From contig DASYNU010000192.1 of the NCBI GenBank assembly GCA_036008345.1, positions 5,800 through 69,799 of the forward strand: a stretch of 64,000 nt of DNA, given 5' to 3'. This DNA comes from Bryobacteraceae bacterium (lineage in GTDB: Bacteria; Acidobacteriota; Terriglobia; Bryobacterales; Bryobacteraceae). Under the pieces are notes generated by a model. It worked only from the letters and a program-made list of their open reading frames with translations, was not told the origin of the DNA and ran no database searches. Both the position numbers and the translations under genes were made by a program. Positions 1 to 64,000 of this stretch are shown here, one piece after another; the stretch's first letter is position 1, and each line of letters begins with the position of its first letter.

Positions 1-47
1 CAGAAGCCGGAGTTGGCGCAAGGCTATTTCGAACAACCCAGCTGACG

Positions 48-205
48 GACAGGCGGCAGGCGGCAGAAGGCAGGCGGCAGCACCCCGTCGCGGCCATCGT
101 GTATCCTTCGGCCTGCTTACTGCCACCTGCTTACTGCCACCTGCCGCCTGCTTCCTGCCACCTGCAGCCTGCTTCCTGCCACCTGCAGCCTGCCGCCCGC
201 CGCCT
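48..205. repeat. Family A heptad-built imperfect inverted repeat: 5 x GGCAGNN (48-82), about 30-nt spacer, 13 x CTGCNNC (113-203)
   Basis: Read directly: gacaggc ggcaggc ggcagaa ggcaggc ggcagca ... ctgctta ctgccac ctgctta ctgccac ctgccgc ctgcttc ctgccac ctgcagc ctgcttc ctgccac ctgcagc ctgccgc ccgccgc. The two arms are reverse complements. Lies about 13 nt 3' of the stop codon (218-220) of the minus-strand oxidoreductase gene. Confidence 0.85.
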
Positions 206-217
206 GGAGACGGCCGC

Positions 218-1324
218 CTAAAGCTCTTCCCACTTCACTACCCGCTTCTCATAAATCGCCTTGCGTCCTAGCATGGCTACCATGGTCGACATGGCGGCTG
301 ACTCGGCGTTGTTCAGGGGGGTCTTGTGGCCGCGTGCGTTGTCGATGAAGGCGGCGAGCGAAAGATAGGTTGAGTCCTCGGCTGCGTCGGGGACTTCCAG
401 CTTGATTTCTCCCTTCTTATCGCGCTCCATCCAGGTTGCGGTGGCGAGGTCGATGGCGCCTTTTGCGCCATACACTCGTTCCTTCACGCCAGAAAAACCG
501 GGGGGGTCGAAATAGATGTGGCTAAACTCGAGGCGCAGGTCGTCCGGGAATTCGTAGATCACCGCGTAGTTGTCCATAGTGGTGCGGCCGGGCGGATCGT
601 TCTTGAAAAAGTTGATACCGCCTGAACCGTAGGCTCTCACCGGATGCTTGCCCGCGGTCCAGGTAAACAGATCCAGGATGTGGCACGCCTGCTCCACAAT
701 GTTATCGCCGGAACGGTTGCGGTCGAAATACCAGGCTGTCTCATGTGGCAGATCGCCGGTGTGCCGATAGCCCTGCAGAAAAAGAACGTCCCCAATTCCA
801 CCTGAATGGATGAACTCGATGGAGCGTTTGCGCCGGGGATCGTGCCGGAGTTGGAAGCCTGCTTGAAAGATACCTTTGGCGCTTCTGGCTGCCGCCACCA
901 TGAGCTTGACGTCCTCGGGCGTGGTGGCCATCGGCTTCTCGCAATACACGCTGTTACCGACTTCCAATGCATCGATTGCGATCGTCTTATGCGTGTCCAC
1001 CGGTGTCGCGATGATGGTTACGTCGATATCCTTGCGCTCGTCCAGCATCTTTCGGAAATCGGTATATGTTGCCGGTTCGGACCCGGTGGCGCTAACGACA
1101 GCCTTGGCTTTGTCCAGACGCTCGGTATCCAGGTCGCACAGGGCGACCACTTTGACGCCAGGCACTTTCAGTATATTTTTGAGATCGTACGATCCTCGGT
1201 TCCCCACGCCGATCACCGCCACGCGAACCGTGTCGTTGGGGGATTGAGCTTCTAAAAGCGCCGGCATCGCCACTGCAGTTTTCAGAACATCTCTTCGCGA
1301 AAGCATGTTGTCAGTATGCTGCAT
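218..1324 (-). CDS. Gfo/Idh/MocA family oxidoreductase, Tat-exported
   Basis: 368-aa ORF. Twin-arginine signal (SRRDVLKTAVAMPALL), Rossmann GxGxxG (VIGVGNRGS) and the family EKP motif (YCEKPMA). Confidence 0.85.
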   Translation of the reverse strand: MQHTDNMLSRRDVLKTAVAMPALLEAQSPNDTVRVAVIGVGNRGSYDLKNILKVPGVKVVALCDLDTERLDKAKAVVSATGSEPATYTDFRKMLDERKDIDVTIIATPVDTHKTIAIDALEVGNSVYCEKPMATTPEDVKLMVAAARSAKGIFQAGFQLRHDPRRKRSIEFIHSGGIGDVLFLQGYRHTGDLPHETAWYFDRNRSGDNIVEQACHILDLFTWTAGKHPVRAYGSGGINFFKNDPPGRTTMDNYAVIYEFPDDLRLEFSHIYFDPPGFSGVKERVYGAKGAIDLATATWMERDKKGEIKLEVPDAAEDSTYLSLAAFIDNARGHKTPLNNAESAAMSTMVAMLGRKAIYEKRVVKWEEL

Positions 1325-1349
1325 CTGCGAGCGGCATTACAATGACAGC

Positions 1350-1883
1350 ATGGAGTTCCGGCTGAACGATACCTTGCGGATTCTGAGATCGACGCCGCGT
1401 GTGTTCACCGCGCTTTTTGCGGATCTGCCCAGGGAGTGGCTGGACGCGCGCGACTCGCGGGAATCGTTCAGCGCTATCGACGTGCTCGGGCATTTGATTT
1501 ACGGCGAGCAGACGGATTGGATTCCGCGAACCAAAATCATTTTGGAATGCGGCGAGTCGCGCCCGTTCGATCCATTTGACCGGCGCGGTTTCGCGTCCTT
1601 GATCGAAGGACGAAGCACCGAGGATCTGCTGAACATGTTTCAGGAGGCGCGCGAGCAGAGTTTGAACGCCCTCGGAAGCTTGGAGATCGGGCCCGGCGAG
1701 CTGGCGTTGACGGGGATGCATCCCGGGCTCGGCAAAGTAACTATGCAGAATCTTCTGGCGGCCTGGGCGGTGCACGATCTCGGCCATACCAGCCAGGTGT
1801 CGCGGGCATTGGCCAGCCAGTATCGCGGCGAAGTGGGTCCGTGGGTGGCCTATATGTCGATCCTGGATGCGCCCAAGCCGTAG
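1350..1883 (+). CDS. DinB family protein
   Basis: ORF 1305..1883 trimmed to the ATG at 1350 (MEFRLNDTL). DinB-like His-containing helices (VLGHLIYGE, AVHDLGHTSQ). About 177 aa, typical size. Confidence 0.65.
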   Translation: MEFRLNDTLRILRSTPRVFTALFADLPREWLDARDSRESFSAIDVLGHLIYGEQTDWIPRTKIILECGESRPFDPFDRRGFASLIEGRSTEDLLNMFQEAREQSLNALGSLEIGPGELALTGMHPGLGKVTMQNLLAAWAVHDLGHTSQVSRALASQYRGEVGPWVAYMSILDAPKP

Positions 1884-2394
1884 GCGGCCGGTGATACGCA
1901 TCCGAAAATTTGAAATCTCCGATCTTGATCGTATTCTCGCCATCGAGCGGGCCTCTTTCGGAGAGGACGCCTGGGATGAGAAATTATTTTCCGCATTTTA
2001 TCGCAAGTGTCCGGACTTGTTTCTAGTCGCGACGGTGCGCCGCCGCGTAGCCGGCTACATCATCACCTGCGCTGGTTCCAGGAACGCAGAGCTGGCATCC
2101 ATCGCGGTAGACCCGCGCGACCGGCATCACGGCGTGGGGCAAGCCATGCTCAATCACGCGCTCCAGGAATTGCGCGCGCTTCGCGTGAAAGCGTGGTGGC
2201 TGATGGTCTCGATTGAAAACGAATCGGCCATTCGATTCTACGAACAGTATGGCTTCGGTCGGCAAAAAGTAGTGAAGCGTTATTACGGGCCTGGAAGAAG
2301 CGCCTGGCGCATGCGCCGGCTCACGGCCACAGCAGCAAACTCAAAAACAGCCCCAGCCACAACAACGTCAAGAAATGCCAATAGAGCGCGGTAA
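1867..2394 (+). CDS. rimI: GNAT N-acetyltransferase, RimI-like (ribosomal protein alanine acetyltransferase family)
   Basis: RimI-type N-terminus (ILAIERASFGEDAW), acetyl-CoA motif (RHHGVGQAML) and AIRFYEQYGF. The C-terminal tail overlaps the convergent cox3-like gene by 74 nt, so the true stop context is unusual. Confidence 0.7.
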   Translation: MRPSRRRPVIRIRKFEISDLDRILAIERASFGEDAWDEKLFSAFYRKCPDLFLVATVRRRVAGYIITCAGSRNAELASIAVDPRDRHHGVGQAMLNHALQELRALRVKAWWLMVSIENESAIRFYEQYGFGRQKVVKRYYGPGRSAWRMRRLTATAANSKTAPATTTSRNANRAR

Positions 2395-3010
2395 CCGCGG
2401 CCCGTGTTCTTTGCCTACGGAAATCCAGCAGCACGGATTCCGGCCGCAGCGAGGCACGCAACAGTAGATAGCACATAGCTGCCATGCCGCCTAGCAAATG
2501 AATCCCGTGCGCGCCGGTTACCACATAGAAAAGCGAGCTATGCGGATTGTGGCGAAGGTAAATCCCCTGCGACACCAGTTCGCGGAGCGCCAGAAGCTGT
2601 GTTGCAAGAAAGGCCAGACCGATTCCGAGCGTGAGTTCCAGCCAGCGTGCATAGCGATGGCTGTTCTTGCGCTCCAGGAAAGCGCGCGCGCATTCCAGCG
2701 TCCAACTGCTGGATAGAATCAGTGCCGTACTCACCCACAGCAGCCGCGGAACCTGGATGTGCTGCCAGTTGAACCCCGTGCGCGAGCGCGCGAAGTAGGC
2801 CACGCCGAGGGTGATGAACAGCGTGGCGATGGACAGCAGGACGAACCGCATGGCGAACAGGCCGGCGTCCGGAATGTAACGCGACGATCCGCCGTCTCCT
2901 GCGCCATCATCCCCGCCGCCCCCTCCCGGGTCATCCGGCCACAAATCGCGCGGCCCACCACCCCGAGAGCCAGCCAGCTTAGGTTGCGCGGCATCAGTCA
3001 CCGTCGGCAT
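2321..3010 (-). CDS. Cytochrome c oxidase subunit III family membrane protein (orphan)
   Basis: ORF 2321..3112 trimmed to the ATG at 3010 because the upstream part is translated family A repeat. Five predicted TM helices. C-terminal motifs typical of heme-copper oxidase subunit III (FYVVTGAHGIHLLGG, YWHFLTLLWLGLF). Confidence 0.7.
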   Translation of the reverse strand: MPTVTDAAQPKLAGSRGGGPRDLWPDDPGGGGGDDGAGDGGSSRYIPDAGLFAMRFVLLSIATLFITLGVAYFARSRTGFNWQHIQVPRLLWVSTALILSSSWTLECARAFLERKNSHRYARWLELTLGIGLAFLATQLLALRELVSQGIYLRHNPHSSLFYVVTGAHGIHLLGGMAAMCYLLLRASLRPESVLLDFRRQRTRAAVTALYWHFLTLLWLGLFLSLLLWP

Positions 3011-3035
3011 TATCTTTTTAAGATAACGCCGACGG
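3001..3035 (-). promoter_or_regulatory. 16-bp stem hairpin enclosing the cox3-like start codon
   Basis: ccgtcggcattatct ttt(loop) agataacgccgacgg. 3001-3016 pairs with 3020-3035 with one A/C mismatch, which is a G.U wobble in the minus-strand RNA. The ATG (3010-3008, minus strand) sits inside the stem. Confidence 0.5.
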
Positions 3036-3036
3036 C

Positions 3037-3177
3037 GGCAGGAGGCAGGGGGCAGGCGGCAGGCGGCAGGAAGCAAGCGGCGGGCGGCAGGCTGCAGGAA
3101 GCAGGCACCCACGGAGCGTTCGTTCGGGCTGCCGCCTGCCGCCTGGTGCCTGCCGCCCGGTGCCTGCCGCCTGGCCT
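3037..3177. repeat. Family A heptad-built inverted repeat: 10 x GGCAGNN-like (3037-3106), 22-nt spacer, 7 x CTGCCGC-like (3129-3177)
   Basis: ggcagga ggcaggg ggcaggc ggcaggc ggcagga agcaagc ggcgggc ggcaggc tgcagga agcaggc ... ctgccgc ctgccgc ctggtgc ctgccgc ccggtgc ctgccgc ctggcct. Overlaps the stop codon (3176-3178) of the minus-strand YfiT-like gene by 2 nt. Confidence 0.85.
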
Positions 3178-3706
3178 ACCAGCTCATCCGATCGCGCAAT
3201 CCCCGGATATGAGCCACATGATGCCGTCCGTGCCAGGCGTACAGGGCTGCGTTTTTTTCCAGACTTACGGGACCTAGCTCCGGATGACGGAAGGTGCGCT
3301 TCCAATCCTGATCGCTCAGGGAACTGAGTAGAGCGCCCCACCGGGCGTGCAGTGATTCCAGCAGCGCGAGCGAAACATCCACTGGCGCGGTGCGTGCATC
3401 TGAAAGTTCCGCCCAACGGTCTTCGTGATAGGCCTTAATGACGGGGACATCCTCAGTTAGGGCCCACCGGAATCGAACATAACTGTTCAGATGACTGTCG
3501 GGCACGTGATGCACCACTTGCCGGACGGTCCAACCGCCGGGCCGGTAAGGAATATCGAGTTGCTCGTCGGACAGGCCGGCGACCGCAGCTTTCATTCGCG
3601 CCGGCGCTTCTGCAATCTGTTCTATGAACCTCAGGCGATCCTCTGGAGTGACCGCCTCTGGAAACGCGAACTTGCCCACGGGATAACGCAGGTCAGGAGT
3701 ATCCAT
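3176..3706 (-). CDS. DinB/YfiT-family metal-dependent hydrolase (bacillithiol-transferase-like)
   Basis: ORF trimmed to the ATG at 3706 (MDTPDLRYPVGKF). YfiT-type His triad context (VVHHVPDSHLNSYVRFRW, AWHGRHHVAHI). Confidence 0.75.
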   Translation of the reverse strand: MDTPDLRYPVGKFAFPEAVTPEDRLRFIEQIAEAPARMKAAVAGLSDEQLDIPYRPGGWTVRQVVHHVPDSHLNSYVRFRWALTEDVPVIKAYHEDRWAELSDARTAPVDVSLALLESLHARWGALLSSLSDQDWKRTFRHPELGPVSLEKNAALYAWHGRHHVAHIRGLRDRMSW

Positions 3707-3774
3707 GCAAGAAAGATTCACCACGCCCGCTCTCGGATTCAGCGCATTTTTGCCCGTGCTATGCTGTTTCCGGA

Positions 3775-5178
3775 GTGTTCAGCAGGCATTACAGAAAAGT
3801 CAAGGCAATCTTCGGCCTTACCGACGTACTGCTTATTTCCTTAGCTTTCTTCGCCGCGTACCAGACCCGTATCCGTCTGCAATTCGAAAAGCTTTTCTAT
3901 CTCGATTTCCTGTTGGCCACGCTGCTGCTGATCATTTCGATTTTGTGCTGGACGGCCATCGGTTACTGGTTCAACATTTACGAGAAGCTGGATTCCGCGC
4001 ATCCTCGAGTGGTTCTACGTGACACGTTCCGGCAATGCGCCCTGGGCGCCATCTCGCTGGTGGTGGCCGAGTACATGCTGCGGCTGGACCTCAGCCGCTC
4101 TTTCGTCGCCTTGTTTGCTATCTACGCCTGGGTGCTGCTGTGCTTGTTCCGCATTAACTTCGCGCGTGCCATCGGACGGGTGCGCAGGGAGTTTGGTACG
4201 GCCCACTACGTAATGGTGGTTGGGTCAGGCGCAAGCGCACTGCACCTGGGGGCGGCGCTGGAGCAATCCGCCGATTACGGCGTCCGGCTGATGGGATTCC
4301 TGGACGACGAGCCGGGGCAAGTTCAACTGGCCGGCATCTACCAGCAGCATCCGCTATCCCAACTGCCTGAGCTACTGCGCCAGCAGGTGATCGACGAGAT
4401 CATTTTTGCCGTGGATAGCGGCAAGCTGGCGGCGATGGAAGAAGTTTTCCTGCTGTGCGACGAGGAGGGGGTGCGTACGCGAGTGGTGGTGGATTTCTTC
4501 CCGCACGTGAACAGTCAAGTGTACCTGGACCGTTTGGGCAGCACGCCGCTGCTGACATTTTCGGCCGCGCCTCACGATGAAATCCGGCTGCTTTTAAAGC
4601 GCGTAACGGACATCCTGTTGGCGGCCGCCGCCTTGATACTGATGCTGCCTTTCATGCTAATGATCGCGCTGCTGATCCCGCTCACTTCGCCTGGACCAGC
4701 TATTTTCCGCCAGGAACGCTGCGGGCTGAACGGGCGCCGCTTTGTGTTCTATAAATTCCGCTCCATGTGCGACAACGCCGAAGAGTTGAAAGCCTCGCTG
4801 GCGCACCTCAGCCAAAGATCCACGGCGTTCAAGATTCCGAATGACCCGCGGCTCACGCGCCTGGGTTGGTTCTTGCGCAAGTTCTCGATCGACGAGTGGC
4901 CGCAATTGTGGAATGTACTGAAAGGCGATATGTCGCTAGTGGGTCCGCGGCCGGCCGTTCCCGAAGAAGTGGAGATGTACCAGCGCTGGCAGCGCCGCCG
5001 GCTCCGCATGCGGCCGGGACTCACCTGTCTATGGGCGCTGGCTGGCCGCGATGCTCTGGATTTCGATACCTGGATGAAGATGGACATGCAATACATCGAT
5101 ACCTGGTCGTTGGCGCTAGACTGGAAGATAATCGTGCGCACAATTCCGCGCGTGCTAACGGGGCGGGGAGCGAGTTGA
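3775..5178 (+). CDS. Polyprenyl-phosphate hexose-1-phosphate transferase (WbaP/EPS priming sugar transferase)
   Basis: 467 aa, GTG start. N-terminal TM block plus the bacterial sugar transferase core (AIFRQERCGLNGRRFVFYKFRSM, DEWPQLWNVLKGDMSLVGPRP). Confidence 0.9.
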   Translation: MFSRHYRKVKAIFGLTDVLLISLAFFAAYQTRIRLQFEKLFYLDFLLATLLLIISILCWTAIGYWFNIYEKLDSAHPRVVLRDTFRQCALGAISLVVAEYMLRLDLSRSFVALFAIYAWVLLCLFRINFARAIGRVRREFGTAHYVMVVGSGASALHLGAALEQSADYGVRLMGFLDDEPGQVQLAGIYQQHPLSQLPELLRQQVIDEIIFAVDSGKLAAMEEVFLLCDEEGVRTRVVVDFFPHVNSQVYLDRLGSTPLLTFSAAPHDEIRLLLKRVTDILLAAAALILMLPFMLMIALLIPLTSPGPAIFRQERCGLNGRRFVFYKFRSMCDNAEELKASLAHLSQRSTAFKIPNDPRLTRLGWFLRKFSIDEWPQLWNVLKGDMSLVGPRPAVPEEVEMYQRWQRRRLRMRPGLTCLWALAGRDALDFDTWMKMDMQYIDTWSLALDWKIIVRTIPRVLTGRGAS

Positions 5179-5183
5179 GAATC

Positions 5184-5243
5184 GGTTGGCAGGCGAAAGC
5201 GCCTGCCCCACATAGGTGGAGCAGGCGCTTTCGCCTGCTAACC
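5184..5243. repeat. Family B REP pair (GGTTGGCAGGCGAAAGCGCCTGCCCCAC / inverted copy)
   Basis: ggttggcaggcgaaagcgcctgccccac (5184-5211), 3-nt spacer, ggtggagcaggcgctttcgcctgctaacc (5215-5243). Each half is itself an 8-bp stem with a tetraloop. Sits between the sugar transferase stop and the next start. Confidence 0.85.
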
Positions 5244-5260
5244 CACAAGATGGGGAGATT

Positions 5261-5875
5261 ATGCACTTAGTACCAACTCAAGACGAAGTAGTCAGCCTGT
5301 TGCGGCGTACTGGGGCCATCCGCGACGGCCATTTCGAATATCCCAATGGTCTGCACGCCACCGAATATATGCAGGTACAGTTGGCGATGCGATATTTTCA
5401 GCACGCCAAGGTATTGAGCGTGGGGCTGAGCCGATTGCTGCGCGCCAATTCCGAGATCCGCGCCATCATTCCGGAGCTATCCATCGTATGTCCGGATACC
5501 GGTGGGTTGCCGGTGGCGTACGGCGTTTGCGAAGCGTTGCGCGCGCACCAGGTTTACTGGGCGGAGCGCGAGACAGAAAATGGGCCGATGCGTTTCCGCC
5601 AATATCTGGAGCAAGTGCCGGGCGAGAAGGTACTACTCGTGGACGACATTCTGCGCTCCGGCCGGAACCTGGCGGAGTTGAAGCGGCTGGTGGAATCGAA
5701 CGGCGCCCAAGTGGTGGGGCTGGCGGTAATCATTTACCAGCCCACGCCGAAGACCATCGACTTCAGTCCTCTGCCCTTCTATTCGCTGGCCAAGCTGGAT
5801 GCCACTTACTACAAAGATGCTGGATCGTGCGATCTGTGTAAGCGCGGAGTGCCGGCGGAGAAGGTTTGGATTTAA
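5261..5875 (+). CDS. Phosphoribosyltransferase (orotate PRT-like)
   Basis: ORF trimmed to the ATG at 5261, preceded by a GGGGAG Shine-Dalgarno. PRPP-binding loop VLLVDDILRSGRNL. Confidence 0.7.
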   Translation: MHLVPTQDEVVSLLRRTGAIRDGHFEYPNGLHATEYMQVQLAMRYFQHAKVLSVGLSRLLRANSEIRAIIPELSIVCPDTGGLPVAYGVCEALRAHQVYWAERETENGPMRFRQYLEQVPGEKVLLVDDILRSGRNLAELKRLVESNGAQVVGLAVIIYQPTPKTIDFSPLPFYSLAKLDATYYKDAGSCDLCKRGVPAEKVWI

Positions 5876-5945
5876 GAAGAATTCAGAAGCCAGAATGCAG
5901 GAGTCAGAATGGTGGCGACAGTGGTGCGGCGCCGTGCGCCGCTAC

Positions 5946-7820
5946 TTATTCCGGATTCTGCTCAGGGACTATCTTCGATTCCGCCGTAAATTTCTGATAA
6001 TTGCTGAAATCGATCGTCTTCCGGCTGCACTCCTGGCGATCTCGAATGCAAACACGCGTCTCAGCCTGTAAAGGCAGCAGGTAGGTATCAGAAGACCCTA
6101 ATCGGACCTCCCCGAAGGTCACACCGCCCTCTACGCTGCGGAGCGGGAAAGCGGACGGAATTCCTTCCGCCGTTCTTTCGATTCGCAACACGCGGTTTGA
6201 CGACCGGTCGAACCAGATGCGGCCGCTGTACTGCGCAACGATGAATTGATAATCAGAGAGAATTTTCCAGTCCGACTGTGCGTGGCTGATGTGAAAGCCG
6301 TACTCCTCGGCAGCCACGCCGTTCACCTGATCTTCCTTGATGAACTGAAAGTCTGAATCCGGATTCCGAAGAAGGCTTCGGAGTAAGCTTCCAAACTCTC
6401 CCGTGGAAACGTCGCCGCCTAACTCCGCCCACGATTTTGGGGTCGGCTGACCGTTCAGCCGGATTTCGCGATAGTCTTCGCCCGTTTTGCCACTATAGGA
6501 GACGGCGGCCGAGAGGGTGTTTTGAACTCCGTTCCCAGATCGCGCCACCACCTCTTTGCAAAGGAAATCCGGCAGCGTGTGAAGCATTAGCGCCGCCGTT
6601 TCCCGAGCCTTCAGGAGCCACGGGTCCGATGCCGCTGGAGTGTTGGCCGGCTCCGTCGGCGCCACACCCGCCTGTTCCAGGGGCTGCAGCAGACTCCACG
6701 ATTTCGCCACCATACCGTGCCCGTCATATTGATTGCTCCGCACGCTCGCACGGTCTCCTCTACTTAGATTCACCTTCGCATTTCGGTCGAAATCAATCAC
6801 GACGAACCTTGCATCGTCCAACTCCAAAACCATGCTCTGGCCCTTCATGGAATGCACCAATCCCACGAATGTGTACGCGGGCTCCCGCGGAAGTACCTGG
6901 GTAGTGGACACCGGTGAGGACACTTTCGGCGGTTCCTTAATCGCGTTGGCCGGATAAATCTGTTGGCTGAGAACTCGTACTCCTTTGCGAGTGCTGGATA
7001 GACGCACTGTGTGGAATGAGCCTTCGGCCTTGCTTGCCTGCGACGGGCTGTAATCGAGCAGATAAGTGGCAGAGGTATCCGTTCCCATTTGTTTCAGGGC
7101 CATCTTGAGATCACTGCTGCCAAATGTCCGGCCTCCGGTGGCTGCCGACAGCACCTCCAGACCATCCCGATTCAGAGTGCCAAGCAACAGACCCGGATCG
7201 AGTGTATAGACCGCAATGTCGCCTCGATCGAAGAGCGCTGCCAGTTGGAGCAAGCGCGGCTTCAAGTCCACCCAGCCCTCAACCATTTTCATACTGCTCG
7301 GAATCCCGTAGGTGATCCAAAGCAACTGCTTGGGACCCGGAAACCGCGCCAACTCTTGGCTCAACGAATCCAGGCCGGAATAAACTGTCTTGAAACGCTC
7401 TACTGGGTCGGTCTTGAGGTCCGCGCGCCGCGCTCCATTCACTTTTTGCAACGCTTGATCCAGCTGTTTTCCGATGCCTTGTACCGGATACAAACCGCCA
7501 TCGACCGTCAAAAGGTAGAGATGTAGCCGGGAAGTAGCTTCCGCGCCAGCCAGGGACTCCCGCATTTGATTTACCTCAGCGTTGCGCTCCTGGAAACTCA
7601 AATCCAGCAAGTCCAGCAGGATGACAATCGTCGGTACTGTTTTGCTCTGATCCAGGCGGAGCGAGGTGATGGATTGAGGCGATCCGTCGTAAATGACTTT
7701 CAGGTCGGCCGGCTGAAGATCTGTAACAGGATGGCCGGCGTGGTCGGTGGCTACAACCTTCAACTCGACCTGCGCATACGCGATCCAGATGAAGAACGGA
7801 AGGGTCCAAAACGCTTTCAT
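5946..7820 (-). CDS. Secreted VWFA-related acidobacterial domain protein with uncharacterised C-terminal half
   Basis: 624 aa. Signal-like N-terminus (MKAFWTLPFFIWIAYAQ). The N-terminal region resembles the acidobacterial VWFA-related family (LKVIYDGSPQSITS ... TIVILLDLLDLS), but the MIDAS motif is degenerate. Confidence 0.45.
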   Translation of the reverse strand: MKAFWTLPFFIWIAYAQVELKVVATDHAGHPVTDLQPADLKVIYDGSPQSITSLRLDQSKTVPTIVILLDLLDLSFQERNAEVNQMRESLAGAEATSRLHLYLLTVDGGLYPVQGIGKQLDQALQKVNGARRADLKTDPVERFKTVYSGLDSLSQELARFPGPKQLLWITYGIPSSMKMVEGWVDLKPRLLQLAALFDRGDIAVYTLDPGLLLGTLNRDGLEVLSAATGGRTFGSSDLKMALKQMGTDTSATYLLDYSPSQASKAEGSFHTVRLSSTRKGVRVLSQQIYPANAIKEPPKVSSPVSTTQVLPREPAYTFVGLVHSMKGQSMVLELDDARFVVIDFDRNAKVNLSRGDRASVRSNQYDGHGMVAKSWSLLQPLEQAGVAPTEPANTPAASDPWLLKARETAALMLHTLPDFLCKEVVARSGNGVQNTLSAAVSYSGKTGEDYREIRLNGQPTPKSWAELGGDVSTGEFGSLLRSLLRNPDSDFQFIKEDQVNGVAAEEYGFHISHAQSDWKILSDYQFIVAQYSGRIWFDRSSNRVLRIERTAEGIPSAFPLRSVEGGVTFGEVRLGSSDTYLLPLQAETRVCIRDRQECSRKTIDFSNYQKFTAESKIVPEQNPE

Positions 7821-7869
7821 GGCGTAAGACCTCCAGCAACGAGACGCGCCCTTGGGGTGAAGGGTTACG

Positions 7870-9069
7870 TCACACCACGTTTTCGACGTGTAGCGCCTGG
7901 ATCTCGGCGTTCGAATATCCCAACTCTCCGAGAATTTCGTCCGTGTGTTCTCCTAACGTCGGGGCGCGCCGGCGGATGCTGCCCGGTGTTTCCGATAAGC
8001 GCACCGCGGGATTCGCTAGCGGGACTGGTTTTGGCGCGCCCGGGTAGTCCAGATAGTGCAGCAGCTCGCGCGCTTTTAGCTGGGGATCTTCGAGGATTTG
8101 AGCCACATCCAGCACGGGACCAGCGGGCAGTCGCGCACCTTCCAGTTCCGCCAAAGCGTCGGCGGTGGTGCGATTCGCGAGCCACGCTTCCATTGCATGC
8201 GTGATTGTTTCGCGATTGTCAGCGCGCAGCAGGTCGTGCGCAAAGCGTGGATCTTCGATCAGTTCTTGACGTCCCACCAATTTTGCCCAGCGGGCGAACA
8301 TGTCGCTTCCGATCGTTTGAACCGTGATCCAACCGTCGACCGTGCGGTATGTGTCGGCAGGCGCAGTGAAGAATCCCGCATTGCCTCGGGACTGCCGCTC
8401 GATTCCGGTCACAGATCGCTCAGCCAGTAGCGCTTGCATAAATGTGACTCCGGTGGCGAGCAGCGATCCATCCACCACTTGCCCCTTCCCCGTTTGAGCG
8501 CGATGATACAGCGCCACCATGATCCCGAAGGCTGTGTGCAGCGCGGTGCCGTAATCTTCGAAAGAAACCACGGAGCGAATCGGAGCGTCCGGAAATCCCG
8601 TTAGGCTCATAGCGCCGGACATGGCTTGCGCGATGGTATCGAAGCCGGGCCGGTGCGCGTAAGGACCATCGGGGCCGAAGGCGGAAATTCGGGCGAGGAT
8701 GATATCGGGTTTGAGAGCGCGCAAAGCATCGTAGTCCAAGCCCATCTTTCGCAACACGCTGATTGGGAGATTGGCCACCACCACATCGGCGCTCTTTGCC
8801 AAGCGCCGGATGATTTCGGCCGCGGCGGGCGGGGAGCTATCCAGCGTCAAGCTGCGCTTGTTGCGATTCAGCGAGAGAAAAGCCCCGCCCTCGCCACCTT
8901 CGGTAACCGGCCCGGTATAGCGGTCTTCGCTGCCACGCCGGCGGTCCACGCGGATCACGTCGGCGCCCAGGTCGGCCAGCAGCATGGCGCAGTAAGGTCC
9001 GGCAATGAAGCGTCCGAAATCGATGACGCGGATTCCGGCGAGTGGGAGAGGAGCATCGGGAGAAGCCAT
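7870..9069 (-). CDS. Family III CoA-transferase (CaiB/BaiF family)
   Basis: 399 aa. Hallmark N-terminus GIRVIDFGRFIAGPYCAMLLADLGADVIRV. Confidence 0.9.
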   Translation of the reverse strand: MASPDAPLPLAGIRVIDFGRFIAGPYCAMLLADLGADVIRVDRRRGSEDRYTGPVTEGGEGGAFLSLNRNKRSLTLDSSPPAAAEIIRRLAKSADVVVANLPISVLRKMGLDYDALRALKPDIILARISAFGPDGPYAHRPGFDTIAQAMSGAMSLTGFPDAPIRSVVSFEDYGTALHTAFGIMVALYHRAQTGKGQVVDGSLLATGVTFMQALLAERSVTGIERQSRGNAGFFTAPADTYRTVDGWITVQTIGSDMFARWAKLVGRQELIEDPRFAHDLLRADNRETITHAMEAWLANRTTADALAELEGARLPAGPVLDVAQILEDPQLKARELLHYLDYPGAPKPVPLANPAVRLSETPGSIRRRAPTLGEHTDEILGELGYSNAEIQALHVENVV

Positions 9070-9184
9070 TCCCTAACTTTCGCATCTCACGTGCCAATCG
9101 ACGCACGCTCAGGCGGGTTAACAACCCGCTGCAGATTACTAACCTGCCCTACAACTGAACGTCTGAGTTATAAGGGGGAGAACC

Positions 9185-11581
9185 ATGCTGTCAGATCTTC
9201 GCTTTGCGCTACGAACTTTTCTAAAGAGCCCCGGATTCACGGCGGTGGCTATTCTGGCGTTGGCGCTCGGCATCGGCGCGAACGCCGCGCTGTTCAGCGT
9301 CATAAACGCGGTGTTGCTCAAGCCTCTACCTTATCCAGACTCTGCGCGCTTGGTTCGGATTTTTGAGACCTTTCTACCGGGTGGTTACGGAACGGTCTCC
9401 ACGCCCAACTTTCTTGACTGGCACCGGCAGAATCATGTCTTCGACCATCTGGAAGCCTTCGGCAACGGCAGTTTGAATCTGCAAAGTAATGGAGAGCCGG
9501 AGCGCATTCCGTCCGTAGTTGCAACCGCCGGTCTTTTCGAGATGCTGGGAGCGAAACCAATGCTGGGACGCACATTCCTCCCCGACGAAGATCAACCGGG
9601 CAAGCCTCACGTGGTGGTGGTGAGCGAACGTTTGTGGCGGCGGCGATTTGGTGCCGATCCAAAATTGCTGGGATCGCAAATAACGCTGGACGGCCAGTCC
9701 ACGACGGTGATCGGAATCATGCCGGCCAGCTTCCAGTTTCCTCCCGGGAGCTTGACCCGCACGCTGTGGATGCCACTCGTATTCTCTCCGGATCAATTGA
9801 AGGAGCGTGGTTCGCACTGGATGTCGGTGATTGGCCGGCTCAAGTCTGGAATCACTCTGCCAGGCGCCGACGCGGAGATGAAGCAGATCGCCGCGCGTCT
9901 CGCGCAACAGTTTCCAGATGAGCAAAAGGGCCGCAGCATATGGATGCGGACAGTACAAGACGTGCTGGTTGGAGATCTGCGGCCTGCGCTGTTGGTATTG
10001 ATGGGGTCGGTGGGATTCGTTCTGCTGATTGCCTGCGCCAATGTCGCGAATCTGTTGTTGGCTCGCGCGGCATCGCGGACCCGGGAAGTCGCGGTGCGGG
10101 CGGCGTTGGGCGCCAGCCGCGCGCGGTTAATCCGCCAGTTCCTGACAGAGAGCATCTTGCTGGCCTTGGCGGGCGGAGCAGTGGGAGCGTTTCTGGCCGA
10201 CGAAGGAGTGAAGGCTCTGGTGGCGCTAGCCTCCGACCAAATCCCGCTCTCTTCTAATATCCATTTGGACGCCACGGTGTTTCTGTTCCTGCTGGCAGTG
10301 TGTCTAGTTGCTGGAGTTATTTTCGGGCTGGTTCCTGCGTTCCAGAGTACCGGCCGCGACCTGCAGGAAGGGTTGCGAGAAGGCGGAAGGAGCGGAGGCG
10401 CTGGGATGCGGAGCGCCGGTCTTCGAAATGCTTTGGTGATTTCAGAATTCGCCCTTGCGCTGGTTTTATTAATCGGAGCTGGACTGCTGATGCGTACGTT
10501 CCTGGCGCTCAATGCCACCGATCCGGGATTAGTTACACGTGGAGTTCTCACCATGAGCGTTTCGGTTCCGGAAGAAAAATATCCGAAAGGAGCCATGTGG
10601 CAGCGGTTTTATCAACCGGCGCTCGAACGCATTCAGGGTCTGCCTGGGATTCGCGCAGCCGGCATCATCTCCCTACTGCCTTTGCAAAGCTGGGGCTGGA
10701 ATGGCGAGTTTTCTATTGCAGGCCGCCCGCCGGAAGAGCCCGGTCACCAGCCGTTCGCGGAGTTTCGGCAAATCAGTCCGGGTTACTTTCACGCGATGGG
10801 GATTCGAATTCTTAAGGGACGCGATGCCGGCCGTGAGGACTCAGCCAACGCGCCACCCGTTGCCTTGATCAACGATGCTTTAGCCAAACGTTATTTCGCG
10901 GGGCAGGACCCAGTGGGCCAGAAGATCAATTGGGACGGCTGGAAAACAATTGTTGGAGTGGCGGCGAATACCCGGCAATCAGGGCTAGGCGAAGAGCCGC
11001 TGCCTGAGATCTATTGTCCCGCTGCGCAGCTCGATTCCATTTCCGGCATGACATTCGTCATCAGCACCAACGTCGATCCGAGTAGCGTCGCTCACGCGGT
11101 GACTGCAGCGATCCAATCAGTGGACCCGAGTCAACCCGTCTTTGGCGTGAAAACAATGACGCAGGTAGTCTCGGACTCGCTATCCAACCAACGCTTGTAC
11201 GCCTGGCTGCTAGGTGTCTTCGCGGTTCTGGCTTTGACGCTGGCATCAGCCGGCATCTACGGCGTGATGTCGTATCTGGTAACTCAGCGGACCCAGGAAT
11301 TTGGTGTGCGCATGGCGCTAGGCGCAAGCACGAACAACGTTCTCGGGATGGTTCTGCGCCAAGCGCTGCTGCTCATCGGCGCTGGGCTCGCAATCGGACT
11401 CGGGGGCGCATTAGCGGTGACCCGAGTGTTGACTAATTTTCTCTTCAGCGTAAAACCGGTGGATCCGGTAACTTTCGCGGGAGTATCGCTGCTACTGACG
11501 GCTGTCGCTCTGTTGGCCACTTACTTACCCGCCCTGCGCGCCACTCGAGTGGACCCCATGGTCGCGCTGCGGTACGAATAA
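9185..11581 (+). CDS. ADOP family duplicated MacB/FtsX-type permease (no adjacent PadR)
   Basis: 798 aa. Two MacB periplasmic-domain/FtsX halves (ACANVANLLLARA ... RTQEFGVRMALGAS) and the typical C-terminus RATRVDPMVALRYE. Confidence 0.9.
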   Translation: MLSDLRFALRTFLKSPGFTAVAILALALGIGANAALFSVINAVLLKPLPYPDSARLVRIFETFLPGGYGTVSTPNFLDWHRQNHVFDHLEAFGNGSLNLQSNGEPERIPSVVATAGLFEMLGAKPMLGRTFLPDEDQPGKPHVVVVSERLWRRRFGADPKLLGSQITLDGQSTTVIGIMPASFQFPPGSLTRTLWMPLVFSPDQLKERGSHWMSVIGRLKSGITLPGADAEMKQIAARLAQQFPDEQKGRSIWMRTVQDVLVGDLRPALLVLMGSVGFVLLIACANVANLLLARAASRTREVAVRAALGASRARLIRQFLTESILLALAGGAVGAFLADEGVKALVALASDQIPLSSNIHLDATVFLFLLAVCLVAGVIFGLVPAFQSTGRDLQEGLREGGRSGGAGMRSAGLRNALVISEFALALVLLIGAGLLMRTFLALNATDPGLVTRGVLTMSVSVPEEKYPKGAMWQRFYQPALERIQGLPGIRAAGIISLLPLQSWGWNGEFSIAGRPPEEPGHQPFAEFRQISPGYFHAMGIRILKGRDAGREDSANAPPVALINDALAKRYFAGQDPVGQKINWDGWKTIVGVAANTRQSGLGEEPLPEIYCPAAQLDSISGMTFVISTNVDPSSVAHAVTAAIQSVDPSQPVFGVKTMTQVVSDSLSNQRLYAWLLGVFAVLALTLASAGIYGVMSYLVTQRTQEFGVRMALGASTNNVLGMVLRQALLLIGAGLAIGLGGALAVTRVLTNFLFSVKPVDPVTFAGVSLLLTAVALLATYLPALRATRVDPMVALRYE

Positions 11582-11582
11582 G

Positions 11583-11642
11583 AACCGAATAACCGAACAA
11601 CCGAATAACCGATGAACGTGGCCGGGCGAACGCCCGAGCCGC
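11583..11642 (+). repeat. Tandem 8-mers (AACCGAAY x4, 11583-11614) followed by an imperfect GC hairpin (11619-11640)
   Basis: aaccgaat aaccgaac aaccgaat aaccgatg, then ggccgggcg aa cgcccgagcc. Starts just after the ADOP stop codon. No clear T-run. Confidence 0.6.
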
Positions 11643-11664
11643 TCCTCTGTTAGTCTGTTAGTGC

Positions 11665-12882
11665 GTGGCTACTTCCGCTGTGAGTAGAGGGCTGCTTCGG
11701 CAAATTGAATCCGCGCGGGCGCGTACCGACGAGTTATTCAGGTTGCTCAGACCCGGCGCTCTTTATTCACGGCCCATCCCGGAACGGCATCGGCTCATTT
11801 TCTACCTGGGCCATCTGGAAGCCTTCGATTGGAACCAGATCTGCCGCAACGCCTTGGACATCCCTAGCTTCCATCCGGATTTCGATCGGCTCTTCGAATT
11901 CGGCATCGATCCGCCCCTTGGAAAAGCTGCCGAGGACCAGCCCTCGGATTGGCCCTCCGAAGTTGAGATCCAGAAATACAACCAACGCGCCCGCGCCATT
12001 ATCGACCAGGTTCTGGAGCAAGCGCCGGAGCAAATCGCAAATGTGGCCCTGGAGCACCGTCTGATGCATGCCGAGACGCTGGCTTATCTTTTCCACAATT
12101 TGCCGTACGATCAGAAAGTTCCGTTGGACGCGGAACCGGTCCGCCGTGCCGAGAAGCCATCAGCCGAGATGATCGAAATTCCCTCGGGTTACGCGACTCT
12201 TGGCCAAAAGGCCGGTGAATTTGGGTGGGACAATGAATTCGACCAACAGCAGGTAAACGTGCCTGCTTTCGCGATCAACAAGTACAAAGTCACAAATGGC
12301 GAATATCTGGATTTTGTGCGAGATGGCGCCAAGCCTCCACATTTTTGGATCGAACGGGATGGCGAATGGATCTACAGAGGCATGTTCGCCGAATCTCCGC
12401 TACCCGTGTACGCACCTGTGTTTGTGACATACGCGGAAGCCGGCGCCTACGCGCGGTGGGCCGGCAAGGTGCTGCCCATCGAAGCTCAATTTCACAGAGC
12501 CGCGTTCGGAACGCCTTCGGGCGATGAGCGCAACTATCCCTGGGGCGATGCCGCTCCCGAAATCACGCATGGGAATTTTGATTTCCACTTGTGGGATCCG
12601 ATCGACGTCACGCGAAACCCAGCTGGAGACAGTGCATTCGGGGTTTCACAACTCGTTGGCAACGGGTGGGAGTGGACATCAACGCTGTTCGGTCCGTTTC
12701 CGGGGTTCGAACCCTTTGCGTTTTATCCCGGCTACTCCAAGAATTTCTTCGACGAAGAGCATTATGTGCTGAAAGGCGGATCGCCGCGGACCGCGGCTTG
12801 CTTCCTGCGGCGCTCATTCCGGAATTGGTTCCGTCCCGATTACCCTTATGTCTACGCCGGCTTCCGCCTGGTCGAAAACTGA
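11665..12882 (+). CDS. egtB: EgtB-type sulfoxide synthase (DinB_2 + FGE-sulfatase domains)
   Basis: 405 aa, GTG start. N-terminal DinB_2 motif (FYLGHLEAFDWN). C-terminal FGE/SUMF1 domain (GNGWEWTSTLF, HYVLKGGSPRT). Followed directly by egtD. Confidence 0.8.
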   Translation: MATSAVSRGLLRQIESARARTDELFRLLRPGALYSRPIPERHRLIFYLGHLEAFDWNQICRNALDIPSFHPDFDRLFEFGIDPPLGKAAEDQPSDWPSEVEIQKYNQRARAIIDQVLEQAPEQIANVALEHRLMHAETLAYLFHNLPYDQKVPLDAEPVRRAEKPSAEMIEIPSGYATLGQKAGEFGWDNEFDQQQVNVPAFAINKYKVTNGEYLDFVRDGAKPPHFWIERDGEWIYRGMFAESPLPVYAPVFVTYAEAGAYARWAGKVLPIEAQFHRAAFGTPSGDERNYPWGDAAPEITHGNFDFHLWDPIDVTRNPAGDSAFGVSQLVGNGWEWTSTLFGPFPGFEPFAFYPGYSKNFFDEEHYVLKGGSPRTAACFLRRSFRNWFRPDYPYVYAGFRLVEN

Positions 12883-13834
12883 CGCCCTGAGCGACGCTCA
12901 TCTTCGGGAATTCGCCGCCGAGGCGCGTGCCGATTTAAGCAAACCCCAAAAAGAGCTGCACTCGAAATATCTTTACGACGAACTCGGTAGCGCGCTTTTT
13001 GAAGCCATCACCCGGCTTCCCGAATATGGGCTGACCCGCGCCGATGAGCGGCTGCTATGTTCGCACGCGCGAGACATTGCTCAATTAATCGGCACTCCCG
13101 AGGGGGTAATCGAGTTGGGCAGCGGCACGGGTGAAAAGACGCGGCATATTCTCGAAGCGTTCAGCGCGGCCGGCTCCAAGCTACATTACATTCCCATCGA
13201 TGTCTCACCGAAAGCTCTGGCACGCTGCCAGCGCGACCTGGCTGATGTGGCCAATGTCCACGCGCTGGCCCACTCCTATCTGGATGGAATGGCTAGCGCC
13301 GTTGGCAGACGGTGCAGCGATGCGCCCTTGCTGGTCCTGTTCCTTGGAAGCACCATCGGAAATTTCGAGCGCCGGCGCGCCGTGGATTTTCTACACGCCC
13401 TACGGCGCTCGCTGCGGCCCGGCGACGCGCTTCTCCTAGGAGCCGACCTGGTCAAGGATCGAGATCAAATGTTACGCGCCTATGACGACGCGATTGGTTT
13501 GACCGCGGCCTTCAACCTGAACCTGTTGGGACGCATCAATCGCGAGCTGGGCGGTAATTTCGAGCTGCGCAACTTCGAGCACCTAGCCCGCTGGAACGAA
13601 ACTGAGCGGCGCATCGAGATGCATCTGCGCTCGCGGGTAAATCAAACGGCGTTCGTAATAGAAGGCGATTTCACGGTTCACTTTCAGGCAGGCGAAAGCA
13701 TCTGGACGGAATCCTCTCACAAGTTCCAAATCGAAGAGCTATGCGAGACGGCCGCACAAACGGGCTTTCGTGTGGAGGCGCAATGGGTGGACCGGGAGTG
13801 GCCGTTCGTCGAGAGCTTGTGGATAGCGCGTTGA
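12848..13834 (+). CDS. egtD: L-histidine N-alpha-methyltransferase
   Basis: 328 aa. EgtD hallmark KYLYDELGSALFEAITRLPEYGLTRAD and SAM-binding ELGSGTGEKT. Overlaps the egtB 3' end by 35 nt. Confidence 0.85.
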   Translation: MSTPASAWSKTDALSDAHLREFAAEARADLSKPQKELHSKYLYDELGSALFEAITRLPEYGLTRADERLLCSHARDIAQLIGTPEGVIELGSGTGEKTRHILEAFSAAGSKLHYIPIDVSPKALARCQRDLADVANVHALAHSYLDGMASAVGRRCSDAPLLVLFLGSTIGNFERRRAVDFLHALRRSLRPGDALLLGADLVKDRDQMLRAYDDAIGLTAAFNLNLLGRINRELGGNFELRNFEHLARWNETERRIEMHLRSRVNQTAFVIEGDFTVHFQAGESIWTESSHKFQIEELCETAAQTGFRVEAQWVDREWPFVESLWIAR

Positions 13835-14607
13835 CACCGGCGGCCGGCTCTGCGGCTGTTGAGTTTCGCGAGGTTTCCTTTCGTATTTGCGATTGCCTGA
13901 TCCTGGATAAACTCAGCTTGCGAGTGGAACCCGGCGAGACGCTGGTGCTATTGGGGCGCAGCGGCTCCGGAAAAACCACAGCGCTGAAGTTGGTCAACGG
14001 ACTGCATTTTCCTACGACTGGCGAGGTCCTGGTGGACGGCCGGCCCACCACCGCCTGCAATGTCATCGCTCTGCGCCGCAGCATTGGCTACGTGATTCAG
14101 GAAGTGGGTTTGTTCCCGCATTTCACTATCGCGGAAAACGTCGGCCTGGTTCCGCGCCTGGAAGGATGGCCGCAGGATAGAATCGCTGCGCGCACCACAG
14201 AACTGTTGCGCCAGGTTGGTCTCGATCCGGAAAAATTCAAGGATCGGCGCCCGCGTGAGTTGTCGGGCGGCCAGCGCCAGAGAGTGGGTGTGGCTCGCGC
14301 ACTGGCAGCCAATCCGCGCCTATTGTTGTTTGACGAACCTTTTGGCGCGCTGGATCCAGTGACCCGCCGCGAGCTACAGGACCAATTTCTGGACTTGCGC
14401 AACACGTTGCAGAAAACCTCCATTTTCGTTACTCATGACGTAGGCGAGGCATTGAGGCTCGGGACTCGCATCGCGTTACTGGATCGTGGGAGACTGGAGA
14501 TCTTGGCGACACCCGAGGAGTTTCTGAAATCGCAGGCGCCTGAGACGTGCGCGTTCTTAGAAGTGCTAAATTTTAGGCCGCGAATGAACGCAAATGAACG
14601 CGAATAA
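13819..14607 (+). CDS. ABC transporter ATP-binding protein, OpuC/OsmV (betaine/quaternary amine) type
   Basis: Walker A GRSGSGKT, signature LSGGQRQR, Walker B LLLFDEP. Start set at the GTG at 13819 (alternative TTG at 13831). The last residues (RPRMNANERE) are encoded by a family E repeat. Confidence 0.85.
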   Translation: MDSALTPAAGSAAVEFREVSFRICDCLILDKLSLRVEPGETLVLLGRSGSGKTTALKLVNGLHFPTTGEVLVDGRPTTACNVIALRRSIGYVIQEVGLFPHFTIAENVGLVPRLEGWPQDRIAARTTELLRQVGLDPEKFKDRRPRELSGGQRQRVGVARALAANPRLLLFDEPFGALDPVTRRELQDQFLDLRNTLQKTSIFVTHDVGEALRLGTRIALLDRGRLEILATPEEFLKSQAPETCAFLEVLNFRPRMNANERE

Positions 14608-14649
14608 GGCAATCTGGTTTATTTGCGTGCATTCGCGTTTATTCGCGGC
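14577..14649. repeat. Family E hairpin built from GAAT[GA]AACGC 10-mers
   Basis: gccgcgaatgaacgcaaatgaacgcgaataa (14577-14607), 11-nt loop, ttatttgcgtgcattcgcgtttattcgcggc (14619-14649). The arms are imperfect reverse complements. Confidence 0.85.
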
Positions 14650-14667
14650 GAGGAATGGTTTTGGCCG

Positions 14668-15288
14668 ATGAGCAGGCCGGGTCTCTTTGACGACATCCTC
14701 AACCTCACCGCGGAGCACTCCGTGCTGGTTCTTATCTCCATGGCATTCGCACTGGCTATCGGAATCCCGCTTGGGATATTGCTCACCCGCCGAGTAGCCC
14801 CGCGTAGATGGGTGCTAGGTTTTGCGAACGTCATGCAAACGGTTCCGAGCCTCGCGCTGTTTGGGTTTCTCATACCAATTCCGCTCATTGGCGGCATCGG
14901 TAAGCGCACCGCCATCGTGGCGCTGGTACTCTACGCGCTGCTGCCCATTCTCCGCAACACGCTGGCCGGCATTCTCGGAGTGGATAGCGCAGTGCGCGAA
15001 TCCGCCATCGCTATGGGGATGACCGGGCGTCAATTGTTGTGGCAGGTGGAGCTTCCGCTTGCCGCGCCCATAATTCTGGCTGGCGTGCGCGTTGCCACCG
15101 TCACTACTATCGGTACGGCTACCATTGCCGCTGCCATTGGAGGCGGAGGGTTGGGCGTGTTCATCTTTCGAGGGATTGCATCTGTCGATTCCACCGAGAT
15201 ACTAGCGGGGGCCGTGCCCGCTGCCCTGCTGGCTTTGCTGTCGGACGGAGGATTAAGTTGGATCGAAAAACGATTTTCGCCGGCCTAG
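14668..15288 (+). CDS. ABC transporter permease, OpuCB-like
   Basis: ORF trimmed to the ATG at 14668 because the upstream part is translated repeat. Six TM helices. EAA-loop region VRESAIAMGMTGRQLLWQVELPLAAP. Confidence 0.85.
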   Translation: MSRPGLFDDILNLTAEHSVLVLISMAFALAIGIPLGILLTRRVAPRRWVLGFANVMQTVPSLALFGFLIPIPLIGGIGKRTAIVALVLYALLPILRNTLAGILGVDSAVRESAIAMGMTGRQLLWQVELPLAAPIILAGVRVATVTTIGTATIAAAIGGGGLGVFIFRGIASVDSTEILAGAVPAALLALLSDGGLSWIEKRFSPA

Positions 15289-16139
15289 CCGCAGTACTGC
15301 TCTTCACAGGCTGTTCTTCGAAACACCGTATTTCAGTAGGCTCCAAGAACTTTACAGAACAGGTGATTCTGGGGGAAATTCTCGCGCAGCATCTTGAGAA
15401 CAGGCTGCATCAGCCAGTGGATCGTAAACTGAATCTGGGCGGAACGCTGCTGGCTCACCAAGCGCTGCTCTCGGGCGACATCGATATGTATCCGGAATAT
15501 ACCGGCACTGCATTTACCAACATCCTCAAGCGCAGTGGCGTCACCGATCCAGCGGTGGTTCTGGATCGCGTACGCACCGAATATGCATCCGGCCTGCGCC
15601 TGGACGTGTTAGATCCTCTGGGCTTCAACAGTTCATTCGCCATGACGGTGCGTGGAGAAGACGCGCGCGCGCGGCATCTTGAAACGTTGAGCGACGCTGT
15701 GCGCGATCCCGCCGGCTTTGCGCTGGGCGCGGGCTATGAGTTCATGACGCGGCCCGACGGATATCCTGCCGTGAACGGAACATATTCCATCAAATGGACC
15801 GCTGCGCCTAAGAGCATGGATCTCGGATTGCTCTATACCGCGCTGCTCGGCAAGCAAGTGGACATGGTGGCGGCCAACACAACCGATGGAGCACTTACTA
15901 AGTTGGACGTCAAGGTCCTCAAAGACGACAAGCGGGCTTTTCCTCCTTATCAGGCTTGCATCGTGGTCCGTTCCGAACTCGTGACCGCGAATCCCGATGT
16001 CCGGAAGGATCTTTCTGAGTTATCCGGCAAGATCTCAGATGACGCCATGCGCGCCATGAATTACGCCGTGGACGGCGAGCACAAACAAGTCCGCGAAGTA
16101 GCCCGAGACTTTCTCCAAAAAGCCGGCTTGGCGCAGTAG
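15258..16139 (+). CDS. Glycine betaine/quaternary-amine-type ABC substrate-binding lipoprotein (OpuCC/OsmX family)
   Basis: TTG at 15258 preceded by GGACGGAGG. Lipobox LLFTGCSS. Family motif GSKNFTEQVILGEILAQ ... GDIDMYPEYTGTA. The ORF-track N-terminal extension overlaps the permease in another frame. Confidence 0.85.
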   Translation: MDRKTIFAGLAAVLLFTGCSSKHRISVGSKNFTEQVILGEILAQHLENRLHQPVDRKLNLGGTLLAHQALLSGDIDMYPEYTGTAFTNILKRSGVTDPAVVLDRVRTEYASGLRLDVLDPLGFNSSFAMTVRGEDARARHLETLSDAVRDPAGFALGAGYEFMTRPDGYPAVNGTYSIKWTAAPKSMDLGLLYTALLGKQVDMVAANTTDGALTKLDVKVLKDDKRAFPPYQACIVVRSELVTANPDVRKDLSELSGKISDDAMRAMNYAVDGEHKQVREVARDFLQKAGLAQ

Positions 16140-16169
16140 AAGATAAAATAATCTTCAGGAGCGCAGGCC

Positions 16170-17078
16170 ATGCTGCACATCACCAACGGAGAATCCGTCT
16201 CGCTTCCACAAACCGGCCTTCCCGGCCAAATAATTTACTGGAATGACATTCTTCACGACGGTCCTGTTCCGCGCGGATTGCCGCTCCAGGAATTGAGCCG
16301 CATCCGATCGCGGTTCATCGCTGAATTTTGTGGGATGCCGCTCGGGGACGTCTCATTCGTCCAACGCGACGAAGCGATTGCCCGTTTCCGCGATCACGAA
16401 GAAGTGGTGCTTTGGTTCGAGCACGATCTTTACGACCAGTTGCAACTGATCCAGATTCTGGATTGGTTTTCGCACCAGGATCTCCGGCGCACGCGGGTTT
16501 CGCTCATTTGCCGGAACCACTATCTGGGACACATGCATCCGGAGCAACTGGCGACGCTCTTTCATACGCGGCATCCGGTGACCAACTCCGAGTTCAAGAC
16601 GGCAGAAGCGGCGTGGGACGCGTTTTGTTCTCCCGAACCAACCGGACTAGCCGCGCTAGTGAATTCCGGCACGTCCGCGTTGCCATTTTTGCACGACGCT
16701 CTGCTGCGTCATCTGGAACAGTTCCCTGCCCTGCGCAACGGTATCTCGCGGGCCGAGCGTCAAATTCTGCAACTCACCGGGTCGGGCCTCTCAGAATTTC
16801 GCGACCTGTTTCCGGCCGCTCAGAAAATGGAGGAAAGCATCTGGATGGGCGATTCCACTTTCCAGCAATATCTACGGAGGTTGATTGGCGGGAAGCGTCC
16901 GTTGCTTGACTCTGTCGATTCCGGCTATGGGCCCACGGCTTTCGGCCAGCAGGTTTACCTCGGCCGGGAGGACCATGTTCGCTCGAACGGAATTAATCGC
17001 TGGCTAGGCGGCGTCCACTTGTGTGAAGGCGCGCCCGTGTGGCGCTGGGATTGGGGAGCGCGCAGCATCCGGCCCTAA
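16170..17078 (+). CDS. DUF1835-like protein
   Basis: 302 aa. The N-terminus MLHITNGESV ... WNDILHDGPVP resembles the DUF1835 family. Same strand, 30 nt after the SBP gene. Confidence 0.45.
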   Translation: MLHITNGESVSLPQTGLPGQIIYWNDILHDGPVPRGLPLQELSRIRSRFIAEFCGMPLGDVSFVQRDEAIARFRDHEEVVLWFEHDLYDQLQLIQILDWFSHQDLRRTRVSLICRNHYLGHMHPEQLATLFHTRHPVTNSEFKTAEAAWDAFCSPEPTGLAALVNSGTSALPFLHDALLRHLEQFPALRNGISRAERQILQLTGSGLSEFRDLFPAAQKMEESIWMGDSTFQQYLRRLIGGKRPLLDSVDSGYGPTAFGQQVYLGREDHVRSNGINRWLGGVHLCEGAPVWRWDWGARSIRP

Positions 17079-17141
17079 AGGAAGCAAATGCGAAGGTACC
17101 GACTCCCTCAGAAGCCGCGAAAAAGCTCGGCGTGAACACGG

Positions 17142-17223
17142 GGTTGGCAGACGAAAGCGTCTGCCCCACGTTGACGCACAAGGATTTGCGACTGGGTGGC
17201 GCAGGCGCTTTCGTCTGCGAACC
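17142..17223. repeat. Family B REP pair with 25-nt spacer
   Basis: ggttggcagacgaaagcgtctgccccac (17142-17169) ... ggtggcgcaggcgctttcgtctgcgaacc (17195-17223). Lies between convergent genes. Confidence 0.85.
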
Positions 17224-17231
17224 GATTTTTT

Positions 17232-17256
17232 CACGGTCCCTCACGGTCGCGGTTCG
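17232..17256. repeat. Family D half-repeat (CACGGTCCCTCACGGTCGCGGTTCG)
   Basis: Matches the left arm of the full family D elements at 23591 and 48969. Supplies the last codons and stop of the minus-strand UvrC-like ORF. Confidence 0.75.
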
Positions 17257-18359
17257 ATGGGTTGCTCACCCTTCTGCCGGACTCGCGAAATGGCGCGAAC
17301 CAGTTTGCGATAAGGCATTTGAGCGAGGTCATGAAAACCAATCCACTCGCCGTCGCTCCACGTCGAGTAATGCCAGCGCGCCAGCAGCGCAAGGTGCTCC
17401 TGTTTTTCCACCAGCGTCGCCGCCACGGGTTCAAGCGATGCCACCAACTCGCGTAGACGATGGTCGAGCGAGATGTGGGAGGTCAAAGGAAACTCGATCG
17501 GCGCTTGCCACGAGCCTTGGCACAGGAACCAAAGAAGAACGCCGTCGGGCGCTGCCGATGGCGCCACGGCCACGCCATAAAGCCGATCAATATCACACAC
17601 CAGATCGTCACGCAGCGCCAGCACCTGCTGAATGCTTTCCAAGCGCTTATGCTGGCGCGCGGCTTCCTCAAAGTTCATTTCGTGGCTCAAGCGCTCGCGA
17701 GCCGCCGAAGTTACGCTCACTAGCGACGTTCCGTCGCCCGACAGAAACTCGCGCACTCGCTCTACCTCACTCATGTATTCTTCGCGTCCCACCACTTGCT
17801 GGCAGGGCCGCAGGCACATATTCATTTCGCCGTAGATGCAGCCGGGATGCTGGGGGCTGGGCTCTAGATTCTCCTGGCAGCGGCGCACCTGGAATAGATC
17901 CAGAAACTGGTTTTCGAACAGCTCCGCCGCGGCGCGAGTTCGGAACGGCCCGTAGTAAAGTGCCGCTCCTCCACCGAGACGCGTGGTCACTTGCGAGCGG
18001 GGAAATTCGTTAGCCAGGACCAGTTTCACGTAGGCCGGCAAGCGCAGCTTCACCAGCCGCAGATAGTCATCCGGAAAATGGCGCTTGGCAAGCGCGTAGT
18101 GCAGCAGCATGGATTCAAAGCGCGAGGCCGTGAGCCAATATTCCACCCGCGTGACAACTTCACGCAGATTCAGGGACCGCCGCAGCGGGCCGGCTGGTTT
18201 CAAGATCCGCAACAGCCTGCGGCGCAGCATGCTGGTCTTGGCGAGATACGCGGATTGATCTCCAGCCGAGACCAGAAATACTGCGCCGCTGTTGGGGAGC
18301 GCATTCATCGCCTCGTCGAGCGAGGCGATGTCGAGGAGCTGCGGGTCGGGCACTACCAT
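17241..18359 (-). CDS. UvrC N-terminal-half homologue (divergent GIY-YIG + Cys-rich + UVR domain; no EndoV/HhH half)
   Basis: 372 aa. Colinear with UvrC residues about 1-370: GAVFLVSAGDQSAYLAKTSMLRRRL (GIY-YIG region, first Tyr is Phe), YYGPF, RRCQ ... GCIYGEMNMCLRPC, EEYMSEVERVREFLSGD, UVR helix NFEEAARQHKRLESIQ. Confidence 0.65.
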   Translation of the reverse strand: MVVPDPQLLDIASLDEAMNALPNSGAVFLVSAGDQSAYLAKTSMLRRRLLRILKPAGPLRRSLNLREVVTRVEYWLTASRFESMLLHYALAKRHFPDDYLRLVKLRLPAYVKLVLANEFPRSQVTTRLGGGAALYYGPFRTRAAAELFENQFLDLFQVRRCQENLEPSPQHPGCIYGEMNMCLRPCQQVVGREEYMSEVERVREFLSGDGTSLVSVTSAARERLSHEMNFEEAARQHKRLESIQQVLALRDDLVCDIDRLYGVAVAPSAAPDGVLLWFLCQGSWQAPIEFPLTSHISLDHRLRELVASLEPVAATLVEKQEHLALLARWHYSTWSDGEWIGFHDLAQMPYRKLVRAISRVRQKGEQPIEPRP

Positions 18360-18400
18360 CCTTCTCTAGTTTCTCGCGTTGGCAGGCGCTTGTTCCGAGG

Positions 18401-18428
18401 CACCGGCTCCCTCACGGTCGCGGTTCGG
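18401..18428. repeat. Family D half-repeat
   Basis: caccggctccctcacggtcgcggttcgg in the divergent intergenic region between the UvrC-like gene and the kinase gene. Confidence 0.75.
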
Positions 18429-18508
18429 TTTCCGGGCCATCCGCGCTAACATGGAGTAACTCCGGTTCAGATTTAGGGCACGGGAAAGAGCGCGGTTTAG
18501 ACGGCGGC

Positions 18509-21256
18509 ATGGTCGGCACGACTGTCCAGAACTATCGGATCGTAGAAATATTAGGTCAAGGCGGGATGGGGACCGTTTACAAAGCCCTGGATCTGCGCTT
18601 GAACCGGTTTCTCGCTCTCAAGTTCCTGGTGCCGGAGCGCGTCACCGCGGACCGCAAGCGCCGTTTCTTCCAAGAAGCCAAAGCGGCATCCGCGTTGAAT
18701 CATCCGAGCATCGTACATATCTACGACATCGGCCAATGGGAAGGCGCGGATTTCATCGCCATGGAGTACGTGGAAGGCGGCACGCTACAGCAAATGCTGC
18801 GCGACGGGCCCATGCAGATCGACGACGCCCTGCGCTATGCAATTCAAGTGGCCGACGCCATGTCGGTGGCGCACGCGGCCAACATCGTGCATCGCGATCT
18901 CAAGCCAGCCAACGTTATGGTGACGTCGCGAGGCCTGGTAAAGATTTTGGATTTCGGCGTTGCGAAGCTCAACGATCCAGTTGCGGCGGCTCCAACGGAG
19001 CCCCAGCCGCGGTCAGCCGAAACAGAAACGTTCGCGAATGCGAACCAAACCATCGAAGGCATGGTGGTGGGCAGCCCGGCCTACATGTCGCCCGAACAGG
19101 CCACCGGCAAGCCAGTGGATGCACGCTCCGATATTTTCGAATTCGGTTTGCTGCTGCACGAAATGCTTACCGGCCATGCCGCTTTCGGTGGTAGTACGAA
19201 ACTAGAGATACTCTCGGCGATCCTCAAGACAGATCCACCGAAGCCCAGCAGCATCAATCCAGCCGTGCCTCCGGAATTGGAATGGGTGATCGCGCATTGC
19301 CTGCGCAAGGATCGCGAGCGGCGCTTTCAGAACATGTCCGAGGTCAAGATCGCCCTAGACGATTTGCGCACCGAGACCAGTGCGTCCGGCCTTCGCGCCC
19401 CGGTGCTTCCCTCGCCCGCGATGCCGGCTTCGCCACCAGCAGGTCCTGCGCATCGAAAGATCTGGATTTGGGGGATTGCAACCGCGTTCGCACTGGGTCT
19501 CGCAACCGCAGCGGCGTTCCTGATGCTGCGAACGCGGCAGCCTTCGGTCACAACCAATGCGCTGCCGGAAATCAGCAGGCTGACTATGGAAGGCGGGGTG
19601 GGAATCGATCCGGCGATTTCACCGGACGGCAAGTTGCTGGCCTATGCCTCCGACCGCAGCGGCGATGGCAATTTTGATATCTGGATCCGGCAGATCGGTG
19701 GCGGCGATGCCATGCGCCTTACGCGAAACCCCGCGGACGACGTGGAGCCAAACTTTTCGCCGGACGGGACGAAAATTGTCTTTCGATCCACGCGGGATGG
19801 CGGTGGGCTCTATATCATTCCAGCGCTGGGCGGGGAGGAGCGCAAAGTAGCGGACGGCGGACGCCAGCCGCAGTTTTCCGCCGATGGTACCAAAATCGCT
19901 TATTGGAATGGCCCCGCGGATCCGCTCCCGTTGCGCAACGGCAGCGCGCATGCATTCATCCTGGATCTCGCAACGTCCGCCATACGCAGGTTACGGCCGG
20001 ATTTTGCGGCAACCGCGCATCCAGTGTGGAATCCGGATGGAAAGCACATCGGATTCCTCGGCTTAAAGGATGCTCACAATCCGGATACCTACAACTGGTG
20101 GATCGCGCCCGCGGAGGGGGCGTCGCCAGCCGTCAAATGCGAAATTGTTGGTGAGTACTTCTCCATCATTCCTTTCGCGTGGAAAGGCGATCGAGTTTAC
20201 TTCAACAAGAATGACGGAGACCGAATCACCATTGGAGAAGTTCGGATCGACCCTAAGAAGTGGATGCCCATTGGTGAGCTACGGACGCTGACCGCCGGCA
20301 CCACGAACGAATATTCTCCGTCCGTATCCAAGGACGGCAAACTGGTGTTCGCCAGCATTACCGAGAATACGCATCTTTACAGTCTTCCGCTGGACGCCAA
20401 TCGCGGTGAGGCACGCGGCGCTCTGGAGCGTTTGACGGGTGATGCCGGCGTGGATACAGCTCGCTCGATCTCTCGCGACGGCAATAGAATCGCGTTCACT
20501 TCCAGCAGGAACGGCTCGGCGCAAATTTGGGCGAAGGATCTGGTTTCGGGCATCGAGCGAGCCTTAACCACTGGTACGGAAAAAACTCAACCAGTGATCA
20601 GCCCAGATGGCAAGTTCGTGGCCTGGACTGAAAACATTCTAGAACACAACCAGACTTTCGTGACACCGTTCGACGGTGGCCCCGCAAAAGAGGTGTGCGC
20701 AGAGTGCGGCGGACCCAAAGCTTGGTCACCAGATGGGCACTATTTGACGTACAGTAGGTCGCCGATGAGCTTCGTGGGCCTGCTGGATGCCGCTATCGGC
20801 AAACAGACCGAGTACCTCAAGAGTCCAACGCTTATATTCGGAGAGAATGCTATCTCGCCGAACGGGATCTGGATGGTGTTCGCCGCTCATCGCGATACCC
20901 GTAATTTTACAGTCTATGCCGCTCCGTTTTCCGTGCTCCAGCCACCAGCGCCGTCTCAATGGATGGAGATCGTGCGGTCCCCGGAAACGGACCCAAGCGG
21001 TGCCTGGTCGCCCGACGGGAATCTGCTCTACTTCAGCTCCGATCGCGACGGTTATGCGTGTTTGTGGGCCCAGCGGCTGGATCCATTTACGAAACATCCC
21101 CGGGGCCCGTTGTTCGCGGTGCGGCACTTCCATGCGCCGTCCCAAACCATGTACGCTCCATCGTTCTATTACCCGCCCGCCCTGGCCGAAGACAAGATCA
21201 TCGTGAGCCTTAAAGAACGGGCCGGCGGCATATGGATGTTGCAGTTACCAAACTAA
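18509..21256 (+). CDS. Membrane Ser/Thr protein kinase with extracytoplasmic TolB-like (PD40/WD40) beta-propeller
   Basis: 915 aa. Hanks kinase motifs (GQGGMGTVYKA, HRDLKPANVM, DFGVAK, SPEQ), one TM (IWIWGIATAFALGLATAAAFLML), and about 10 PD40-like repeats (ISPDGKLLAYASDRSG, FSPDGTKIVFRS, WSPDGNLLYFSSDRDG). Confidence 0.9.
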   Translation: MVGTTVQNYRIVEILGQGGMGTVYKALDLRLNRFLALKFLVPERVTADRKRRFFQEAKAASALNHPSIVHIYDIGQWEGADFIAMEYVEGGTLQQMLRDGPMQIDDALRYAIQVADAMSVAHAANIVHRDLKPANVMVTSRGLVKILDFGVAKLNDPVAAAPTEPQPRSAETETFANANQTIEGMVVGSPAYMSPEQATGKPVDARSDIFEFGLLLHEMLTGHAAFGGSTKLEILSAILKTDPPKPSSINPAVPPELEWVIAHCLRKDRERRFQNMSEVKIALDDLRTETSASGLRAPVLPSPAMPASPPAGPAHRKIWIWGIATAFALGLATAAAFLMLRTRQPSVTTNALPEISRLTMEGGVGIDPAISPDGKLLAYASDRSGDGNFDIWIRQIGGGDAMRLTRNPADDVEPNFSPDGTKIVFRSTRDGGGLYIIPALGGEERKVADGGRQPQFSADGTKIAYWNGPADPLPLRNGSAHAFILDLATSAIRRLRPDFAATAHPVWNPDGKHIGFLGLKDAHNPDTYNWWIAPAEGASPAVKCEIVGEYFSIIPFAWKGDRVYFNKNDGDRITIGEVRIDPKKWMPIGELRTLTAGTTNEYSPSVSKDGKLVFASITENTHLYSLPLDANRGEARGALERLTGDAGVDTARSISRDGNRIAFTSSRNGSAQIWAKDLVSGIERALTTGTEKTQPVISPDGKFVAWTENILEHNQTFVTPFDGGPAKEVCAECGGPKAWSPDGHYLTYSRSPMSFVGLLDAAIGKQTEYLKSPTLIFGENAISPNGIWMVFAAHRDTRNFTVYAAPFSVLQPPAPSQWMEIVRSPETDPSGAWSPDGNLLYFSSDRDGYACLWAQRLDPFTKHPRGPLFAVRHFHAPSQTMYAPSFYYPPALAEDKIIVSLKERAGGIWMLQLPN

Positions 21257-21264
21257 AAATTCAT
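21247..21264. repeat. Left copy of 18-bp direct repeat (target-site duplication) ACCAAACTAAAAATTCAT
   Basis: Identical 18-mer at 23149-23166. Flanking bases differ on both sides. Contains the kinase stop codon TAA (21254-21256). Confidence 0.85.
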
Positions 21265-23148
21265 GTGGCAGCAAAGTGATAATGTCCCCTTTGAGCAAAG
21301 TAGAAATGTCCCCTTGACAGCCCCAAGCTTTGGGGATGCAAGAAGGACAACTACTGATGACCCAAGGCGACCGGGACCGGCTGGTGACGCTAAAGAAAGC
21401 CAAGAAGAAGCTGATTACCCAGCGCGAGGCGGCTGAAGAGCTGGGGCTCAGCGTGCGACAGGTGAAGCGGCTCTTACATGCGCTGAAGAAGCGCGGCGAC
21501 AAAGCCGTGGTCCATGGGCTGCGGGGCAGGCGTTCGAACCGGAGGATCGAGGAGCAGATCGAGCATGAGGCTGTGAGGATCTTGTCGGCGCCGATGTACG
21601 AGGGGTTCGGGCCGACGCTGGCGGCGGAGTATTTGAGGAAGAAGCACTCCATCTCAGCCAGCAAGGAGACGGTGCGGCAGTGGATGATGGGTGCCAAACT
21701 GTGGCGGGGAAAGAAAGCGCGGGTGCAGCGAGTGCACACCTGGCGGCCGCGGCGGAGCCGGAGCGGCGAGTTGGTGCAATGGGACACCAGCGAACACGAC
21801 TGGCTGGAAGGGCGGGGAGAGAAGCTGTACCTGATCGCCATGATCGATGACGCGACCAGCCGATTATTCGCGCGCTTCGTGCGGCACGATTCGACGGAAG
21901 AGAACATGCGACTGTTGTGGAGTTATGTGGAGAGATTTGGCCGGCCATTGGCATTCTATACCGATAAAGCGAGTCTGTTCCACAGCACGCCGAAGACGCA
22001 CCGGAAGCAAACGGAGTTGAATCGCGACGAACGTGAGCCTCTGCCGCCGACACAGATCGGACGGGCCTTGCGCGAGCTGGACATAACCTGGATCGCAGCA
22101 CACAGCCCGCAGGCCAAAGGGCGGGTGGAGAGAAACTTTGGAACGGCGCAAGACCGGCTGGTGAAAGGGATGCGAGTGGCAGGGGTCAACACCATCGAAC
22201 AAGCCAACGAATATCTGGCCAACGATTACCTGGTGTGGTGGGAACGGGAATTGACGGTCGAGCCAGCCAACGCCGACGATGCGCACCGGCGGCTGGATAA
22301 GAATCACCATCTGGCAGCGTCGTTGAGCCACGTGGAGATGCGGCAGGTAAGGTCCGATTACAGCTTGCGCTGGGACGGCAAGCTGTATCAGATCGAGCGT
22401 CCAGCAGTCACGACCGGGTTGCGCGGCGCCGACGTGCGCGTGGAGAAACGGCTGGACGGGTCGCTGGCGGTGCGCTACAGAGAACAGTATCTGCCGGTGA
22501 AAGAGTGCGCCGCGGCGGACAAGCCTAAAGCCGCTCGCCCGGCAAAAGCGGCGAAGACACTTCGATCCGGTGGACGAGGTAGCGACTGGAATCAGAACTT
22601 CGATCTGAAGAAAGCGCCGAAAATCTGGCAAGCGGCGCAAGGGTCGGGACACCGACGCGGAGAAGCTCTCTGATGAGCTCGATCCTGAGGGAGTGGCTGG
22701 TCAGGCAAAGTTCGCCCGATACCGGGAAACTCTCCGCACGACCGGCCGGTAAGCCGAGGGATTTCTTACACGTTCTGGAGAATTTGCGACGATCCCTTCC
22801 CCGCCACTCCTTGGCCAGACCTAAGGCTCCGGCGTGCGTTTGGAAGGCATGGCGGAATCTATCTGGTCCGATGTGGTTTGCAAATCAAAACCAAACCCTA
22901 AGGCGGAGCCGTGCCGCCTCCCGATGGTCGGCCCCGGGCCCAGGTAGCAGAACGTGTCGGGAGGACCACGCTCCATCTCATCGTCCGCAGATGAGTTCCG
23001 GCCGGCTATTCCTCGATCGGGTTGCTCGCCAGCAGTGCCCGTCTCCGCTTCACCGGCACGAGCAGCATAACATGCACTTCTCAGGCGACCAGGCAAAAGG
23101 GGACATTTCTACTTTGCCAGCGAGGGGACATTTCTATTTTGCCTTGAC
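21265..23148 (+). mobile_element. Insertion sequence, ISNCY/IS1202-group-like, 1884 bp, with about 51-bp imperfect terminal inverted repeats
   Basis: IRL 21265-21315 (gtggcagcaaagtgataatgtcccctttgagcaaagtagaaatgtcccctt) against the reverse complement of IRR 23098-23148 (gtcaaggcaaaatagaaatgtcccctcgctggcaaagtagaaatgtcccctt). Each IR carries two RAAATGTCCCCT motifs. Single transposase ORF. 18-bp flanking direct repeats. Confidence 0.85.
21336..22673 (+). CDS. DDE (rve/integrase-core) transposase, ISNCY family
   Basis: N-terminal HTH (ITQREAAEELGLSVRQVKRLL) and a catalytic core typical of ISNCY/IS1202-group transposases (GELVQWDTSEHDWLEGRG ... LIAMIDDATS ... FYTDKASLF ... SPQAKGRVERNFGTAQDRLVK). 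Confidence 0.85.
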   Translation: MQEGQLLMTQGDRDRLVTLKKAKKKLITQREAAEELGLSVRQVKRLLHALKKRGDKAVVHGLRGRRSNRRIEEQIEHEAVRILSAPMYEGFGPTLAAEYLRKKHSISASKETVRQWMMGAKLWRGKKARVQRVHTWRPRRSRSGELVQWDTSEHDWLEGRGEKLYLIAMIDDATSRLFARFVRHDSTEENMRLLWSYVERFGRPLAFYTDKASLFHSTPKTHRKQTELNRDEREPLPPTQIGRALRELDITWIAAHSPQAKGRVERNFGTAQDRLVKGMRVAGVNTIEQANEYLANDYLVWWERELTVEPANADDAHRRLDKNHHLAASLSHVEMRQVRSDYSLRWDGKLYQIERPAVTTGLRGADVRVEKRLDGSLAVRYREQYLPVKECAAADKPKAARPAKAAKTLRSGGRGSDWNQNFDLKKAPKIWQAAQGSGHRRGEAL

Positions 23149-23166
23149 ACCAAACTAAAAATTCAT
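23149..23166. repeat. Right copy of 18-bp target-site duplication
   Basis: ACCAAACTAAAAATTCAT, identical to 21247-21264. Confidence 0.85.
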
Positions 23167-23223
23167 TGTGATTCGGGTAGGGTTCTGATACGATAGCTCG
23201 ATACAAAAAAGGAGATGTCGCTC

Positions 23224-23532
23224 ATGACACCAGAGTTTTTCGATGGTCCAATCTCGAGGGAGTATCGCGAGATTCTCGATTCCGAGTCACGTTTTGAAAC
23301 CGCGCCGGCCAAGAAGTCAGGAACCGGTGGCACCAAATGCAAATCGGCGCCTCTCGTCTGCCCAAAGTCAGGAACGGAAGGGACCAGATGCAAGACCGAC
23401 CCTACCGCCTGCCCAGGGAAGCTTGGAACCGGCGGGACAAGGTGCAAGACGGACCCGCACATTTGTCCCAAAAAGGGCGCCATCGCCCAAAGCGTGCCAG
23501 GCTGGTCTCTTCCGCCCGCGCCTCTTTCTTAG
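23224..23532 (+). CDS. Small protein (102 aa) with three tandem 17-18-aa Cys-containing repeats, G-T-x-G-T-[KR]-C-K-[ST]-x-P-x-x-C-P
   Basis: GGAG at 23211-23214 lies 9 nt before the ATG at 23224; the track start at 23215 abuts the SD. Three 51-54-nt DNA repeats span 23314-23475. Differences between them are mostly synonymous third-position changes in this frame (ACC/ACG/ACC, GGC/GGG/GGG, ACC/ACC/ACA, TGC/TGC/TGT, CCA/CCA/CCC). No signal peptide. Confidence 0.5.
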   Translation: MTPEFFDGPISREYREILDSESRFETAPAKKSGTGGTKCKSAPLVCPKSGTEGTRCKTDPTACPGKLGTGGTRCKTDPHICPKKGAIAQSVPGWSLPPAPLS

Positions 23533-23590
23533 GCCCGGCGAAATTGATCGAATCGGCGAATGACTCCCTGAGAATCAGCAAAAACTAAGG

Positions 23591-23675
23591 CACCGGCTTC
23601 CTCACGGTCGCGGTTCGGTAGCGCCCTGGAGAACATGGGACATCCTTTTCGAACCGCGAGCGTAAGCGACCGGTG
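23591..23675. repeat. Family D complete inverted-repeat element (85 bp)
   Basis: caccggcttcctcacggtcgcggttcgg (23591-23618), 31-nt spacer, cgaaccgcgagcgtaagcgaccggtg (23650-23675). The arms are imperfect reverse complements. Confidence 0.85.
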
Positions 23676-23725
23676 TTGAATTCAAAACGGTCGTGGCTCG
23701 CACCAACGGCGAGGCAAGAACTTCA

Positions 23726-25390
23726 TCAGAATTTAAAAATTACATCCATCGCCAACTGGAACTGGCCCTGCCGCGTCCCATTGTCGTAAGCTCGACGATC
23801 GAAAGCGCGATCAAACCGGATTTCCGGACGCAGCAGAATGGTGCTTCCCACCCAGTGTCCCCACATGAGAGTTTCTTCCGCGTAGCGGTTCTTGAAGCCG
23901 GTGCGCTGGCCCTTCATATCATCCAGGAAGTCAGTGCGAATCGAAATGTAGTTTTTCGCCGAAAGCTCCTTTTCAACGTAGTTGACCGCCGCCCACTCTG
24001 GAGCCAGACAGCGAATCTCTCCGGTGAAACAGTACGCGCCGTTGGTGCCCTTTTCCGGCGCTAGCGGACCAAAAACGCTCGGCACATCGCGCTGATACAT
24101 GTACCAGGCTTCGCTCGCCATATGCCACGACTTATTGTATTTGTGGTACCAGGTGATATCGAACATCTGGAGGTTGTTGTACGCGTATCTACCGCGATTG
24201 ATTCCGTTCGCACACGGATACAGATTATCGTTGCCCTGATGGAATGTGTAGCTGATGCAGGCCGTTGCGGAGGGCTTTGCGTCCTTCGTCCAGGGAGCTA
24301 CATCATGGCTTGCGGTGATTCCTAGCTGCAGCAGTAATTTTTCATTCAGCCGGACGGTACCGAGTATACCGGTGTCGGTAAATGGGTCAACCGCGTATAG
24401 CAGCGAGTGCGTGTAGACGTAGTTATTGGGAGCCAATTGCGCTTCGATACCTGGAATCGATATGAAGCGGCCCACGCGAATGTTGAGTCCCTCGGCGGCT
24501 TGAGGAAAATAAAAATCAATGTATTCGAGCGCCGGATCAAAACCGTATACGCGATGTTCATCCAGCAATTGTTGGCTGAAATAGCCCAGGTTGGTGGTGA
24601 AACGATAGCTGGTTCCGTATAGCGCCGTGAGGTGGAATCCCCAATCGAAGTGATCGGTCTGGACCGAATCGGGAATGCGTTCGACATACAGGACGCCCTG
24701 GTCGAATTCGATCCGATTGGCGAAGATATCGTAGGCAGAAGGATAGTTCGAATCGTGCGACGTGCTGAGGTTGAAGCTGCCTTCCACCCAGCCGTACACT
24801 TTCACCCGGCTCTGCTCCCAGGCATCGCCATTCGATCCGCCGTAGAGAGCTTGCATGAGCGGAGGGACATTGGTATCCGGCGCGCCAATTTCAGGCGATC
24901 CGCCGTAGGACCAATCGGAATTGGGGAAAGGCGGCGAGTCCAGCGGCGAAGGTAACGCCCGGCGTGGAGGCTCGGGGCCACTCGCTGCGGTGCCGTGCCA
25001 ATCCTGGGCGTAGGCCTGCGAGAGTCTTCTGAGAAATCCTTGATGCGGTCCGAGCGTGAGATTCAGTGTGAGGTTCCCGCCGGGCGCGAAATCCGCTTCA
25101 ACTATCGGTGAGTCGGCGAACCCCAGCTTCGTTGCTTTGAACTGGTAGTGGCCCGGCTTGAGGTCAGCGATGCTGAACCGTCCGTCCGCGGCGCTCGCGA
25201 ACGCTAGATCCGTGTGGTCTGTCGAGTTGTGCGCCGACACTTGCGCACCGGCCACTGGGGATCCGCCGGCATCCTGAATCTGGCCGTGTACTTGTGCAGG
25301 GGCGCGAACAGTGAAGCAAAGGATGAATGCAAAAATCGCGCCCGGCCGCGCGCGAGCAGAGCAGAAAGGATTCAATGCCAATTTTCTCAC
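23726..25390 (-). CDS. Outer-membrane beta-barrel (porin-like) protein with N-terminal carboxypeptidase-regulatory-like domain
   Basis: 554 aa. Signal peptide (AIFAFILCFTVRAPAQ). CarboxypepD_reg-like segment (GQIQDAGGSPVAGAQVSAH ... GRFSIADLKPGHYQFKA). Aromatic-rich beta-strand pattern and C-terminal Phe (MDVIFKF). Confidence 0.7.
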   Translation of the reverse strand: MRKLALNPFCSARARPGAIFAFILCFTVRAPAQVHGQIQDAGGSPVAGAQVSAHNSTDHTDLAFASAADGRFSIADLKPGHYQFKATKLGFADSPIVEADFAPGGNLTLNLTLGPHQGFLRRLSQAYAQDWHGTAASGPEPPRRALPSPLDSPPFPNSDWSYGGSPEIGAPDTNVPPLMQALYGGSNGDAWEQSRVKVYGWVEGSFNLSTSHDSNYPSAYDIFANRIEFDQGVLYVERIPDSVQTDHFDWGFHLTALYGTSYRFTTNLGYFSQQLLDEHRVYGFDPALEYIDFYFPQAAEGLNIRVGRFISIPGIEAQLAPNNYVYTHSLLYAVDPFTDTGILGTVRLNEKLLLQLGITASHDVAPWTKDAKPSATACISYTFHQGNDNLYPCANGINRGRYAYNNLQMFDITWYHKYNKSWHMASEAWYMYQRDVPSVFGPLAPEKGTNGAYCFTGEIRCLAPEWAAVNYVEKELSAKNYISIRTDFLDDMKGQRTGFKNRYAEETLMWGHWVGSTILLRPEIRFDRAFDRRAYDNGTRQGQFQLAMDVIFKF

Positions 25391-25422
25391 AGCCCGCCAA
25401 TTCGGAAGTGTTACCGTGAGGA

Positions 25423-27495
25423 ATGCCTCGCATTACCCGGCGCGATTTTGCGAAATTGGCCGCCTCCATGGGCGCTACGGCGGCGTTGGGAGAGCCTGCT
25501 GCAAAACAATCGCGCATCCAATGGCATGAGCGCCCGGCCGCATATCCCGAAGGCGTGGCATCGGCAGATCCGGATAGCGATAGCGTTCTGTTGTGGACCC
25601 GGCATCCGTTCCCTGTGGAGCACGATCAGACTCTGACGGTTGAGGTTTCTGAAGACTCCAGCTTTCAACGCGTGGTGGCGACGGCGCGAGCGGTGGTTTC
25701 CAAAGAATCCGACTGGACCTGTCGCGTATTGGTGGGAGATTTGAAGCCGGCGAGTGTTTATTGGTACCGCTTCACGGATCGCGAAGGCGCAGGCAGCAGA
25801 ATCGGGCGAACCATCACCGCTCCCACGCCCGAGGATCCTAGACCCGTCTGCTTTGCTTTCATCAGTTGCCAAAATGCGAATCAGGGCGCGCAGAATGCTT
25901 ATCGCCGTATGATTTTCGAAGACCAGCGCGCCTCCGAGCAGGATCAGCTTGGGTTCGTTTTGCACCTTGGCGATTTTATTTACGAAATCGTCTGGTATCC
26001 CGAAGATCGCCCACAGGGCATGTACGATCGCCGCATACGTGACATTGTCCGGTATGAGCATGGCGAGAAGATCGACGATTTCCACATTCCTACTACGCTG
26101 GCGGATTATCGCGCGGTCTATCGGGCGTATCTGAAAGATCCCGACTTGCAGGACGCACGCGCACGCTGGCCATTCGTGAATATGTGGGACAACCACGAAT
26201 TCAGTTGGCTCGGATATCAAGGCTTGCAGATATTCAAGGGAGTGACCCGGCCGGCGCAGACTCGAAAAGTTGCGGCCAATCAGGCATTTTTCGAATATCA
26301 ACCCGCCAGGATGTCAAAGCCGAGCGGCCTCGGGATGGATCGCTTCAATCCTCCTAAGGTAGTGGACGCTGCGATTTCTCGTTTCGACCAGAACGGGCTC
26401 GGCCAGGAACCGAACAACCTCGCGGCGATCAACAGCCTGAAGGGATATCGGAAACTTCGCTGGGGACGCCATGTCGACCTGATCATCACCGATCAGCATA
26501 GCTATCGTTCCGAAGACCCCAGTGGAAGACCGGAAGCCAAGGCTTTTTCGACCAAAGATTTTCCTGAATTTGTTCCGGAAGAGGCCATGGAAATCCTGGA
26601 CGCGGGGGCGGCCCACGACCAGGGGCACCCGCCAGCTTCCATTCGCTTCGGCGATGTCGAGGTCCCCAACTTCCGCAAAGATCAGCCCGTGCAAACTGTG
26701 CTGGGTGCCGAACAGAAGGCTTGGTTTCTCGAGCAACTACGGACATCCACCGCGACCTGGAAGATATGGGGAAATACGGCCGGCACTTTGGACATGCGTG
26801 CCGATCCACAAAACCTGCCCGTGGGTTTAACCAAGCCGTGGCCCGGGGCTGGTTATGCAACTTTCGTCATGGGAGATCCCAGCAGCGCTTATATGGAACG
26901 CGCCGAAATCTATGAGGCGGTGCTGCAGCATGGAATCAGCGGATTCGTCACAGTAGCAGGCGATCGGCACAGCTTCTGGGCGGGCTTCGCGGCCAAATCG
27001 CTACCTCCGAAATCGTTTCAGCCGGTTGGAATCGCGTTTATCACCGGTTCAATTTCCGCTCCTGGGCTGGTGGAAGCGTTTGAGCACCGTTTTCCGAAAG
27101 AGCATCCGTTGCGGAGTCTATTCGTTGGCCAGGCTCCCGCAGATAGCGGTCCGCAGCCCACCATAAATCTTCTGTTACGGCATGGTGTGCGAACCTGCCT
27201 GGAATATTCGAAGAGCGGAGATCTCGCTCGGGCACGCGCACTTTCGAATCCGGATTTGGCGCCGCATCTCAAGTTCGTGGATATGGGCGGGCACGGTTAT
27301 TCGGTTGTTCGCGCGACTGGCGAATGGATAGAAACGGAGTTCGTCTGTATTCCGCGGCCGTTGGAGCGCAGCCATCAAGAGGACGGAGGCCCATTGGCGT
27401 ATCGAGTCCGATATCGCGCGAAGCCATGGCGCTTGGGCGAGCAGCCGGAGCTTGTGGGGAAAGTCTTAGAGGGCGATCCGCGTTTTTCGGTGTGA
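25423..27495 (+). CDS. phoD: PhoD-family alkaline phosphatase/phosphodiesterase, Tat-exported
   Basis: 690 aa. Tat signal MPRITRRDFAKLAASMGATAALG. PhoD-like N-terminal domain (GVASADPDSDSVLLWTR) and a metallophosphatase core (FVLHLGDFIYE, MWDNHEF, GDRHSFW). Confidence 0.85.
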   Translation: MPRITRRDFAKLAASMGATAALGEPAAKQSRIQWHERPAAYPEGVASADPDSDSVLLWTRHPFPVEHDQTLTVEVSEDSSFQRVVATARAVVSKESDWTCRVLVGDLKPASVYWYRFTDREGAGSRIGRTITAPTPEDPRPVCFAFISCQNANQGAQNAYRRMIFEDQRASEQDQLGFVLHLGDFIYEIVWYPEDRPQGMYDRRIRDIVRYEHGEKIDDFHIPTTLADYRAVYRAYLKDPDLQDARARWPFVNMWDNHEFSWLGYQGLQIFKGVTRPAQTRKVAANQAFFEYQPARMSKPSGLGMDRFNPPKVVDAAISRFDQNGLGQEPNNLAAINSLKGYRKLRWGRHVDLIITDQHSYRSEDPSGRPEAKAFSTKDFPEFVPEEAMEILDAGAAHDQGHPPASIRFGDVEVPNFRKDQPVQTVLGAEQKAWFLEQLRTSTATWKIWGNTAGTLDMRADPQNLPVGLTKPWPGAGYATFVMGDPSSAYMERAEIYEAVLQHGISGFVTVAGDRHSFWAGFAAKSLPPKSFQPVGIAFITGSISAPGLVEAFEHRFPKEHPLRSLFVGQAPADSGPQPTINLLLRHGVRTCLEYSKSGDLARARALSNPDLAPHLKFVDMGGHGYSVVRATGEWIETEFVCIPRPLERSHQEDGGPLAYRVRYRAKPWRLGEQPELVGKVLEGDPRFSV

Positions 27496-27496
27496 C

Positions 27497-27580
27497 GCTT
27501 TTGCCGGATTGGCCGCGAATGAACGCGAATAAACGCGCATAAGAGTCTTGCGTTCATTTGCGTTTATTCGCGGCAAAAGC
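27497..27580. terminator. Family E hairpin between convergent genes (probable bidirectional terminator/3' stabiliser)
   Basis: gcttttgcc ... gccgcgaatgaacgcgaataaacgc (27512-27536), loop, gcgttcatttgcgtttattcgcggc (27550-27574) aaaagc. Starts 2 nt after the phoD stop. No strong T-run. Confidence 0.5.
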
Positions 27581-27588
27581 CTTTGGCC

Positions 27589-28200
27589 TCAATGCCCCAA
27601 ATGCAGCCAGCGTTTGATATCCGGCGCGAACTCGTGAAGGACGTTGATGCCCGCGTCGACGAGAATCGTGTCCGATCCGGCAATGAATATCGAGGAGCCT
27701 GTGTGATAATGCTGCGGCCACCACATGCGCGATACCGCCGCTGCGCCGTAGTCGCCTAGAAATTCACTGTAGGCGGGCATCATGCCGCCGCTGTCGCTGT
27801 GGCGCCAGATGGTGTGCAGGAACGCATCTCCTACGCGGCCCTGGAGACTTGTCCTCTTTGACCGAAAATAGCGAGTGTCCTCATGGTCAATCGCTTGCAC
27901 CGGAAACATGATGCTTCGCTGGATGAGATAGTAGCCAATGTGCGAGGCGTAGCGTTCCCCAAATGGCCCCCAGCCTTCACCCCACTCGCTGGGGCGATCG
28001 CGCAACTGATCGAACGCCGCACCGATGCCGGCGTAAATCACGTTGTCGACATCGAATAAGTGCCGGCCGTCGTATTCCAGCTTCTCCTTCACACTGAGAG
28101 CGTGCCATTCGGGGGATTGCGGTCCTGTCTTAGGGTCTGATTGCTGGGCCAGCGTGAGAATTGAAGCACTTAGCGCCAATAAGGTGGCTCGAACCATCAT
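27589..28200 (-). CDS. Hypothetical secreted protein
   Basis: 203-aa ORF with a signal peptide (MMVRATLLALSASILTLAQQ). No family recognised by eye. Confidence 0.5.
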   Translation of the reverse strand: MMVRATLLALSASILTLAQQSDPKTGPQSPEWHALSVKEKLEYDGRHLFDVDNVIYAGIGAAFDQLRDRPSEWGEGWGPFGERYASHIGYYLIQRSIMFPVQAIDHEDTRYFRSKRTSLQGRVGDAFLHTIWRHSDSGGMMPAYSEFLGDYGAAAVSRMWWPQHYHTGSSIFIAGSDTILVDAGINVLHEFAPDIKRWLHLGH

Positions 28201-28218
28201 GCATAAAAGGACGTTTCT

Positions 28219-28896
28219 CTAATGATTCGGTTTCAAGATCGAAAACCCTGCGTAGAAGACGTTGTTGTCCACTCCGGGGTTCACCGGGCTGGTGAAGGCG
28301 TTCGAAATATGGAGCAACTTGTAGCCGAGGCTGAGGGCATGGCGCTCGCCTGTTTTTATGCGGACCCCGCCGCCCAGGTCGATTAGAAAATTCAGAGCTG
28401 TCGCACCGGGCACGTTCAGGGGGATGGGCTCGGCGGAAGCAATAATGCCTTCGTTAGTTTGAAGGAACGGATACACCTTGTGACTCCGCCCAAAATCCAT
28501 GGTGAACCCGAGCGGAGTTACCGCGAAACCGTAGACGGCATTGGGCTGAAATAGCACCGCGGCAGGCATGAGCTCGCCCGAATAAGATATCGAAACATTG
28601 GGCCACACCCAGCAGCGGTAGCTGTAGCCGAATCCCGCTATGACGAACCGGCGATCCGTGGTGGTCCCGATCAGGGTGGCTGAGGCCGGCGAGTAACCGG
28701 CGAAGAACTCAAAATCGTGACGCGGCTCGGACGGCGAGGGGTCCAAGGAGCAAAAACCGGCCAAGGCGGGCATCGCCAAGCAGAGTAATAGTAGTAGCCA
28801 CCAGCCGCCCTGCCAGTTGCTTTTAGTACTAAAGAATCGTAACAACCTGGCTGAATTTCCTGTCGTAGAGAGAGATAATTCAAGGGAGGCAGACAT
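28219..28896 (-). CDS. Acyloxyacyl hydrolase / PagL-like outer-membrane lipid A deacylase family protein
   Basis: Small beta-barrel-like sequence with the family HxSN motif (KLLHISNAF). The hydrophobic leader WWLLLLLCLAMPALA is far from any ATG, so the start is uncertain (28896 or an internal non-ATG start). Confidence 0.55.
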   Translation of the reverse strand: MSASLELSLSTTGNSARLLRFFSTKSNWQGGWWLLLLLCLAMPALAGFCSLDPSPSEPRHDFEFFAGYSPASATLIGTTTDRRFVIAGFGYSYRCWVWPNVSISYSGELMPAAVLFQPNAVYGFAVTPLGFTMDFGRSHKVYPFLQTNEGIIASAEPIPLNVPGATALNFLIDLGGGVRIKTGERHALSLGYKLLHISNAFTSPVNPGVDNNVFYAGFSILKPNH

Positions 28897-30028
28897 GCGT
28901 AGACTCGCTGTTGGTATTGTAGGCTTGCTCGGCAGCTTCTGGGCCGTGGGTGGCGTGCCGAACACGGTGACATTTGTCCCGCTGAATCAACCAGCCGCCG
29001 GCGCGGCCCCGGTATCATTCGCAATCGGCGACTTTAACGGCGACGGAAAACTGGATCTCGCGGTGGTGGATCAGCGTTCCGCCACGCTGCGGGTGTTGCT
29101 CGGCACCGGCAACGGCTATTTCGAACCCTGGGTGGATTATGAAGTGGGAATCGGTCCAGTTGCGGTGGTAACCGCCGATTTCAACCGGGATGGAAAGCTG
29201 GATCTGGTGGTAGCTAGCCGGCTCTCAAATACCGTCCAACTCTTCCTTGGGAATGGCAACGGCACTTTTCGGCCTTTCACCACGCTGCCCTCATCCGGAC
29301 CGACAGCGGTGGCGTTTGGGGACTTCAACGCCGACGGAAACCTGGACCTGGCGGTGACGGATTCAAACTCAAATACAGTTTCGGTATTTCTGGGCGTTGG
29401 AGAGGGAGTCTTCCGGCCGGCCTTGAATTTTTACGTTGGGGAGAGCCCCTCTTCTATCGCCGTCGCGGACTTCAATGGCGATGGAAAACTGGACCTGGCC
29501 GTCGCAAACCTGGCTTCAAACAATGTTTCAATCCTGCTCGGAACAGGCACGGGGATATTTGAGCCGATCCTGAATTTTGATGCCGGACTTAATCCTGCCT
29601 GGATTGGATTGGGCGACTTCAATGGCGACGGCAAGGTTGACTTGGCCGTGGTCAACGCAACTGGTTCTAAGACTACCGGCTTTAAGACAACGGTCTCAAT
29701 CTTACTCGGCAACGGGAACGGAACTTTCGAGTCACCGCGAACCTCCGTGGCCGGGACGAAGGCGTCCTTTCTGATATCCGCAGATTTGAATGGCGATGGC
29801 AAACTGGACCTGGCAGTGGCCGACCCTGGCTCTAACAACGTCGAAATATTGTTGGGACTTGGCAACGGATATTTCTTACCGGCTATCGACGTCACCGCAG
29901 GCAACGGACCGGCCTGGATCGGTGCGATCGAGTTTGCTCACACCGCGGTGCCGGATTTGATTGTAGCCAACAGTCTCTCGGACAACCTTTCGGTGCTATC
30001 GAATCTCACTGCCGGCAATCGCAAGTGA
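28895..30028 (+). CDS. FG-GAP/VCBS repeat protein (7-bladed integrin-alpha-like propeller), secreted
   Basis: ATG at 28895 preceded by GGGAGG. Signal peptide MRRLAVGIVGLLGSFWAVG. Seven repeats of [GA]DFNGDGKLDLAV. Confidence 0.85.
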   Translation: MRRLAVGIVGLLGSFWAVGGVPNTVTFVPLNQPAAGAAPVSFAIGDFNGDGKLDLAVVDQRSATLRVLLGTGNGYFEPWVDYEVGIGPVAVVTADFNRDGKLDLVVASRLSNTVQLFLGNGNGTFRPFTTLPSSGPTAVAFGDFNADGNLDLAVTDSNSNTVSVFLGVGEGVFRPALNFYVGESPSSIAVADFNGDGKLDLAVANLASNNVSILLGTGTGIFEPILNFDAGLNPAWIGLGDFNGDGKVDLAVVNATGSKTTGFKTTVSILLGNGNGTFESPRTSVAGTKASFLISADLNGDGKLDLAVADPGSNNVEILLGLGNGYFLPAIDVTAGNGPAWIGAIEFAHTAVPDLIVANSLSDNLSVLSNLTAGNRK

Positions 30029-30160
30029 AGTGGTGCAGGCACTCTTGCCTGCAGCGCCGAGACTCTCCAGAAACCTCGGCGCAAGCCCTTGGAAACACAG
30101 GGGCGGCTGCGCCGAAGTTTCTGCCGCTAGAGACGTTCCCCCCTCGGGACCGTCCGTTGC

Positions 30161-30240
30161 TCATCTCGGCGTCTTGAAGATAGCAGATCCGCCGAGATGA
30201 GTCTCGGCGCAGCAGACACGAGTGTCTGCGCCACATTTTT
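30161..30240 (+). terminator. Compound hairpins ending in a T-run (probable Rho-independent terminator of the FG-GAP gene)
   Basis: Perfect 11-bp stem tcatctcggcg/cgccgagatga (30161-30171 / 30190-30200). Then ggcgcag(cag)aca cgag tgt ctgcgcc (30206-30232), followed by acattttt. Confidence 0.5.
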
Positions 30241-30288
30241 GACCAAGATCCACTACCCCGCGCGGACTTCGATAAAATCGATTGGACG

Positions 30289-30861
30289 ATGGACTCGACT
30301 GCGAACTCCGGCGAAATCACACTCTGGTTGGGACAGTGGTCGCAAGGGGATCCGGCGGCGCTGGATCGTCTGGCTCCACTGGTCTATGACCAGCTACGAG
30401 CCATCGCCGACAATCTGTTGCGCAACGAGGCCCCAGATCACACGCTGCAGCCCACGGCGCTAGTGAGCGAAACATTCCTGAAGCTACTCGATCTCCACAG
30501 GGTGTCTCTGAACGACAGGTCGCATTTTTTTGCATTCGCGGCCCGGCTGATGCGTCGAGTGTTAATCGATCATGCCCGGCGCGAGAAGGCGGCCAAGCGC
30601 TCCTCCGGCCTGCGGCTTCCGCTTGATCCGGAGCTGGGCTGGACCGGGTCCATCAACGAAGTTTCACTCGATTTGAGTAGCGCGCTGGATGAGTTGGAAT
30701 CGCTGGACGCTACCGGCGTCCGTGCCTTGGAGCTGCGCTATTTCCTGGGTTGCACTGGGGAGGAGACCGCAGCGTTGCTGGGGCTTTCAGCCTCCACCGT
30801 GGATCGCAGCTTGCGGTTTTCGCTCGCTTGGCTTAATTCTCGTTTGCATCCTAAACTTTGA
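30289..30861 (+). CDS. ECF-type sigma-70 factor of the kinase-associated class
   Basis: 190 aa. Region 2 (LVYDQLRAIADNLLRNE ... TALVSETFLKL) and region 4 (LELRYFLGCTGEETAALLGLSASTVDRSLRFSLAWL). No anti-sigma gene adjacent; a Ser/Thr kinase gene follows 35 nt downstream. Confidence 0.85.
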   Translation: MDSTANSGEITLWLGQWSQGDPAALDRLAPLVYDQLRAIADNLLRNEAPDHTLQPTALVSETFLKLLDLHRVSLNDRSHFFAFAARLMRRVLIDHARREKAAKRSSGLRLPLDPELGWTGSINEVSLDLSSALDELESLDATGVRALELRYFLGCTGEETAALLGLSASTVDRSLRFSLAWLNSRLHPKL

Positions 30862-30895
30862 GGAACTTTCTCCGGGAATTACGCCATACCTAAAT

Positions 30896-33658
30896 ATGCC
30901 GGCTGTTTCCCAGGAACGCTTCCAGCAATTGGCCGTTTGGTTTGAAGCAGCCCTGCGGATTCCACCGGGACCGGTGCGCGACGAGTACGTAACGCAGGTC
31001 TCAGCCGGAGACGAAACGGTGCGTGAGGCGCTGCTCCGCCTGCTGGAATCGGACACGGATGTGCAAGGCCGTGCGTCCAGTGCCCCGGCACGCCTGCCGC
31101 GATTCGGCTCCTATCAGGCGCGTGGATTGCTGGGCGTGGGTGGAATGGGCGCGGTGTATCGCGCGACGCGGGAAGACGGCGAACTGCGGCATGAAGTAGC
31201 CGTCAAGGTGGTGGCCGGAGTGATGTGGTCGCCAGTCCTCGACGAGCGCTTCCGGCGCGAACGGCAGATTCTCGCCGGATTGCAGCATCCCTACATCGCG
31301 CGGTTTTTGGATGGCGGCATCACCGGCGAGGGCGCACCGTATCTGGTGATGGAGTACGTAGAGGGGGAGCGCATCGATGCCTGGTGCGATCACCAGCGAC
31401 TGACCATCGATGCCAGGCTGGAGTTGTTCCTCAAAGTCGCCGAGGCTGTAAGCTATGCCCACCAGAAGCTGATCGTGCATCGCGACCTAAAACCCAGCAA
31501 CATTTTGGTAACGTGCGGCGGGGAACCGCGGCTACTGGATTTCGGCGTGGCTCGCACGTTGCAGCCAACCGCCGTGGGTGGCGATGGCCAGTCCACGCTG
31601 ACACCGGGACTTTTCGCCACCCCACTCTACGCCAGTCCCGAGCTGCTGCGCGGCGAAAATCCGGGCGTGGGCTGCGATGTATATTCGCTCGGAGTATTGC
31701 TGTATGAGATGTTGTGCGGCAGGCGGCCCTTCAGCGGCGCGAATCTGCCGCCGGCCGCAATCGTCGAGCAGGTGCTTTTCACAGATGCCCCGCCCCCTAG
31801 CGCTGCGGTGCCGGATAATCCTGGGATTGACCAAAGTGTTGGGCAAGGTGTTGCCGAAGCGCGTGGTGTGGATCACGCCCGGGCCCTGCGCCGGCAACTG
31901 CAAGGAGATCTGGATGCGATAACTGCAAAAGCTCTCGCAAAGTCTCCGGCAGATCGCTATGCTTCAGTGGAACAGTTTGCTGAGGACGTACGCCGATATC
32001 TTGCGGGATATCCGGTGCAGGCGTCGGCCGTGGGAGCGTGGCAGCGAACCAGAAAATTTGTGGCGCGAAACAAAGCTCGCGTTGCCGCCGTCGCCGCTAT
32101 CGTGCTCGCGCTCATCGCCGGATTAGTAGGGACGACATGGCAAGCGCGCGTGGCGCAACAGGAACGCGTGGCTTCCGACCGGCGCTTCAATCAAGCCCGG
32201 GAACTGGCGCGCTATCTGGTTTTCGAATTGCAGACTTCGGTGGGGGATTTGCCTGGCTCCACGCCCGTTCGTGCCGAGATGGTGAGCCGATCGCTCGAGT
32301 ATCTGGACCGGCTCTCGGCCGAAAGGTCCAACGACGAGAACCTGCGCGTGGAGTTGGCGCGCGGATATCTGCAGTTGGCCGACGTGCTAGGAAACCCGTT
32401 CTGGCCTAACATCGGCCAACCCGCGCGAGCCAAGGAGAGCTACCGAAAAGCCATCGCGATTTTGGCGCCGATCACGGCCAAATCCCCGGAGAATCGGGAC
32501 GCGCGTTTGTCCCTAGCAAGAGGCAAACTGTTTTTGGGCCAGAGTATTGGTTTTAGCGGCGGATCGGCGGAAGGGCGCGAACTGGTGCGCGTCGCTACCG
32601 AAGAATTCGGACAATTGGCCGCGCGCTGGCCCTCGGATTTCGCGACGCGCTCTTGGGCTGCCGTTGCTTATTCATCGTACGCCAAGAGCCTGAGCATTCA
32701 GCAAGGCTATGTAGCCACCAGCAATGCCGATCAGGCGCTGGCCGCGATTCACGAATCCACCGGGCATGCTCTAGCGGCGCTGCGGCTAAAGCCTGGCGAA
32801 TTGGTTACAGTCCGCCAGTTGAGTTCCAGCTACAAGACTATCGGCGACTTAACGGAATTGCATGACCGGCCAGGCGCCACCGAATATTTCCGGAAATCGC
32901 TGGCCGCCCTGGATCAACTCAGCCCACAGGATCGCGAGTCTGTGGTCGCGCTTGGAGCGCGCAGCTCGGCACTTCTCGGACTCGGCTGGAACCTGGGAAA
33001 CCTGGGAGATTATCCCGCGTCGCTTCGGTCTTTGGAAGAAGCGCGCCGGATTCGTGAGCGGATGTCCAATCAGGATCCCAAAAACGTTCAGGCGCTCTAC
33101 TTCCGAACCATTCCGTCGCGCAATCTGGCGATCATCCACGGATTTGCCGGCCACACCGCGGAGAGTCTCGCGAACTTCCTGGATACGGCCGCTATCTATG
33201 ACCGGCTGCTCGCTCGGAGCCCGTCCAATCCCACGTTTCGCTTTGGAAGGGCGGAAGTGCAATCCAGTGCCGCGAATCTCGCGATGAAGCTGGGGCGTAG
33301 CGTGGAAGCAGACCGTCTGGCGAACGCTGCTTTGCCGGTGTTGAAGCAAATCGCGGGCAGCCCGGATGGGAGCGATGTGGAGCTGGCGATTGCGGCGCGC
33401 AGCCTGCTTGAAACGGAAGTTCGAAGTTTACGCGATCCAAAACTCGCCCTGTCCTTCGCGCTAAAGTCCAGCCGGATGAATGGCAAGGAAGCCGAAATTC
33501 AAGAGATCCTGGCGGAGGCCTACTGGTTCAACCGCGATCGCGAGCACGCTGTTGAATCCATCCAGAAAGCGCTCGCGCTCATCGAGCAGACGCCAACGCC
33601 TGCTCGCCAGAACTTCGAGAAGACTCTTCGCAGGTATCAGACCGCCAAGCTCCCCTAG
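30896..33658 (+). CDS. Membrane Ser/Thr protein kinase with C-terminal TPR-like helical repeat domain
   Basis: ORF trimmed to the ATG at 30896 (MPAVSQERFQQL). Motifs GVGGMGAVYRA, HRDLKPSNIL, DFGVAR, SPELL. One TM (VAAVAAIVLALIAGLVGT), then about 500 aa of helical repeats. Confidence 0.9.
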   Translation: MPAVSQERFQQLAVWFEAALRIPPGPVRDEYVTQVSAGDETVREALLRLLESDTDVQGRASSAPARLPRFGSYQARGLLGVGGMGAVYRATREDGELRHEVAVKVVAGVMWSPVLDERFRRERQILAGLQHPYIARFLDGGITGEGAPYLVMEYVEGERIDAWCDHQRLTIDARLELFLKVAEAVSYAHQKLIVHRDLKPSNILVTCGGEPRLLDFGVARTLQPTAVGGDGQSTLTPGLFATPLYASPELLRGENPGVGCDVYSLGVLLYEMLCGRRPFSGANLPPAAIVEQVLFTDAPPPSAAVPDNPGIDQSVGQGVAEARGVDHARALRRQLQGDLDAITAKALAKSPADRYASVEQFAEDVRRYLAGYPVQASAVGAWQRTRKFVARNKARVAAVAAIVLALIAGLVGTTWQARVAQQERVASDRRFNQARELARYLVFELQTSVGDLPGSTPVRAEMVSRSLEYLDRLSAERSNDENLRVELARGYLQLADVLGNPFWPNIGQPARAKESYRKAIAILAPITAKSPENRDARLSLARGKLFLGQSIGFSGGSAEGRELVRVATEEFGQLAARWPSDFATRSWAAVAYSSYAKSLSIQQGYVATSNADQALAAIHESTGHALAALRLKPGELVTVRQLSSSYKTIGDLTELHDRPGATEYFRKSLAALDQLSPQDRESVVALGARSSALLGLGWNLGNLGDYPASLRSLEEARRIRERMSNQDPKNVQALYFRTIPSRNLAIIHGFAGHTAESLANFLDTAAIYDRLLARSPSNPTFRFGRAEVQSSAANLAMKLGRSVEADRLANAALPVLKQIAGSPDGSDVELAIAARSLLETEVRSLRDPKLALSFALKSSRMNGKEAEIQEILAEAYWFNRDREHAVESIQKALALIEQTPTPARQNFEKTLRRYQTAKLP

Positions 33659-33742
33659 TACTTTTTGCGCCATTCGCTGACGCCGAATCCGGAAGATTCG
33701 CGCCGTATCAGGTGAAACAAAAACTGTAGTTCGGAGGATTCA

Positions 33743-34855
33743 GTGCTTCAAAAAACTTGCCATCTCTTTCTTTCAGGCCTTCTATTCACGGCCTTACCAA
33801 TAGCTTCTCTGGCCGACTCGGTCACTGTGTTCTCCGGCGGATTTACGATTCCGGAATCAATCGTACCTGTCCCGCAAGGTTTTGGAACCGTGGGTGGCGA
33901 TCTCATGATTCCGGATAAGGGCCCGAACGCGCTGTATGTGCTCCCCGCGGGCGGCGGCGCGCCGGTCCTATTCGCGAATGGCGTGAGCGGTAACGGAGCC
34001 GCTTTCTTGCCTTCGAGCTTTGGCGCCTTCGGTGGGGATCTCCTGATCACCTCCACACCTAGCGGCGGCCCGGGAATTGTTGCGGTAAACGGGAGCGGCG
34101 GGCAGACCGTTGTGCCGGTTCCATCATCGGATTCCATAACCGGCGGCGTCGCCGTGGCACCGGCTGGATTCGGATCCGTCGCCGGCGATGCCTTGATCGG
34201 AGGCGAGAATGGTGCGGGCCTTGACAACGGCGAGGTCTTCGCTCTCAATCCGGACGGTACTGTTTCGAATTTCGCTTCGCTCGGCACGGGAGGTTCTGCC
34301 GGGTTTCTAGCGCCTTTTGCCGTAGGTTTTGCGCCTGTGGGTTTTGGATCGATTGGCGGGGACTTTTTGGTGGCCGACGGAGCCTCCGGAACTATGTACG
34401 CGGTTGACTCTTCAGGCAACGTCTCGGTATTTGCCAACGTGGCGGTCCCCACTCTGACTGGCGGTGCAGTCGCCGGACTGCGCCAGTTCGCTTTCGCTCC
34501 GGCGGGCTTTGGTAGCTATGGCGGCGATCTTTTTGTGTCCGTCTCCGGCAGCCAGTTCGGCGGCGGAACATCCGGCAGCGTGGATGTCCTGAACAGTTCG
34601 GGCGATCTGGTCGCGGTTCTGCTGCAAGGCGCGGTGGGCAGTCCTTTCGATCCACGCGGACTCTACTTCGCGAGCAATAGCCAGCTGCTGATTTCAGATA
34701 CCGACCCGAGTATTCTCTCAGCTCCGCCATCGGCTTTCACGGCTGCCACGCCTGAGCCATCCACTCTACTTCCACTCGCGCTTGGATTCGCCGGAGTTTT
34801 GGCCGCAGCCCGCCGCGCGCGGAAGTCGCAACTGGCGCTCGGGAGCAAAGTGTGA
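33743..34855 (+). CDS. PEP-CTERM sorting-domain protein with six internal propeller-like repeats (GFGxxGGDL motif)
   Basis: GTG start after GGAGG. Signal peptide. Repeats QGFGTVGGDLMI, SSFGAFGGDLLI, AGFGSVAGDALI, VGFGSIGGDFLV, AGFGSYGGDLFV. C-terminal TPEPSTLLPLALGFAGVLAAARRARK. Confidence 0.8.
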   Translation: MLQKTCHLFLSGLLFTALPIASLADSVTVFSGGFTIPESIVPVPQGFGTVGGDLMIPDKGPNALYVLPAGGGAPVLFANGVSGNGAAFLPSSFGAFGGDLLITSTPSGGPGIVAVNGSGGQTVVPVPSSDSITGGVAVAPAGFGSVAGDALIGGENGAGLDNGEVFALNPDGTVSNFASLGTGGSAGFLAPFAVGFAPVGFGSIGGDFLVADGASGTMYAVDSSGNVSVFANVAVPTLTGGAVAGLRQFAFAPAGFGSYGGDLFVSVSGSQFGGGTSGSVDVLNSSGDLVAVLLQGAVGSPFDPRGLYFASNSQLLISDTDPSILSAPPSAFTAATPEPSTLLPLALGFAGVLAAARRARKSQLALGSKV

Positions 34856-35652
34856 ACATAAATCGAATTATTTCGCTGGCCGCACTGGCGGCTGTATCCG
34901 TCGCGTTTCCAAGCTTCGCGAAGGCTGACACGTGCTCTAGCATTACTGATACCGGGCCGACGTGCTTTTATAGCAATTATGTGGTCTATCTTTACTACGG
35001 GGCATTAACGCTGGATGCCCCTAACGGCACTCCCATTTCGACCACGAACCTTGAAACTGTCGAAAGCGGTCTGGCCGATTTCCACAGTTCCACCGTACTG
35101 GATGCACCGACACCGCCCGGCTTCGTCGCACTGTTTCCCACGCTGGTGCCGCAGCTCCAGAGCGATCCGCAAACCACGTTTGCCAATATTCCCTCATGGG
35201 CGCTCACCAACCTGACCAATCTGGCGGACGCCAACGGCTTTGGTTTTGTCCAGGATCCGAGCGCCTTCCTCAATGAGCCCCCGGATCCGGCAGTGGTGTC
35301 GTTTGAATCGCAGCTAGCCAATGTCGGCGGCCCGTTTATCACGACATCCGACACTGGCTTTCAGACTCAACCATTCTCGCTGGCCGACTGCGAGTACACG
35401 AACCAGCAACTGGGAGTCACACTGCCCTGCCTTCCTGGACCGCCCGGCTCAAGTCAATATGTGTTCACCTACCAACTCGGACCGGATCTGAATAACGGCA
35501 ACACCTATACGGCCTTCGTGAATTTTCAGATTTACTCGCGTGACGTCACCGAGCAATTGCTCGCCACGCCCGAGCCTGGGATGGTTGTGCCGCTCGGTAT
35601 AGGAATCGTTGCCGTTGGCCTGCTAAGGCGCAGGCGCGCCAAGCGCGCTTGA
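34852..35652 (+). CDS. PEP-CTERM sorting-domain protein
   Basis: 266 aa. Signal peptide (LAALAAVSVAFPSFAKA). C-terminal TPEPGMVVPLGIGIVAVGLLRRRRAKRA. 4-nt overlap with the preceding gene. Confidence 0.8.
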   Translation: MNINRIISLAALAAVSVAFPSFAKADTCSSITDTGPTCFYSNYVVYLYYGALTLDAPNGTPISTTNLETVESGLADFHSSTVLDAPTPPGFVALFPTLVPQLQSDPQTTFANIPSWALTNLTNLADANGFGFVQDPSAFLNEPPDPAVVSFESQLANVGGPFITTSDTGFQTQPFSLADCEYTNQQLGVTLPCLPGPPGSSQYVFTYQLGPDLNNGNTYTAFVNFQIYSRDVTEQLLATPEPGMVVPLGIGIVAVGLLRRRRAKRA

Positions 35653-35664
35653 AGGTTCGCCGCT

Positions 35665-35909
35665 GTGGGGCAGGATGGTCTCCCAATGTCACTTAGTTTT
35701 CCCACCTCAGGGACTGGGCACCTCGTGGGGCAGGGCCATGCCCTGCCAGCCGGTTTTGATCCCGCTGCCGCAACCTGCGGAGGAGCCGGGGCTTACTGCG
35801 AACGGAAAGTAACTCGCCCAGGACCCGGCAGGGCATGGCCCTGCCCCACAGGCCCTCTAAGTTTCGATCCTGGGAAAGCTAAGTGGCATTGGGATGGTAT
35901 CCTGCAGCC
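35665..35909. repeat. Family C long MITE-like element (about 245 bp) with about 85-bp terminal inverted repeats containing the GTGGGGCAGGGCCATGCCCTGCC core
   Basis: Left arm ggggcaggatggtctcccaatgtcacttagttttcc ... gtggggcagggccatgccctgccag (core 35725-35749). Right arm ccggcagggcatggccctgccccac (35825-35849) ... ggaaagctaagtggcattgggatggtatcctgcagcc. The arms align as reverse complements. Confidence 0.85.
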
Positions 35910-35930
35910 TGTTGTTTGACCCGTTTTTTT

Positions 35931-35951
35931 GCGCCGATTGCCAATCGGCGC
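35931..35951. promoter_or_regulatory. 21-bp perfect palindrome GCGCCGATTG-C-CAATCGGCGC (candidate operator or hairpin)
   Basis: 10-bp arms around one central base, preceded by T7. About 320 bp upstream of the RND operon start, in a comparatively AT-rich region. Confidence 0.35.
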
Positions 35952-36267
35952 CCCACAAACTAATCTGAGCCCTCGCACCTTAACTCCTCCACCACGGATT
36001 AGCTCAAAAGAGCCAGTCTTCAGGCTCCTCGTCACGTCGGGTAACTAATGGGATGCTCTGAGCATCATTACATCGACGGGACAAGGGCGCCCGGTTTTGG
36101 ATCGTCCACTAACCTCCCCTCAGAATCCTCTTCAATGTTGTTGCTAGGATAAATTTGGCTCATGCCCTTTTCGACTAACCAACTAATCCCCAACCCCTGT
36201 AGAAGCATCCCCGGTCTCAAAACCGGAAAACAACGTCGCGGAAGTACCCTTAGATCGGGGAACTAAC

Positions 36268-37578
36268 ATGTCGGAAGAGCATCCTAAGCAGTCCACGCAG
36301 GCCGACAATCAGAACCGGCCTGGCGTCACCAAGCCTAAACGTTCGGCGGTCAAGCGAGTGATAGTGTGGCTCCTGATTCTGCTGGTTTTCGCTGGCCTTT
36401 TTGTAGTGGTTTTGCGCCAGAAGAGCACTCCCCTGGCAGCCGCGCAGTCAGGCGGCGGCCGGCGCGGCGCTGCGGGCGGCGGTGGCCCGGTTAGCGTGAT
36501 GCCGGCCACTGCGAAGAAAGGGGACATCGGCGTTTATCAGGAGGCAATCGGCACCGTTACGCCGGTCTACACCAGTTCCATCACCAGCCAGGTGACCGGG
36601 CTGATAGTCACCGTCCATTACACAGAAGGACAGATGGTCCACAAAGGCGACCCGCTGGTAGACATTGATGCGCGTCAATACGAGGCGAATGTGACGCAGG
36701 CCCAGGGAACCTTGGAGAAGGACACCCAGGTTCTGGGGCAGGCGAAGATGGACCTGGAGCGGTACCGCACCGCCTGGGCGAAAAACGCCATCGCCAAGCA
36801 GATCCTGGACGATCAGGAGAAGACCGTGTCCCAGGATGAGGGCACGGTCAAGGCGGATCAAGGCCAGTTGCAATTCGATCAAGTGCAACTCACCTATTGC
36901 CACATCACCGCGCCCTTCACCGGACGCGTCGGGCTGCGGCTGGTAGACCCCGGCAACCTGGCGCAAGCGAACAGCACCACGCCGCTGGTCGTGATCACTC
37001 AGGAACAGCCCATAACGGTGATTTTCACAATCGCCGAAGACGCTCTCGGCGATATTCAAATGCAGTACCGGCATGGCGCCACGTTGCGCGTGGACGCCTA
37101 CGATCGCACGGCGCAGACCAGAATTGCCACAGGCAAGCTGCTGACGATTGACAACCAGATCGACATCACCACCGGTACCGTCAAGCTGCGCGCCATCTTC
37201 GACAACAATAACTACGCGCTCTTTCCCAACCAGTTCGTGAACACGCGCTTGCTGGTAAAGACGCTCCACAATATGACCTTGATCCCCACTTCGGCCATCC
37301 AGCACAACGGCGAGGTGGCTTTCGTCTACCTGATTCAGAATGGGACGGCGCAGGTGCGCAACATTACGCCGGACGGGGCGGATGGAACAGTAACGTCGGT
37401 GGAAGGCATTAATCCGGGAGACGTGGTGGCTAACAGCAGCTTTGAGAAGTTGCAACCCAACTCTAAAGTTGTGATCGCCAAAGGCTCTCAGCCGGCCGGG
37501 CAGAGCGGAACTCAACCCACGGGAACTAAGCCCCCAGGAGCCAAGCCTGCGAAGACCGGTAACAAGGCCACGCCGTGA
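36268..37578 (+). CDS. mdtA: RND efflux periplasmic adaptor (MdtA/MuxA type)
   Basis: 436 aa. N-terminal TM anchor and HlyD/MFP-like lipoyl and beta-barrel segments (ARQYEANVTQAQGTLEKD ... YCHITAPFTGRVG). Stop overlaps the next start (GTGA). Confidence 0.85.
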   Translation: MSEEHPKQSTQADNQNRPGVTKPKRSAVKRVIVWLLILLVFAGLFVVVLRQKSTPLAAAQSGGGRRGAAGGGGPVSVMPATAKKGDIGVYQEAIGTVTPVYTSSITSQVTGLIVTVHYTEGQMVHKGDPLVDIDARQYEANVTQAQGTLEKDTQVLGQAKMDLERYRTAWAKNAIAKQILDDQEKTVSQDEGTVKADQGQLQFDQVQLTYCHITAPFTGRVGLRLVDPGNLAQANSTTPLVVITQEQPITVIFTIAEDALGDIQMQYRHGATLRVDAYDRTAQTRIATGKLLTIDNQIDITTGTVKLRAIFDNNNYALFPNQFVNTRLLVKTLHNMTLIPTSAIQHNGEVAFVYLIQNGTAQVRNITPDGADGTVTSVEGINPGDVVANSSFEKLQPNSKVVIAKGSQPAGQSGTQPTGTKPPGAKPAKTGNKATP

Positions 37579-40500
37579 GTCCATCGCGCCCATTCATCCT
37601 GCGGCCGGTTGCCACGTCGCTGCTGATGGCCGCGATTCTGCTGGTGGGGGTGGTCTCCTATACGCAGTTGCCGGTTTCTGCGTTGCCGCAGGTGGACTAC
37701 CCAACCATCCAGGTGCTCACGTTCTATCCAGGCGCATCGCCGGATGTGGTGGCCACTACCGTCACCGCGCCACTCGAACGGCAGTTCGGCCAAATGCAAG
37801 GGCTGACCCAGATGACTTCCACCAGCTCGGGCACGGTTTCGGTCATCGTTCTACAATTCAGCCTCAGCCTCAACATCGACGTCGCTGAGGAAGAAGTGCA
37901 ATCGGCCATCAACGCGTCGCAAAGCTTTTTGCCCAGCGTGCTGCCGGCGCCGCCCATCTATAGCAAGACGAATCCCGCGGACGTGCCGGTTCTTACCCTG
38001 GCAATTACCTCTGATTCCATGCCGCTTTCGAGTGTGGAGGATCTGGTGGACACGCGGCTTGCGCCGAAACTCTCGCAACTTAGTGGAGTGGGCCTCGTAA
38101 GCATCAGCGGCGGCCAGAAGCCGGCCGTGCGCATTCAGGCCAATCCCGCGGCTCTGGCCTCCTACGGCCTCACTTTGGAACAGCTTCGCACGGCGCTGAT
38201 CCAGACCAGCGTGAATGCGGCCAAGGGCAACTTCGACGGTCCACGGCAGGACTACCAGATTGACTCCAACGACCAGCTTCAACGCAGCGACGATTACCGG
38301 AGTGTAGTGGTGGCGTATCGCAACGGCGCGCCCGTGATGCTGCAGAATGTCGCGAAGATCGTGGACGGCGTCGAGAACAATAACCAGAAGGCGTGGATGA
38401 ACCAAACGCCGGCAGTCATCTTGAACATCCAGAGGCAGCCGGGCGCCAACACCATCAGCGTGGTCAAGAGCATCAAGGCGATCCTGCCGCAGTTGCAAGC
38501 CAATCTGCCGGCCGCCATCAAAGTCACGCAGATGACCGACCTCACCGTTCCCATCCAGGCGTCGGTGGAAGACGTGGAATTCGAGCTGGGGCTGACCGTG
38601 GTGCTGGTAGTCCTGGTGATCTTTATCTTCCTGCGAAGCATCCGCGCCACCGTGATTCCCGCCGTGGCCGTTCCCATATCGCTGGTCGGCACGATGGGCG
38701 CCATGTACCTGCTGGGCTACAGCCTGGACAATTTATCCATGATGGCGCTCACCATCGCCACCGGATTCGTGGTGGACGACGCCATCGTGATGATCGAAAA
38801 TATTTCGCGGTACCTGGAAGCGGGCGATCCGCCGATGGAGGCGGCGCTCAAGGGCGCCGAGCAGATCGGCTTCACCATCATGTCGCTGACTATTTCGCTG
38901 GTAGCCGTGCTCATTCCCCTGCTGTTCATGGGCGACGTAGTGGGCAGGCTCTTCCGCGAATTCGCCGTGACGCTGGCCGTCACTATCGTCATCTCCGCCG
39001 TGGTCTCGCTCACCCTGACGCCGATGATGTGCGCGCGCACCCTGCACCACGATCCGAAGGAACAGCAGACGCGTTTCTATCGCGTTTCCGAGCGCGCCTT
39101 TGAGAGCATGATCGCCTTCTACGGGCGGACGCTGAAGTTCGTCCTCCGCTTCCAGACCATCACGTTGCTGGTGGCCTTGGCCACGCTCGTACTCACCATT
39201 TACCTGTACATCATCGTCCCCAAGGGATTCTTTCCCGTGCAGGACACCGGCGTAATACAGGGCATTTCACAGGCGCCGCAGACCATCTCGTTTGGAGCCA
39301 TGGCGCAGGAGCATGAGGAGCTGACGAAGGTGATCCTGGCCGATCCCGCGGTCCAGAGCCTGACCTCGTTCATCGGAGCCGATGGCACCAACACCACACT
39401 CAATAGCGGACGTTTCTCTATAAATCTGAAGCCGCTTTCGGATCGCGACCTGAACGCCTCGGACGTCATCCGCCGGCTGCAAGGCAAGTTGCAAAGCGTC
39501 AAGGGGATTCAGCTCTTCATGCAGCCGGTGCAGAACATTACCGTGGACGACCGCGCGAGCCGCACCCAGTATCAATACACTTTGGAAGACCCCTCCTCGG
39601 ACGAGCTGCAACTTTGGACCAACCGCTTCGTGGAACAGCTGAAGAAAGTAAAGGATATCGAGGACGTTGCCACCGACCAGCAGACCAACGGCCTGGCCGT
39701 TTCACTGGTGATCGACCGCGTCACAGCCTCGCGGCTGGGCATCGCGCCTTCCACTGTCGACAACACGCTGTACGACGCCTACGGACAGCGGCAGATCAAC
39801 ACCATGTATACGCAGCTGAACCAATACCACGTGATTCTGGAGACGCTGCCGGAGTTCCAGAAGGATCCGAGCAAGCTGGCGAGCCTATACATCCAGGCCA
39901 ATGCGTCGTCGGGAACATCCGGTCCGGGTGCATCCACCAGCTTCTCCAGCTCGAGCTCTTCCTCCGCCGGCTCCAATGCCGTCACCCAGAGCGCCGCGTA
40001 CACACCCTCTCCGTCGGTGCTGACCGCGCCTACGAACGCGTTGAGTCCGACCTCCACCACTTCGAATCTGACCACCAGTTCTACTCCGGCCAACGCCATA
40101 CCACTGAGCGCCTTCACGCATTACGAACGCGTCAACTCGCCGCTTTCCATCAATCACCAGGGACAGTTTCCCGCCGTGACCGTATCCTTCAACTTGTCGC
40201 CGGGCGCGTCGCTGGGCAGCGCGATTTCTTCCATCGACAATTTGCAAAAAGAGATGAACATGCCCGCCAGCCTGCAGGCTGCGTTCCAGGGCACGGCGGC
40301 CGCGTTCAAGAACTCGCTGTCCAATGAAGCCCTGCTGATCCTGGCCGCGCTGGTTACGGTTTACATCGTGTTGGGCGTGCTGTATGAGAGCTTCATTCAC
40401 CCGGTTACAATTCTTTCCACGCTGCCGTCGGCCGGCGTGGGCGCGCTGCTGGCGCTCATGCTCTTCAAGCAAGATCTCAGCGTGGTGGCCATCATCGGAA

Positions 40501-40874
40501 TCATTCTCCTGATCGGCATCGTGAAAAAGAACGGCATCATGATCGTCGACTTCGCGCTCGAAGCCGAACGCAACGACGGCAAGAGCTCTACCGACGCGGT
40601 TTATGAAGCCAGCCTGCTGCGGTTCCGCCCCATCATGATGACCACTATGGCCGCTCTTCTGGGTGGCATTCCATTGGCAGTGGGAAGCGGCATAGGCTCC
40701 GAACTCCGCCGGCCGCTGGGCATCTGCATGGTGGGCGGGCTGCTGCTCAGCCAGGCGCTCACGCTGTACACGACGCCGGTCATTTACATCTTCTTCGATA
40801 AATTCGCGCAACGCTTCTCACGCAAGCGGCGGCGTTCGGCGGAACTTGGTCCCGCCCAAGAAAACCCGTCATGA
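37575..40874 (+). CDS. mdtB: RND multidrug efflux permease (MdtB/MuxB type) with a Ser/Thr-rich insertion
   Basis: 1099 aa. AcrB-family N-terminus (FILRPVATSLLMAAILLVG) and 12 TM helices. About 63-aa low-complexity insert (39901-40089) absent from the paralogue downstream. Confidence 0.9.
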   Translation: MSPSRPFILRPVATSLLMAAILLVGVVSYTQLPVSALPQVDYPTIQVLTFYPGASPDVVATTVTAPLERQFGQMQGLTQMTSTSSGTVSVIVLQFSLSLNIDVAEEEVQSAINASQSFLPSVLPAPPIYSKTNPADVPVLTLAITSDSMPLSSVEDLVDTRLAPKLSQLSGVGLVSISGGQKPAVRIQANPAALASYGLTLEQLRTALIQTSVNAAKGNFDGPRQDYQIDSNDQLQRSDDYRSVVVAYRNGAPVMLQNVAKIVDGVENNNQKAWMNQTPAVILNIQRQPGANTISVVKSIKAILPQLQANLPAAIKVTQMTDLTVPIQASVEDVEFELGLTVVLVVLVIFIFLRSIRATVIPAVAVPISLVGTMGAMYLLGYSLDNLSMMALTIATGFVVDDAIVMIENISRYLEAGDPPMEAALKGAEQIGFTIMSLTISLVAVLIPLLFMGDVVGRLFREFAVTLAVTIVISAVVSLTLTPMMCARTLHHDPKEQQTRFYRVSERAFESMIAFYGRTLKFVLRFQTITLLVALATLVLTIYLYIIVPKGFFPVQDTGVIQGISQAPQTISFGAMAQEHEELTKVILADPAVQSLTSFIGADGTNTTLNSGRFSINLKPLSDRDLNASDVIRRLQGKLQSVKGIQLFMQPVQNITVDDRASRTQYQYTLEDPSSDELQLWTNRFVEQLKKVKDIEDVATDQQTNGLAVSLVIDRVTASRLGIAPSTVDNTLYDAYGQRQINTMYTQLNQYHVILETLPEFQKDPSKLASLYIQANASSGTSGPGASTSFSSSSSSSAGSNAVTQSAAYTPSPSVLTAPTNALSPTSTTSNLTTSSTPANAIPLSAFTHYERVNSPLSINHQGQFPAVTVSFNLSPGASLGSAISSIDNLQKEMNMPASLQAAFQGTAAAFKNSLSNEALLILAALVTVYIVLGVLYESFIHPVTILSTLPSAGVGALLALMLFKQDLSVVAIIGIILLIGIVKKNGIMIVDFALEAERNDGKSSTDAVYEASLLRFRPIMMTTMAALLGGIPLAVGSGIGSELRRPLGICMVGGLLLSQALTLYTTPVIYIFFDKFAQRFSRKRRRSAELGPAQENPS

Positions 40875-43800
40875 ATCCGTCCCGCATTTTCATCGAGCGG
40901 CCCGTCGCTACTACGCTGTTGACAGCAGCAGTGGCGCTGGCCGGAGCCCTCGCGTTCACCGTGTTACCGGTTTCTCCATTGCCGCAGGTGGATTACCCGA
41001 CCATTTCCGTAAACGCGGGCCTACCTGGCGCCAGCGCCGATATCATGGCCGCCTCCGTAGCCACGCCCCTGGAGCGCCAATTGGGCCACATCGCCGGGGT
41101 CTCGGAGATGACTTCCAGCAGTTCACTCGGGAGCACCGGCATCACGATACAATTCGACCTCAGCCGCAACATTGACGGCGCGGCGCGGGACGTGGAAGCC
41201 GCCATCAATGCGGCGCGGACGTACCTGCCCGCCAACCTCCCCGGCAATCCTACTTATCGCAAGGTAAACCCGGCCGACTCGCCCATTATGGTGATCGGCC
41301 TTACCTCGTCGATCTACGACCGCGGAAAACTTTACGACGAAGCCTCCACCATTCTCCAGCAGAAACTTTCGCAGATCCAGGGCGTGGGCCAAGTCAACAC
41401 CGGCGGAGGCGCGCTGCCTTCCGTTCGCGTGGACGTATTTCCGACACAGCTCAACCAGTACGGAATCTCGCTCGGCGCCGTACAGTCGATATTAAGCCTG
41501 CAGAATTCGCACCAGGCGCGCGGCCAGCTTTCTGACGGCATCGTGACCGCGGACATTATCACCAACGACCAGATCCGCTACGCCAACGATTATAAGCCGC
41601 TCATCGTCGGATACAGCAATGGCACCGCCGTGCACCTGTCCGATATTGCGAACGTGACTGATTCGGTGCAGAACGTGCGCGCGGCCGGTTATGTCAACGG
41701 CAAACCCGGCATCACCATCACGGTCTTTCGCCAGCCCGGCGCCAACATCATTCAGACGGTGGAACAGATCCGCCGCGAGTTACCCTCCATCAAAGCTTCT
41801 ATCCCGGCGGGAATCGATATCACCATTGTCCTAGACCGCACAACAACGATCCGCGCTTCCGTGAAAGACGTGGAGCGGACACTGGTCATCTCCATCTGCC
41901 TTGTCGTCGGCGTGGTATTTCTGTTCCTGCGCAGCCCGCGCGGCACGCTTATCCCGACGGTCGCCGTGCCGGTTTCGCTTATCGGCACGTTCGCGGTGAT
42001 GTACCTGGCCGGCTACAGCATCGACAACCTCTCGCTGATGGCGCTCACCATTTCGAGCGGTTTCGTGGTGGACGACGCCATCGTAGTTATGGAGAATATT
42101 ACGCGGCACATCGAGGCTGGCATGGAGCCTTATGCGGCCGCTCTTAAAGGCGCCAGCGAGATCGGCTTCACGGTGTTCTCGATCAGCGTCTCCCTGATCG
42201 CTGTTTTCATTCCGATCCTGTTGATGGGCGGCATTGTGGGACGCCTTTTCCGGGAATTCGCTATCGTACTTTCGACGGCCATCGCCGTTTCGATGGTGGT
42301 CTCGCTCACCACCACGCCGGCCATGTGCGCGCACCTGCTGAAGCCGCACTCGGAGGACCACGGCTTCCTCTATAAAATGAGTGACCGGTTCTTTGACTGG
42401 GTTCTTTCCGTGTACCGTCGATCACTGCATTGGGTGCTGGACAACTCCCTGCTTACGCTGATTGTGCTGCTGATGGTAGTGGCGCTGAATGTGGCGGTCT
42501 TCATCAAAATTCCCAAGGGCTTCTTTCCCCAGCAGGACACCGGAGTCATCTTCGGCGGTCTGCAAGGGCCGCAAGACGCTTCTTTCCCGGTAATGGAGGA
42601 CTCCGTCGAGAAAATAGTTTCGATCATCAAAAGCGATCCCGGCGTGGACAACGTGGTGGCCTTCACCGGCGGCCAAGGCAGCAGCAACGGCGGCTTCATT
42701 TTCCTGTCCCTAAAGCCGCTCAACGTGCGCAAAGCCAGCGCAGCGCAAATTTTAGGGCGGCTACGCCCCAAGATGTTGGCGTTGCCGGTGGCGTCAGTCT
42801 TCATGCAGCCTGCCCAGGATCTCCGCATCGGAGGACGGCAAAGCAATGCATTGTACCAGTACACGATTCAATCGGACACGTCGACAGATCTGGCTCACTG
42901 GGGTCCCATTTTGTTGAGGGAGATGAAAGCACTCCCGGGCTTCCAGGATGTCAATACCGACCAGCAGAATGGGGGCCTGGATCAGTATCTCACCTACGAT
43001 CGCGCGAGCGCCGCGCGCCTAGGAGTCACGGCGCAGAGCCTGGACTCCACGCTTTACAGCGCCTTTGGCCAATCCGAAGTCTCGATCATCTACACCCAGC
43101 TCAATCAGTATTATGTGGTGTTGGAAGTCGCGCCCCAATTCTGGGCGACCCCCGAAGGGCTGAAGTATATCTACGTGAGCTCGTCGAACGCCGGCAACGT
43201 GCCGCTCAGCTCGGTGGCCACTGCGCACTCGAACAACATCCCTCTCTCGGTAAACCATACCGGTCTGTTTCCATCGGTCACCGTTTCCTTCAATCTCGCC
43301 GCGGGCATGTCGCTGAGCGACGCCACTGAGGAAGTGGCCCAGATGCAGGAGAAGTTGAACATGCCCCAGACCATCCGCGGCTTTTTTGCCGGGACAGCAC
43401 AGGCTTACCAAACCTCACTGGCGAGCGAGCCGATCCTGATTGCTACCGCTTTGCTGGCGGTTTACATCGTCCTCGGCATTCTCTATGAAAGCCTGATGCA
43501 TCCGCTGACCATTATCTCCACGCTGCCGTCGGCCAGTGTGGGAGCCATGCTGGCGCTGATGCTGTTCAAAATCGATCTGAACGTGATTTCCATTATCGGC
43601 ATCGTGCTGTTGATCGGCATCGTGAAGAAGAACGCCATCATGATGATCGATTTCGCCCTGGCCGCTGAACGGAACGAGGGGATGAGCACCGCCGATGCCA
43701 TTTTCGAAGCTTGCATGTTGCGCTTCCGTCCCATTCTGATGACCACGGTGGCGGCACTTTTCGGCGCTTTACCATTGGCCTTCGGCACCGGCATCGGATC

Positions 43801-43963
43801 GGAGCTGCGGCGTCCTTTGGGCATCACCATCGTGGGCGGACTCATCATGAGCCAGTTGCTGACTCTCTACACCACGCCAGTGGTTTATCTGTTCTTGGAC
43901 AAACTGCGCCTCCGCTTCGGCGGCGAGGAGCGAAAAATATTGAGGCCGGAGGAAGCTGTATAG
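40871..43963 (+). CDS. mdtC: RND multidrug efflux permease (MdtC/MuxC type)
   Basis: 1030 aa, AcrB family (FIERPVATTLLTAAVALAG). ATGA start/stop overlap with mdtB. Confidence 0.9.
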   Translation: MNPSRIFIERPVATTLLTAAVALAGALAFTVLPVSPLPQVDYPTISVNAGLPGASADIMAASVATPLERQLGHIAGVSEMTSSSSLGSTGITIQFDLSRNIDGAARDVEAAINAARTYLPANLPGNPTYRKVNPADSPIMVIGLTSSIYDRGKLYDEASTILQQKLSQIQGVGQVNTGGGALPSVRVDVFPTQLNQYGISLGAVQSILSLQNSHQARGQLSDGIVTADIITNDQIRYANDYKPLIVGYSNGTAVHLSDIANVTDSVQNVRAAGYVNGKPGITITVFRQPGANIIQTVEQIRRELPSIKASIPAGIDITIVLDRTTTIRASVKDVERTLVISICLVVGVVFLFLRSPRGTLIPTVAVPVSLIGTFAVMYLAGYSIDNLSLMALTISSGFVVDDAIVVMENITRHIEAGMEPYAAALKGASEIGFTVFSISVSLIAVFIPILLMGGIVGRLFREFAIVLSTAIAVSMVVSLTTTPAMCAHLLKPHSEDHGFLYKMSDRFFDWVLSVYRRSLHWVLDNSLLTLIVLLMVVALNVAVFIKIPKGFFPQQDTGVIFGGLQGPQDASFPVMEDSVEKIVSIIKSDPGVDNVVAFTGGQGSSNGGFIFLSLKPLNVRKASAAQILGRLRPKMLALPVASVFMQPAQDLRIGGRQSNALYQYTIQSDTSTDLAHWGPILLREMKALPGFQDVNTDQQNGGLDQYLTYDRASAARLGVTAQSLDSTLYSAFGQSEVSIIYTQLNQYYVVLEVAPQFWATPEGLKYIYVSSSNAGNVPLSSVATAHSNNIPLSVNHTGLFPSVTVSFNLAAGMSLSDATEEVAQMQEKLNMPQTIRGFFAGTAQAYQTSLASEPILIATALLAVYIVLGILYESLMHPLTIISTLPSASVGAMLALMLFKIDLNVISIIGIVLLIGIVKKNAIMMIDFALAAERNEGMSTADAIFEACMLRFRPILMTTVAALFGALPLAFGTGIGSELRRPLGITIVGGLIMSQLLTLYTTPVVYLFLDKLRLRFGGEERKILRPEEAV

Positions 43964-44008
43964 GCGGCGCTACCATGAAAGTGATGCAGCAATCTGGTAT
44001 GGAGGCTG

Positions 44009-44096
44009 GTGGGGCAGGGCCATGCCCTGCCAGACTCCTCCCAATGTCGCGAGAGCTGGATAAAAAGACTGCCGGCAGGGCATGGCCCTGCCCCAC
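44009..44096. repeat. Family C short REP pair inside the RND operon
   Basis: gtggggcagggccatgccctgccag (44009-44033), 38-nt spacer, ccggcagggcatggccctgccccac (44072-44096). Ends 1 nt before the ATG of the outer-membrane factor gene. Confidence 0.9.
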
Positions 44097-44097
44097 A

Positions 44098-45645
44098 ATG
44101 GGCCCAATCCTAGCGGTGCTTTGCCTCGCGCTCACCACCGGATGCACAGTCGGCCCCAAGTACCATCCGCCTTCGACCGCGCAGGCCCCGCCCACCTATA
44201 AGGAGCTGAACCCTCCACCCACTCAGCCGGCGCCAGCCACCGAACCCGCGCCCGATCCTACTCTCGGCGGTCTGGGCGATTGGAAGGCTGCAAATCCACA
44301 GGACTCTCTTCCGCGCGGCAAATGGTGGGGAATCTACAATGATCCCGAGCTGAATGCGCTCGAAGAGCAGCTCAACATCGACAACCAGAACATCAAGCAA
44401 TTCTTCGAGAATTTCATGGCCGCCCGCGCGCTGGTCCGCCAGGCACGCAGCCAGTACTTTCCCACGGCAACGGTCGGCGCCAACTACACGCGCGCGCGCG
44501 GCTCCGCCAATCTTGGCAACAATGTTGGAGCCACCGGAACAACATCGGGAAAGGGCAGCACCTCATTGATCGACCTGCCGGCCGACATTACCTGGGAACC
44601 CGATTTGTGGGGCAAGGTCCGCAATACCGTTCGCCAGGCGCAGTATTCCGCGCAAGTGAGCGCCGCGGATCTCGAAAACGAGCGCTTGACCGAACAGGCC
44701 AGCCTTGCGACCTTCTTCTTCGAAATACGCGGGCAAGACGCGCTTCAGCAGATCCTGGATGCCACCGTCGTCCAAGATCAAAAAGCTGTCGATTTCACGC
44801 GTTCCCAATATGAGTTGGGGCTGACGGACCGTATCGCCGTGGTGCAGGCCGAAAACACGCTGCAGGTGGCCCAATCAGCGGCCACCAATCTGGGCATCGC
44901 GCGCGCGCAGTTCGAGCATGCCATCGCCCTGCTGGTCGGCAAGCCCGCATCGGATTTCTCCATTCCCGTAAAACCGCTACTTAGCACACCACCGCCCATT
45001 CCCGTGGGTCTGCCTTCGCAGCTTCTCGAGCGACGGCCGGATATCGCAGCTGCCGAACGCACCATGGCCGCCGCAAACGCACAAATCGGTGTCGCTACCG
45101 CGGCCTTTTATCCCAACCTGACCATCTCGGCCTCGGCGGGCTTAGAAAGCTCGCTTTGGAAGAGGATTCTCGACTGGCCCAGCCGCTTCTGGTCCGTGGG
45201 TCCATCGCTTTCAGAAACGGTCTTCGACGCGGGTCTTCGCCGCGCCACTGTCAATCAGTTCACCGCCGTATATAACGCCGATCTCGCAGCGTATCGGCAA
45301 TCCGTGCTGACCGCCTTCCAACAGGTAGAGGACGCGCTCGCGGCCGTGCGTATCCTGACACAGCAGATCCAGCAGCAGCATCAGGCCGTGGAATCCGCGC
45401 GTGTTGCGCTGGATCTCGAGATGAATCGCTATCAAACCGGCATCGACCCCTATATCAACGTGGTTACCGAGCAGAACAACTTGCTCGGTGCCCAGCAGGG
45501 CCTGGCGCAGATCGAAATCCAACGCATGACACAATCTGTCTCGCTGATCGAGGCCCTCGGCGGAGGCTGGGACCGATCGGAACTGGCCACGCCGCAACAA
45601 GTCACCGCGAAGCCTGCGAAGGCGGAGACAACCATCCAGCAGTAA
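44098..45645 (+). CDS. RND efflux outer-membrane factor lipoprotein (NodT/OpmB family)
   Basis: ORF trimmed to the ATG at 44098. Lipobox LCLALTTGC. Family motifs GPKYHPP, WWGIYNDPELNALE, two OEP repeats, C-terminal LIEALGGGW. Confidence 0.9.
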   Translation: MGPILAVLCLALTTGCTVGPKYHPPSTAQAPPTYKELNPPPTQPAPATEPAPDPTLGGLGDWKAANPQDSLPRGKWWGIYNDPELNALEEQLNIDNQNIKQFFENFMAARALVRQARSQYFPTATVGANYTRARGSANLGNNVGATGTTSGKGSTSLIDLPADITWEPDLWGKVRNTVRQAQYSAQVSAADLENERLTEQASLATFFFEIRGQDALQQILDATVVQDQKAVDFTRSQYELGLTDRIAVVQAENTLQVAQSAATNLGIARAQFEHAIALLVGKPASDFSIPVKPLLSTPPPIPVGLPSQLLERRPDIAAAERTMAAANAQIGVATAAFYPNLTISASAGLESSLWKRILDWPSRFWSVGPSLSETVFDAGLRRATVNQFTAVYNADLAAYRQSVLTAFQQVEDALAAVRILTQQIQQQHQAVESARVALDLEMNRYQTGIDPYINVVTEQNNLLGAQQGLAQIEIQRMTQSVSLIEALGGGWDRSELATPQQVTAKPAKAETTIQQ

Positions 45646-45967
45646 TCGGCAGCTGCAACTGTACAGACTCCCAACGGGTCTTGTGGCGCGAAAGCCACCA
45701 GCAGGGAGGGTTCCAGTCGGAGGCCGCATACTGGGGAAAAAGTGTTCGCGAGCAGCTTTCGTCGGCCGTGCCCAGGTAGTCGAACTCCAGCTTGTTTCCC
45801 TTGAGCGGCGTCTTGAGGAACTTTTGCACCGTCACGGTACTCATGGCCGGCCCGCGCAATTCAAACACGCTCCAATCCACCGCGTAGGCGACAGCGGCGC
45901 CGATGAGAAGATACCGTGCCGAGCGGCCAAGCTTCCGCATCATCCCCATTCTCAGACCATACCGCAT
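45602..45967 (-). CDS. Hypothetical small membrane protein
   Basis: ORF 45602..46186 trimmed to the ATG at 45967 because the upstream part is family C repeat. One TM (YLLIGAAVAYAVDW). Overlaps the OMF gene's 3' end by 44 nt. Weak support. Confidence 0.3.
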   Translation of the reverse strand: MRYGLRMGMMRKLGRSARYLLIGAAVAYAVDWSVFELRGPAMSTVTVQKFLKTPLKGNKLEFDYLGTADESCSRTLFPQYAASDWNPPCWWLSRHKTRWESVQLQLPITAGWLSPPSQASR

Positions 45968-45982
45968 TTTGCTTGTGGAGTA

Positions 45983-46170
45983 GGCTGGAATCCCAATTAG
46001 TTTTACCGGGTGGGGCAGGGCCATGCCCTGCCAGGTGGGTCCTGAGCCGGTTGTCCCAAACGGTGGACGAACCAATGGTTTGCTGGTGCCGGAAAGTCGC
46101 GCGAGATCCCGGCAGGGCATGGCCCTGCCCCACCCGGCAAAATTAAGTGACATTGGGATGGAATCCTGCG
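45983..46170. repeat. Family C MITE-like element (about 188 bp)
   Basis: ggctggaatcccaattagttttaccgg gtggggcagggccatgccctgccag (core 46010-46034) ... ccggcagggcatggccctgccccac (46109-46133) ccggcaaaattaagtgacattgggatggaatcctgcg. Confidence 0.85.
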
Positions 46171-46432
46171 TGCGGTTGTCAACCACGCTTCTGTGCCGGG
46201 GCCACGGGAAGTCAGGGCAGGATGGCCAGCACTGCTAATAGCTCGAAAGAGTTAGTAAGAAGCATGCAACTTATTTTTTTACCGGATACCTTTGGTGTAG
46301 TGGGTACGTCCCAACAGGTGTAAGTACCAACTGAACGAGGTCCGAGAATACCACAGCAATAGTATTCTAGGGCGGTTCTTAAAGGCATATGATTTAGACA
46401 GGTTTTCGAATTAAAGCCAAGGAGCGGCTCCC

Positions 46433-47767
46433 ATGGGTGCTGCACGAAAATTCGACCTGGACCACCGCCTCGAGGGTTATTTTTCCACCCTCCGGTCTTT
46501 GAAACATAGCGCCGGCAACTGGCAGATGTATGCGGCCGTTACCGGTTCCGCCATGGCGATGGCGACCAACACTTCAGCACAGCTTATTGGCAGCGGAATA
46601 CAGGATATTGCCGACCCGGTCGCGAGTGCGAGGGTTGTGCGGGAATATCTGGCTAATTCCAAGTTTGCCGTGGTGGGAATACCGGGTTCGCAGGCCGAAG
46701 CGCCTGCACCACTTTCTGTGCCACTTTCACCGTCGATTGCGCCCGGTGGAATTGTTCCGCTGGACGGCACGGTGAGCATTATCGCACCGGGGGAATTGGT
46801 ATCGATATTCGGGAGCAATCTTGCCAGCGAAACCGCGGCCTGGAATGGCAATTTTCCCACTGCGCTCGGCGGGAGCAGCGTGGAGATCGACGGCCGGGCT
46901 GCATTTTTGATGTATGTCAGCCCGGGGCAAATTAATTTGCAAGTGCCGGACGACGCGGCGAGAGGTTCGGTTTCGGTGGTGGTTAAGACGCAAGGTGGCA
47001 CAGCCAAATCGACCGTGACTCTGAGCGAGTTTGCGCCGGCGTTTAGCCTGCTCAAGGGAAAGTTTGCCGCCGGGATCATTCTCAGAACGAATGGTTCGGG
47101 AGCTTATGGCGGAGGAACCTACGATATCCTCGGGCCGACTGGAACTAAGCTTGGCTATACTACCGTGGCCGCGCGGCCGGGCGACGTTGTTGAACTTTTT
47201 GCTGTCGGGTTAGGACCGACTACTCCCTCGGTGCCTGCCGGAAGAGCATTCGCTGGCGCGGCGCCAGTTACCAATCCGATCAGCCTTTACATCAATAATG
47301 CTTCCGTGACGCCCACTTTCGTAGGATTGTCGGGCGCGGGTCTTTATCAGATCAACCTGACGGTTCCGAGCGGTCTCGGGCAGGGCGAGGTTCCCATTGT
47401 GGCTGTTGCGGGTGGTCTTCAGACACAAATGCACGTGCGTTTTTCCCTCGAGATTTGTTCCAGCGGGAATCTGGTCACGGGCGGATGTTCCAGTGGAACC
47501 GTGATTGGTGGAGGCGGGTTCGGCGGCGGATCGGGCGGTGGATCGGGTTTTGGATCGGGCGGCGGAACTGGCGGTGGTGGAACCGGCGGTGGCGGCGGTA
47601 CCGGTGGCGGCGGAGGCGGAGGCGGGACAGGCGGCGGTGGTGGAGCCGGAGGTGGTGGTGGATCGGGTGGCGGAACTGGCGGCGGTGGAGGGTCAGGCGG
47701 CGGATCGGTGGCGGCGCCAATGGGAGGCAAGGCATATCATCCCAGGCTCCGATTTCCACCGAAGTAG
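46433..47767 (+). CDS. Secreted 'Solibacter C-terminal domain'/IPT-TIG-like protein with Gly-rich C-terminal extension
   Basis: AGGAG 8 nt upstream. Two Ig-like modules with family motifs (APGELVSIFGSNL, SPGQINLQVP, ARPGDVVELFAVGLGP, SGAGLYQINLTVPSGLGQGEVPIV). Then about 70 aa of (G)n[ST] and a basic tail. Confidence 0.7.
   Translation: MGAARKFDLDHRLEGYFSTLRSLKHSAGNWQMYAAVTGSAMAMATNTSAQLIGSGIQDIADPVASARVVREYLANSKFAVVGIPGSQAEAPAPLSVPLSPSIAPGGIVPLDGTVSIIAPGELVSIFGSNLASETAAWNGNFPTALGGSSVEIDGRAAFLMYVSPGQINLQVPDDAARGSVSVVVKTQGGTAKSTVTLSEFAPAFSLLKGKFAAGIILRTNGSGAYGGGTYDILGPTGTKLGYTTVAARPGDVVELFAVGLGPTTPSVPAGRAFAGAAPVTNPISLYINNASVTPTFVGLSGAGLYQINLTVPSGLGQGEVPIVAVAGGLQTQMHVRFSLEICSSGNLVTGGCSSGTVIGGGGFGGGSGGGSGFGSGGGTGGGGTGGGGGTGGGGGGGGTGGGGGAGGGGGSGGGTGGGGGSGGGSVAAPMGGKAYHPRLRFPPK
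47505..47712 (+). repeat. (GGN)n low-complexity coding tract
   Basis: ggtggaggcgggttcggcggcggatcgggcggtggatcg ... encodes GGGGFGGGSGGGSGFGSGGGTGGGGTGGGGGTGGGGGGGGTGGGGGAGGGGGSGGGTGGGGGSGGGS. Confidence 0.9.
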
Positions 47768-47791
47768 AGTCTGCTGAGGAGGGCTTATCGC

Positions 47792-48883
47792 ATGGTCTCG
47801 AAACAAACGTTGTGGATGCTGGCAGCCTTTGCGGTTGCCAGCTTTGGCAAGGATGCACCGAGGATAGCACCCGTACCAGGCGATCCTCTGGAAATGGTAA
47901 CGGGGGAAGTGCAGGTGGTGAGTGCGCCTTCGAGCCGGGCAGCGGCTCTGGAGCTTCTGGCGCGTGCGCGGAGCGCCTATGCGTTGCGGAGTTCCGGCGA
48001 AAGCTACCGTCTCAAAGTGACGTTCACGGTGAATTCCGGCGGTCAAACAGAATATGACGGCGCCTGGCAAATGGAGGACATGTCCGATCCCCAACAAGGA
48101 TTCCGCTGGACGGCGAAGGCCGCGGCCGGATACACAACAACCCAGATTTCCTCGAACGGAGTTTATTACGCGGCCGGAACCTCCAGCGCCATTCCACTGC
48201 GCTTGCAGGAAGCGCGCGCGGCTTTGTTTGATCCAATTCCGCCGGCGCAGAACGTAAATCGGGCGCTTATCCGAACGACCACGAGTACATTCAACGGGCG
48301 ACAACTTACGTGCATTTTGATATCCGGTTCAGGCAGTGCCGCGGCCAGCATGCCAGGGCGAAGCTGGGATGAGACCGAGGAATGTGTCGACCCGCAGTCC
48401 GGATTGCTCGCGGTGCATTCGCAGATACCAGGGCGCTACTACGCTTACGATTACTCGAACGCTCCGGAGCTGGATGGTTACGTGTTGCCTCGCAAGGTGA
48501 CGGTGACCGAAGCCGGCAAAACTGTATCGGAGATCTCGGTGGTGAGTTTCGAGGACCTTCCCACGGCGGACGCGAGTCTGTTTCAACCGAGCGAAGAGAT
48601 GAAGGCTAATGGGCCGGCAGTAGCGATGGCGGGAGCACAGAAGATCTCGCGTGTGGTCGGCGCGGTGCCGGCTGGCGCGACGGTGCGACCAGTTTGTGTA
48701 TTTGGATTGGTTACGGCGTCGGGACAATTGGTGGAGGCGCACTCGCTGCAGCCGGCAGATCCGAATAGCGCGGCGGCGGTGGAGGATGCCAGCAAGATAA
48801 ACTTCTCGCATTCAACGGCGGCGGGGACGAGGCCGCAGCAACATTTTGTATTTATCGTTGAAAAATTCGCGGCGGCGCAATAA
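47792..48883 (+). CDS. Hypothetical secreted protein (possible TonB-C-like C-terminal domain)
   Basis: 363 aa. Signal peptide (TLWMLAAFAVASFG). The C-terminal segment VCVFGLVTASGQLVEAHSLQPADPNSAAAVEDASKINF loosely resembles a TonB_C fold. No confident family assignment. Confidence 0.45.
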   Translation: MVSKQTLWMLAAFAVASFGKDAPRIAPVPGDPLEMVTGEVQVVSAPSSRAAALELLARARSAYALRSSGESYRLKVTFTVNSGGQTEYDGAWQMEDMSDPQQGFRWTAKAAAGYTTTQISSNGVYYAAGTSSAIPLRLQEARAALFDPIPPAQNVNRALIRTTTSTFNGRQLTCILISGSGSAAASMPGRSWDETEECVDPQSGLLAVHSQIPGRYYAYDYSNAPELDGYVLPRKVTVTEAGKTVSEISVVSFEDLPTADASLFQPSEEMKANGPAVAMAGAQKISRVVGAVPAGATVRPVCVFGLVTASGQLVEAHSLQPADPNSAAAVEDASKINFSHSTAAGTRPQQHFVFIVEKFAAAQ

Positions 48884-48968
48884 GGTGTGCCGTCGCGGTT
48901 TCCGAGAACCTCACCCAATCGCTGTGGGATGTTGTCATAGGGCATTGATCGCAGCACGGGCAGAAAGG

Positions 48969-49052
48969 CACCGACTCCCTCACGGTCGCGGTTCGGTCAT
49001 ATTCTCTGAACATGAGACATTCTTTCTGAGCCACGAGCGTAAGCGACCGGTG
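48969..49052. repeat. Family D complete inverted-repeat element (84 bp), plus a partial third arm at 49073-49090
   Basis: caccgactccctcacggtcgcggttcgg (48969-48996) ... ccacgagcgtaagcgaccggtg (49031-49052), then ctcacggtagcggtaagg. Confidence 0.85.
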
Positions 49053-49101
49053 CTTTGGATTTTTTCAAGGATTCTCACGGTAGCGGTAAGGTAGCTTCAT
49101 T

Positions 49102-51822
49102 ATGAGGGTGCTGCTGGTGGGATGGGATGCCGCTGACTGGAAGGTGATCCATCCGCTGATGGATGCCGGCAAGATGCCGAACGTCCAGCGAATGGTGGAT
49201 AGCGGCGCGATGGCGCAGATCTCGACGCTGCACCCGCCACTCTCCCCGATGCTGTGGACTTCTATCGCCACCGGAAAGCGGCCGTTCAAGCATGGCGTCC
49301 ACGGCTTTTCTGAGCCGACTCCGGATTGGCGCGGCGTGCAGCCGGTGACTAACCTGTCGCGAAAATCGAAAGCGCTTTGGAACATTCTCAATCAGAGTGA
49401 TTTGCGCAGCGTCGTGATCGGCTGGTGGCCGAGCCATCCCGCGGAGCCGATCAACGGCGTGATGGTTTCCGATCACTATCATCGCGCGAGCGGGCCGTTG
49501 GATAAGGGCTGGCCGCTGCGGGTCAATGCGGTTCATCCTTTGGAGTTGGCTGAAACGCTGGCCGGGCTGCGAGTGCATCCGGATCTTCTGACACCTGAGA
49601 TGGTGGAACCGTTTATTCCGTTGGCCGCGGAAATCGATCAGGACCTGGACAAGCGGCTGGCGGGGTTTCTGCGGACGCTCGCGGAATGCATGAGTGTGCA
49701 GGCGGCGGCAATGTGGCTGGTGGAAAATCAGCCCTGGGATTTTTTTGCGGTTTACTTCGACGCGATCGATCATTTCTGTCACGCCTTCATGCGGTACTAT
49801 CCGCCGCGGCAGAGCTGGATTGGGGAACGCGATTTCGAGCTGTATCACAATGTGGTCTCGATGGCCTATCAGTTCCACGATCAGATGTTGGGTAAGCTGC
49901 TTGAGAAAGCCGGTAATGACACTACCGTGATTCTGATGTCCGATCACGGTTTCCATCCGGATCATCTGCGGCCGGCATCGATTCCGGACATCCCGGCCGG
50001 GCCTGCGATTGAGCATCGTGACTTTGGGATTCTGGCCATCAGCGGGCCGCGCATAAAGAAGGATGAATTGTTGCATGGGCCGTCATTGCTGGACATTGCG
50101 CCGACCATCCTGACACTTTACGGATTGCCGGTGGGTGAGGATATGGACGGCAAGGTGCTGACGCAGGCGTTTGTCGAAACGCCGGAGGTGCGGTTCATTC
50201 CGAGCTGGGAAAATGTTGCGGGCGCGGATGGACGCCATCCTCCACATATGCGGCTGGATCCAGTGGCGGCGCATGAAGCGCTGGAGCAGATGATCGCGCT
50301 GGGGTACATCGAGCGGCCGGATGAGAATCGCGAAGTAGCGGTTCGGAAGACAATTCGCGAGCTGCGCTATAACCTGGGCGAGGCTTATCAGGATGCGGAC
50401 CGCCACATGGAGGCACACGACATTTTCGCGGAGTTGCATGCGGCTGATCCGGATGAGCAGCGATTTGCCGTGCGGTTGTTTGTATCGGCGCAGGCGCTCA
50501 AGATGCATCCTGAGATGCGGCGGATTGTGGACGACCTGGATGGCCGGCGGCGTGCGCTGTTCGAAGAAGCGAAGCGGAGGGTAGCCGAGGGCGGGCCGGA
50601 CTTGGGGCGCTGGCGGAATTTGACACGCTATCAGCCGGCGGTGATCGATTATCTAAAGGCGCAGGTATTGACGGCGGAGAAGCGGTATCCCGAAGCGCTG
50701 GCGGCGCTGGAACTGGTGACGGGAGCGCATCTGGTGCGGCCGGGATTGTTCCTACAGACGGCCGATCTCTATCTGCGGCTGGGCCGGTGGAGTGATGCGC
50801 AACGGGTTTATGAGAAGGCGCTCGAGATTGATCCCGACAATGCCTATGCACATCTGGGCACCTGCCGGATGGCGTTGCGGCGAAGGAAATTCGGTATTGC
50901 CGCGCAATCGGCCCTGGATGCGCTGCAGAGAATTTATCATTATCCGCAGGCGCATTTCATGCTGGGGCAGGCGCTGACGGGAATGAAGGAATACGAACGG
51001 GCCGCCGAGGCGTTTCGCGCGGCTATTTCTTTTAATCCCAATTATCCGGAGGCGCATGTTCGATTGGCGGAATTGCTGGAGAAGCATCTGGGGGACGCGG
51101 TGTGCGCACGGGAGCATCGAGAGCTAGCGCGTGTCATGCGGAGCCGCAAGGCCGTCGTTTCGGAGGGTCCGGCAGAGATTGAAGTTACCGAGCGCGTTAG
51201 TTACGCACCGCCGGGGAATATGCCGCCGCTTGAGAAATCGCTCATCGTTGTGACTGGCTTGCCGCGATCGGGAACATCCATGCTGATGCAGATGCTGGCG
51301 GCGGGTGGAATGAGTATCCTTTCGGATGGATTGCGGGAAGCGGATGCAGATAATCCACGCGGTTATCTCGAATACCAGCCGGTGAAGAATTTGCTGAAGG
51401 ATTCCAAGTGGCTGATCGAAGGGCGCGGAAAAGTGCTCAAGATCGTGGCTCCATTATTGGTTGCGCTGCCGGAGGGCCTGGCGTGCCGGGTGATCCTGAG
51501 CGAACGAGATCTCGAAGAGCTAATGGATTCCCAAGACCGCATGCTGGTGCGGCGCAATCACCCGCCAGCCACCACGCCGGAGCGCCGGCGGATGCTGAAG
51601 CAGGAGTACTCGCGGACGCTGGGCCGGGTGAAAGCGATGCTGGTGCGGCGTCCGCAGACCGAGCTGCTGGTCGTAGAGCACGCCGACATTATTTCAGATC
51701 CGTGGGCGAGTGCCCAGAAGGTGAACGAGTTCCTGGGCGGCGGGCTGGATGTGGGAAAGATGGCGGCGGTGGTTGATCCCGCGCTGCATCGGGTTAGGAA
51801 TCTTTCAGGGGCGGAACGCTAG
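49102..51822 (+). CDS. Three-domain fusion: alkaline-phosphatase-superfamily type I phosphodiesterase/nucleotide pyrophosphatase + TPR repeats + sulfotransferase
   Basis: 906 aa, no signal peptide. NPP-like metal and nucleophile motifs (LLVGWDAADW, TLHPPLSPMLWTSIATGKRP, LMSDHGFH). TPR block around residues 520-680 (YEKALEIDPDNAYAH, FRAAISFNPNYPEAH). C-terminal PAPS 5'-phosphosulfate-binding-like loop (VTGLPRSGTSMLMQML). Confidence 0.75.
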   Translation: MRVLLVGWDAADWKVIHPLMDAGKMPNVQRMVDSGAMAQISTLHPPLSPMLWTSIATGKRPFKHGVHGFSEPTPDWRGVQPVTNLSRKSKALWNILNQSDLRSVVIGWWPSHPAEPINGVMVSDHYHRASGPLDKGWPLRVNAVHPLELAETLAGLRVHPDLLTPEMVEPFIPLAAEIDQDLDKRLAGFLRTLAECMSVQAAAMWLVENQPWDFFAVYFDAIDHFCHAFMRYYPPRQSWIGERDFELYHNVVSMAYQFHDQMLGKLLEKAGNDTTVILMSDHGFHPDHLRPASIPDIPAGPAIEHRDFGILAISGPRIKKDELLHGPSLLDIAPTILTLYGLPVGEDMDGKVLTQAFVETPEVRFIPSWENVAGADGRHPPHMRLDPVAAHEALEQMIALGYIERPDENREVAVRKTIRELRYNLGEAYQDADRHMEAHDIFAELHAADPDEQRFAVRLFVSAQALKMHPEMRRIVDDLDGRRRALFEEAKRRVAEGGPDLGRWRNLTRYQPAVIDYLKAQVLTAEKRYPEALAALELVTGAHLVRPGLFLQTADLYLRLGRWSDAQRVYEKALEIDPDNAYAHLGTCRMALRRRKFGIAAQSALDALQRIYHYPQAHFMLGQALTGMKEYERAAEAFRAAISFNPNYPEAHVRLAELLEKHLGDAVCAREHRELARVMRSRKAVVSEGPAEIEVTERVSYAPPGNMPPLEKSLIVVTGLPRSGTSMLMQMLAAGGMSILSDGLREADADNPRGYLEYQPVKNLLKDSKWLIEGRGKVLKIVAPLLVALPEGLACRVILSERDLEELMDSQDRMLVRRNHPPATTPERRRMLKQEYSRTLGRVKAMLVRRPQTELLVVEHADIISDPWASAQKVNEFLGGGLDVGKMAAVVDPALHRVRNLSGAER

Positions 51823-52491
51823 TTTTTCGGAAAATTTGTCTTGGAGGAACTGGCCGTTGCTGATTAAGGCTTCGGCATCTCCGGCGAACGCGCTCTTCGC
51901 GATGTCCTTCAGTGACGAGTCCAGCACTTGCAATTGTTGCAGTAATGTTTGCGAGGCTGTGCGGCCATCGGCCAGCGTCTGCATTTGAGCGTAGAACTTG
52001 GGAAGACGCAAATAGGCCGCGAGCGTGTCGGGTAGATAGCGGCGAACGGTTTCGACTACCGTGAAAGAATCCTTGGCTGAGATGATGCCACGGTCGCGCA
52101 GTTCCTGCAAACGAGGGAGTAGTTCACTCAGCGTGCCTTGAATGCTGCGGAGAAATTCCAGAGCCTCCTTGGGCAAACCCTGGGCAACGCTATCTATTAA
52201 TTTGCGTACTTGTTGCGCCAACATCTCGGTGGAGAGTTCGGTTCGCTCGGCCATTTTCGCTAGGTCGTTGCGAGGCCACACCAGCACGCCCGCGCCATAA
52301 AGACCCGCCACAATGGCCCACCAATAGGCATGGATGATGCCTCCAAAAAAAAGACCGAGACCACTCATCGCCAGCAGAGACCCGGCGATATTTCCGTTGC
52401 TGTAGAGGAACAGCTGCAGGCGCCGGGGGAAGCTATTGGTATCCACGAATTTCCTTGAACACTCCCGCCAACGAATTAGACCGGGAGTCAA
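51805..52491 (-). CDS. XpaC-like (5-bromo-4-chloroindolyl phosphate hydrolysis protein family) membrane protein
   Basis: 228 aa. Two N-terminal TM helices (GSLLAMSGLGLFFGGII, YWWAIVAGLYGAGVLVW), then a helical cytoplasmic domain. Assignment rests on architecture, size and adjacency to a TelA-family gene. The start may be the GTG at 52446. Confidence 0.5.
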   Translation of the reverse strand: MTPGLIRWRECSRKFVDTNSFPRRLQLFLYSNGNIAGSLLAMSGLGLFFGGIIHAYWWAIVAGLYGAGVLVWPRNDLAKMAERTELSTEMLAQQVRKLIDSVAQGLPKEALEFLRSIQGTLSELLPRLQELRDRGIISAKDSFTVVETVRRYLPDTLAAYLRLPKFYAQMQTLADGRTASQTLLQQLQVLDSSLKDIAKSAFAGDAEALISNGQFLQDKFSEKLAFRP

Positions 52492-54028
52492 ACATCCGGC
52501 CTCCAGTAAGGGCGGCCAGATCCTCTAATTCTCTCGCGTTGCCCTCGCCGAACAAAATTGGAAAAACAGGAATGGCGTGGATGTTTTCGCCGCGCGTTTT
52601 GTACCACTCGTAAAAGTCGGCCCGCGTGAGTCCGGTGTTGCTTTGGCCGTCCGTCATCAGCACGACGGTATAGTAGCGCTTTTCCCGGGCGCGGATTCGT
52701 TCCTGGGCCAATTCGATGATGGCGCGCTGCACAGCGGAATAAATGGCGGTGCCGCCGCCGGCCGATAATCCGTTAACAAAATCTGTTATCCTGGCGCGGG
52801 TTCGGGAATTTTGTTCGGGCGTTGAACCCATCTGAAACCAGACCGTAGGCGCTGGCTCGGAGGAAAACCTGATGATGCCCACCTCTTCTCTATTTTGAAA
52901 CCGGGCGTAACGTTCGGACGGGACGGCGGCGCCTGAGGCCAGCATCAGCATTGCGCGCCTGAGAGCGTCGATACGATCGCCTTGCATGGAACCGGAAAGA
53001 TCCAGGAGATAGCGCGAGGAGCCGGGGATGCGGACTTCCGCCAGGAAGTTATCCAAAAGAGCAGTGATGAGCGAGGCTTGACCAGGGAACGGGAGTTCGA
53101 TCAAGGTACGCTTCGGAATAGACGCAGCCATTGCGGCATCGGCATTCACGGGACGGCGCAAGGTTCGCTCGGACATTTTAGTTTGGAAATCCTTGCTGCG
53201 CAGGTAGGCCACTAGTTTGTCGTAGTCGGATCGCCGTGCGCCGTTGAGGAGCATCAGAGGATAGTCGGCGGTGATGATGCCTTCCTTGGGATAGACCAAA
53301 GTGAGAGGTTCGGCGATTCTGCCGCGCGCGTTCAGGGATAGCAGCACGGATTCATAGTTGATGATGCCGTCTACTCGAGATTGGTCACGCTCATAGGTTT
53401 CCGCCAGCCATCCGGAAGAGCCGGAGGTGAGCCTCTGGCCGTTGAAGAAATCCGAAAGCTGGGGATTTTTCAAATCCTCATTGGTAAGCGCGTCGGGATT
53501 CTTCGCGAGCGCGGCTGCCAGACCGATGGTCGCTGTCAGTCCGGTATTGCTCGAGGTTGGATTGGTCATGCCGAACGTGAATTTGCCGGCTTTGGCGGCG
53601 TCGGCGATGTCTTTCCATGTCGGCTCTTCGGCGTCCCAGCCGAGCGAGTGGGCCTTGGATGCTTTCAGTCCCAACAGAACGGGCGAGAGCATAGTTTTTT
53701 CCTGCGCCAGGATGCGGCCTTTTAGCGCGTCGTTCATGGCTAGGTATTTTCCATGCGACACCCAAAGGGCGTCGGATCGGTCGCCCGCGGCGATGCGGTC
53801 AATGGCGTCAAGCGTTCCTGAATAAGAAAAGGTGAGGTCGAGCCCGGTGGCTTCGCGTATGTCGTTTTTGAGTCCGGACTCGACGTCTTTTAGTTCGGAG
53901 CCGGCGAGCAAGCCGAAGGTATTTGTGGAAGCAGTGGTGGTACGCTTCGACGGCTTTCGGCAGGAACCGAGCGTGGTGATGGCAACCGCTGCGACAAACA
54001 CCATCACTCGGGAGAGGCGCCGGTTCAT
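52433..54028 (-). CDS. Lipoprotein: periplasmic solute-binding-fold domain fused to a C-terminal VWA (MIDAS) domain
   Basis: 531 aa. Lipobox ITTLGSC. SBP-like N-terminal half (FGMTNPTSSNTGL). VWA half with an intact MIDAS motif (YLLDLSGSM ... GGGTAIY ... VVLMTDGQSN). Confidence 0.75.
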   Translation of the reverse strand: MNRRLSRVMVFVAAVAITTLGSCRKPSKRTTTASTNTFGLLAGSELKDVESGLKNDIREATGLDLTFSYSGTLDAIDRIAAGDRSDALWVSHGKYLAMNDALKGRILAQEKTMLSPVLLGLKASKAHSLGWDAEEPTWKDIADAAKAGKFTFGMTNPTSSNTGLTATIGLAAALAKNPDALTNEDLKNPQLSDFFNGQRLTSGSSGWLAETYERDQSRVDGIINYESVLLSLNARGRIAEPLTLVYPKEGIITADYPLMLLNGARRSDYDKLVAYLRSKDFQTKMSERTLRRPVNADAAMAASIPKRTLIELPFPGQASLITALLDNFLAEVRIPGSSRYLLDLSGSMQGDRIDALRRAMLMLASGAAVPSERYARFQNREEVGIIRFSSEPAPTVWFQMGSTPEQNSRTRARITDFVNGLSAGGGTAIYSAVQRAIIELAQERIRAREKRYYTVVLMTDGQSNTGLTRADFYEWYKTRGENIHAIPVFPILFGEGNARELEDLAALTGGRMFDSRSNSLAGVFKEIRGYQ

Positions 54029-54038
54029 GGCGGTGTGC

Positions 54039-55268
54039 TCACAAGCTTACGGGGCCGGTGGGAGCGCTGGTGGTTGCGTCGGAAATTGCTTTTACGGCGG
54101 TCTGCTCGCGCTGCATCCGGGATTCTCCTTCGGCTAGCAGGCCTTTAAGCAGCGTGATGTTGGCGCCCATCGATTCGATGCTTTTCGACCGGAATTCATC
54201 CAGCTTGTCGAGGCCGGCGAAGACCGTATCAAAGGAGCTCTTGAGCGTCTGCACGCCGATCAATGGGTTGCTTTGGAATTCCACCAGGCGGTCCACATGA
54301 TCGCCGAACATTTTCGCCGTGGACGCCATCAGGCCTTCGATTGCAGCTGAGCCTTGTTTCAGCGCGTCCATCACTTTCATCTGATAGCCTTGCGCGCGAG
54401 CCAAAGTCACGGCTATGGACAGGCTGGACATTCCGATGGTGGCCATGCGATCGCAGCCATTGCGCAGCTCGCGTCCGGTTTTTCGCAATCCTTCCAGCAT
54501 TTTGTAGCCGTTGATGCAAACCAGCATCTGGGTCTTCACATCCATGCTGGCTTGGCGAGCGTAGAACAAAACTTCTTGCTCGATGGCTTTGGCGCGGGCG
54601 GGGTCCGGCGTTTTCAGCTTCGCTACGGTTTCCGTCAGCTTGTGATCCAGGTGGTCGATGAAGATGTCGACGGCCTTCAATTTGGTCATGGCGTCGAGCA
54701 GCTTGTTCATGGTGGCGAAAAGTTCCTGATCGTCGCGAGCCAGCTCGTCCTCGACGCCATAGATGTTGTCGATCAGTTTGCGGAGCGAGCCACTGGCGCT
54801 ATCGAAGCGCTGCAAATAGGCCTGCAGCCGATTGCCGTATGGAATTACTCCAAGAATCTTGTGCGAAGAAAACAGGTCGCCTTCCTTGCCCGGGTCCAGC
54901 GTTTCAAACAGTCCACGCATTTCGTTCATGACTTTGAAGGCGGGATTGTCGGCATCGCTCACGAAATTCTTTTCCATGAATTTGCCGGTGAGCAAGGCGC
55001 TGTCGCCGATTTCTTTGCGGCCCAAGCGGAAGGCGCTGTCGAGGCGGGCGCGGAAATCTCCGGAAGTGACATCCATGTGAAGCAGGTCGGCGATGAATTG
55101 ATCCGCCTGGCTGACTGCCGAGACGCGGGTTTCTTCCTTCAAGGGGACCAGCGCGAAAGCGGCGTCGGGTGCTTTAACCGGCGTAACGGGCTCCGGCATG
55201 GCGAGCGCGAGGGGCGCGTCGGGCGCAGTGAGTACTTCGGGCTGCTGATTCGGATCTGGGGTGGTCAT
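54039..55268 (-). CDS. TelA-family (toxic anion resistance) protein
   Basis: 409 aa, all-helical and cytoplasmic, with a Pro/Ala-rich N-terminus followed by the long coiled TelA-like body (LDSAFRLGRKEIG ... YLQRFDSASGSLRKLIDNI ... LFYARQASMDVKTQMLV). Recognised by overall pattern, not by search. Confidence 0.7.
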   Translation of the reverse strand: MTTPDPNQQPEVLTAPDAPLALAMPEPVTPVKAPDAAFALVPLKEETRVSAVSQADQFIADLLHMDVTSGDFRARLDSAFRLGRKEIGDSALLTGKFMEKNFVSDADNPAFKVMNEMRGLFETLDPGKEGDLFSSHKILGVIPYGNRLQAYLQRFDSASGSLRKLIDNIYGVEDELARDDQELFATMNKLLDAMTKLKAVDIFIDHLDHKLTETVAKLKTPDPARAKAIEQEVLFYARQASMDVKTQMLVCINGYKMLEGLRKTGRELRNGCDRMATIGMSSLSIAVTLARAQGYQMKVMDALKQGSAAIEGLMASTAKMFGDHVDRLVEFQSNPLIGVQTLKSSFDTVFAGLDKLDEFRSKSIESMGANITLLKGLLAEGESRMQREQTAVKAISDATTSAPTGPVSL

Positions 55269-55277
55269 TAGGACTCC

Positions 55278-56390
55278 TTATTTAGTAAGCGATGCATCGA
55301 TTCGGTTAATCAATTTTTCGAGAATGTCGTAGCTGGGTGGATCGATGACATCCACCACTGTGTGCGGGATGACCAGCTTCTTGGCTTCCACAGCTGCGAA
55401 AAGTTCGCTGCTGTCCTGAGTGCGAAAACCGTAGCGCTGCGCGATGGAACTGACTTTCGGATTTGAAGTCATCACTTGCGCGAATCGCGCTCCGTTGTCG
55501 GAGAGCGCGACCAGCGTGTGTTTCGAGAGAATGGTCGGCGTCGGGTAGAGCAACACCATGTCGGGATTTGGATGCGGGTGCGACAAAATATATTCAAGGA
55601 ACTGCTGCTCGTAGATCATCACGAGCGGTGCTTTGCCGATGCCCATGGCCGTATAGTCTTCAAAGGGTCCAGCGGAACTGGACTCCTGAAATCCTTGGCG
55701 GGAGAATAATCCCACCATGCCGGGCGCCACTTTATCCGCATCTTTTTCGTTGTCCACAACGTTGTTGCCATTGGCGAGGTAGGCGGCTAGCGCCAGGTAC
55801 ATTCCACCCGAATTTGATTTCCGAACGTCCGTGGAACTAACCAGGACCGATTTGCCGACTGCATAAGCTGTATTGCCGGGCAGATCCTTCCAGCGCGTTC
55901 CTTTCTGCATCATGTCGACCAACTGGGCCATGCCGGAAAGGTAAAATGTGCCGTCCTTGCGGGAAACCAGACCGGAACTCTCAAGCACCGGAATTAGCGT
56001 CTTCCAACTTGCCACAGCCATGGGAGTGTAAAACGTCGCATAGGTGCGCTTGGAGCCGGTATTCTGCGCGATCTTCACGGCGGCATGTGCGCCGGCGGGA
56101 TATGCGACGTCGAAGGTTTTGAGATCGGGCCGCGTGGCGATTTCGCGGGAACCGGCTTTCTGAACGCTTAGAACAATGCCTTCTTCGGCCAGCACCTTGC
56201 CCAAATCGGCGTCGGTGAGGAACTTTTCTTTTTCGGAGCCGGTGAGAATCTTGACGGTGATGGCGGTTTTCGCGCGCTGGGCGGCAAGCTGCGTTTCCTT
56301 ACGGTCACGCATGGAATTGCGGATGGCAAACCCAACGCCGATCAACAGGAAAACCGCGAGGACGGGTCCAATGGCTTTTCTGAGATTCAT
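55278..56390 (-). CDS. Membrane-anchored solute-binding-fold protein (paralogous to the N-terminal half of 52433..54028)
   Basis: 370 aa. N-terminal TM anchor (IGPVLAVFLLIGVGFAI). SBP-like body with an S-N-S-G loop (VSSTDVRKSNSGGMYL), comparable to TNPTSSNTGL in the SBP-VWA protein. Confidence 0.6.
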   Translation of the reverse strand: MNLRKAIGPVLAVFLLIGVGFAIRNSMRDRKETQLAAQRAKTAITVKILTGSEKEKFLTDADLGKVLAEEGIVLSVQKAGSREIATRPDLKTFDVAYPAGAHAAVKIAQNTGSKRTYATFYTPMAVASWKTLIPVLESSGLVSRKDGTFYLSGMAQLVDMMQKGTRWKDLPGNTAYAVGKSVLVSSTDVRKSNSGGMYLALAAYLANGNNVVDNEKDADKVAPGMVGLFSRQGFQESSSAGPFEDYTAMGIGKAPLVMIYEQQFLEYILSHPHPNPDMVLLYPTPTILSKHTLVALSDNGARFAQVMTSNPKVSSIAQRYGFRTQDSSELFAAVEAKKLVIPHTVVDVIDPPSYDILEKLINRIDASLTK

Positions 56391-56681
56391 GGGTCTGCGG
56401 CCTCCGGCGCGAAGTCGAGGCTTGAGACTTCAGATAGAACTACGCAAAATGACAAGATGAAGATCGATTCATGATATCCCATAGCAGGAAAAGGCGTGTT
56501 TCAACTGTGTGACAGGTTAGTTCAGTGGTTGGTCACGGACGACCGACTTTGAAAACACCAATTGTTCCGCCCACATCATAAGGCCACTTAATAAGGCCGC
56601 CGGTGGACGGCCGGTGCTAACGTCGATCAAGCATGCGGTTCCGAGCGCTTCTTCAACCGTCTCCCCTCTAGAAGATGCGCT

Positions 56682-57062
56682 ATGGTAGACTATCTGCCAG
56701 AGCACATGGCCAAGCGCGAACCCTATCGAAACCGCGTCGAACTTGTTCAAGGAACTCTCGACATGCTGATTCTTGGGACGCTGCAGTGGGGCCCCCAGCA
56801 CGGCCACGGCATTGGCCAAGCCCTACTCCGGAGATCGGAGAATGCATTGCAGATCGAGCACGGTTCCTTATACCCGGCCTTGCATCGGTTGGAACGAGCA
56901 GGATGGCTCACTTCCGAATGGAAGCAGTCTGAAGAAAACCGGCGCGCGAAATATTACCGGCTAACCGCCGCCGGGAAACGGCAGCTTTCCAAAGAGCGAT
57001 CAACGTGGGAAGAAGCGGTCCGCACCATTGCCCGCGTCATGCGTCCGGCTGAGGAGAGTTGA
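56682..57062 (+). CDS. PadR family transcriptional regulator (acidobacterial type)
   Basis: Winged-helix motif LVQGTLDMLILGTLQWGPQHGHGIGQAL ... SLYPALHRLERAGWL ... RAKYYRLTAAG. The start may be the ATG at 56706. Confidence 0.85.
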   Translation: MVDYLPEHMAKREPYRNRVELVQGTLDMLILGTLQWGPQHGHGIGQALLRRSENALQIEHGSLYPALHRLERAGWLTSEWKQSEENRRAKYYRLTAAGKRQLSKERSTWEEAVRTIARVMRPAEES

Positions 57063-57065
57063 AAC

Positions 57066-59765
57066 ATGCGCTGGCCTCTACGCCGCCGATCGAAAGAAGA
57101 AGAGCTCGACGAAGAGATTCTGACGCATCTTGCGATTGAGGCGAAACAGAGGGTGGAAGCCGGTGAGACAAGGGAGCAGGCGGAGCGCTCAGCCCGGCGT
57201 GAATTCGGAAATGTGGCGATCGTAAAGGAGGTCACGCGCGATATGTGGGGATACGGCCAACTGGAAGTCTTAACTCAAGATCTGAGCTATGCGGCTAAGA
57301 CTATGCGCAGGACGCCCGGATTTACCTTGGTCGCCATCTTGATACTAGCCCTGGGCATTGGCGCCAACACCGTGATTTTCAGCATGGTGGATGCGGCGCT
57401 GCTCCGGCCGCTCCCATTTCCCGAATCCGGGCGGCTGGTGCGAGTGTGGTCCACCAAGCACGGAGCGCCCGAGGGCGGCCCCTCGCCGATGGATATGCGG
57501 GATTTTGTTGCCGGCGCTCGCAATTTCGAGGGAATGGTCGTATACGACCACTGGCGCAAGAATGTCAGTGGAATTCTGGGCTCCAATGAGGCTGAAGAGA
57601 TGGTCATCGGCCTGGTGCCGGGAAAATACTTTGAGCTACTCAGAATCCGCCCCATTCTTGGGCGAGTCTTTTCCGAGGCGGAAAACGTGTATGGCAGACA
57701 CTACGCCGCTATTATCAGCCGACGTTTTTGGCAAACACGTTTTGGGGCCGATCCAGGAATCCTCGCGAGGACAATACGGATCAACGGGGAGACCTATTCG
57801 ATTGTAGGGGTGGTTCCGGATGTAGTTCCTGGATGGATGGATCAAACAACTGCTCCGATCTCTGTTTGGACGCCTTTTGCGTTCGAGAACATGTGGTCCG
57901 AAGCCGAGCGCGGCGGGCGGGGCTACTCCGCGCTGGGGCGTCTGAAGCCCCGTGTCTCGTACCAGCAGGCCGGGACGGAGCTGGCCACACTGGCTGCAAG
58001 ATTGGCAGAGGAGCACGCTGTCGATCAGGGAATCGGAGCGTCGGTTGAACCTCTCGCCGATACGCGCGCGGGTCCTGCCGGGCCGATTCTCTGGATGCTG
58101 AGCGGCGCCGTGGGAATGGTTTTGGTGATCGCGTGCGCGAACCTAGCCAGTCTGTTGCTGGCGCGCAACTCGTCCCGGTCCCATGAAATGGCGATCCGCG
58201 CAGCGCTTGGGGCAGGAAGATCGAGATTGGTGCGGTTGCTGTTCGTTGAGGCGCTGGTTCTTTCTCTGGCCGGCAGTCTGGCAGGCCTGGGGCTGGCTTC
58301 AGCGGCGGGCTGGGCGTTGAAGAGGATGAACGGGTCCGGAATGCTGCCCTATACGGCCACCACTAACGTTCTCGGGCAGTTCTCGCCGGCTGCTCCCGAA
58401 CCTCGGATATTGCTTTTTGCTCTAGGAATTTCGCTAATCACGGCAGTGTTGTTCGGCTTAGCGCCTGCGTTCACGGGCGCGCGCGTATCCCTGGCAGACA
58501 CGCTGAGAGAAGCAGGCAGAAGTGGCGCCGTTGGGGTGGGCAGACAGCGGTTCCGGCGCATGCTGGTGATCGCGGAGATAGCGCTCTCCCTGATTCTGGT
58601 ATGCGGAGCGGGCCTTCTGGCGCAAGCCATGGCTCGCTTCGAGCGGCAGGATCCGGGATTTCGTCCCGATCATTTGCTAATCGCGCATGTCTATATTCCG
58701 CCCGTGCGCTATCCCGATTCAGACGCGATTACCAGGTTATGCGATTCGTTCGGGGAGCGCGTGCGCGCGCTTCCCGGTGTGCTGGATGCAAGCGTCGCCA
58801 CCGGATATCCGCCCATGATTGGTTGGCAGCAAATGTTCACGATTCCTGGGGTGCCCTTCTCGCGAGTAGCGGACGTGCCCATGACTCGATTCGTGGGCGT
58901 GGACGCACGCTACCTGCGGACATTGGGTTTTCCACTGCTGAACGGCCGTGATTTTGCTGAATCGGATACTTCCACCAGTCCGCCGGTTGCTATTGTCAAC
59001 CAGGCGTTCGTGCGGCGGTACTTTGCGAATCAAGACCCCATCGGGCGACAGATCCACCCAGGGCCTCCGCCGGGAGTGGCGGCGGTTCCATTGCAGGATT
59101 TCGGAGCGAGTTCCCGGAACATCACGATCGCCGGCGTAGTGCGGGATTTCATGAATCGTGGCATGGCGCAGCCGCCGGAGCCGCAGATCTTCACTCTGTT
59201 CCGCCAAATGCCCGGATTGAATTTCGGGTTCAAGGATATCTTGGTGCGCACCGCGACGGATCCTCAAAGCCTGGTGCCCGCGGTGGCGCGAGAGTTGAAA
59301 TTGTTGGATGCGGACATTCCGTTAGGCGAGGTTCGGAATATGGAGACGCACATGCGCAGCCAGACTGCGGACACGCGATTCACAACCGTTCTGTTGGGGC
59401 TCTTTGCGGGTCTTGGGACCATTCTCGCGGTAGTTGGCGCATACGGTGTTGTCGCCTATATGGTGGCGCAGCGGACTCAGGAAATAGGCGTCAGGCTGGC
59501 TCTCGGCGCCGACTCGACAGATATTGTCTGGCTGGTCTTGCAAAGCGGTCTTTTCATGGGTCTGGCTGGAGTGGCGCTGGGCCTTGCCGGCGCGATGCTG
59601 GGCCGCGCGCTCCTAGCCAACTTTGTATTTGGAGTTTCCACGTCAGGTCCGCTGACCCTATTGGGAGCCGCAGTTTTGCTGCTTCTTATCGTCGTTGTAG
59701 CAAGCGCTATTCCGGCGAGCCGCGCCCTAAGAATCGATCCCGTACAAGCTCTTCGTGGTGAATAG
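57066..59765 (+). CDS. ADOP family duplicated MacB/FtsX-type permease
   Basis: 899 aa, starting 4 nt after padR. N-terminal cytoplasmic extension, two MacB_PCD/FtsX halves ([27 protein letters not shown]), C-terminus [14 protein letters not shown]. Confidence 0.9.
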
Positions 59766-59842
59766 CCGGCGGATCTGAAGGACAATCACCTCCGCACCGG
59801 CACGACGCCGTTGGTTTTTGTGGCGCGAAGCAAGTTGTATAG

Positions 59843-60124
59843 GCGGGCGAGACCATACACATGCCTGCGAACGCGCCGTATCAATTTCACAATGCGTCCT
59901 CGCAGCCGGTGAGGATGCTGTGTATCTGTTCGCCGGCCGGTCAGAAGGAATCCTTCCGGGAGGTCGGTGTGCCTGTGGAATTCGCCGGGCTGGCGTCCGG
60001 GCTCGCAGGGATTTATCCAGTGGACATTAAAGCGCTGGCCGGTTTTCCGGCGGACGGGAGGCTTATTTGCACCGTTACAGATTCGTCGGGAGTGGCGTAC
60101 GTGGCGCAGGCGCAGTTGCCTTGA
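59843..60124 (+). pseudogene. Composite gene remnant: 3' fragment of a cupin gene fused to a 3' fragment of a 'Solibacter C-terminal domain' gene
   Basis: The frame reads AGETIHMPANAPYQFHNASSQPVRMLCICSPAGQKESFREVG (cupin beta-strands), preceded by an in-frame TAG at 59840. It continues GLAGIYPVDIKALAGFPADGRLICTVTDSSGV, resembling the end of the 46433 gene's domain (GAGLYQINLTVPSGLGQGEVPIVAV). Confidence 0.4.
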
Positions 60125-60250
60125 ACTAAACGCGGTATATTATAGAGGTAAGCGGCGGGGAATTTTCCGGCCACTCGGACGCAGGCCAAGTGTCTGCAGC
60201 CACAATCCTTTACTTTCAAACAGATAAGGTGGTACGCTGAAGGACTTATA

Positions 60251-61555
60251 ATGCGAACTGTCGATTTGATTCAACGCAAACGCGATGGGGAAGAATTGTC
60301 GCCGCAAGAGATCGCCGCTTTGGTGGACGGATACACCCGGAATGAAATTCCGGATTACCAGATGTCCGCCTTCTTGATGGCTGTGTTTTTCTCCGGGATG
60401 ACGGATCGCGAGGTCAGCGCACTCACTGAGTGCATGATTAAATCCGGCGAGACCGTCGACCTCAGCGGAATTCCTGGAATGAAGGTGGACAAACATTCCA
60501 CGGGCGGCGTGGGCGATAAAACCAGCTTGATTTCCGCGCCACTCGCAGCTTCCGCCGGCGTGGTGGTGCCGATGATTTCAGGCCGCGGCCTGGGTCACAC
60601 CGGCGGTACGCTGGACAAACTGGAATCCATCCCCGGCTTCCGTACCGACCTCACCATCGAGGAACTCAAGGAACAACTAGCCAAGCACCAACTGGCTTTC
60701 ATCGGCCAGACACCCGAGATCGCGCCGGCGGACGGCAAGATATATTCGCTGCGTGATGCCACGGCAACGGTGGAATCCATCGCGCTGATTGCGTCGTCCA
60801 TCATGTCGAAGAAGCTGGCGGTTGGTTTAGATGCAGTGGTGCTGGACGTGAAGGTGGGAACGGGCGCTTTCATGAAGCGGCAGGTGGACGCGCGCCGGCT
60901 GGCACAGATGATGGTGGGCATCGGCCGCCGCATGGACAAGCGCGTACAGGCGCTGATCACGGATATGAACCAACCCCTGGGTTACGCGGTCGGCAATGCA
61001 CTGGAAGTGATGGAAGTTTCGCAGACTCTTCAAAATGCCGGGCCGACGGATCTGACGCGTATTTCGCTCGAGCTTGCCGCGCGCATGATCTTCCTCGCGA
61101 AGATCACAACCACGCTGGACGAAGCGCGCGAGCTGGCGCAGCAGAAATTGCTGGATGGTTCTGGTTACAAGAAATTCAAGGATGTGATCGAGGCGCAGGG
61201 AGGCAATCCCCAAGTACTGGACCGGTTTGAGCTGTTACCGAACGCCACCGGAGTGCGGGAAATCAGTTCACCGCGTGCCGGGTACATCAGCGCGATTGAT
61301 GCGGAAGGAATCGGCAAGGCTTCTTCACTGATCGGCGCCGGAAGGAACACCAAGGAAGACGTCATCGATCCGGCGGTGGGTGTGATTCTGGAAGTGAAGG
61401 TTGGCCAGAAGATAGAAGGCGGCGCAGTGCTCTGCCGTCTCTATTACACCGGCGAAGAAAATGTAGAGGAGGCGTCCCAGCAGATCGAGGATGCGTTCCG
61501 TATTTCGGCTTCAGCGCCGGAGGAACGTGAGTTGATCCTGGAAGTGGTAAGCTGA
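60251..61555 (+). CDS. deoA: Thymidine/pyrimidine-nucleoside phosphorylase
   Basis: 434 aa. Motifs DKHSTGGVGDKTSL, SGRGLGHTGGTLDKLESIPG, IMSKKLA. Confidence 0.9.
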   Translation: MRTVDLIQRKRDGEELSPQEIAALVDGYTRNEIPDYQMSAFLMAVFFSGMTDREVSALTECMIKSGETVDLSGIPGMKVDKHSTGGVGDKTSLISAPLAASAGVVVPMISGRGLGHTGGTLDKLESIPGFRTDLTIEELKEQLAKHQLAFIGQTPEIAPADGKIYSLRDATATVESIALIASSIMSKKLAVGLDAVVLDVKVGTGAFMKRQVDARRLAQMMVGIGRRMDKRVQALITDMNQPLGYAVGNALEVMEVSQTLQNAGPTDLTRISLELAARMIFLAKITTTLDEARELAQQKLLDGSGYKKFKDVIEAQGGNPQVLDRFELLPNATGVREISSPRAGYISAIDAEGIGKASSLIGAGRNTKEDVIDPAVGVILEVKVGQKIEGGAVLCRLYYTGEENVEEASQQIEDAFRISASAPEERELILEVVS

Positions 61556-61562
61556 TCCGCAC

Positions 61563-62753
61563 ATGGATCGTTTCACCGGGATATTAGGAATCCTCGCGAT
61601 TCTCCTGGTCAGCGTCCTTTTTTCCAAACACAGACGATCGATTCGTCCCTCGGTAGTGATGTGGGGCGTGGGCCTGCAGCTCACATTCGCTTTCATTGTG
61701 CTGCGGACGCCCGCCGGATTTGTCTTCAAGGCAGCCAGCGATAAAGTGAACTCGCTGATCGGCTATTCGTTCGCGGGCAGCCGGTTCGTTTTCGGCGATC
61801 AACTGGGCGGCAGCCAGCCGGTGATCTTCGCGTTTCAAGTGCTGCCCATCATCATCTTCATATCCAGCCTGTTCAGCATCCTTTATTACTTGGGCGTGAT
61901 GCAGGTGCTGGTACGCGGGATGGCCATTGTGATGCAACGGGTGATGGGCGCAAGCGGCGCGGAATCCACCAATGTCGCAGCCAGCATTTTCATGGGGCAG
62001 ACGGAAGCTCCGCTGACCATTCGGCCGTTTCTCGCGGGACTGACGGAATCAGAATTGTTCACCATCATGACCAGCGGCATGGCGCATGTTTCGGGTGCGG
62101 TAATGGCTGCCTACGTCTTGATGGCGCACGTGGAGATCCGGCATTTACTGACCGCGGTAATCATGACGGCGCCGGCTACTATTATGTTGGCGAAGATCCT
62201 GGTGCCGGAGGTTGACAAGCCGGCCACTATGGGCGACGTGAAAATCGAGGTGGAAAAGCCGGGGGTGAATATCATCGATGCGGCCGCGCGCGGAGCCGGC
62301 GACGGGCTGCAACTTGCGCTGAATATCGCCGGGATGCTGATCGCTTTCCTGGCGTTGATCGCGATGTTGAATGGAATCCTCAGCTATTTTCATATCACAC
62401 TGCAGGAGATCTTCGGATATGTTTTCTCGCCGATCGCGTGGCTGCTGGGCGTGAAATTCAACGACTGCCAGACTATAGGGAATCTGCTGGGGACTCGCCT
62501 GGTGCTGAACGAATTTATCGCGTTTCAGCAATTGGGGCCGCTGCAGCCGAAGCTTGATCCACGCTCTTTCACTATCGCAACCTATGCGCTGTGCGGGTTT
62601 GCGAACTTCAGCTCCATTGCGATCCAGATTGGCGGAATCGGGGCGCTGGCGCCTACGCGCAAGTCCGATCTGGCGCGGCTGGGATTGAAGGCAGTGGCCG
62701 CGGGGACCATGGCGAATTTCATGTCGGCATGTATCGCTGGAATTCTGCTTTAG
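61563..62753 (+). CDS. nupC: NupC/CNT family nucleoside transporter
   Basis: 396 aa polytopic membrane protein. CNT motifs (IFMGQTEAPL, TSGMAHVSG, NEFIAFQQL, YALCGFANFSSIAIQIGG). Confidence 0.85.
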   Translation: MDRFTGILGILAILLVSVLFSKHRRSIRPSVVMWGVGLQLTFAFIVLRTPAGFVFKAASDKVNSLIGYSFAGSRFVFGDQLGGSQPVIFAFQVLPIIIFISSLFSILYYLGVMQVLVRGMAIVMQRVMGASGAESTNVAASIFMGQTEAPLTIRPFLAGLTESELFTIMTSGMAHVSGAVMAAYVLMAHVEIRHLLTAVIMTAPATIMLAKILVPEVDKPATMGDVKIEVEKPGVNIIDAAARGAGDGLQLALNIAGMLIAFLALIAMLNGILSYFHITLQEIFGYVFSPIAWLLGVKFNDCQTIGNLLGTRLVLNEFIAFQQLGPLQPKLDPRSFTIATYALCGFANFSSIAIQIGGIGALAPTRKSDLARLGLKAVAAGTMANFMSACIAGILL

Positions 62754-62771
62754 TGAGATGCTGATAGTGAA

Positions 62772-63578
62772 ATGGTAATGCAAGCTTCACTCGATTACAT
62801 TCTTTCCCGAACGAAACTGTCGCCCCGCGTGGCGGTGGTGCTGGGCAGCGGGCTGGGCGCGTTCGCCGATGAGCTGACAGATTCCACCGATGTGCCGTAT
62901 TCCGAGATCCCCGGCTGGCCGAAATGCACGTGCATCGGACACGCGGGAAAACTGGTGTTCGGTAAGCTGGGCGAACTGGAAATTGCGGTTATGGCCGGAC
63001 GCAGTCACCTTTATGAGGGCTATACGCCTGCCCAAGTCACTATGGGAGTGCGGGTGCTACATCAGTTGGGCGTGCAATCCATTGTGCTGACCAACGCGGC
63101 GGGCGGCATTAATTTGGCCTTTAGCCAGGGCGCGCTGGTGCTGATTTCCGATCACATCAATTTGCAGGGGTCGAATCCTTTAATAGGGCTGAATGATGAT
63201 TCCTTCGGTCCGCGGTTTCCGGATATGACGGAGGCTTACTCGGCCAGCTACCGGGCGATTGCGCATGCAGTAGCCGAGGAGCTGGGAATCGAACTGAGCG
63301 ACGGTGTGTATGCTGCGGTTACCGGACCGAGCTATGAGACACCGGCGGAAATCCGCTATCTGCGGAGCATTGGTGCGGATCTGGTGGGCATGTCGACGGT
63401 TCCCGAAGCGATTGTCGCGAATCATATGGGAATGCGTGTGCTTGCGATTTCGTGCGTCACGAATATGGCGGCGGGGGTTCTTCCCCAGAAGATTGTGCAC
63501 ATGGAAGTGTTGGAGACTGGGCGCCGGGTGCAGAATACGTTGGTGCGGTTTTTGAAGGCGGTGTTGCCGCGGTTATGA
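62772..63578 (+). CDS. punA: Purine nucleoside phosphorylase (trimeric PNP/inosine-guanosine type)
   Basis: 268 aa. Motifs VLGSGLG, GRSHLYEGY, TNAAGGIN, GPSYETPAEIR, GADLVGMSTVPE. Confidence 0.85.
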   Translation: MVMQASLDYILSRTKLSPRVAVVLGSGLGAFADELTDSTDVPYSEIPGWPKCTCIGHAGKLVFGKLGELEIAVMAGRSHLYEGYTPAQVTMGVRVLHQLGVQSIVLTNAAGGINLAFSQGALVLISDHINLQGSNPLIGLNDDSFGPRFPDMTEAYSASYRAIAHAVAEELGIELSDGVYAAVTGPSYETPAEIRYLRSIGADLVGMSTVPEAIVANHMGMRVLAISCVTNMAAGVLPQKIVHMEVLETGRRVQNTLVRFLKAVLPRL

Positions 63579-63958
63579 CCGAGTTAATTCGAGCCGCTTT
63601 GGACGCGCGCAACCACGCGCATGCGCCCTTTTCAAATTTTCTGGTTGGGGCGGCGCTGCAGGATGAAAGCGGGCGCATCTTTACCGGATGCAATATTGAG
63701 AACGCCACGTATGGCCTGACCATTTGCGCGGAGCGAGTGGCTGTGTTCAAAGCTATTTCGGAGGGTGCGCGAAAGTTTGCGGCGATTGCGGTAGCAGCCG
63801 ATACGGATGTGCTTACTCCTCCTTGCGGGGCGTGCCGGCAGATTCTGTGGGAGTTTTGTGGCGACGTGGAGTTGACGCTGGTGAATCTTGCGGGAAAGAT
63901 CGAGACGTTGCGGTTGAAAGAACTTTTTCCGAGGCCGTTCGATGCATCGTTTCTTTAG
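63575..63958 (+). CDS. cdd: Cytidine deaminase
   Basis: ATGA overlap with the PNP stop. Zinc-ligand motifs CAERVAVFKA and PCGACRQILWEF. 127 aa. Confidence 0.9.
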   Translation: MTELIRAALDARNHAHAPFSNFLVGAALQDESGRIFTGCNIENATYGLTICAERVAVFKAISEGARKFAAIAVAADTDVLTPPCGACRQILWEFCGDVELTLVNLAGKIETLRLKELFPRPFDASFL

Positions 63959-64000
63959 TACAGCTGCACTATTCCTATTGTTTTGCCTGGCGGCATCGGC

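Follow-up and report, generated by a model that had tools for sequence, protein, structure and literature searches.

The small gene at positions 23224-23532 (plus strand) of the window, that is, the whole stretch of 64,000 nucleotides analysed in this work, encodes a peptide of 102 amino acids, which is a member of an unnamed Bryobacterales family of LanA-like precursors characterized by a PEFxxGxI leader and a GWSxPP tail. Overall, the data make it probable that the gene is the LanA-type precursor of a class Vb-like lanthipeptide module of the Bryobacterales, still used by its host and most likely matured in trans. The gene is considered to be still in use because its reading frame is intact, purifying selection acts on it, and contigs from soil metatranscriptomes match it. 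A first-pass annotation, based on the sequence alone, had listed three possible roles for the product: a RiPP precursor, a thiolate metal-binding peptide, or a peptide forming disulfide loops of the protease-inhibitor kind. The first of these was supported in kind, since homologues of the gene are located immediately upstream of genes coding for an APH kinase, a HopA1-type lyase and a LanC cyclase. The locus in the window harbors only the precursor (the family form that we refer to as class C), and the three enzyme genes have been lost from it.

The open reading frame had been proposed together with a well-spaced GGAG, and both were found again: a Shine-Dalgarno-like AGGAG (23210-23214) precedes the ATG at 23224 by 9 nt and is kept in the related loci L016, L017, and L018. 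A second in-frame ATG exists upstream, at position 23215, where it abuts the GGAG; its use is unlikely because all the aligned homologues begin with M-T-P-E-F. Scanning the surroundings of the gene for a sigma-70 promoter retrieved none, and only weak terminator-like sites on the minus strand were detected.

Three parts can be distinguished in the gene, all on the plus strand. The N-terminal segment (residues 1-30, MTPEFFDGPISREYREILDSESRFETAPAK; 23224-23313), previously described as an acidic and aromatic stretch of about 30 residues, is leader-like, with a motif conserved across the family and a helix predicted at residues 9-20. It is followed by a core of three tandem modules (23314-23469), namely R1 (23314-23364), R2 (23365-23415), and R3 (23416-23469), and by a C-terminal tail (KKGAIAQSVPGWSLPPAPLS) that, together with the stop codon, occupies positions 23470-23532 and carries the family signature, which here is GWSxPP. 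The three modules correspond to the repeats of 17-18 residues noticed in the first reading of this DNA, and Tandem Repeats Finder detected their period of 51 nt.

The comparison of the modules with each other revealed that the estimate of about seven synonymous changes against four amino acid changes between R2 and R3 was accurate, the codon differences being exactly seven synonymous and four non-synonymous; the corresponding values are seven and six for R1 and R3, and three and six for R1 and R2. A degenerate DNA motif of the repeat occurs three times here, vs. a chance expectation of 0.49. The 51-nt units match only themselves within the window, where no copy dispersed in non-coding sites was found. 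The claim that the string G-T-x-G-T-[KR]-C-K-[ST]-x-P-x-x-C-P is invariant holds for the three repeats of this gene but not for the homologues, in which only T-x-G-x-x-C-K-[ST]...C is kept. Each module embeds a T-x4-C and an [ST]-x4-C arrangement, so that two (methyl)lanthionine rings can be proposed as candidates for every module.

The peptide has 27 close homologues (E-values from 1e-61 to 6e-18, query coverage 97-100%), and the search with a family profile matched 26 representative clusters; in the sources searched, the members of the family are either unnamed or labelled as hypothetical proteins. Scans against Pfam and NCBIfam did not assign the peptide to any family (DUF5637 appeared only below threshold, with an E-value of 0.45), nor did a profile search against the PDB sequences retrieve any match. 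The multialignments (A1 and A2) revealed that the N-terminal motif PEF(F/L)xG(P/S)I..(Y/F)..IL is conserved family-wide, that G8, W94, and P97 are invariant and that S95 and P98 are conserved in at least 90% of the sequences. The Cys columns are conserved as well, and A1 also displays invariant T/G/C/K/C columns. The number of repeats, whose variation the first-pass annotation had suggested checking, ranges from two to six in the homologues, some of which have none, and the homologues differ in how the second Ser/Thr-Cys pair is spaced. Thus, two conserved ends flank a hypervariable middle region rich in Cys, Ser and Thr, which is the pattern of RiPP precursors. The AlphaFold2 prediction, run on an alignment of 28 sequences, returned no fold (pLDDT 51), with a helix only at residues 9-20.

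In the relatives, the precursor gene is directly followed by genes coding for an APH kinase (LanK), a HopA1-type lyase (LanY), and a zinc-type LanC cyclase, with Pfam E-values of 2.4e-19 (APH, PF01636), 1e-36 (HopA1, PF17914), and 9e-66 (LanC, PF05147). The APH gene accompanies the precursor in eight loci (L006, L015, L022, L025, L028, L030, L032, and L034), HopA1 and LanC genes are found among class A and class B relatives, and in L008 and L015 there is no gap between the precursor gene and the one that follows, the two overlapping or abutting. Even a distant member of the family (P0166, E-value 9e-5) has an APH gene as its next downstream neighbor, and the adjacency of the small gene to the APH, HopA1, and LanC genes is not confined to a single lineage. 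The LanC genes of the relatives retain the SHG, WCHG, and CHG motifs, which we take to include the zinc ligands of the NisC type. Neither a transporter nor a leader peptidase was seen in any module, and nothing resembling LanD or LanX appears in the precomputed Pfam lists of the neighboring genes. A fused LanKC or LanL system was present in no locus examined, and this candidate was rejected.

Arranged by content, the loci fall into three states, with the full module (as in L015 and L028), with the module lacking APH (as in L008 and L020), or with the precursor only. In the loci having HopA1 and LanC without APH, both genes are strongly constrained (dN/dS 0.11-0.17); elsewhere, a phosphotransferase gene lies next to 96% of the HopA1 genes (PMC8153245). 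Two loci from public assemblies (L036 and L037) are instead enzyme-only, with a gap of 11 nt at the place where the precursor is expected. In L036, as in L015 and L028, the enzyme genes are neighbors of dnaG-rpoD. Therefore, a precursor in this group need not share its locus with the enzymes, which makes a split arrangement plausible.

On this basis, the following working scheme can be depicted. The full module would consist, in this order, of a membrane-bound Hanks-type kinase with a PD40 domain, the precursor, LanK, LanY, and LanC. By analogy with the characterized class V systems, LanK would phosphorylate Ser and Thr residues of the core, LanY would eliminate the phosphate, yielding dehydro-residues, and LanC would add the Cys thiols to these residues to form thioether rings. 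Judging from the spacing of the residues, a tentative pattern of two rings per module, and hence possibly six in all, can be drawn. The N-terminal helix and the C-terminal GWSxPP tail may act as recognition elements. As for the precursor in the window, its maturation would most likely be carried out in trans by paralogous or relocated LanK, LanY, and LanC enzymes encoded elsewhere in the genome.

Probing the 64-kb window by tblastn (with three different queries in the case of APH) retrieved no APH, HopA1, or LanC sequence. The position that lanY (HopA1) and lanC occupy in the sister genomes is taken by a spacer (23533-23725) containing a REP-like palindromic element at about 23587-23675; further REP copies are found in the window at 18398-18429 and 48965-49052. 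Downstream of the spacer lies a convergent gene (23726-25390, minus strand) for a BBP2-type outer-membrane porin (Pfam BBP2, 6.7e-31; CarboxypepD_reg), which is syntenic in classes B and C and represents only the context, i.e., the downstream edge of the former module. In a neighbor-joining tree of the kinases, the full-module loci are basal and the window falls inside the precursor-only clade.

Contigs from soil metagenomes containing the strain of the window were then compared with the HopA1-LanC region of L020 and with the full module of L015. One soil contig joins positions 4686 and 6756 of L020, skipping 2069 bp, and has the REP sequence of the spacer. A full module of the L015 type is present in the same soils; its depth relative to the window strain varies from 0.35 to 1.7, that is, about five-fold, and it should therefore belong to another organism. 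The enzyme-only junction was also detected in these soils, with depth ratios of 0.52 and 0.73, readable in two runs only, which do not tie it to the window strain.

The gene preceding the precursor codes for a Hanks-type Ser/Thr kinase with a PD40 domain (18509-21256, plus strand; Pfam Pkinase 1.4e-45, PD40 1.6e-47). The protein, of 915 residues, has an HRD motif at residue 128, a DFG motif at residue 148, a cytoplasmic domain spanning residues 1 to about 300, one transmembrane segment near residues 318-340, and a PD40 beta-propeller. Between the two genes there is an insertion sequence of 1886 bp (21264-23149, plus strand), present in one copy in the window, whose rve-type transposase gene (21330-22673; Pfam rve and HTH) is enclosed by the terminal inverted repeats TGTGGCAGCAAAGTGATAATGTCCCC and TGTCAAGGCAAAATAGAAATGTCCCC. 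The element is flanked by a 16-bp target-site duplication, CCAAACTAAAAATTCA, the left copy of which (21248-21263) includes the stop codon of the kinase (21254-21256) and is matched by the right one (23150-23165). The earlier suggestion that, before this insertion, the gene lay directly downstream of the kinase-TolB gene was borne out by L016 (96% identical peptide) and by the soil contig X1 (identical small gene), in both of which the kinase stop codon joins the small gene without the insertion sequence. The element entered between kinase and precursor after the loss of the enzymes.

The kinase-PD40 gene is a near-constant partner: it precedes the precursor in loci of all three classes (A, B, and C), and in nearly all loci it does so directly, with a gap of 43-115 nt. 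This raises a different explanation, according to which kinase and peptide form a functional two-gene unit that makes no thioethers: the peptide would be a substrate of the kinase, phosphorylated on the invariant Thr of each repeat, or else a ligand or regulator sensed through the extracytoplasmic propeller; the kinase would have replaced LanK, serving the HopA1 lyase, where APH is missing; and the pair would persist in the window as a phospho-peptide signaling unit. We regard this scenario as rather unlikely, although it has several points in its favor. The kinase lies directly upstream in nearly all loci, and the pairing is kept even in three unrelated flanking contexts (L028, L030, and L034); in L036 and L037, precursor and kinase are jointly missing while the enzymes remain; and the loci devoid of APH keep HopA1 and LanC under constraint, despite the phosphotransferase neighbor that HopA1 usually has (PMC8153245). 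Moreover, class III and IV synthetases use a kinase domain of the Pkinase fold (PMC10604976), and the Thr and Cys residues of the motif are all kept in the precursor-only clade. However, L015, L024, and L025 harbor the precursor together with all three enzymes, and in L015 and L025, the two of these whose upstream DNA was available, no kinase-PD40 gene precedes them, so that the kinase is not obligatory. Furthermore, the association could simply reflect an inherited gene order, and in this genome the two genes are now uncoupled by the insertion sequence. If it were nevertheless true, a membrane Pkinase, a stand-alone HopA1 lyase and a stand-alone LanC would make up a previously undescribed three-part lanthionine synthetase, and the pair in the window would be a signaling or regulatory unit that arose from a natural-product precursor.

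The purifying selection previously proposed from the repeats, for which a dN/dS calculation had been recommended, was confirmed on the orthologues by an excess of synonymous changes. The window gene differs from that of L016 by 12 synonymous and three non-synonymous changes (dN/dS 0.07), and its dN/dS relative to L018 is 0.30 (binomial p 6e-4). Within the precursor-only clade as a whole, values range from 0.07 to 0.40 (p from 1e-5 to 0.013), and from 0.04 to 0.5 for the core region alone. The gene is matched by contigs of three soil metatranscriptomes, and two of these matches show no difference; contaminating DNA may be present in such contigs, among which the adjacent porin gene has no match.

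These data bear on the idea that the gene is a non-functional relic decaying after the loss of the enzymes, which we consider improbable. It would agree with the absence of the enzymes from the window, with the separation of the gene from its former upstream partner by the insertion sequence, and with the dN/dS of the precursor-only clade (about 0.3), higher than that observed where lyase and cyclase are kept (about 0.15), a difference that could represent a partly relaxed constraint. On the other hand, six or more diverged lineages of the precursor-only kind have an uninterrupted open reading frame, no Thr or Cys of the motif has been lost, dN/dS stays clearly below 1, synonymous changes being in significant excess (also in the comparison with L016), and the RNA-derived contigs match the gene.

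A further possibility is that of a cytoplasmic thiolate peptide binding Zn or Cu through its three C-x6-C pairs. Six conserved Cys residues in regular pairs and the absence of a signal peptide from the acidic and aromatic N-terminus would fit this role, but we consider it very unlikely. The Cys content is low (six residues out of 102, i.e., 6%), with neither CxC nor CC clusters, and the Cys-Cys loop varies from two to seven residues among the homologues, so that the peptide does not conform to what is required of metallothionein-like peptides, and a metallothionein was rejected. Binding of metals would also leave unexplained both the invariant Thr and the Ser/Thr after the first Cys; the peptide has no Pfam, NCBIfam, or PDB match and no predicted fold, and the genomic partners of the relatives are lanthionine-forming enzymes. 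Nothing was found in support of the second role put forward by the first-pass annotation.

The remaining proposals can be safely dismissed: a spurious open reading frame on a non-coding repeat, suggested by the adjoining REP-type repeats, is rejected by a frame conserved with synonymous excess in more than 50 homologues and by a 51-nt unit confined to the gene within the window, and a secreted disulfide-looped protease inhibitor (the third role initially envisaged, from the loose likeness of C-K-[ST]-x-P to inhibitor loops), including a canonical serine-protease inhibitor of the Kunitz/BPTI kind, is ruled out by the lack of a secretion signal, inhibitor-family match, disulfide framework, and predicted fold, and by the variable Cys loop.

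The interpretation of the gene as a lanthipeptide precursor gives a context to an otherwise anonymous peptide family, that of a class V(b)-type module in the Bryobacterales, an order from which no class V product is described in the literature searched. The Bryobacterales are an abundant and poorly cultured group of soil bacteria. Two to six tandem two-Cys modules, the conservation of both ends of the peptide, and the partnership with a membrane kinase-PD40 are unusual for RiPPs. The loci also represent a natural reduction series, from the full module through the module without APH to the precursor alone, besides the enzyme-only loci; this series makes it possible to test whether a Hanks-type kinase can substitute for LanK and why orphan precursors persist. 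The window represents its end state, i.e., a conserved precursor matched by RNA-derived contigs and having no cis-encoded enzymes. Such precursors should escape genome-mining tools that depend on a core enzyme gene in the neighborhood.

Among the known lanthipeptide systems, those of class V are the closest to the family described here. The dehydratase of class V is made up of LanK and LanY (PMC9486802), and class Vb is defined by LanK, LanY, and LanC together (PMC11186320, PMC12328550), the example cited there being SmoA/SmoC from Streptomyces (Pei et al. 2022). The relatives of the window gene share with class Vb the three stand-alone enzyme families and their order, directly after a short gene for a Ser/Thr/Cys-rich peptide, and the peptide of the window has the N-terminal leader and a core with Ser/Thr and Cys. 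The differences concern the precursor, which has no detectable similarity to any named family, the core, made up in many members of two to six tandem two-Cys modules, the conserved C-terminal GWSxPP tail, the near-constant membrane Hanks kinase-PD40 partner, and the hosts, which are Bryobacterales (Acidobacteriota), whereas, according to one review (PMC12328550), all the characterized class V members come from Actinobacteria. In addition, LanK, LanY, and LanC are all missing from the window.

Class Va comprises cacaoidin, lexapeptide, pristinin A3, and the triantimycins, whose clusters lack LanC and harbor LanD and LanX for the formation of AviMeCys (PMC11186320). The family resembles it in the logic of dehydration, in the LanK/LanY heterodimer and in the N-terminal leader recognized by the kinase (PMC9486802), and differs from it in that LanD and LanX, proper to class Va, do not appear in the Pfam lists of the neighboring genes.

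The class III and IV enzymes LanKC and LanL likewise phosphorylate first and carry out the lyase reaction as a distinct step, and their kinase has the Pkinase (PF00069) fold (PMC10604976). In these, however, a single polypeptide combines lyase, kinase, and cyclase, whereas they are separate genes in the present family, whose Pkinase protein sits in the membrane and carries a PD40 propeller. It is, on the other hand, common for class III peptides to have a ring motif repeated within the core.

Lastly, a precedent for precursor genes lying far from their synthetase, yet maintained and processed, is represented by the prochlorosins. Their many scattered precursor genes are matured in trans by a single enzyme, ProcM (cited in PMC11667668). 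Both the enzyme class, LanM, and the leader family differ from those of the Bryobacterales module.

The precursor gene is a 102-aa ORF on the forward strand of the window (23224-23532), preceded by an AGGAG (23210-23214, +) 9 nt 5' of its ATG at 23224. Another ATG in the same frame, at 23215, immediately adjoins the AGGAG, and all the homologues of the precursor start with M-T-P-E-F; thus, the ATG at 23215 is unlikely to be the start codon. After an acidic and aromatic N-terminus of 30 aa, three modules follow on the same strand, namely R1 KSGTGGTKCKSAPLVCP (23314-23364), R2 KSGTEGTRCKTDPTACP (23365-23415), and R3 GKLGTGGTRCKTDPHICP (23416-23469), and after R3 comes a C-terminal tail of 20 aa, KKGAIAQSVPGWSLPPAPLS. 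The first-pass annotation had correctly described this ORF with its three tandem repeats, and its count of about seven synonymous against four amino-acid changes between R2 and R3 was exact, the codon-by-codon comparison giving 7 synonymous and 4 non-synonymous changes (7 and 6 for R1 versus R3; 3 and 6 for R1 versus R2). Tandem Repeats Finder revealed a 51-nt period in the gene, and a degenerate DNA motif representing the module has three matches in the window versus 0.49 expected; the 51-nt unit is absent from the rest of the window and, therefore, is not a dispersed DNA repeat.

Neither Pfam nor NCBIfam contains a family for the precursor peptide, and the PDB sequences contain no relative of it. 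A search of 5.8 billion proteins retrieved 27 homologues (83-140 aa, E 1e-61 to 6e-18), none of them with any name beyond "hypothetical protein", and 26 clusters match the family profile out of the 1.84 billion cluster representatives searched; the host organisms are Bryobacteraceae or Bryobacterales MAGs. The family alignments A1 and A2 share the N-terminal motif PEF(F/L)xG(P/S)I(A/S)x(D/E)(Y/F)xxIL and the C-terminal motif AFxPxVPGWSxPPAP, with W94 and P97 invariant; between these conserved ends, the middle is hypervariable and rich in Cys, Ser, and Thr. Among close relatives, the number of T-x-G-x-x-C-K-[ST]-x(2-5)-C modules in this middle varies from 2 to 6; in other members, TGKxCSxPxVCP modules or Cys/Thr-rich stretches without repeats take their place. 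AlphaFold2 with an alignment gave no fold for the precursor (mean pLDDT 51, with values under 50 in the repeats), the sole predicted element being a helix at residues 9-20. Conserved at the protein level and built like RiPP precursors, this family firmly includes the precursor gene.

The homologue-bearing contigs were screened by Pfam and tblastn, which distinguished three locus states. In class A (L006, L015, L022, L025-L032, and L034), the precursor is followed by an APH-family kinase (PF01636, 2.4e-19), a HopA1-family protein (PF17914, 1e-36), and a LanC-like protein (PF05147, 9e-66); in class B (L008-L011, L013, L014/L021, and L020), it is followed by HopA1 and LanC with no APH; class C has the precursor alone and comprises the window, L016, L017, L001/L012/L018, L002, L004, and L005. 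The conserved neighbours that we had been advised to look for are the APH, HopA1, and LanC genes. The module genes of classes A and B share one orientation and frequently overlap, as in L008, where the HopA1 start (5881) lies before the precursor end (5905). Directly 3' of P0166, a remote family member that scores E 9e-5 against the profile, lies an APH gene. In the LanC genes, the SHG, WCHG, and CHG motifs are retained; we take these motifs to include the zinc ligands and the catalytic His of NisC-type cyclases.

Two further features of the modules were observed. L034 and L035 (4246-4970) have two tandem precursor genes per module; the second one of L035 is annotated as an ORF of 146 aa, the first ~23 residues of which resemble the N-terminus of the APH kinase, and this resemblance suggests a partial duplication of the precursor plus the APH 5' end. 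Directly after LanC, a conserved protein of ~280 aa with no Pfam match is encoded in L015 (13557-14390), L028 (9048-9896), and L036 (8079-8915), with 66-68% identity across the dnaG-rpoD-linked modules; it may be another component of the module.

Upstream of the precursor, the window harbors a Hanks-type kinase gene (18509-21256, +; HRD at 128 and DFG at 148), whose product also has a single transmembrane segment and a PD40 beta-propeller. In classes B and C, this kinase-PD40 gene lies 43-115 nt 5' of the precursor. Among class A loci, the kinase-precursor order occurs in three unrelated contexts, i.e., L028 (uvrC-like, aldo-keto reductase), L030 (MacB, PadR), and L034 (OEP), and in L032 a distant precursor member is preceded by the C-terminus of such a kinase; the L015-type loci are exceptions, with precursor and enzymes and no kinase at that position. 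In the enzyme-only loci L036 and L037 (3702-8069), APH, HopA1, and LanC are present, and precursor and kinase are both missing; the kinase gene is thus linked to the precursor and not to the enzymes. In class B, selection constrains HopA1 and LanC strongly (dN/dS 0.11-0.17), with no APH kinase within 10-20 kb of L008 5881-7910, L013 10409-12486, and L020 4695-6736, and for this reason the Hanks kinase might possibly supply the phosphorylation in class B. Such a lack of APH is unusual with respect to a genome survey in which a phosphotransferase adjoins 96% of HopA1 genes and 20% of HopA1 genes are near or fused to LanC (PMC8153245). A second Hanks-type kinase domain lies ~8 kb downstream in the window (31109-31822); it shares 35% identity with the L008 orthologue of the precursor-adjacent kinase and has a counterpart in L012 (19793-20338).

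An insertion sequence of 1886 bp (21264-23149) sets the precursor apart from the kinase stop codon; it has an rve-type transposase, and its terminal inverted repeats, of 26 bp, are imperfect. A target duplication, CCAAACTAAAAATTCA (21248-21263 and 23150-23165), borders it on both sides; this duplication spans the kinase stop codon and, at 16 bp, is unusually long. That the small gene directly followed the kinase before this insertion was borne out by L016 and by a soil contig with an identical small gene, both IS-free. L017, from a different lineage, has a related, 87%-identical IS end at this very site (L017 1-215), which suggests that the element may have a preferred target. The empty site of L016 (1372-1454) contains a 13-nt tandem duplication (AACTAAAAATTC[G/A]), which could be either native or an excision footprint.

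In tblastn searches of the 64-kb window, neither HopA1 nor LanC nor any of three APH queries retrieved a match. The precursor stop codon is separated by a 193-nt spacer (23533-23725) from a convergent BBP2 porin gene (23726-25390, -), and the spacer embeds a REP-like palindrome (~23587-23675). A soil-metagenome contig aligned to the class B locus L020 joins 4686 to 6756, skipping 2069 bp (HopA1 and LanC), and the REP sequence of the window sits at the joint. In the neighbour-joining tree of the kinase C-terminus, class A is basal, and the core class C clade (window, L016, L002, and L018) is sister to class B. According to these data, the precursor-only state arose, most simply, by deletion. 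Class C loci are not alike on the downstream side: the window, L016, and L017 have the porin gene directly next to the precursor, L004 and L005 retain a 213-aa gene, and L018 has an additional 376-aa ORF. This variation hints that the loss may have happened more than once; the placement of L004 and L005 is unreliable owing to frameshifts in their assemblies. The 376-aa ORF lacks a Pfam match and is found in L001 (10363-11493, -) and likewise in L012 and L018, where HopA1 and LanC would be.

The REP-like element also occurs at 18398-18429, 48965-49052, and 17239-17256 of the window, with a related site in L015 (~11530-11640), and reaches a depth of >1000 in soil metagenomes. The HopA1 ORF of L015 exceeds its L025 and L027 relatives by ~47 codons; this extra stretch yields the ORF's only tblastn match to the window, at 17122-17256, ending at a REP copy, and soil-metagenome depth peaks at ~800 at L015 11510-11743.

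The orphan gene is still constrained. The purifying selection that had appeared from the repeats holds among class C orthologues, with Nei-Gojobori dN/dS values of 0.07 for the window versus L016 (12 synonymous and 3 non-synonymous changes, p 1e-5), 0.30 versus L018 (p 6e-4), 0.25 versus L019, and 0.40 versus L017; restricted to the core region, the class C values are 0.04-0.5, and every motif Thr and Cys is kept. Precursor values are 0.11-0.31 for class B pairs and 0.11-0.30 for close class A pairs; the class C constraint is clearly present and may be somewhat relaxed. The gene is also expressed, as far as assembled, strandless contigs with possible DNA carry-over can tell: contigs from three independent soil metatranscriptomes match it, namely X12 (23266-23524) and X18 (23262-23460), both with zero differences, and X9 (23216-23675), and no contig of the porin gene was found in any of these three runs. 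The window precursor gene is thus orphaned yet maintained, with several unusual features.

As for enzymes elsewhere, the APH gene of L036/L037 starts 11 nt after an upstream 431-aa gene, with no precursor gene; L015 is otherwise syntenic, but has a precursor gene at that spot. Soil metagenomes with the window strain also contain a full L015-type module and an enzyme-only junction. The depth of the former relative to the window strain varies ~5-fold over six runs, so that this module belongs to another organism; that of the junction is readable in two runs only. Given the large size of the HopA1 family in these bacteria (279 homologues, E <1e-20), paralogous modules acting in trans are plausible.

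The class V lanthipeptide dehydratase is a heterodimer of an APH-type LanK, which phosphorylates Ser/Thr, and a HopA1-like LanY, which eliminates the phosphate (PMC9486802; PMC7794033, PMC10604976); clusters adding a stand-alone LanC are termed class Vb (PMC11186320, PMC12328550). Acidobacteria are among the phyla in the preprint of the HopA1 survey (bioRxiv 10.1101/2020.12.17.423248). Since the APH, HopA1, and LanC neighbours match these enzyme sets, the family is best interpreted as comprising LanA-type precursors that belong to a class Vb-like module, and the evidence favors, in kind, the RiPP precursor among the readings first offered, its homologues preceding APH/HopA1/LanC genes; the chemistry, ring pattern, export, and function of the product are what we infer. 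The enzymes being absent within 64 kb, the window itself is not a class V cluster, and the gene is to be called a homologue of class Vb-type precursors: a member of a new, unnamed LanA-like family tied to the known class Vb-type enzyme set.
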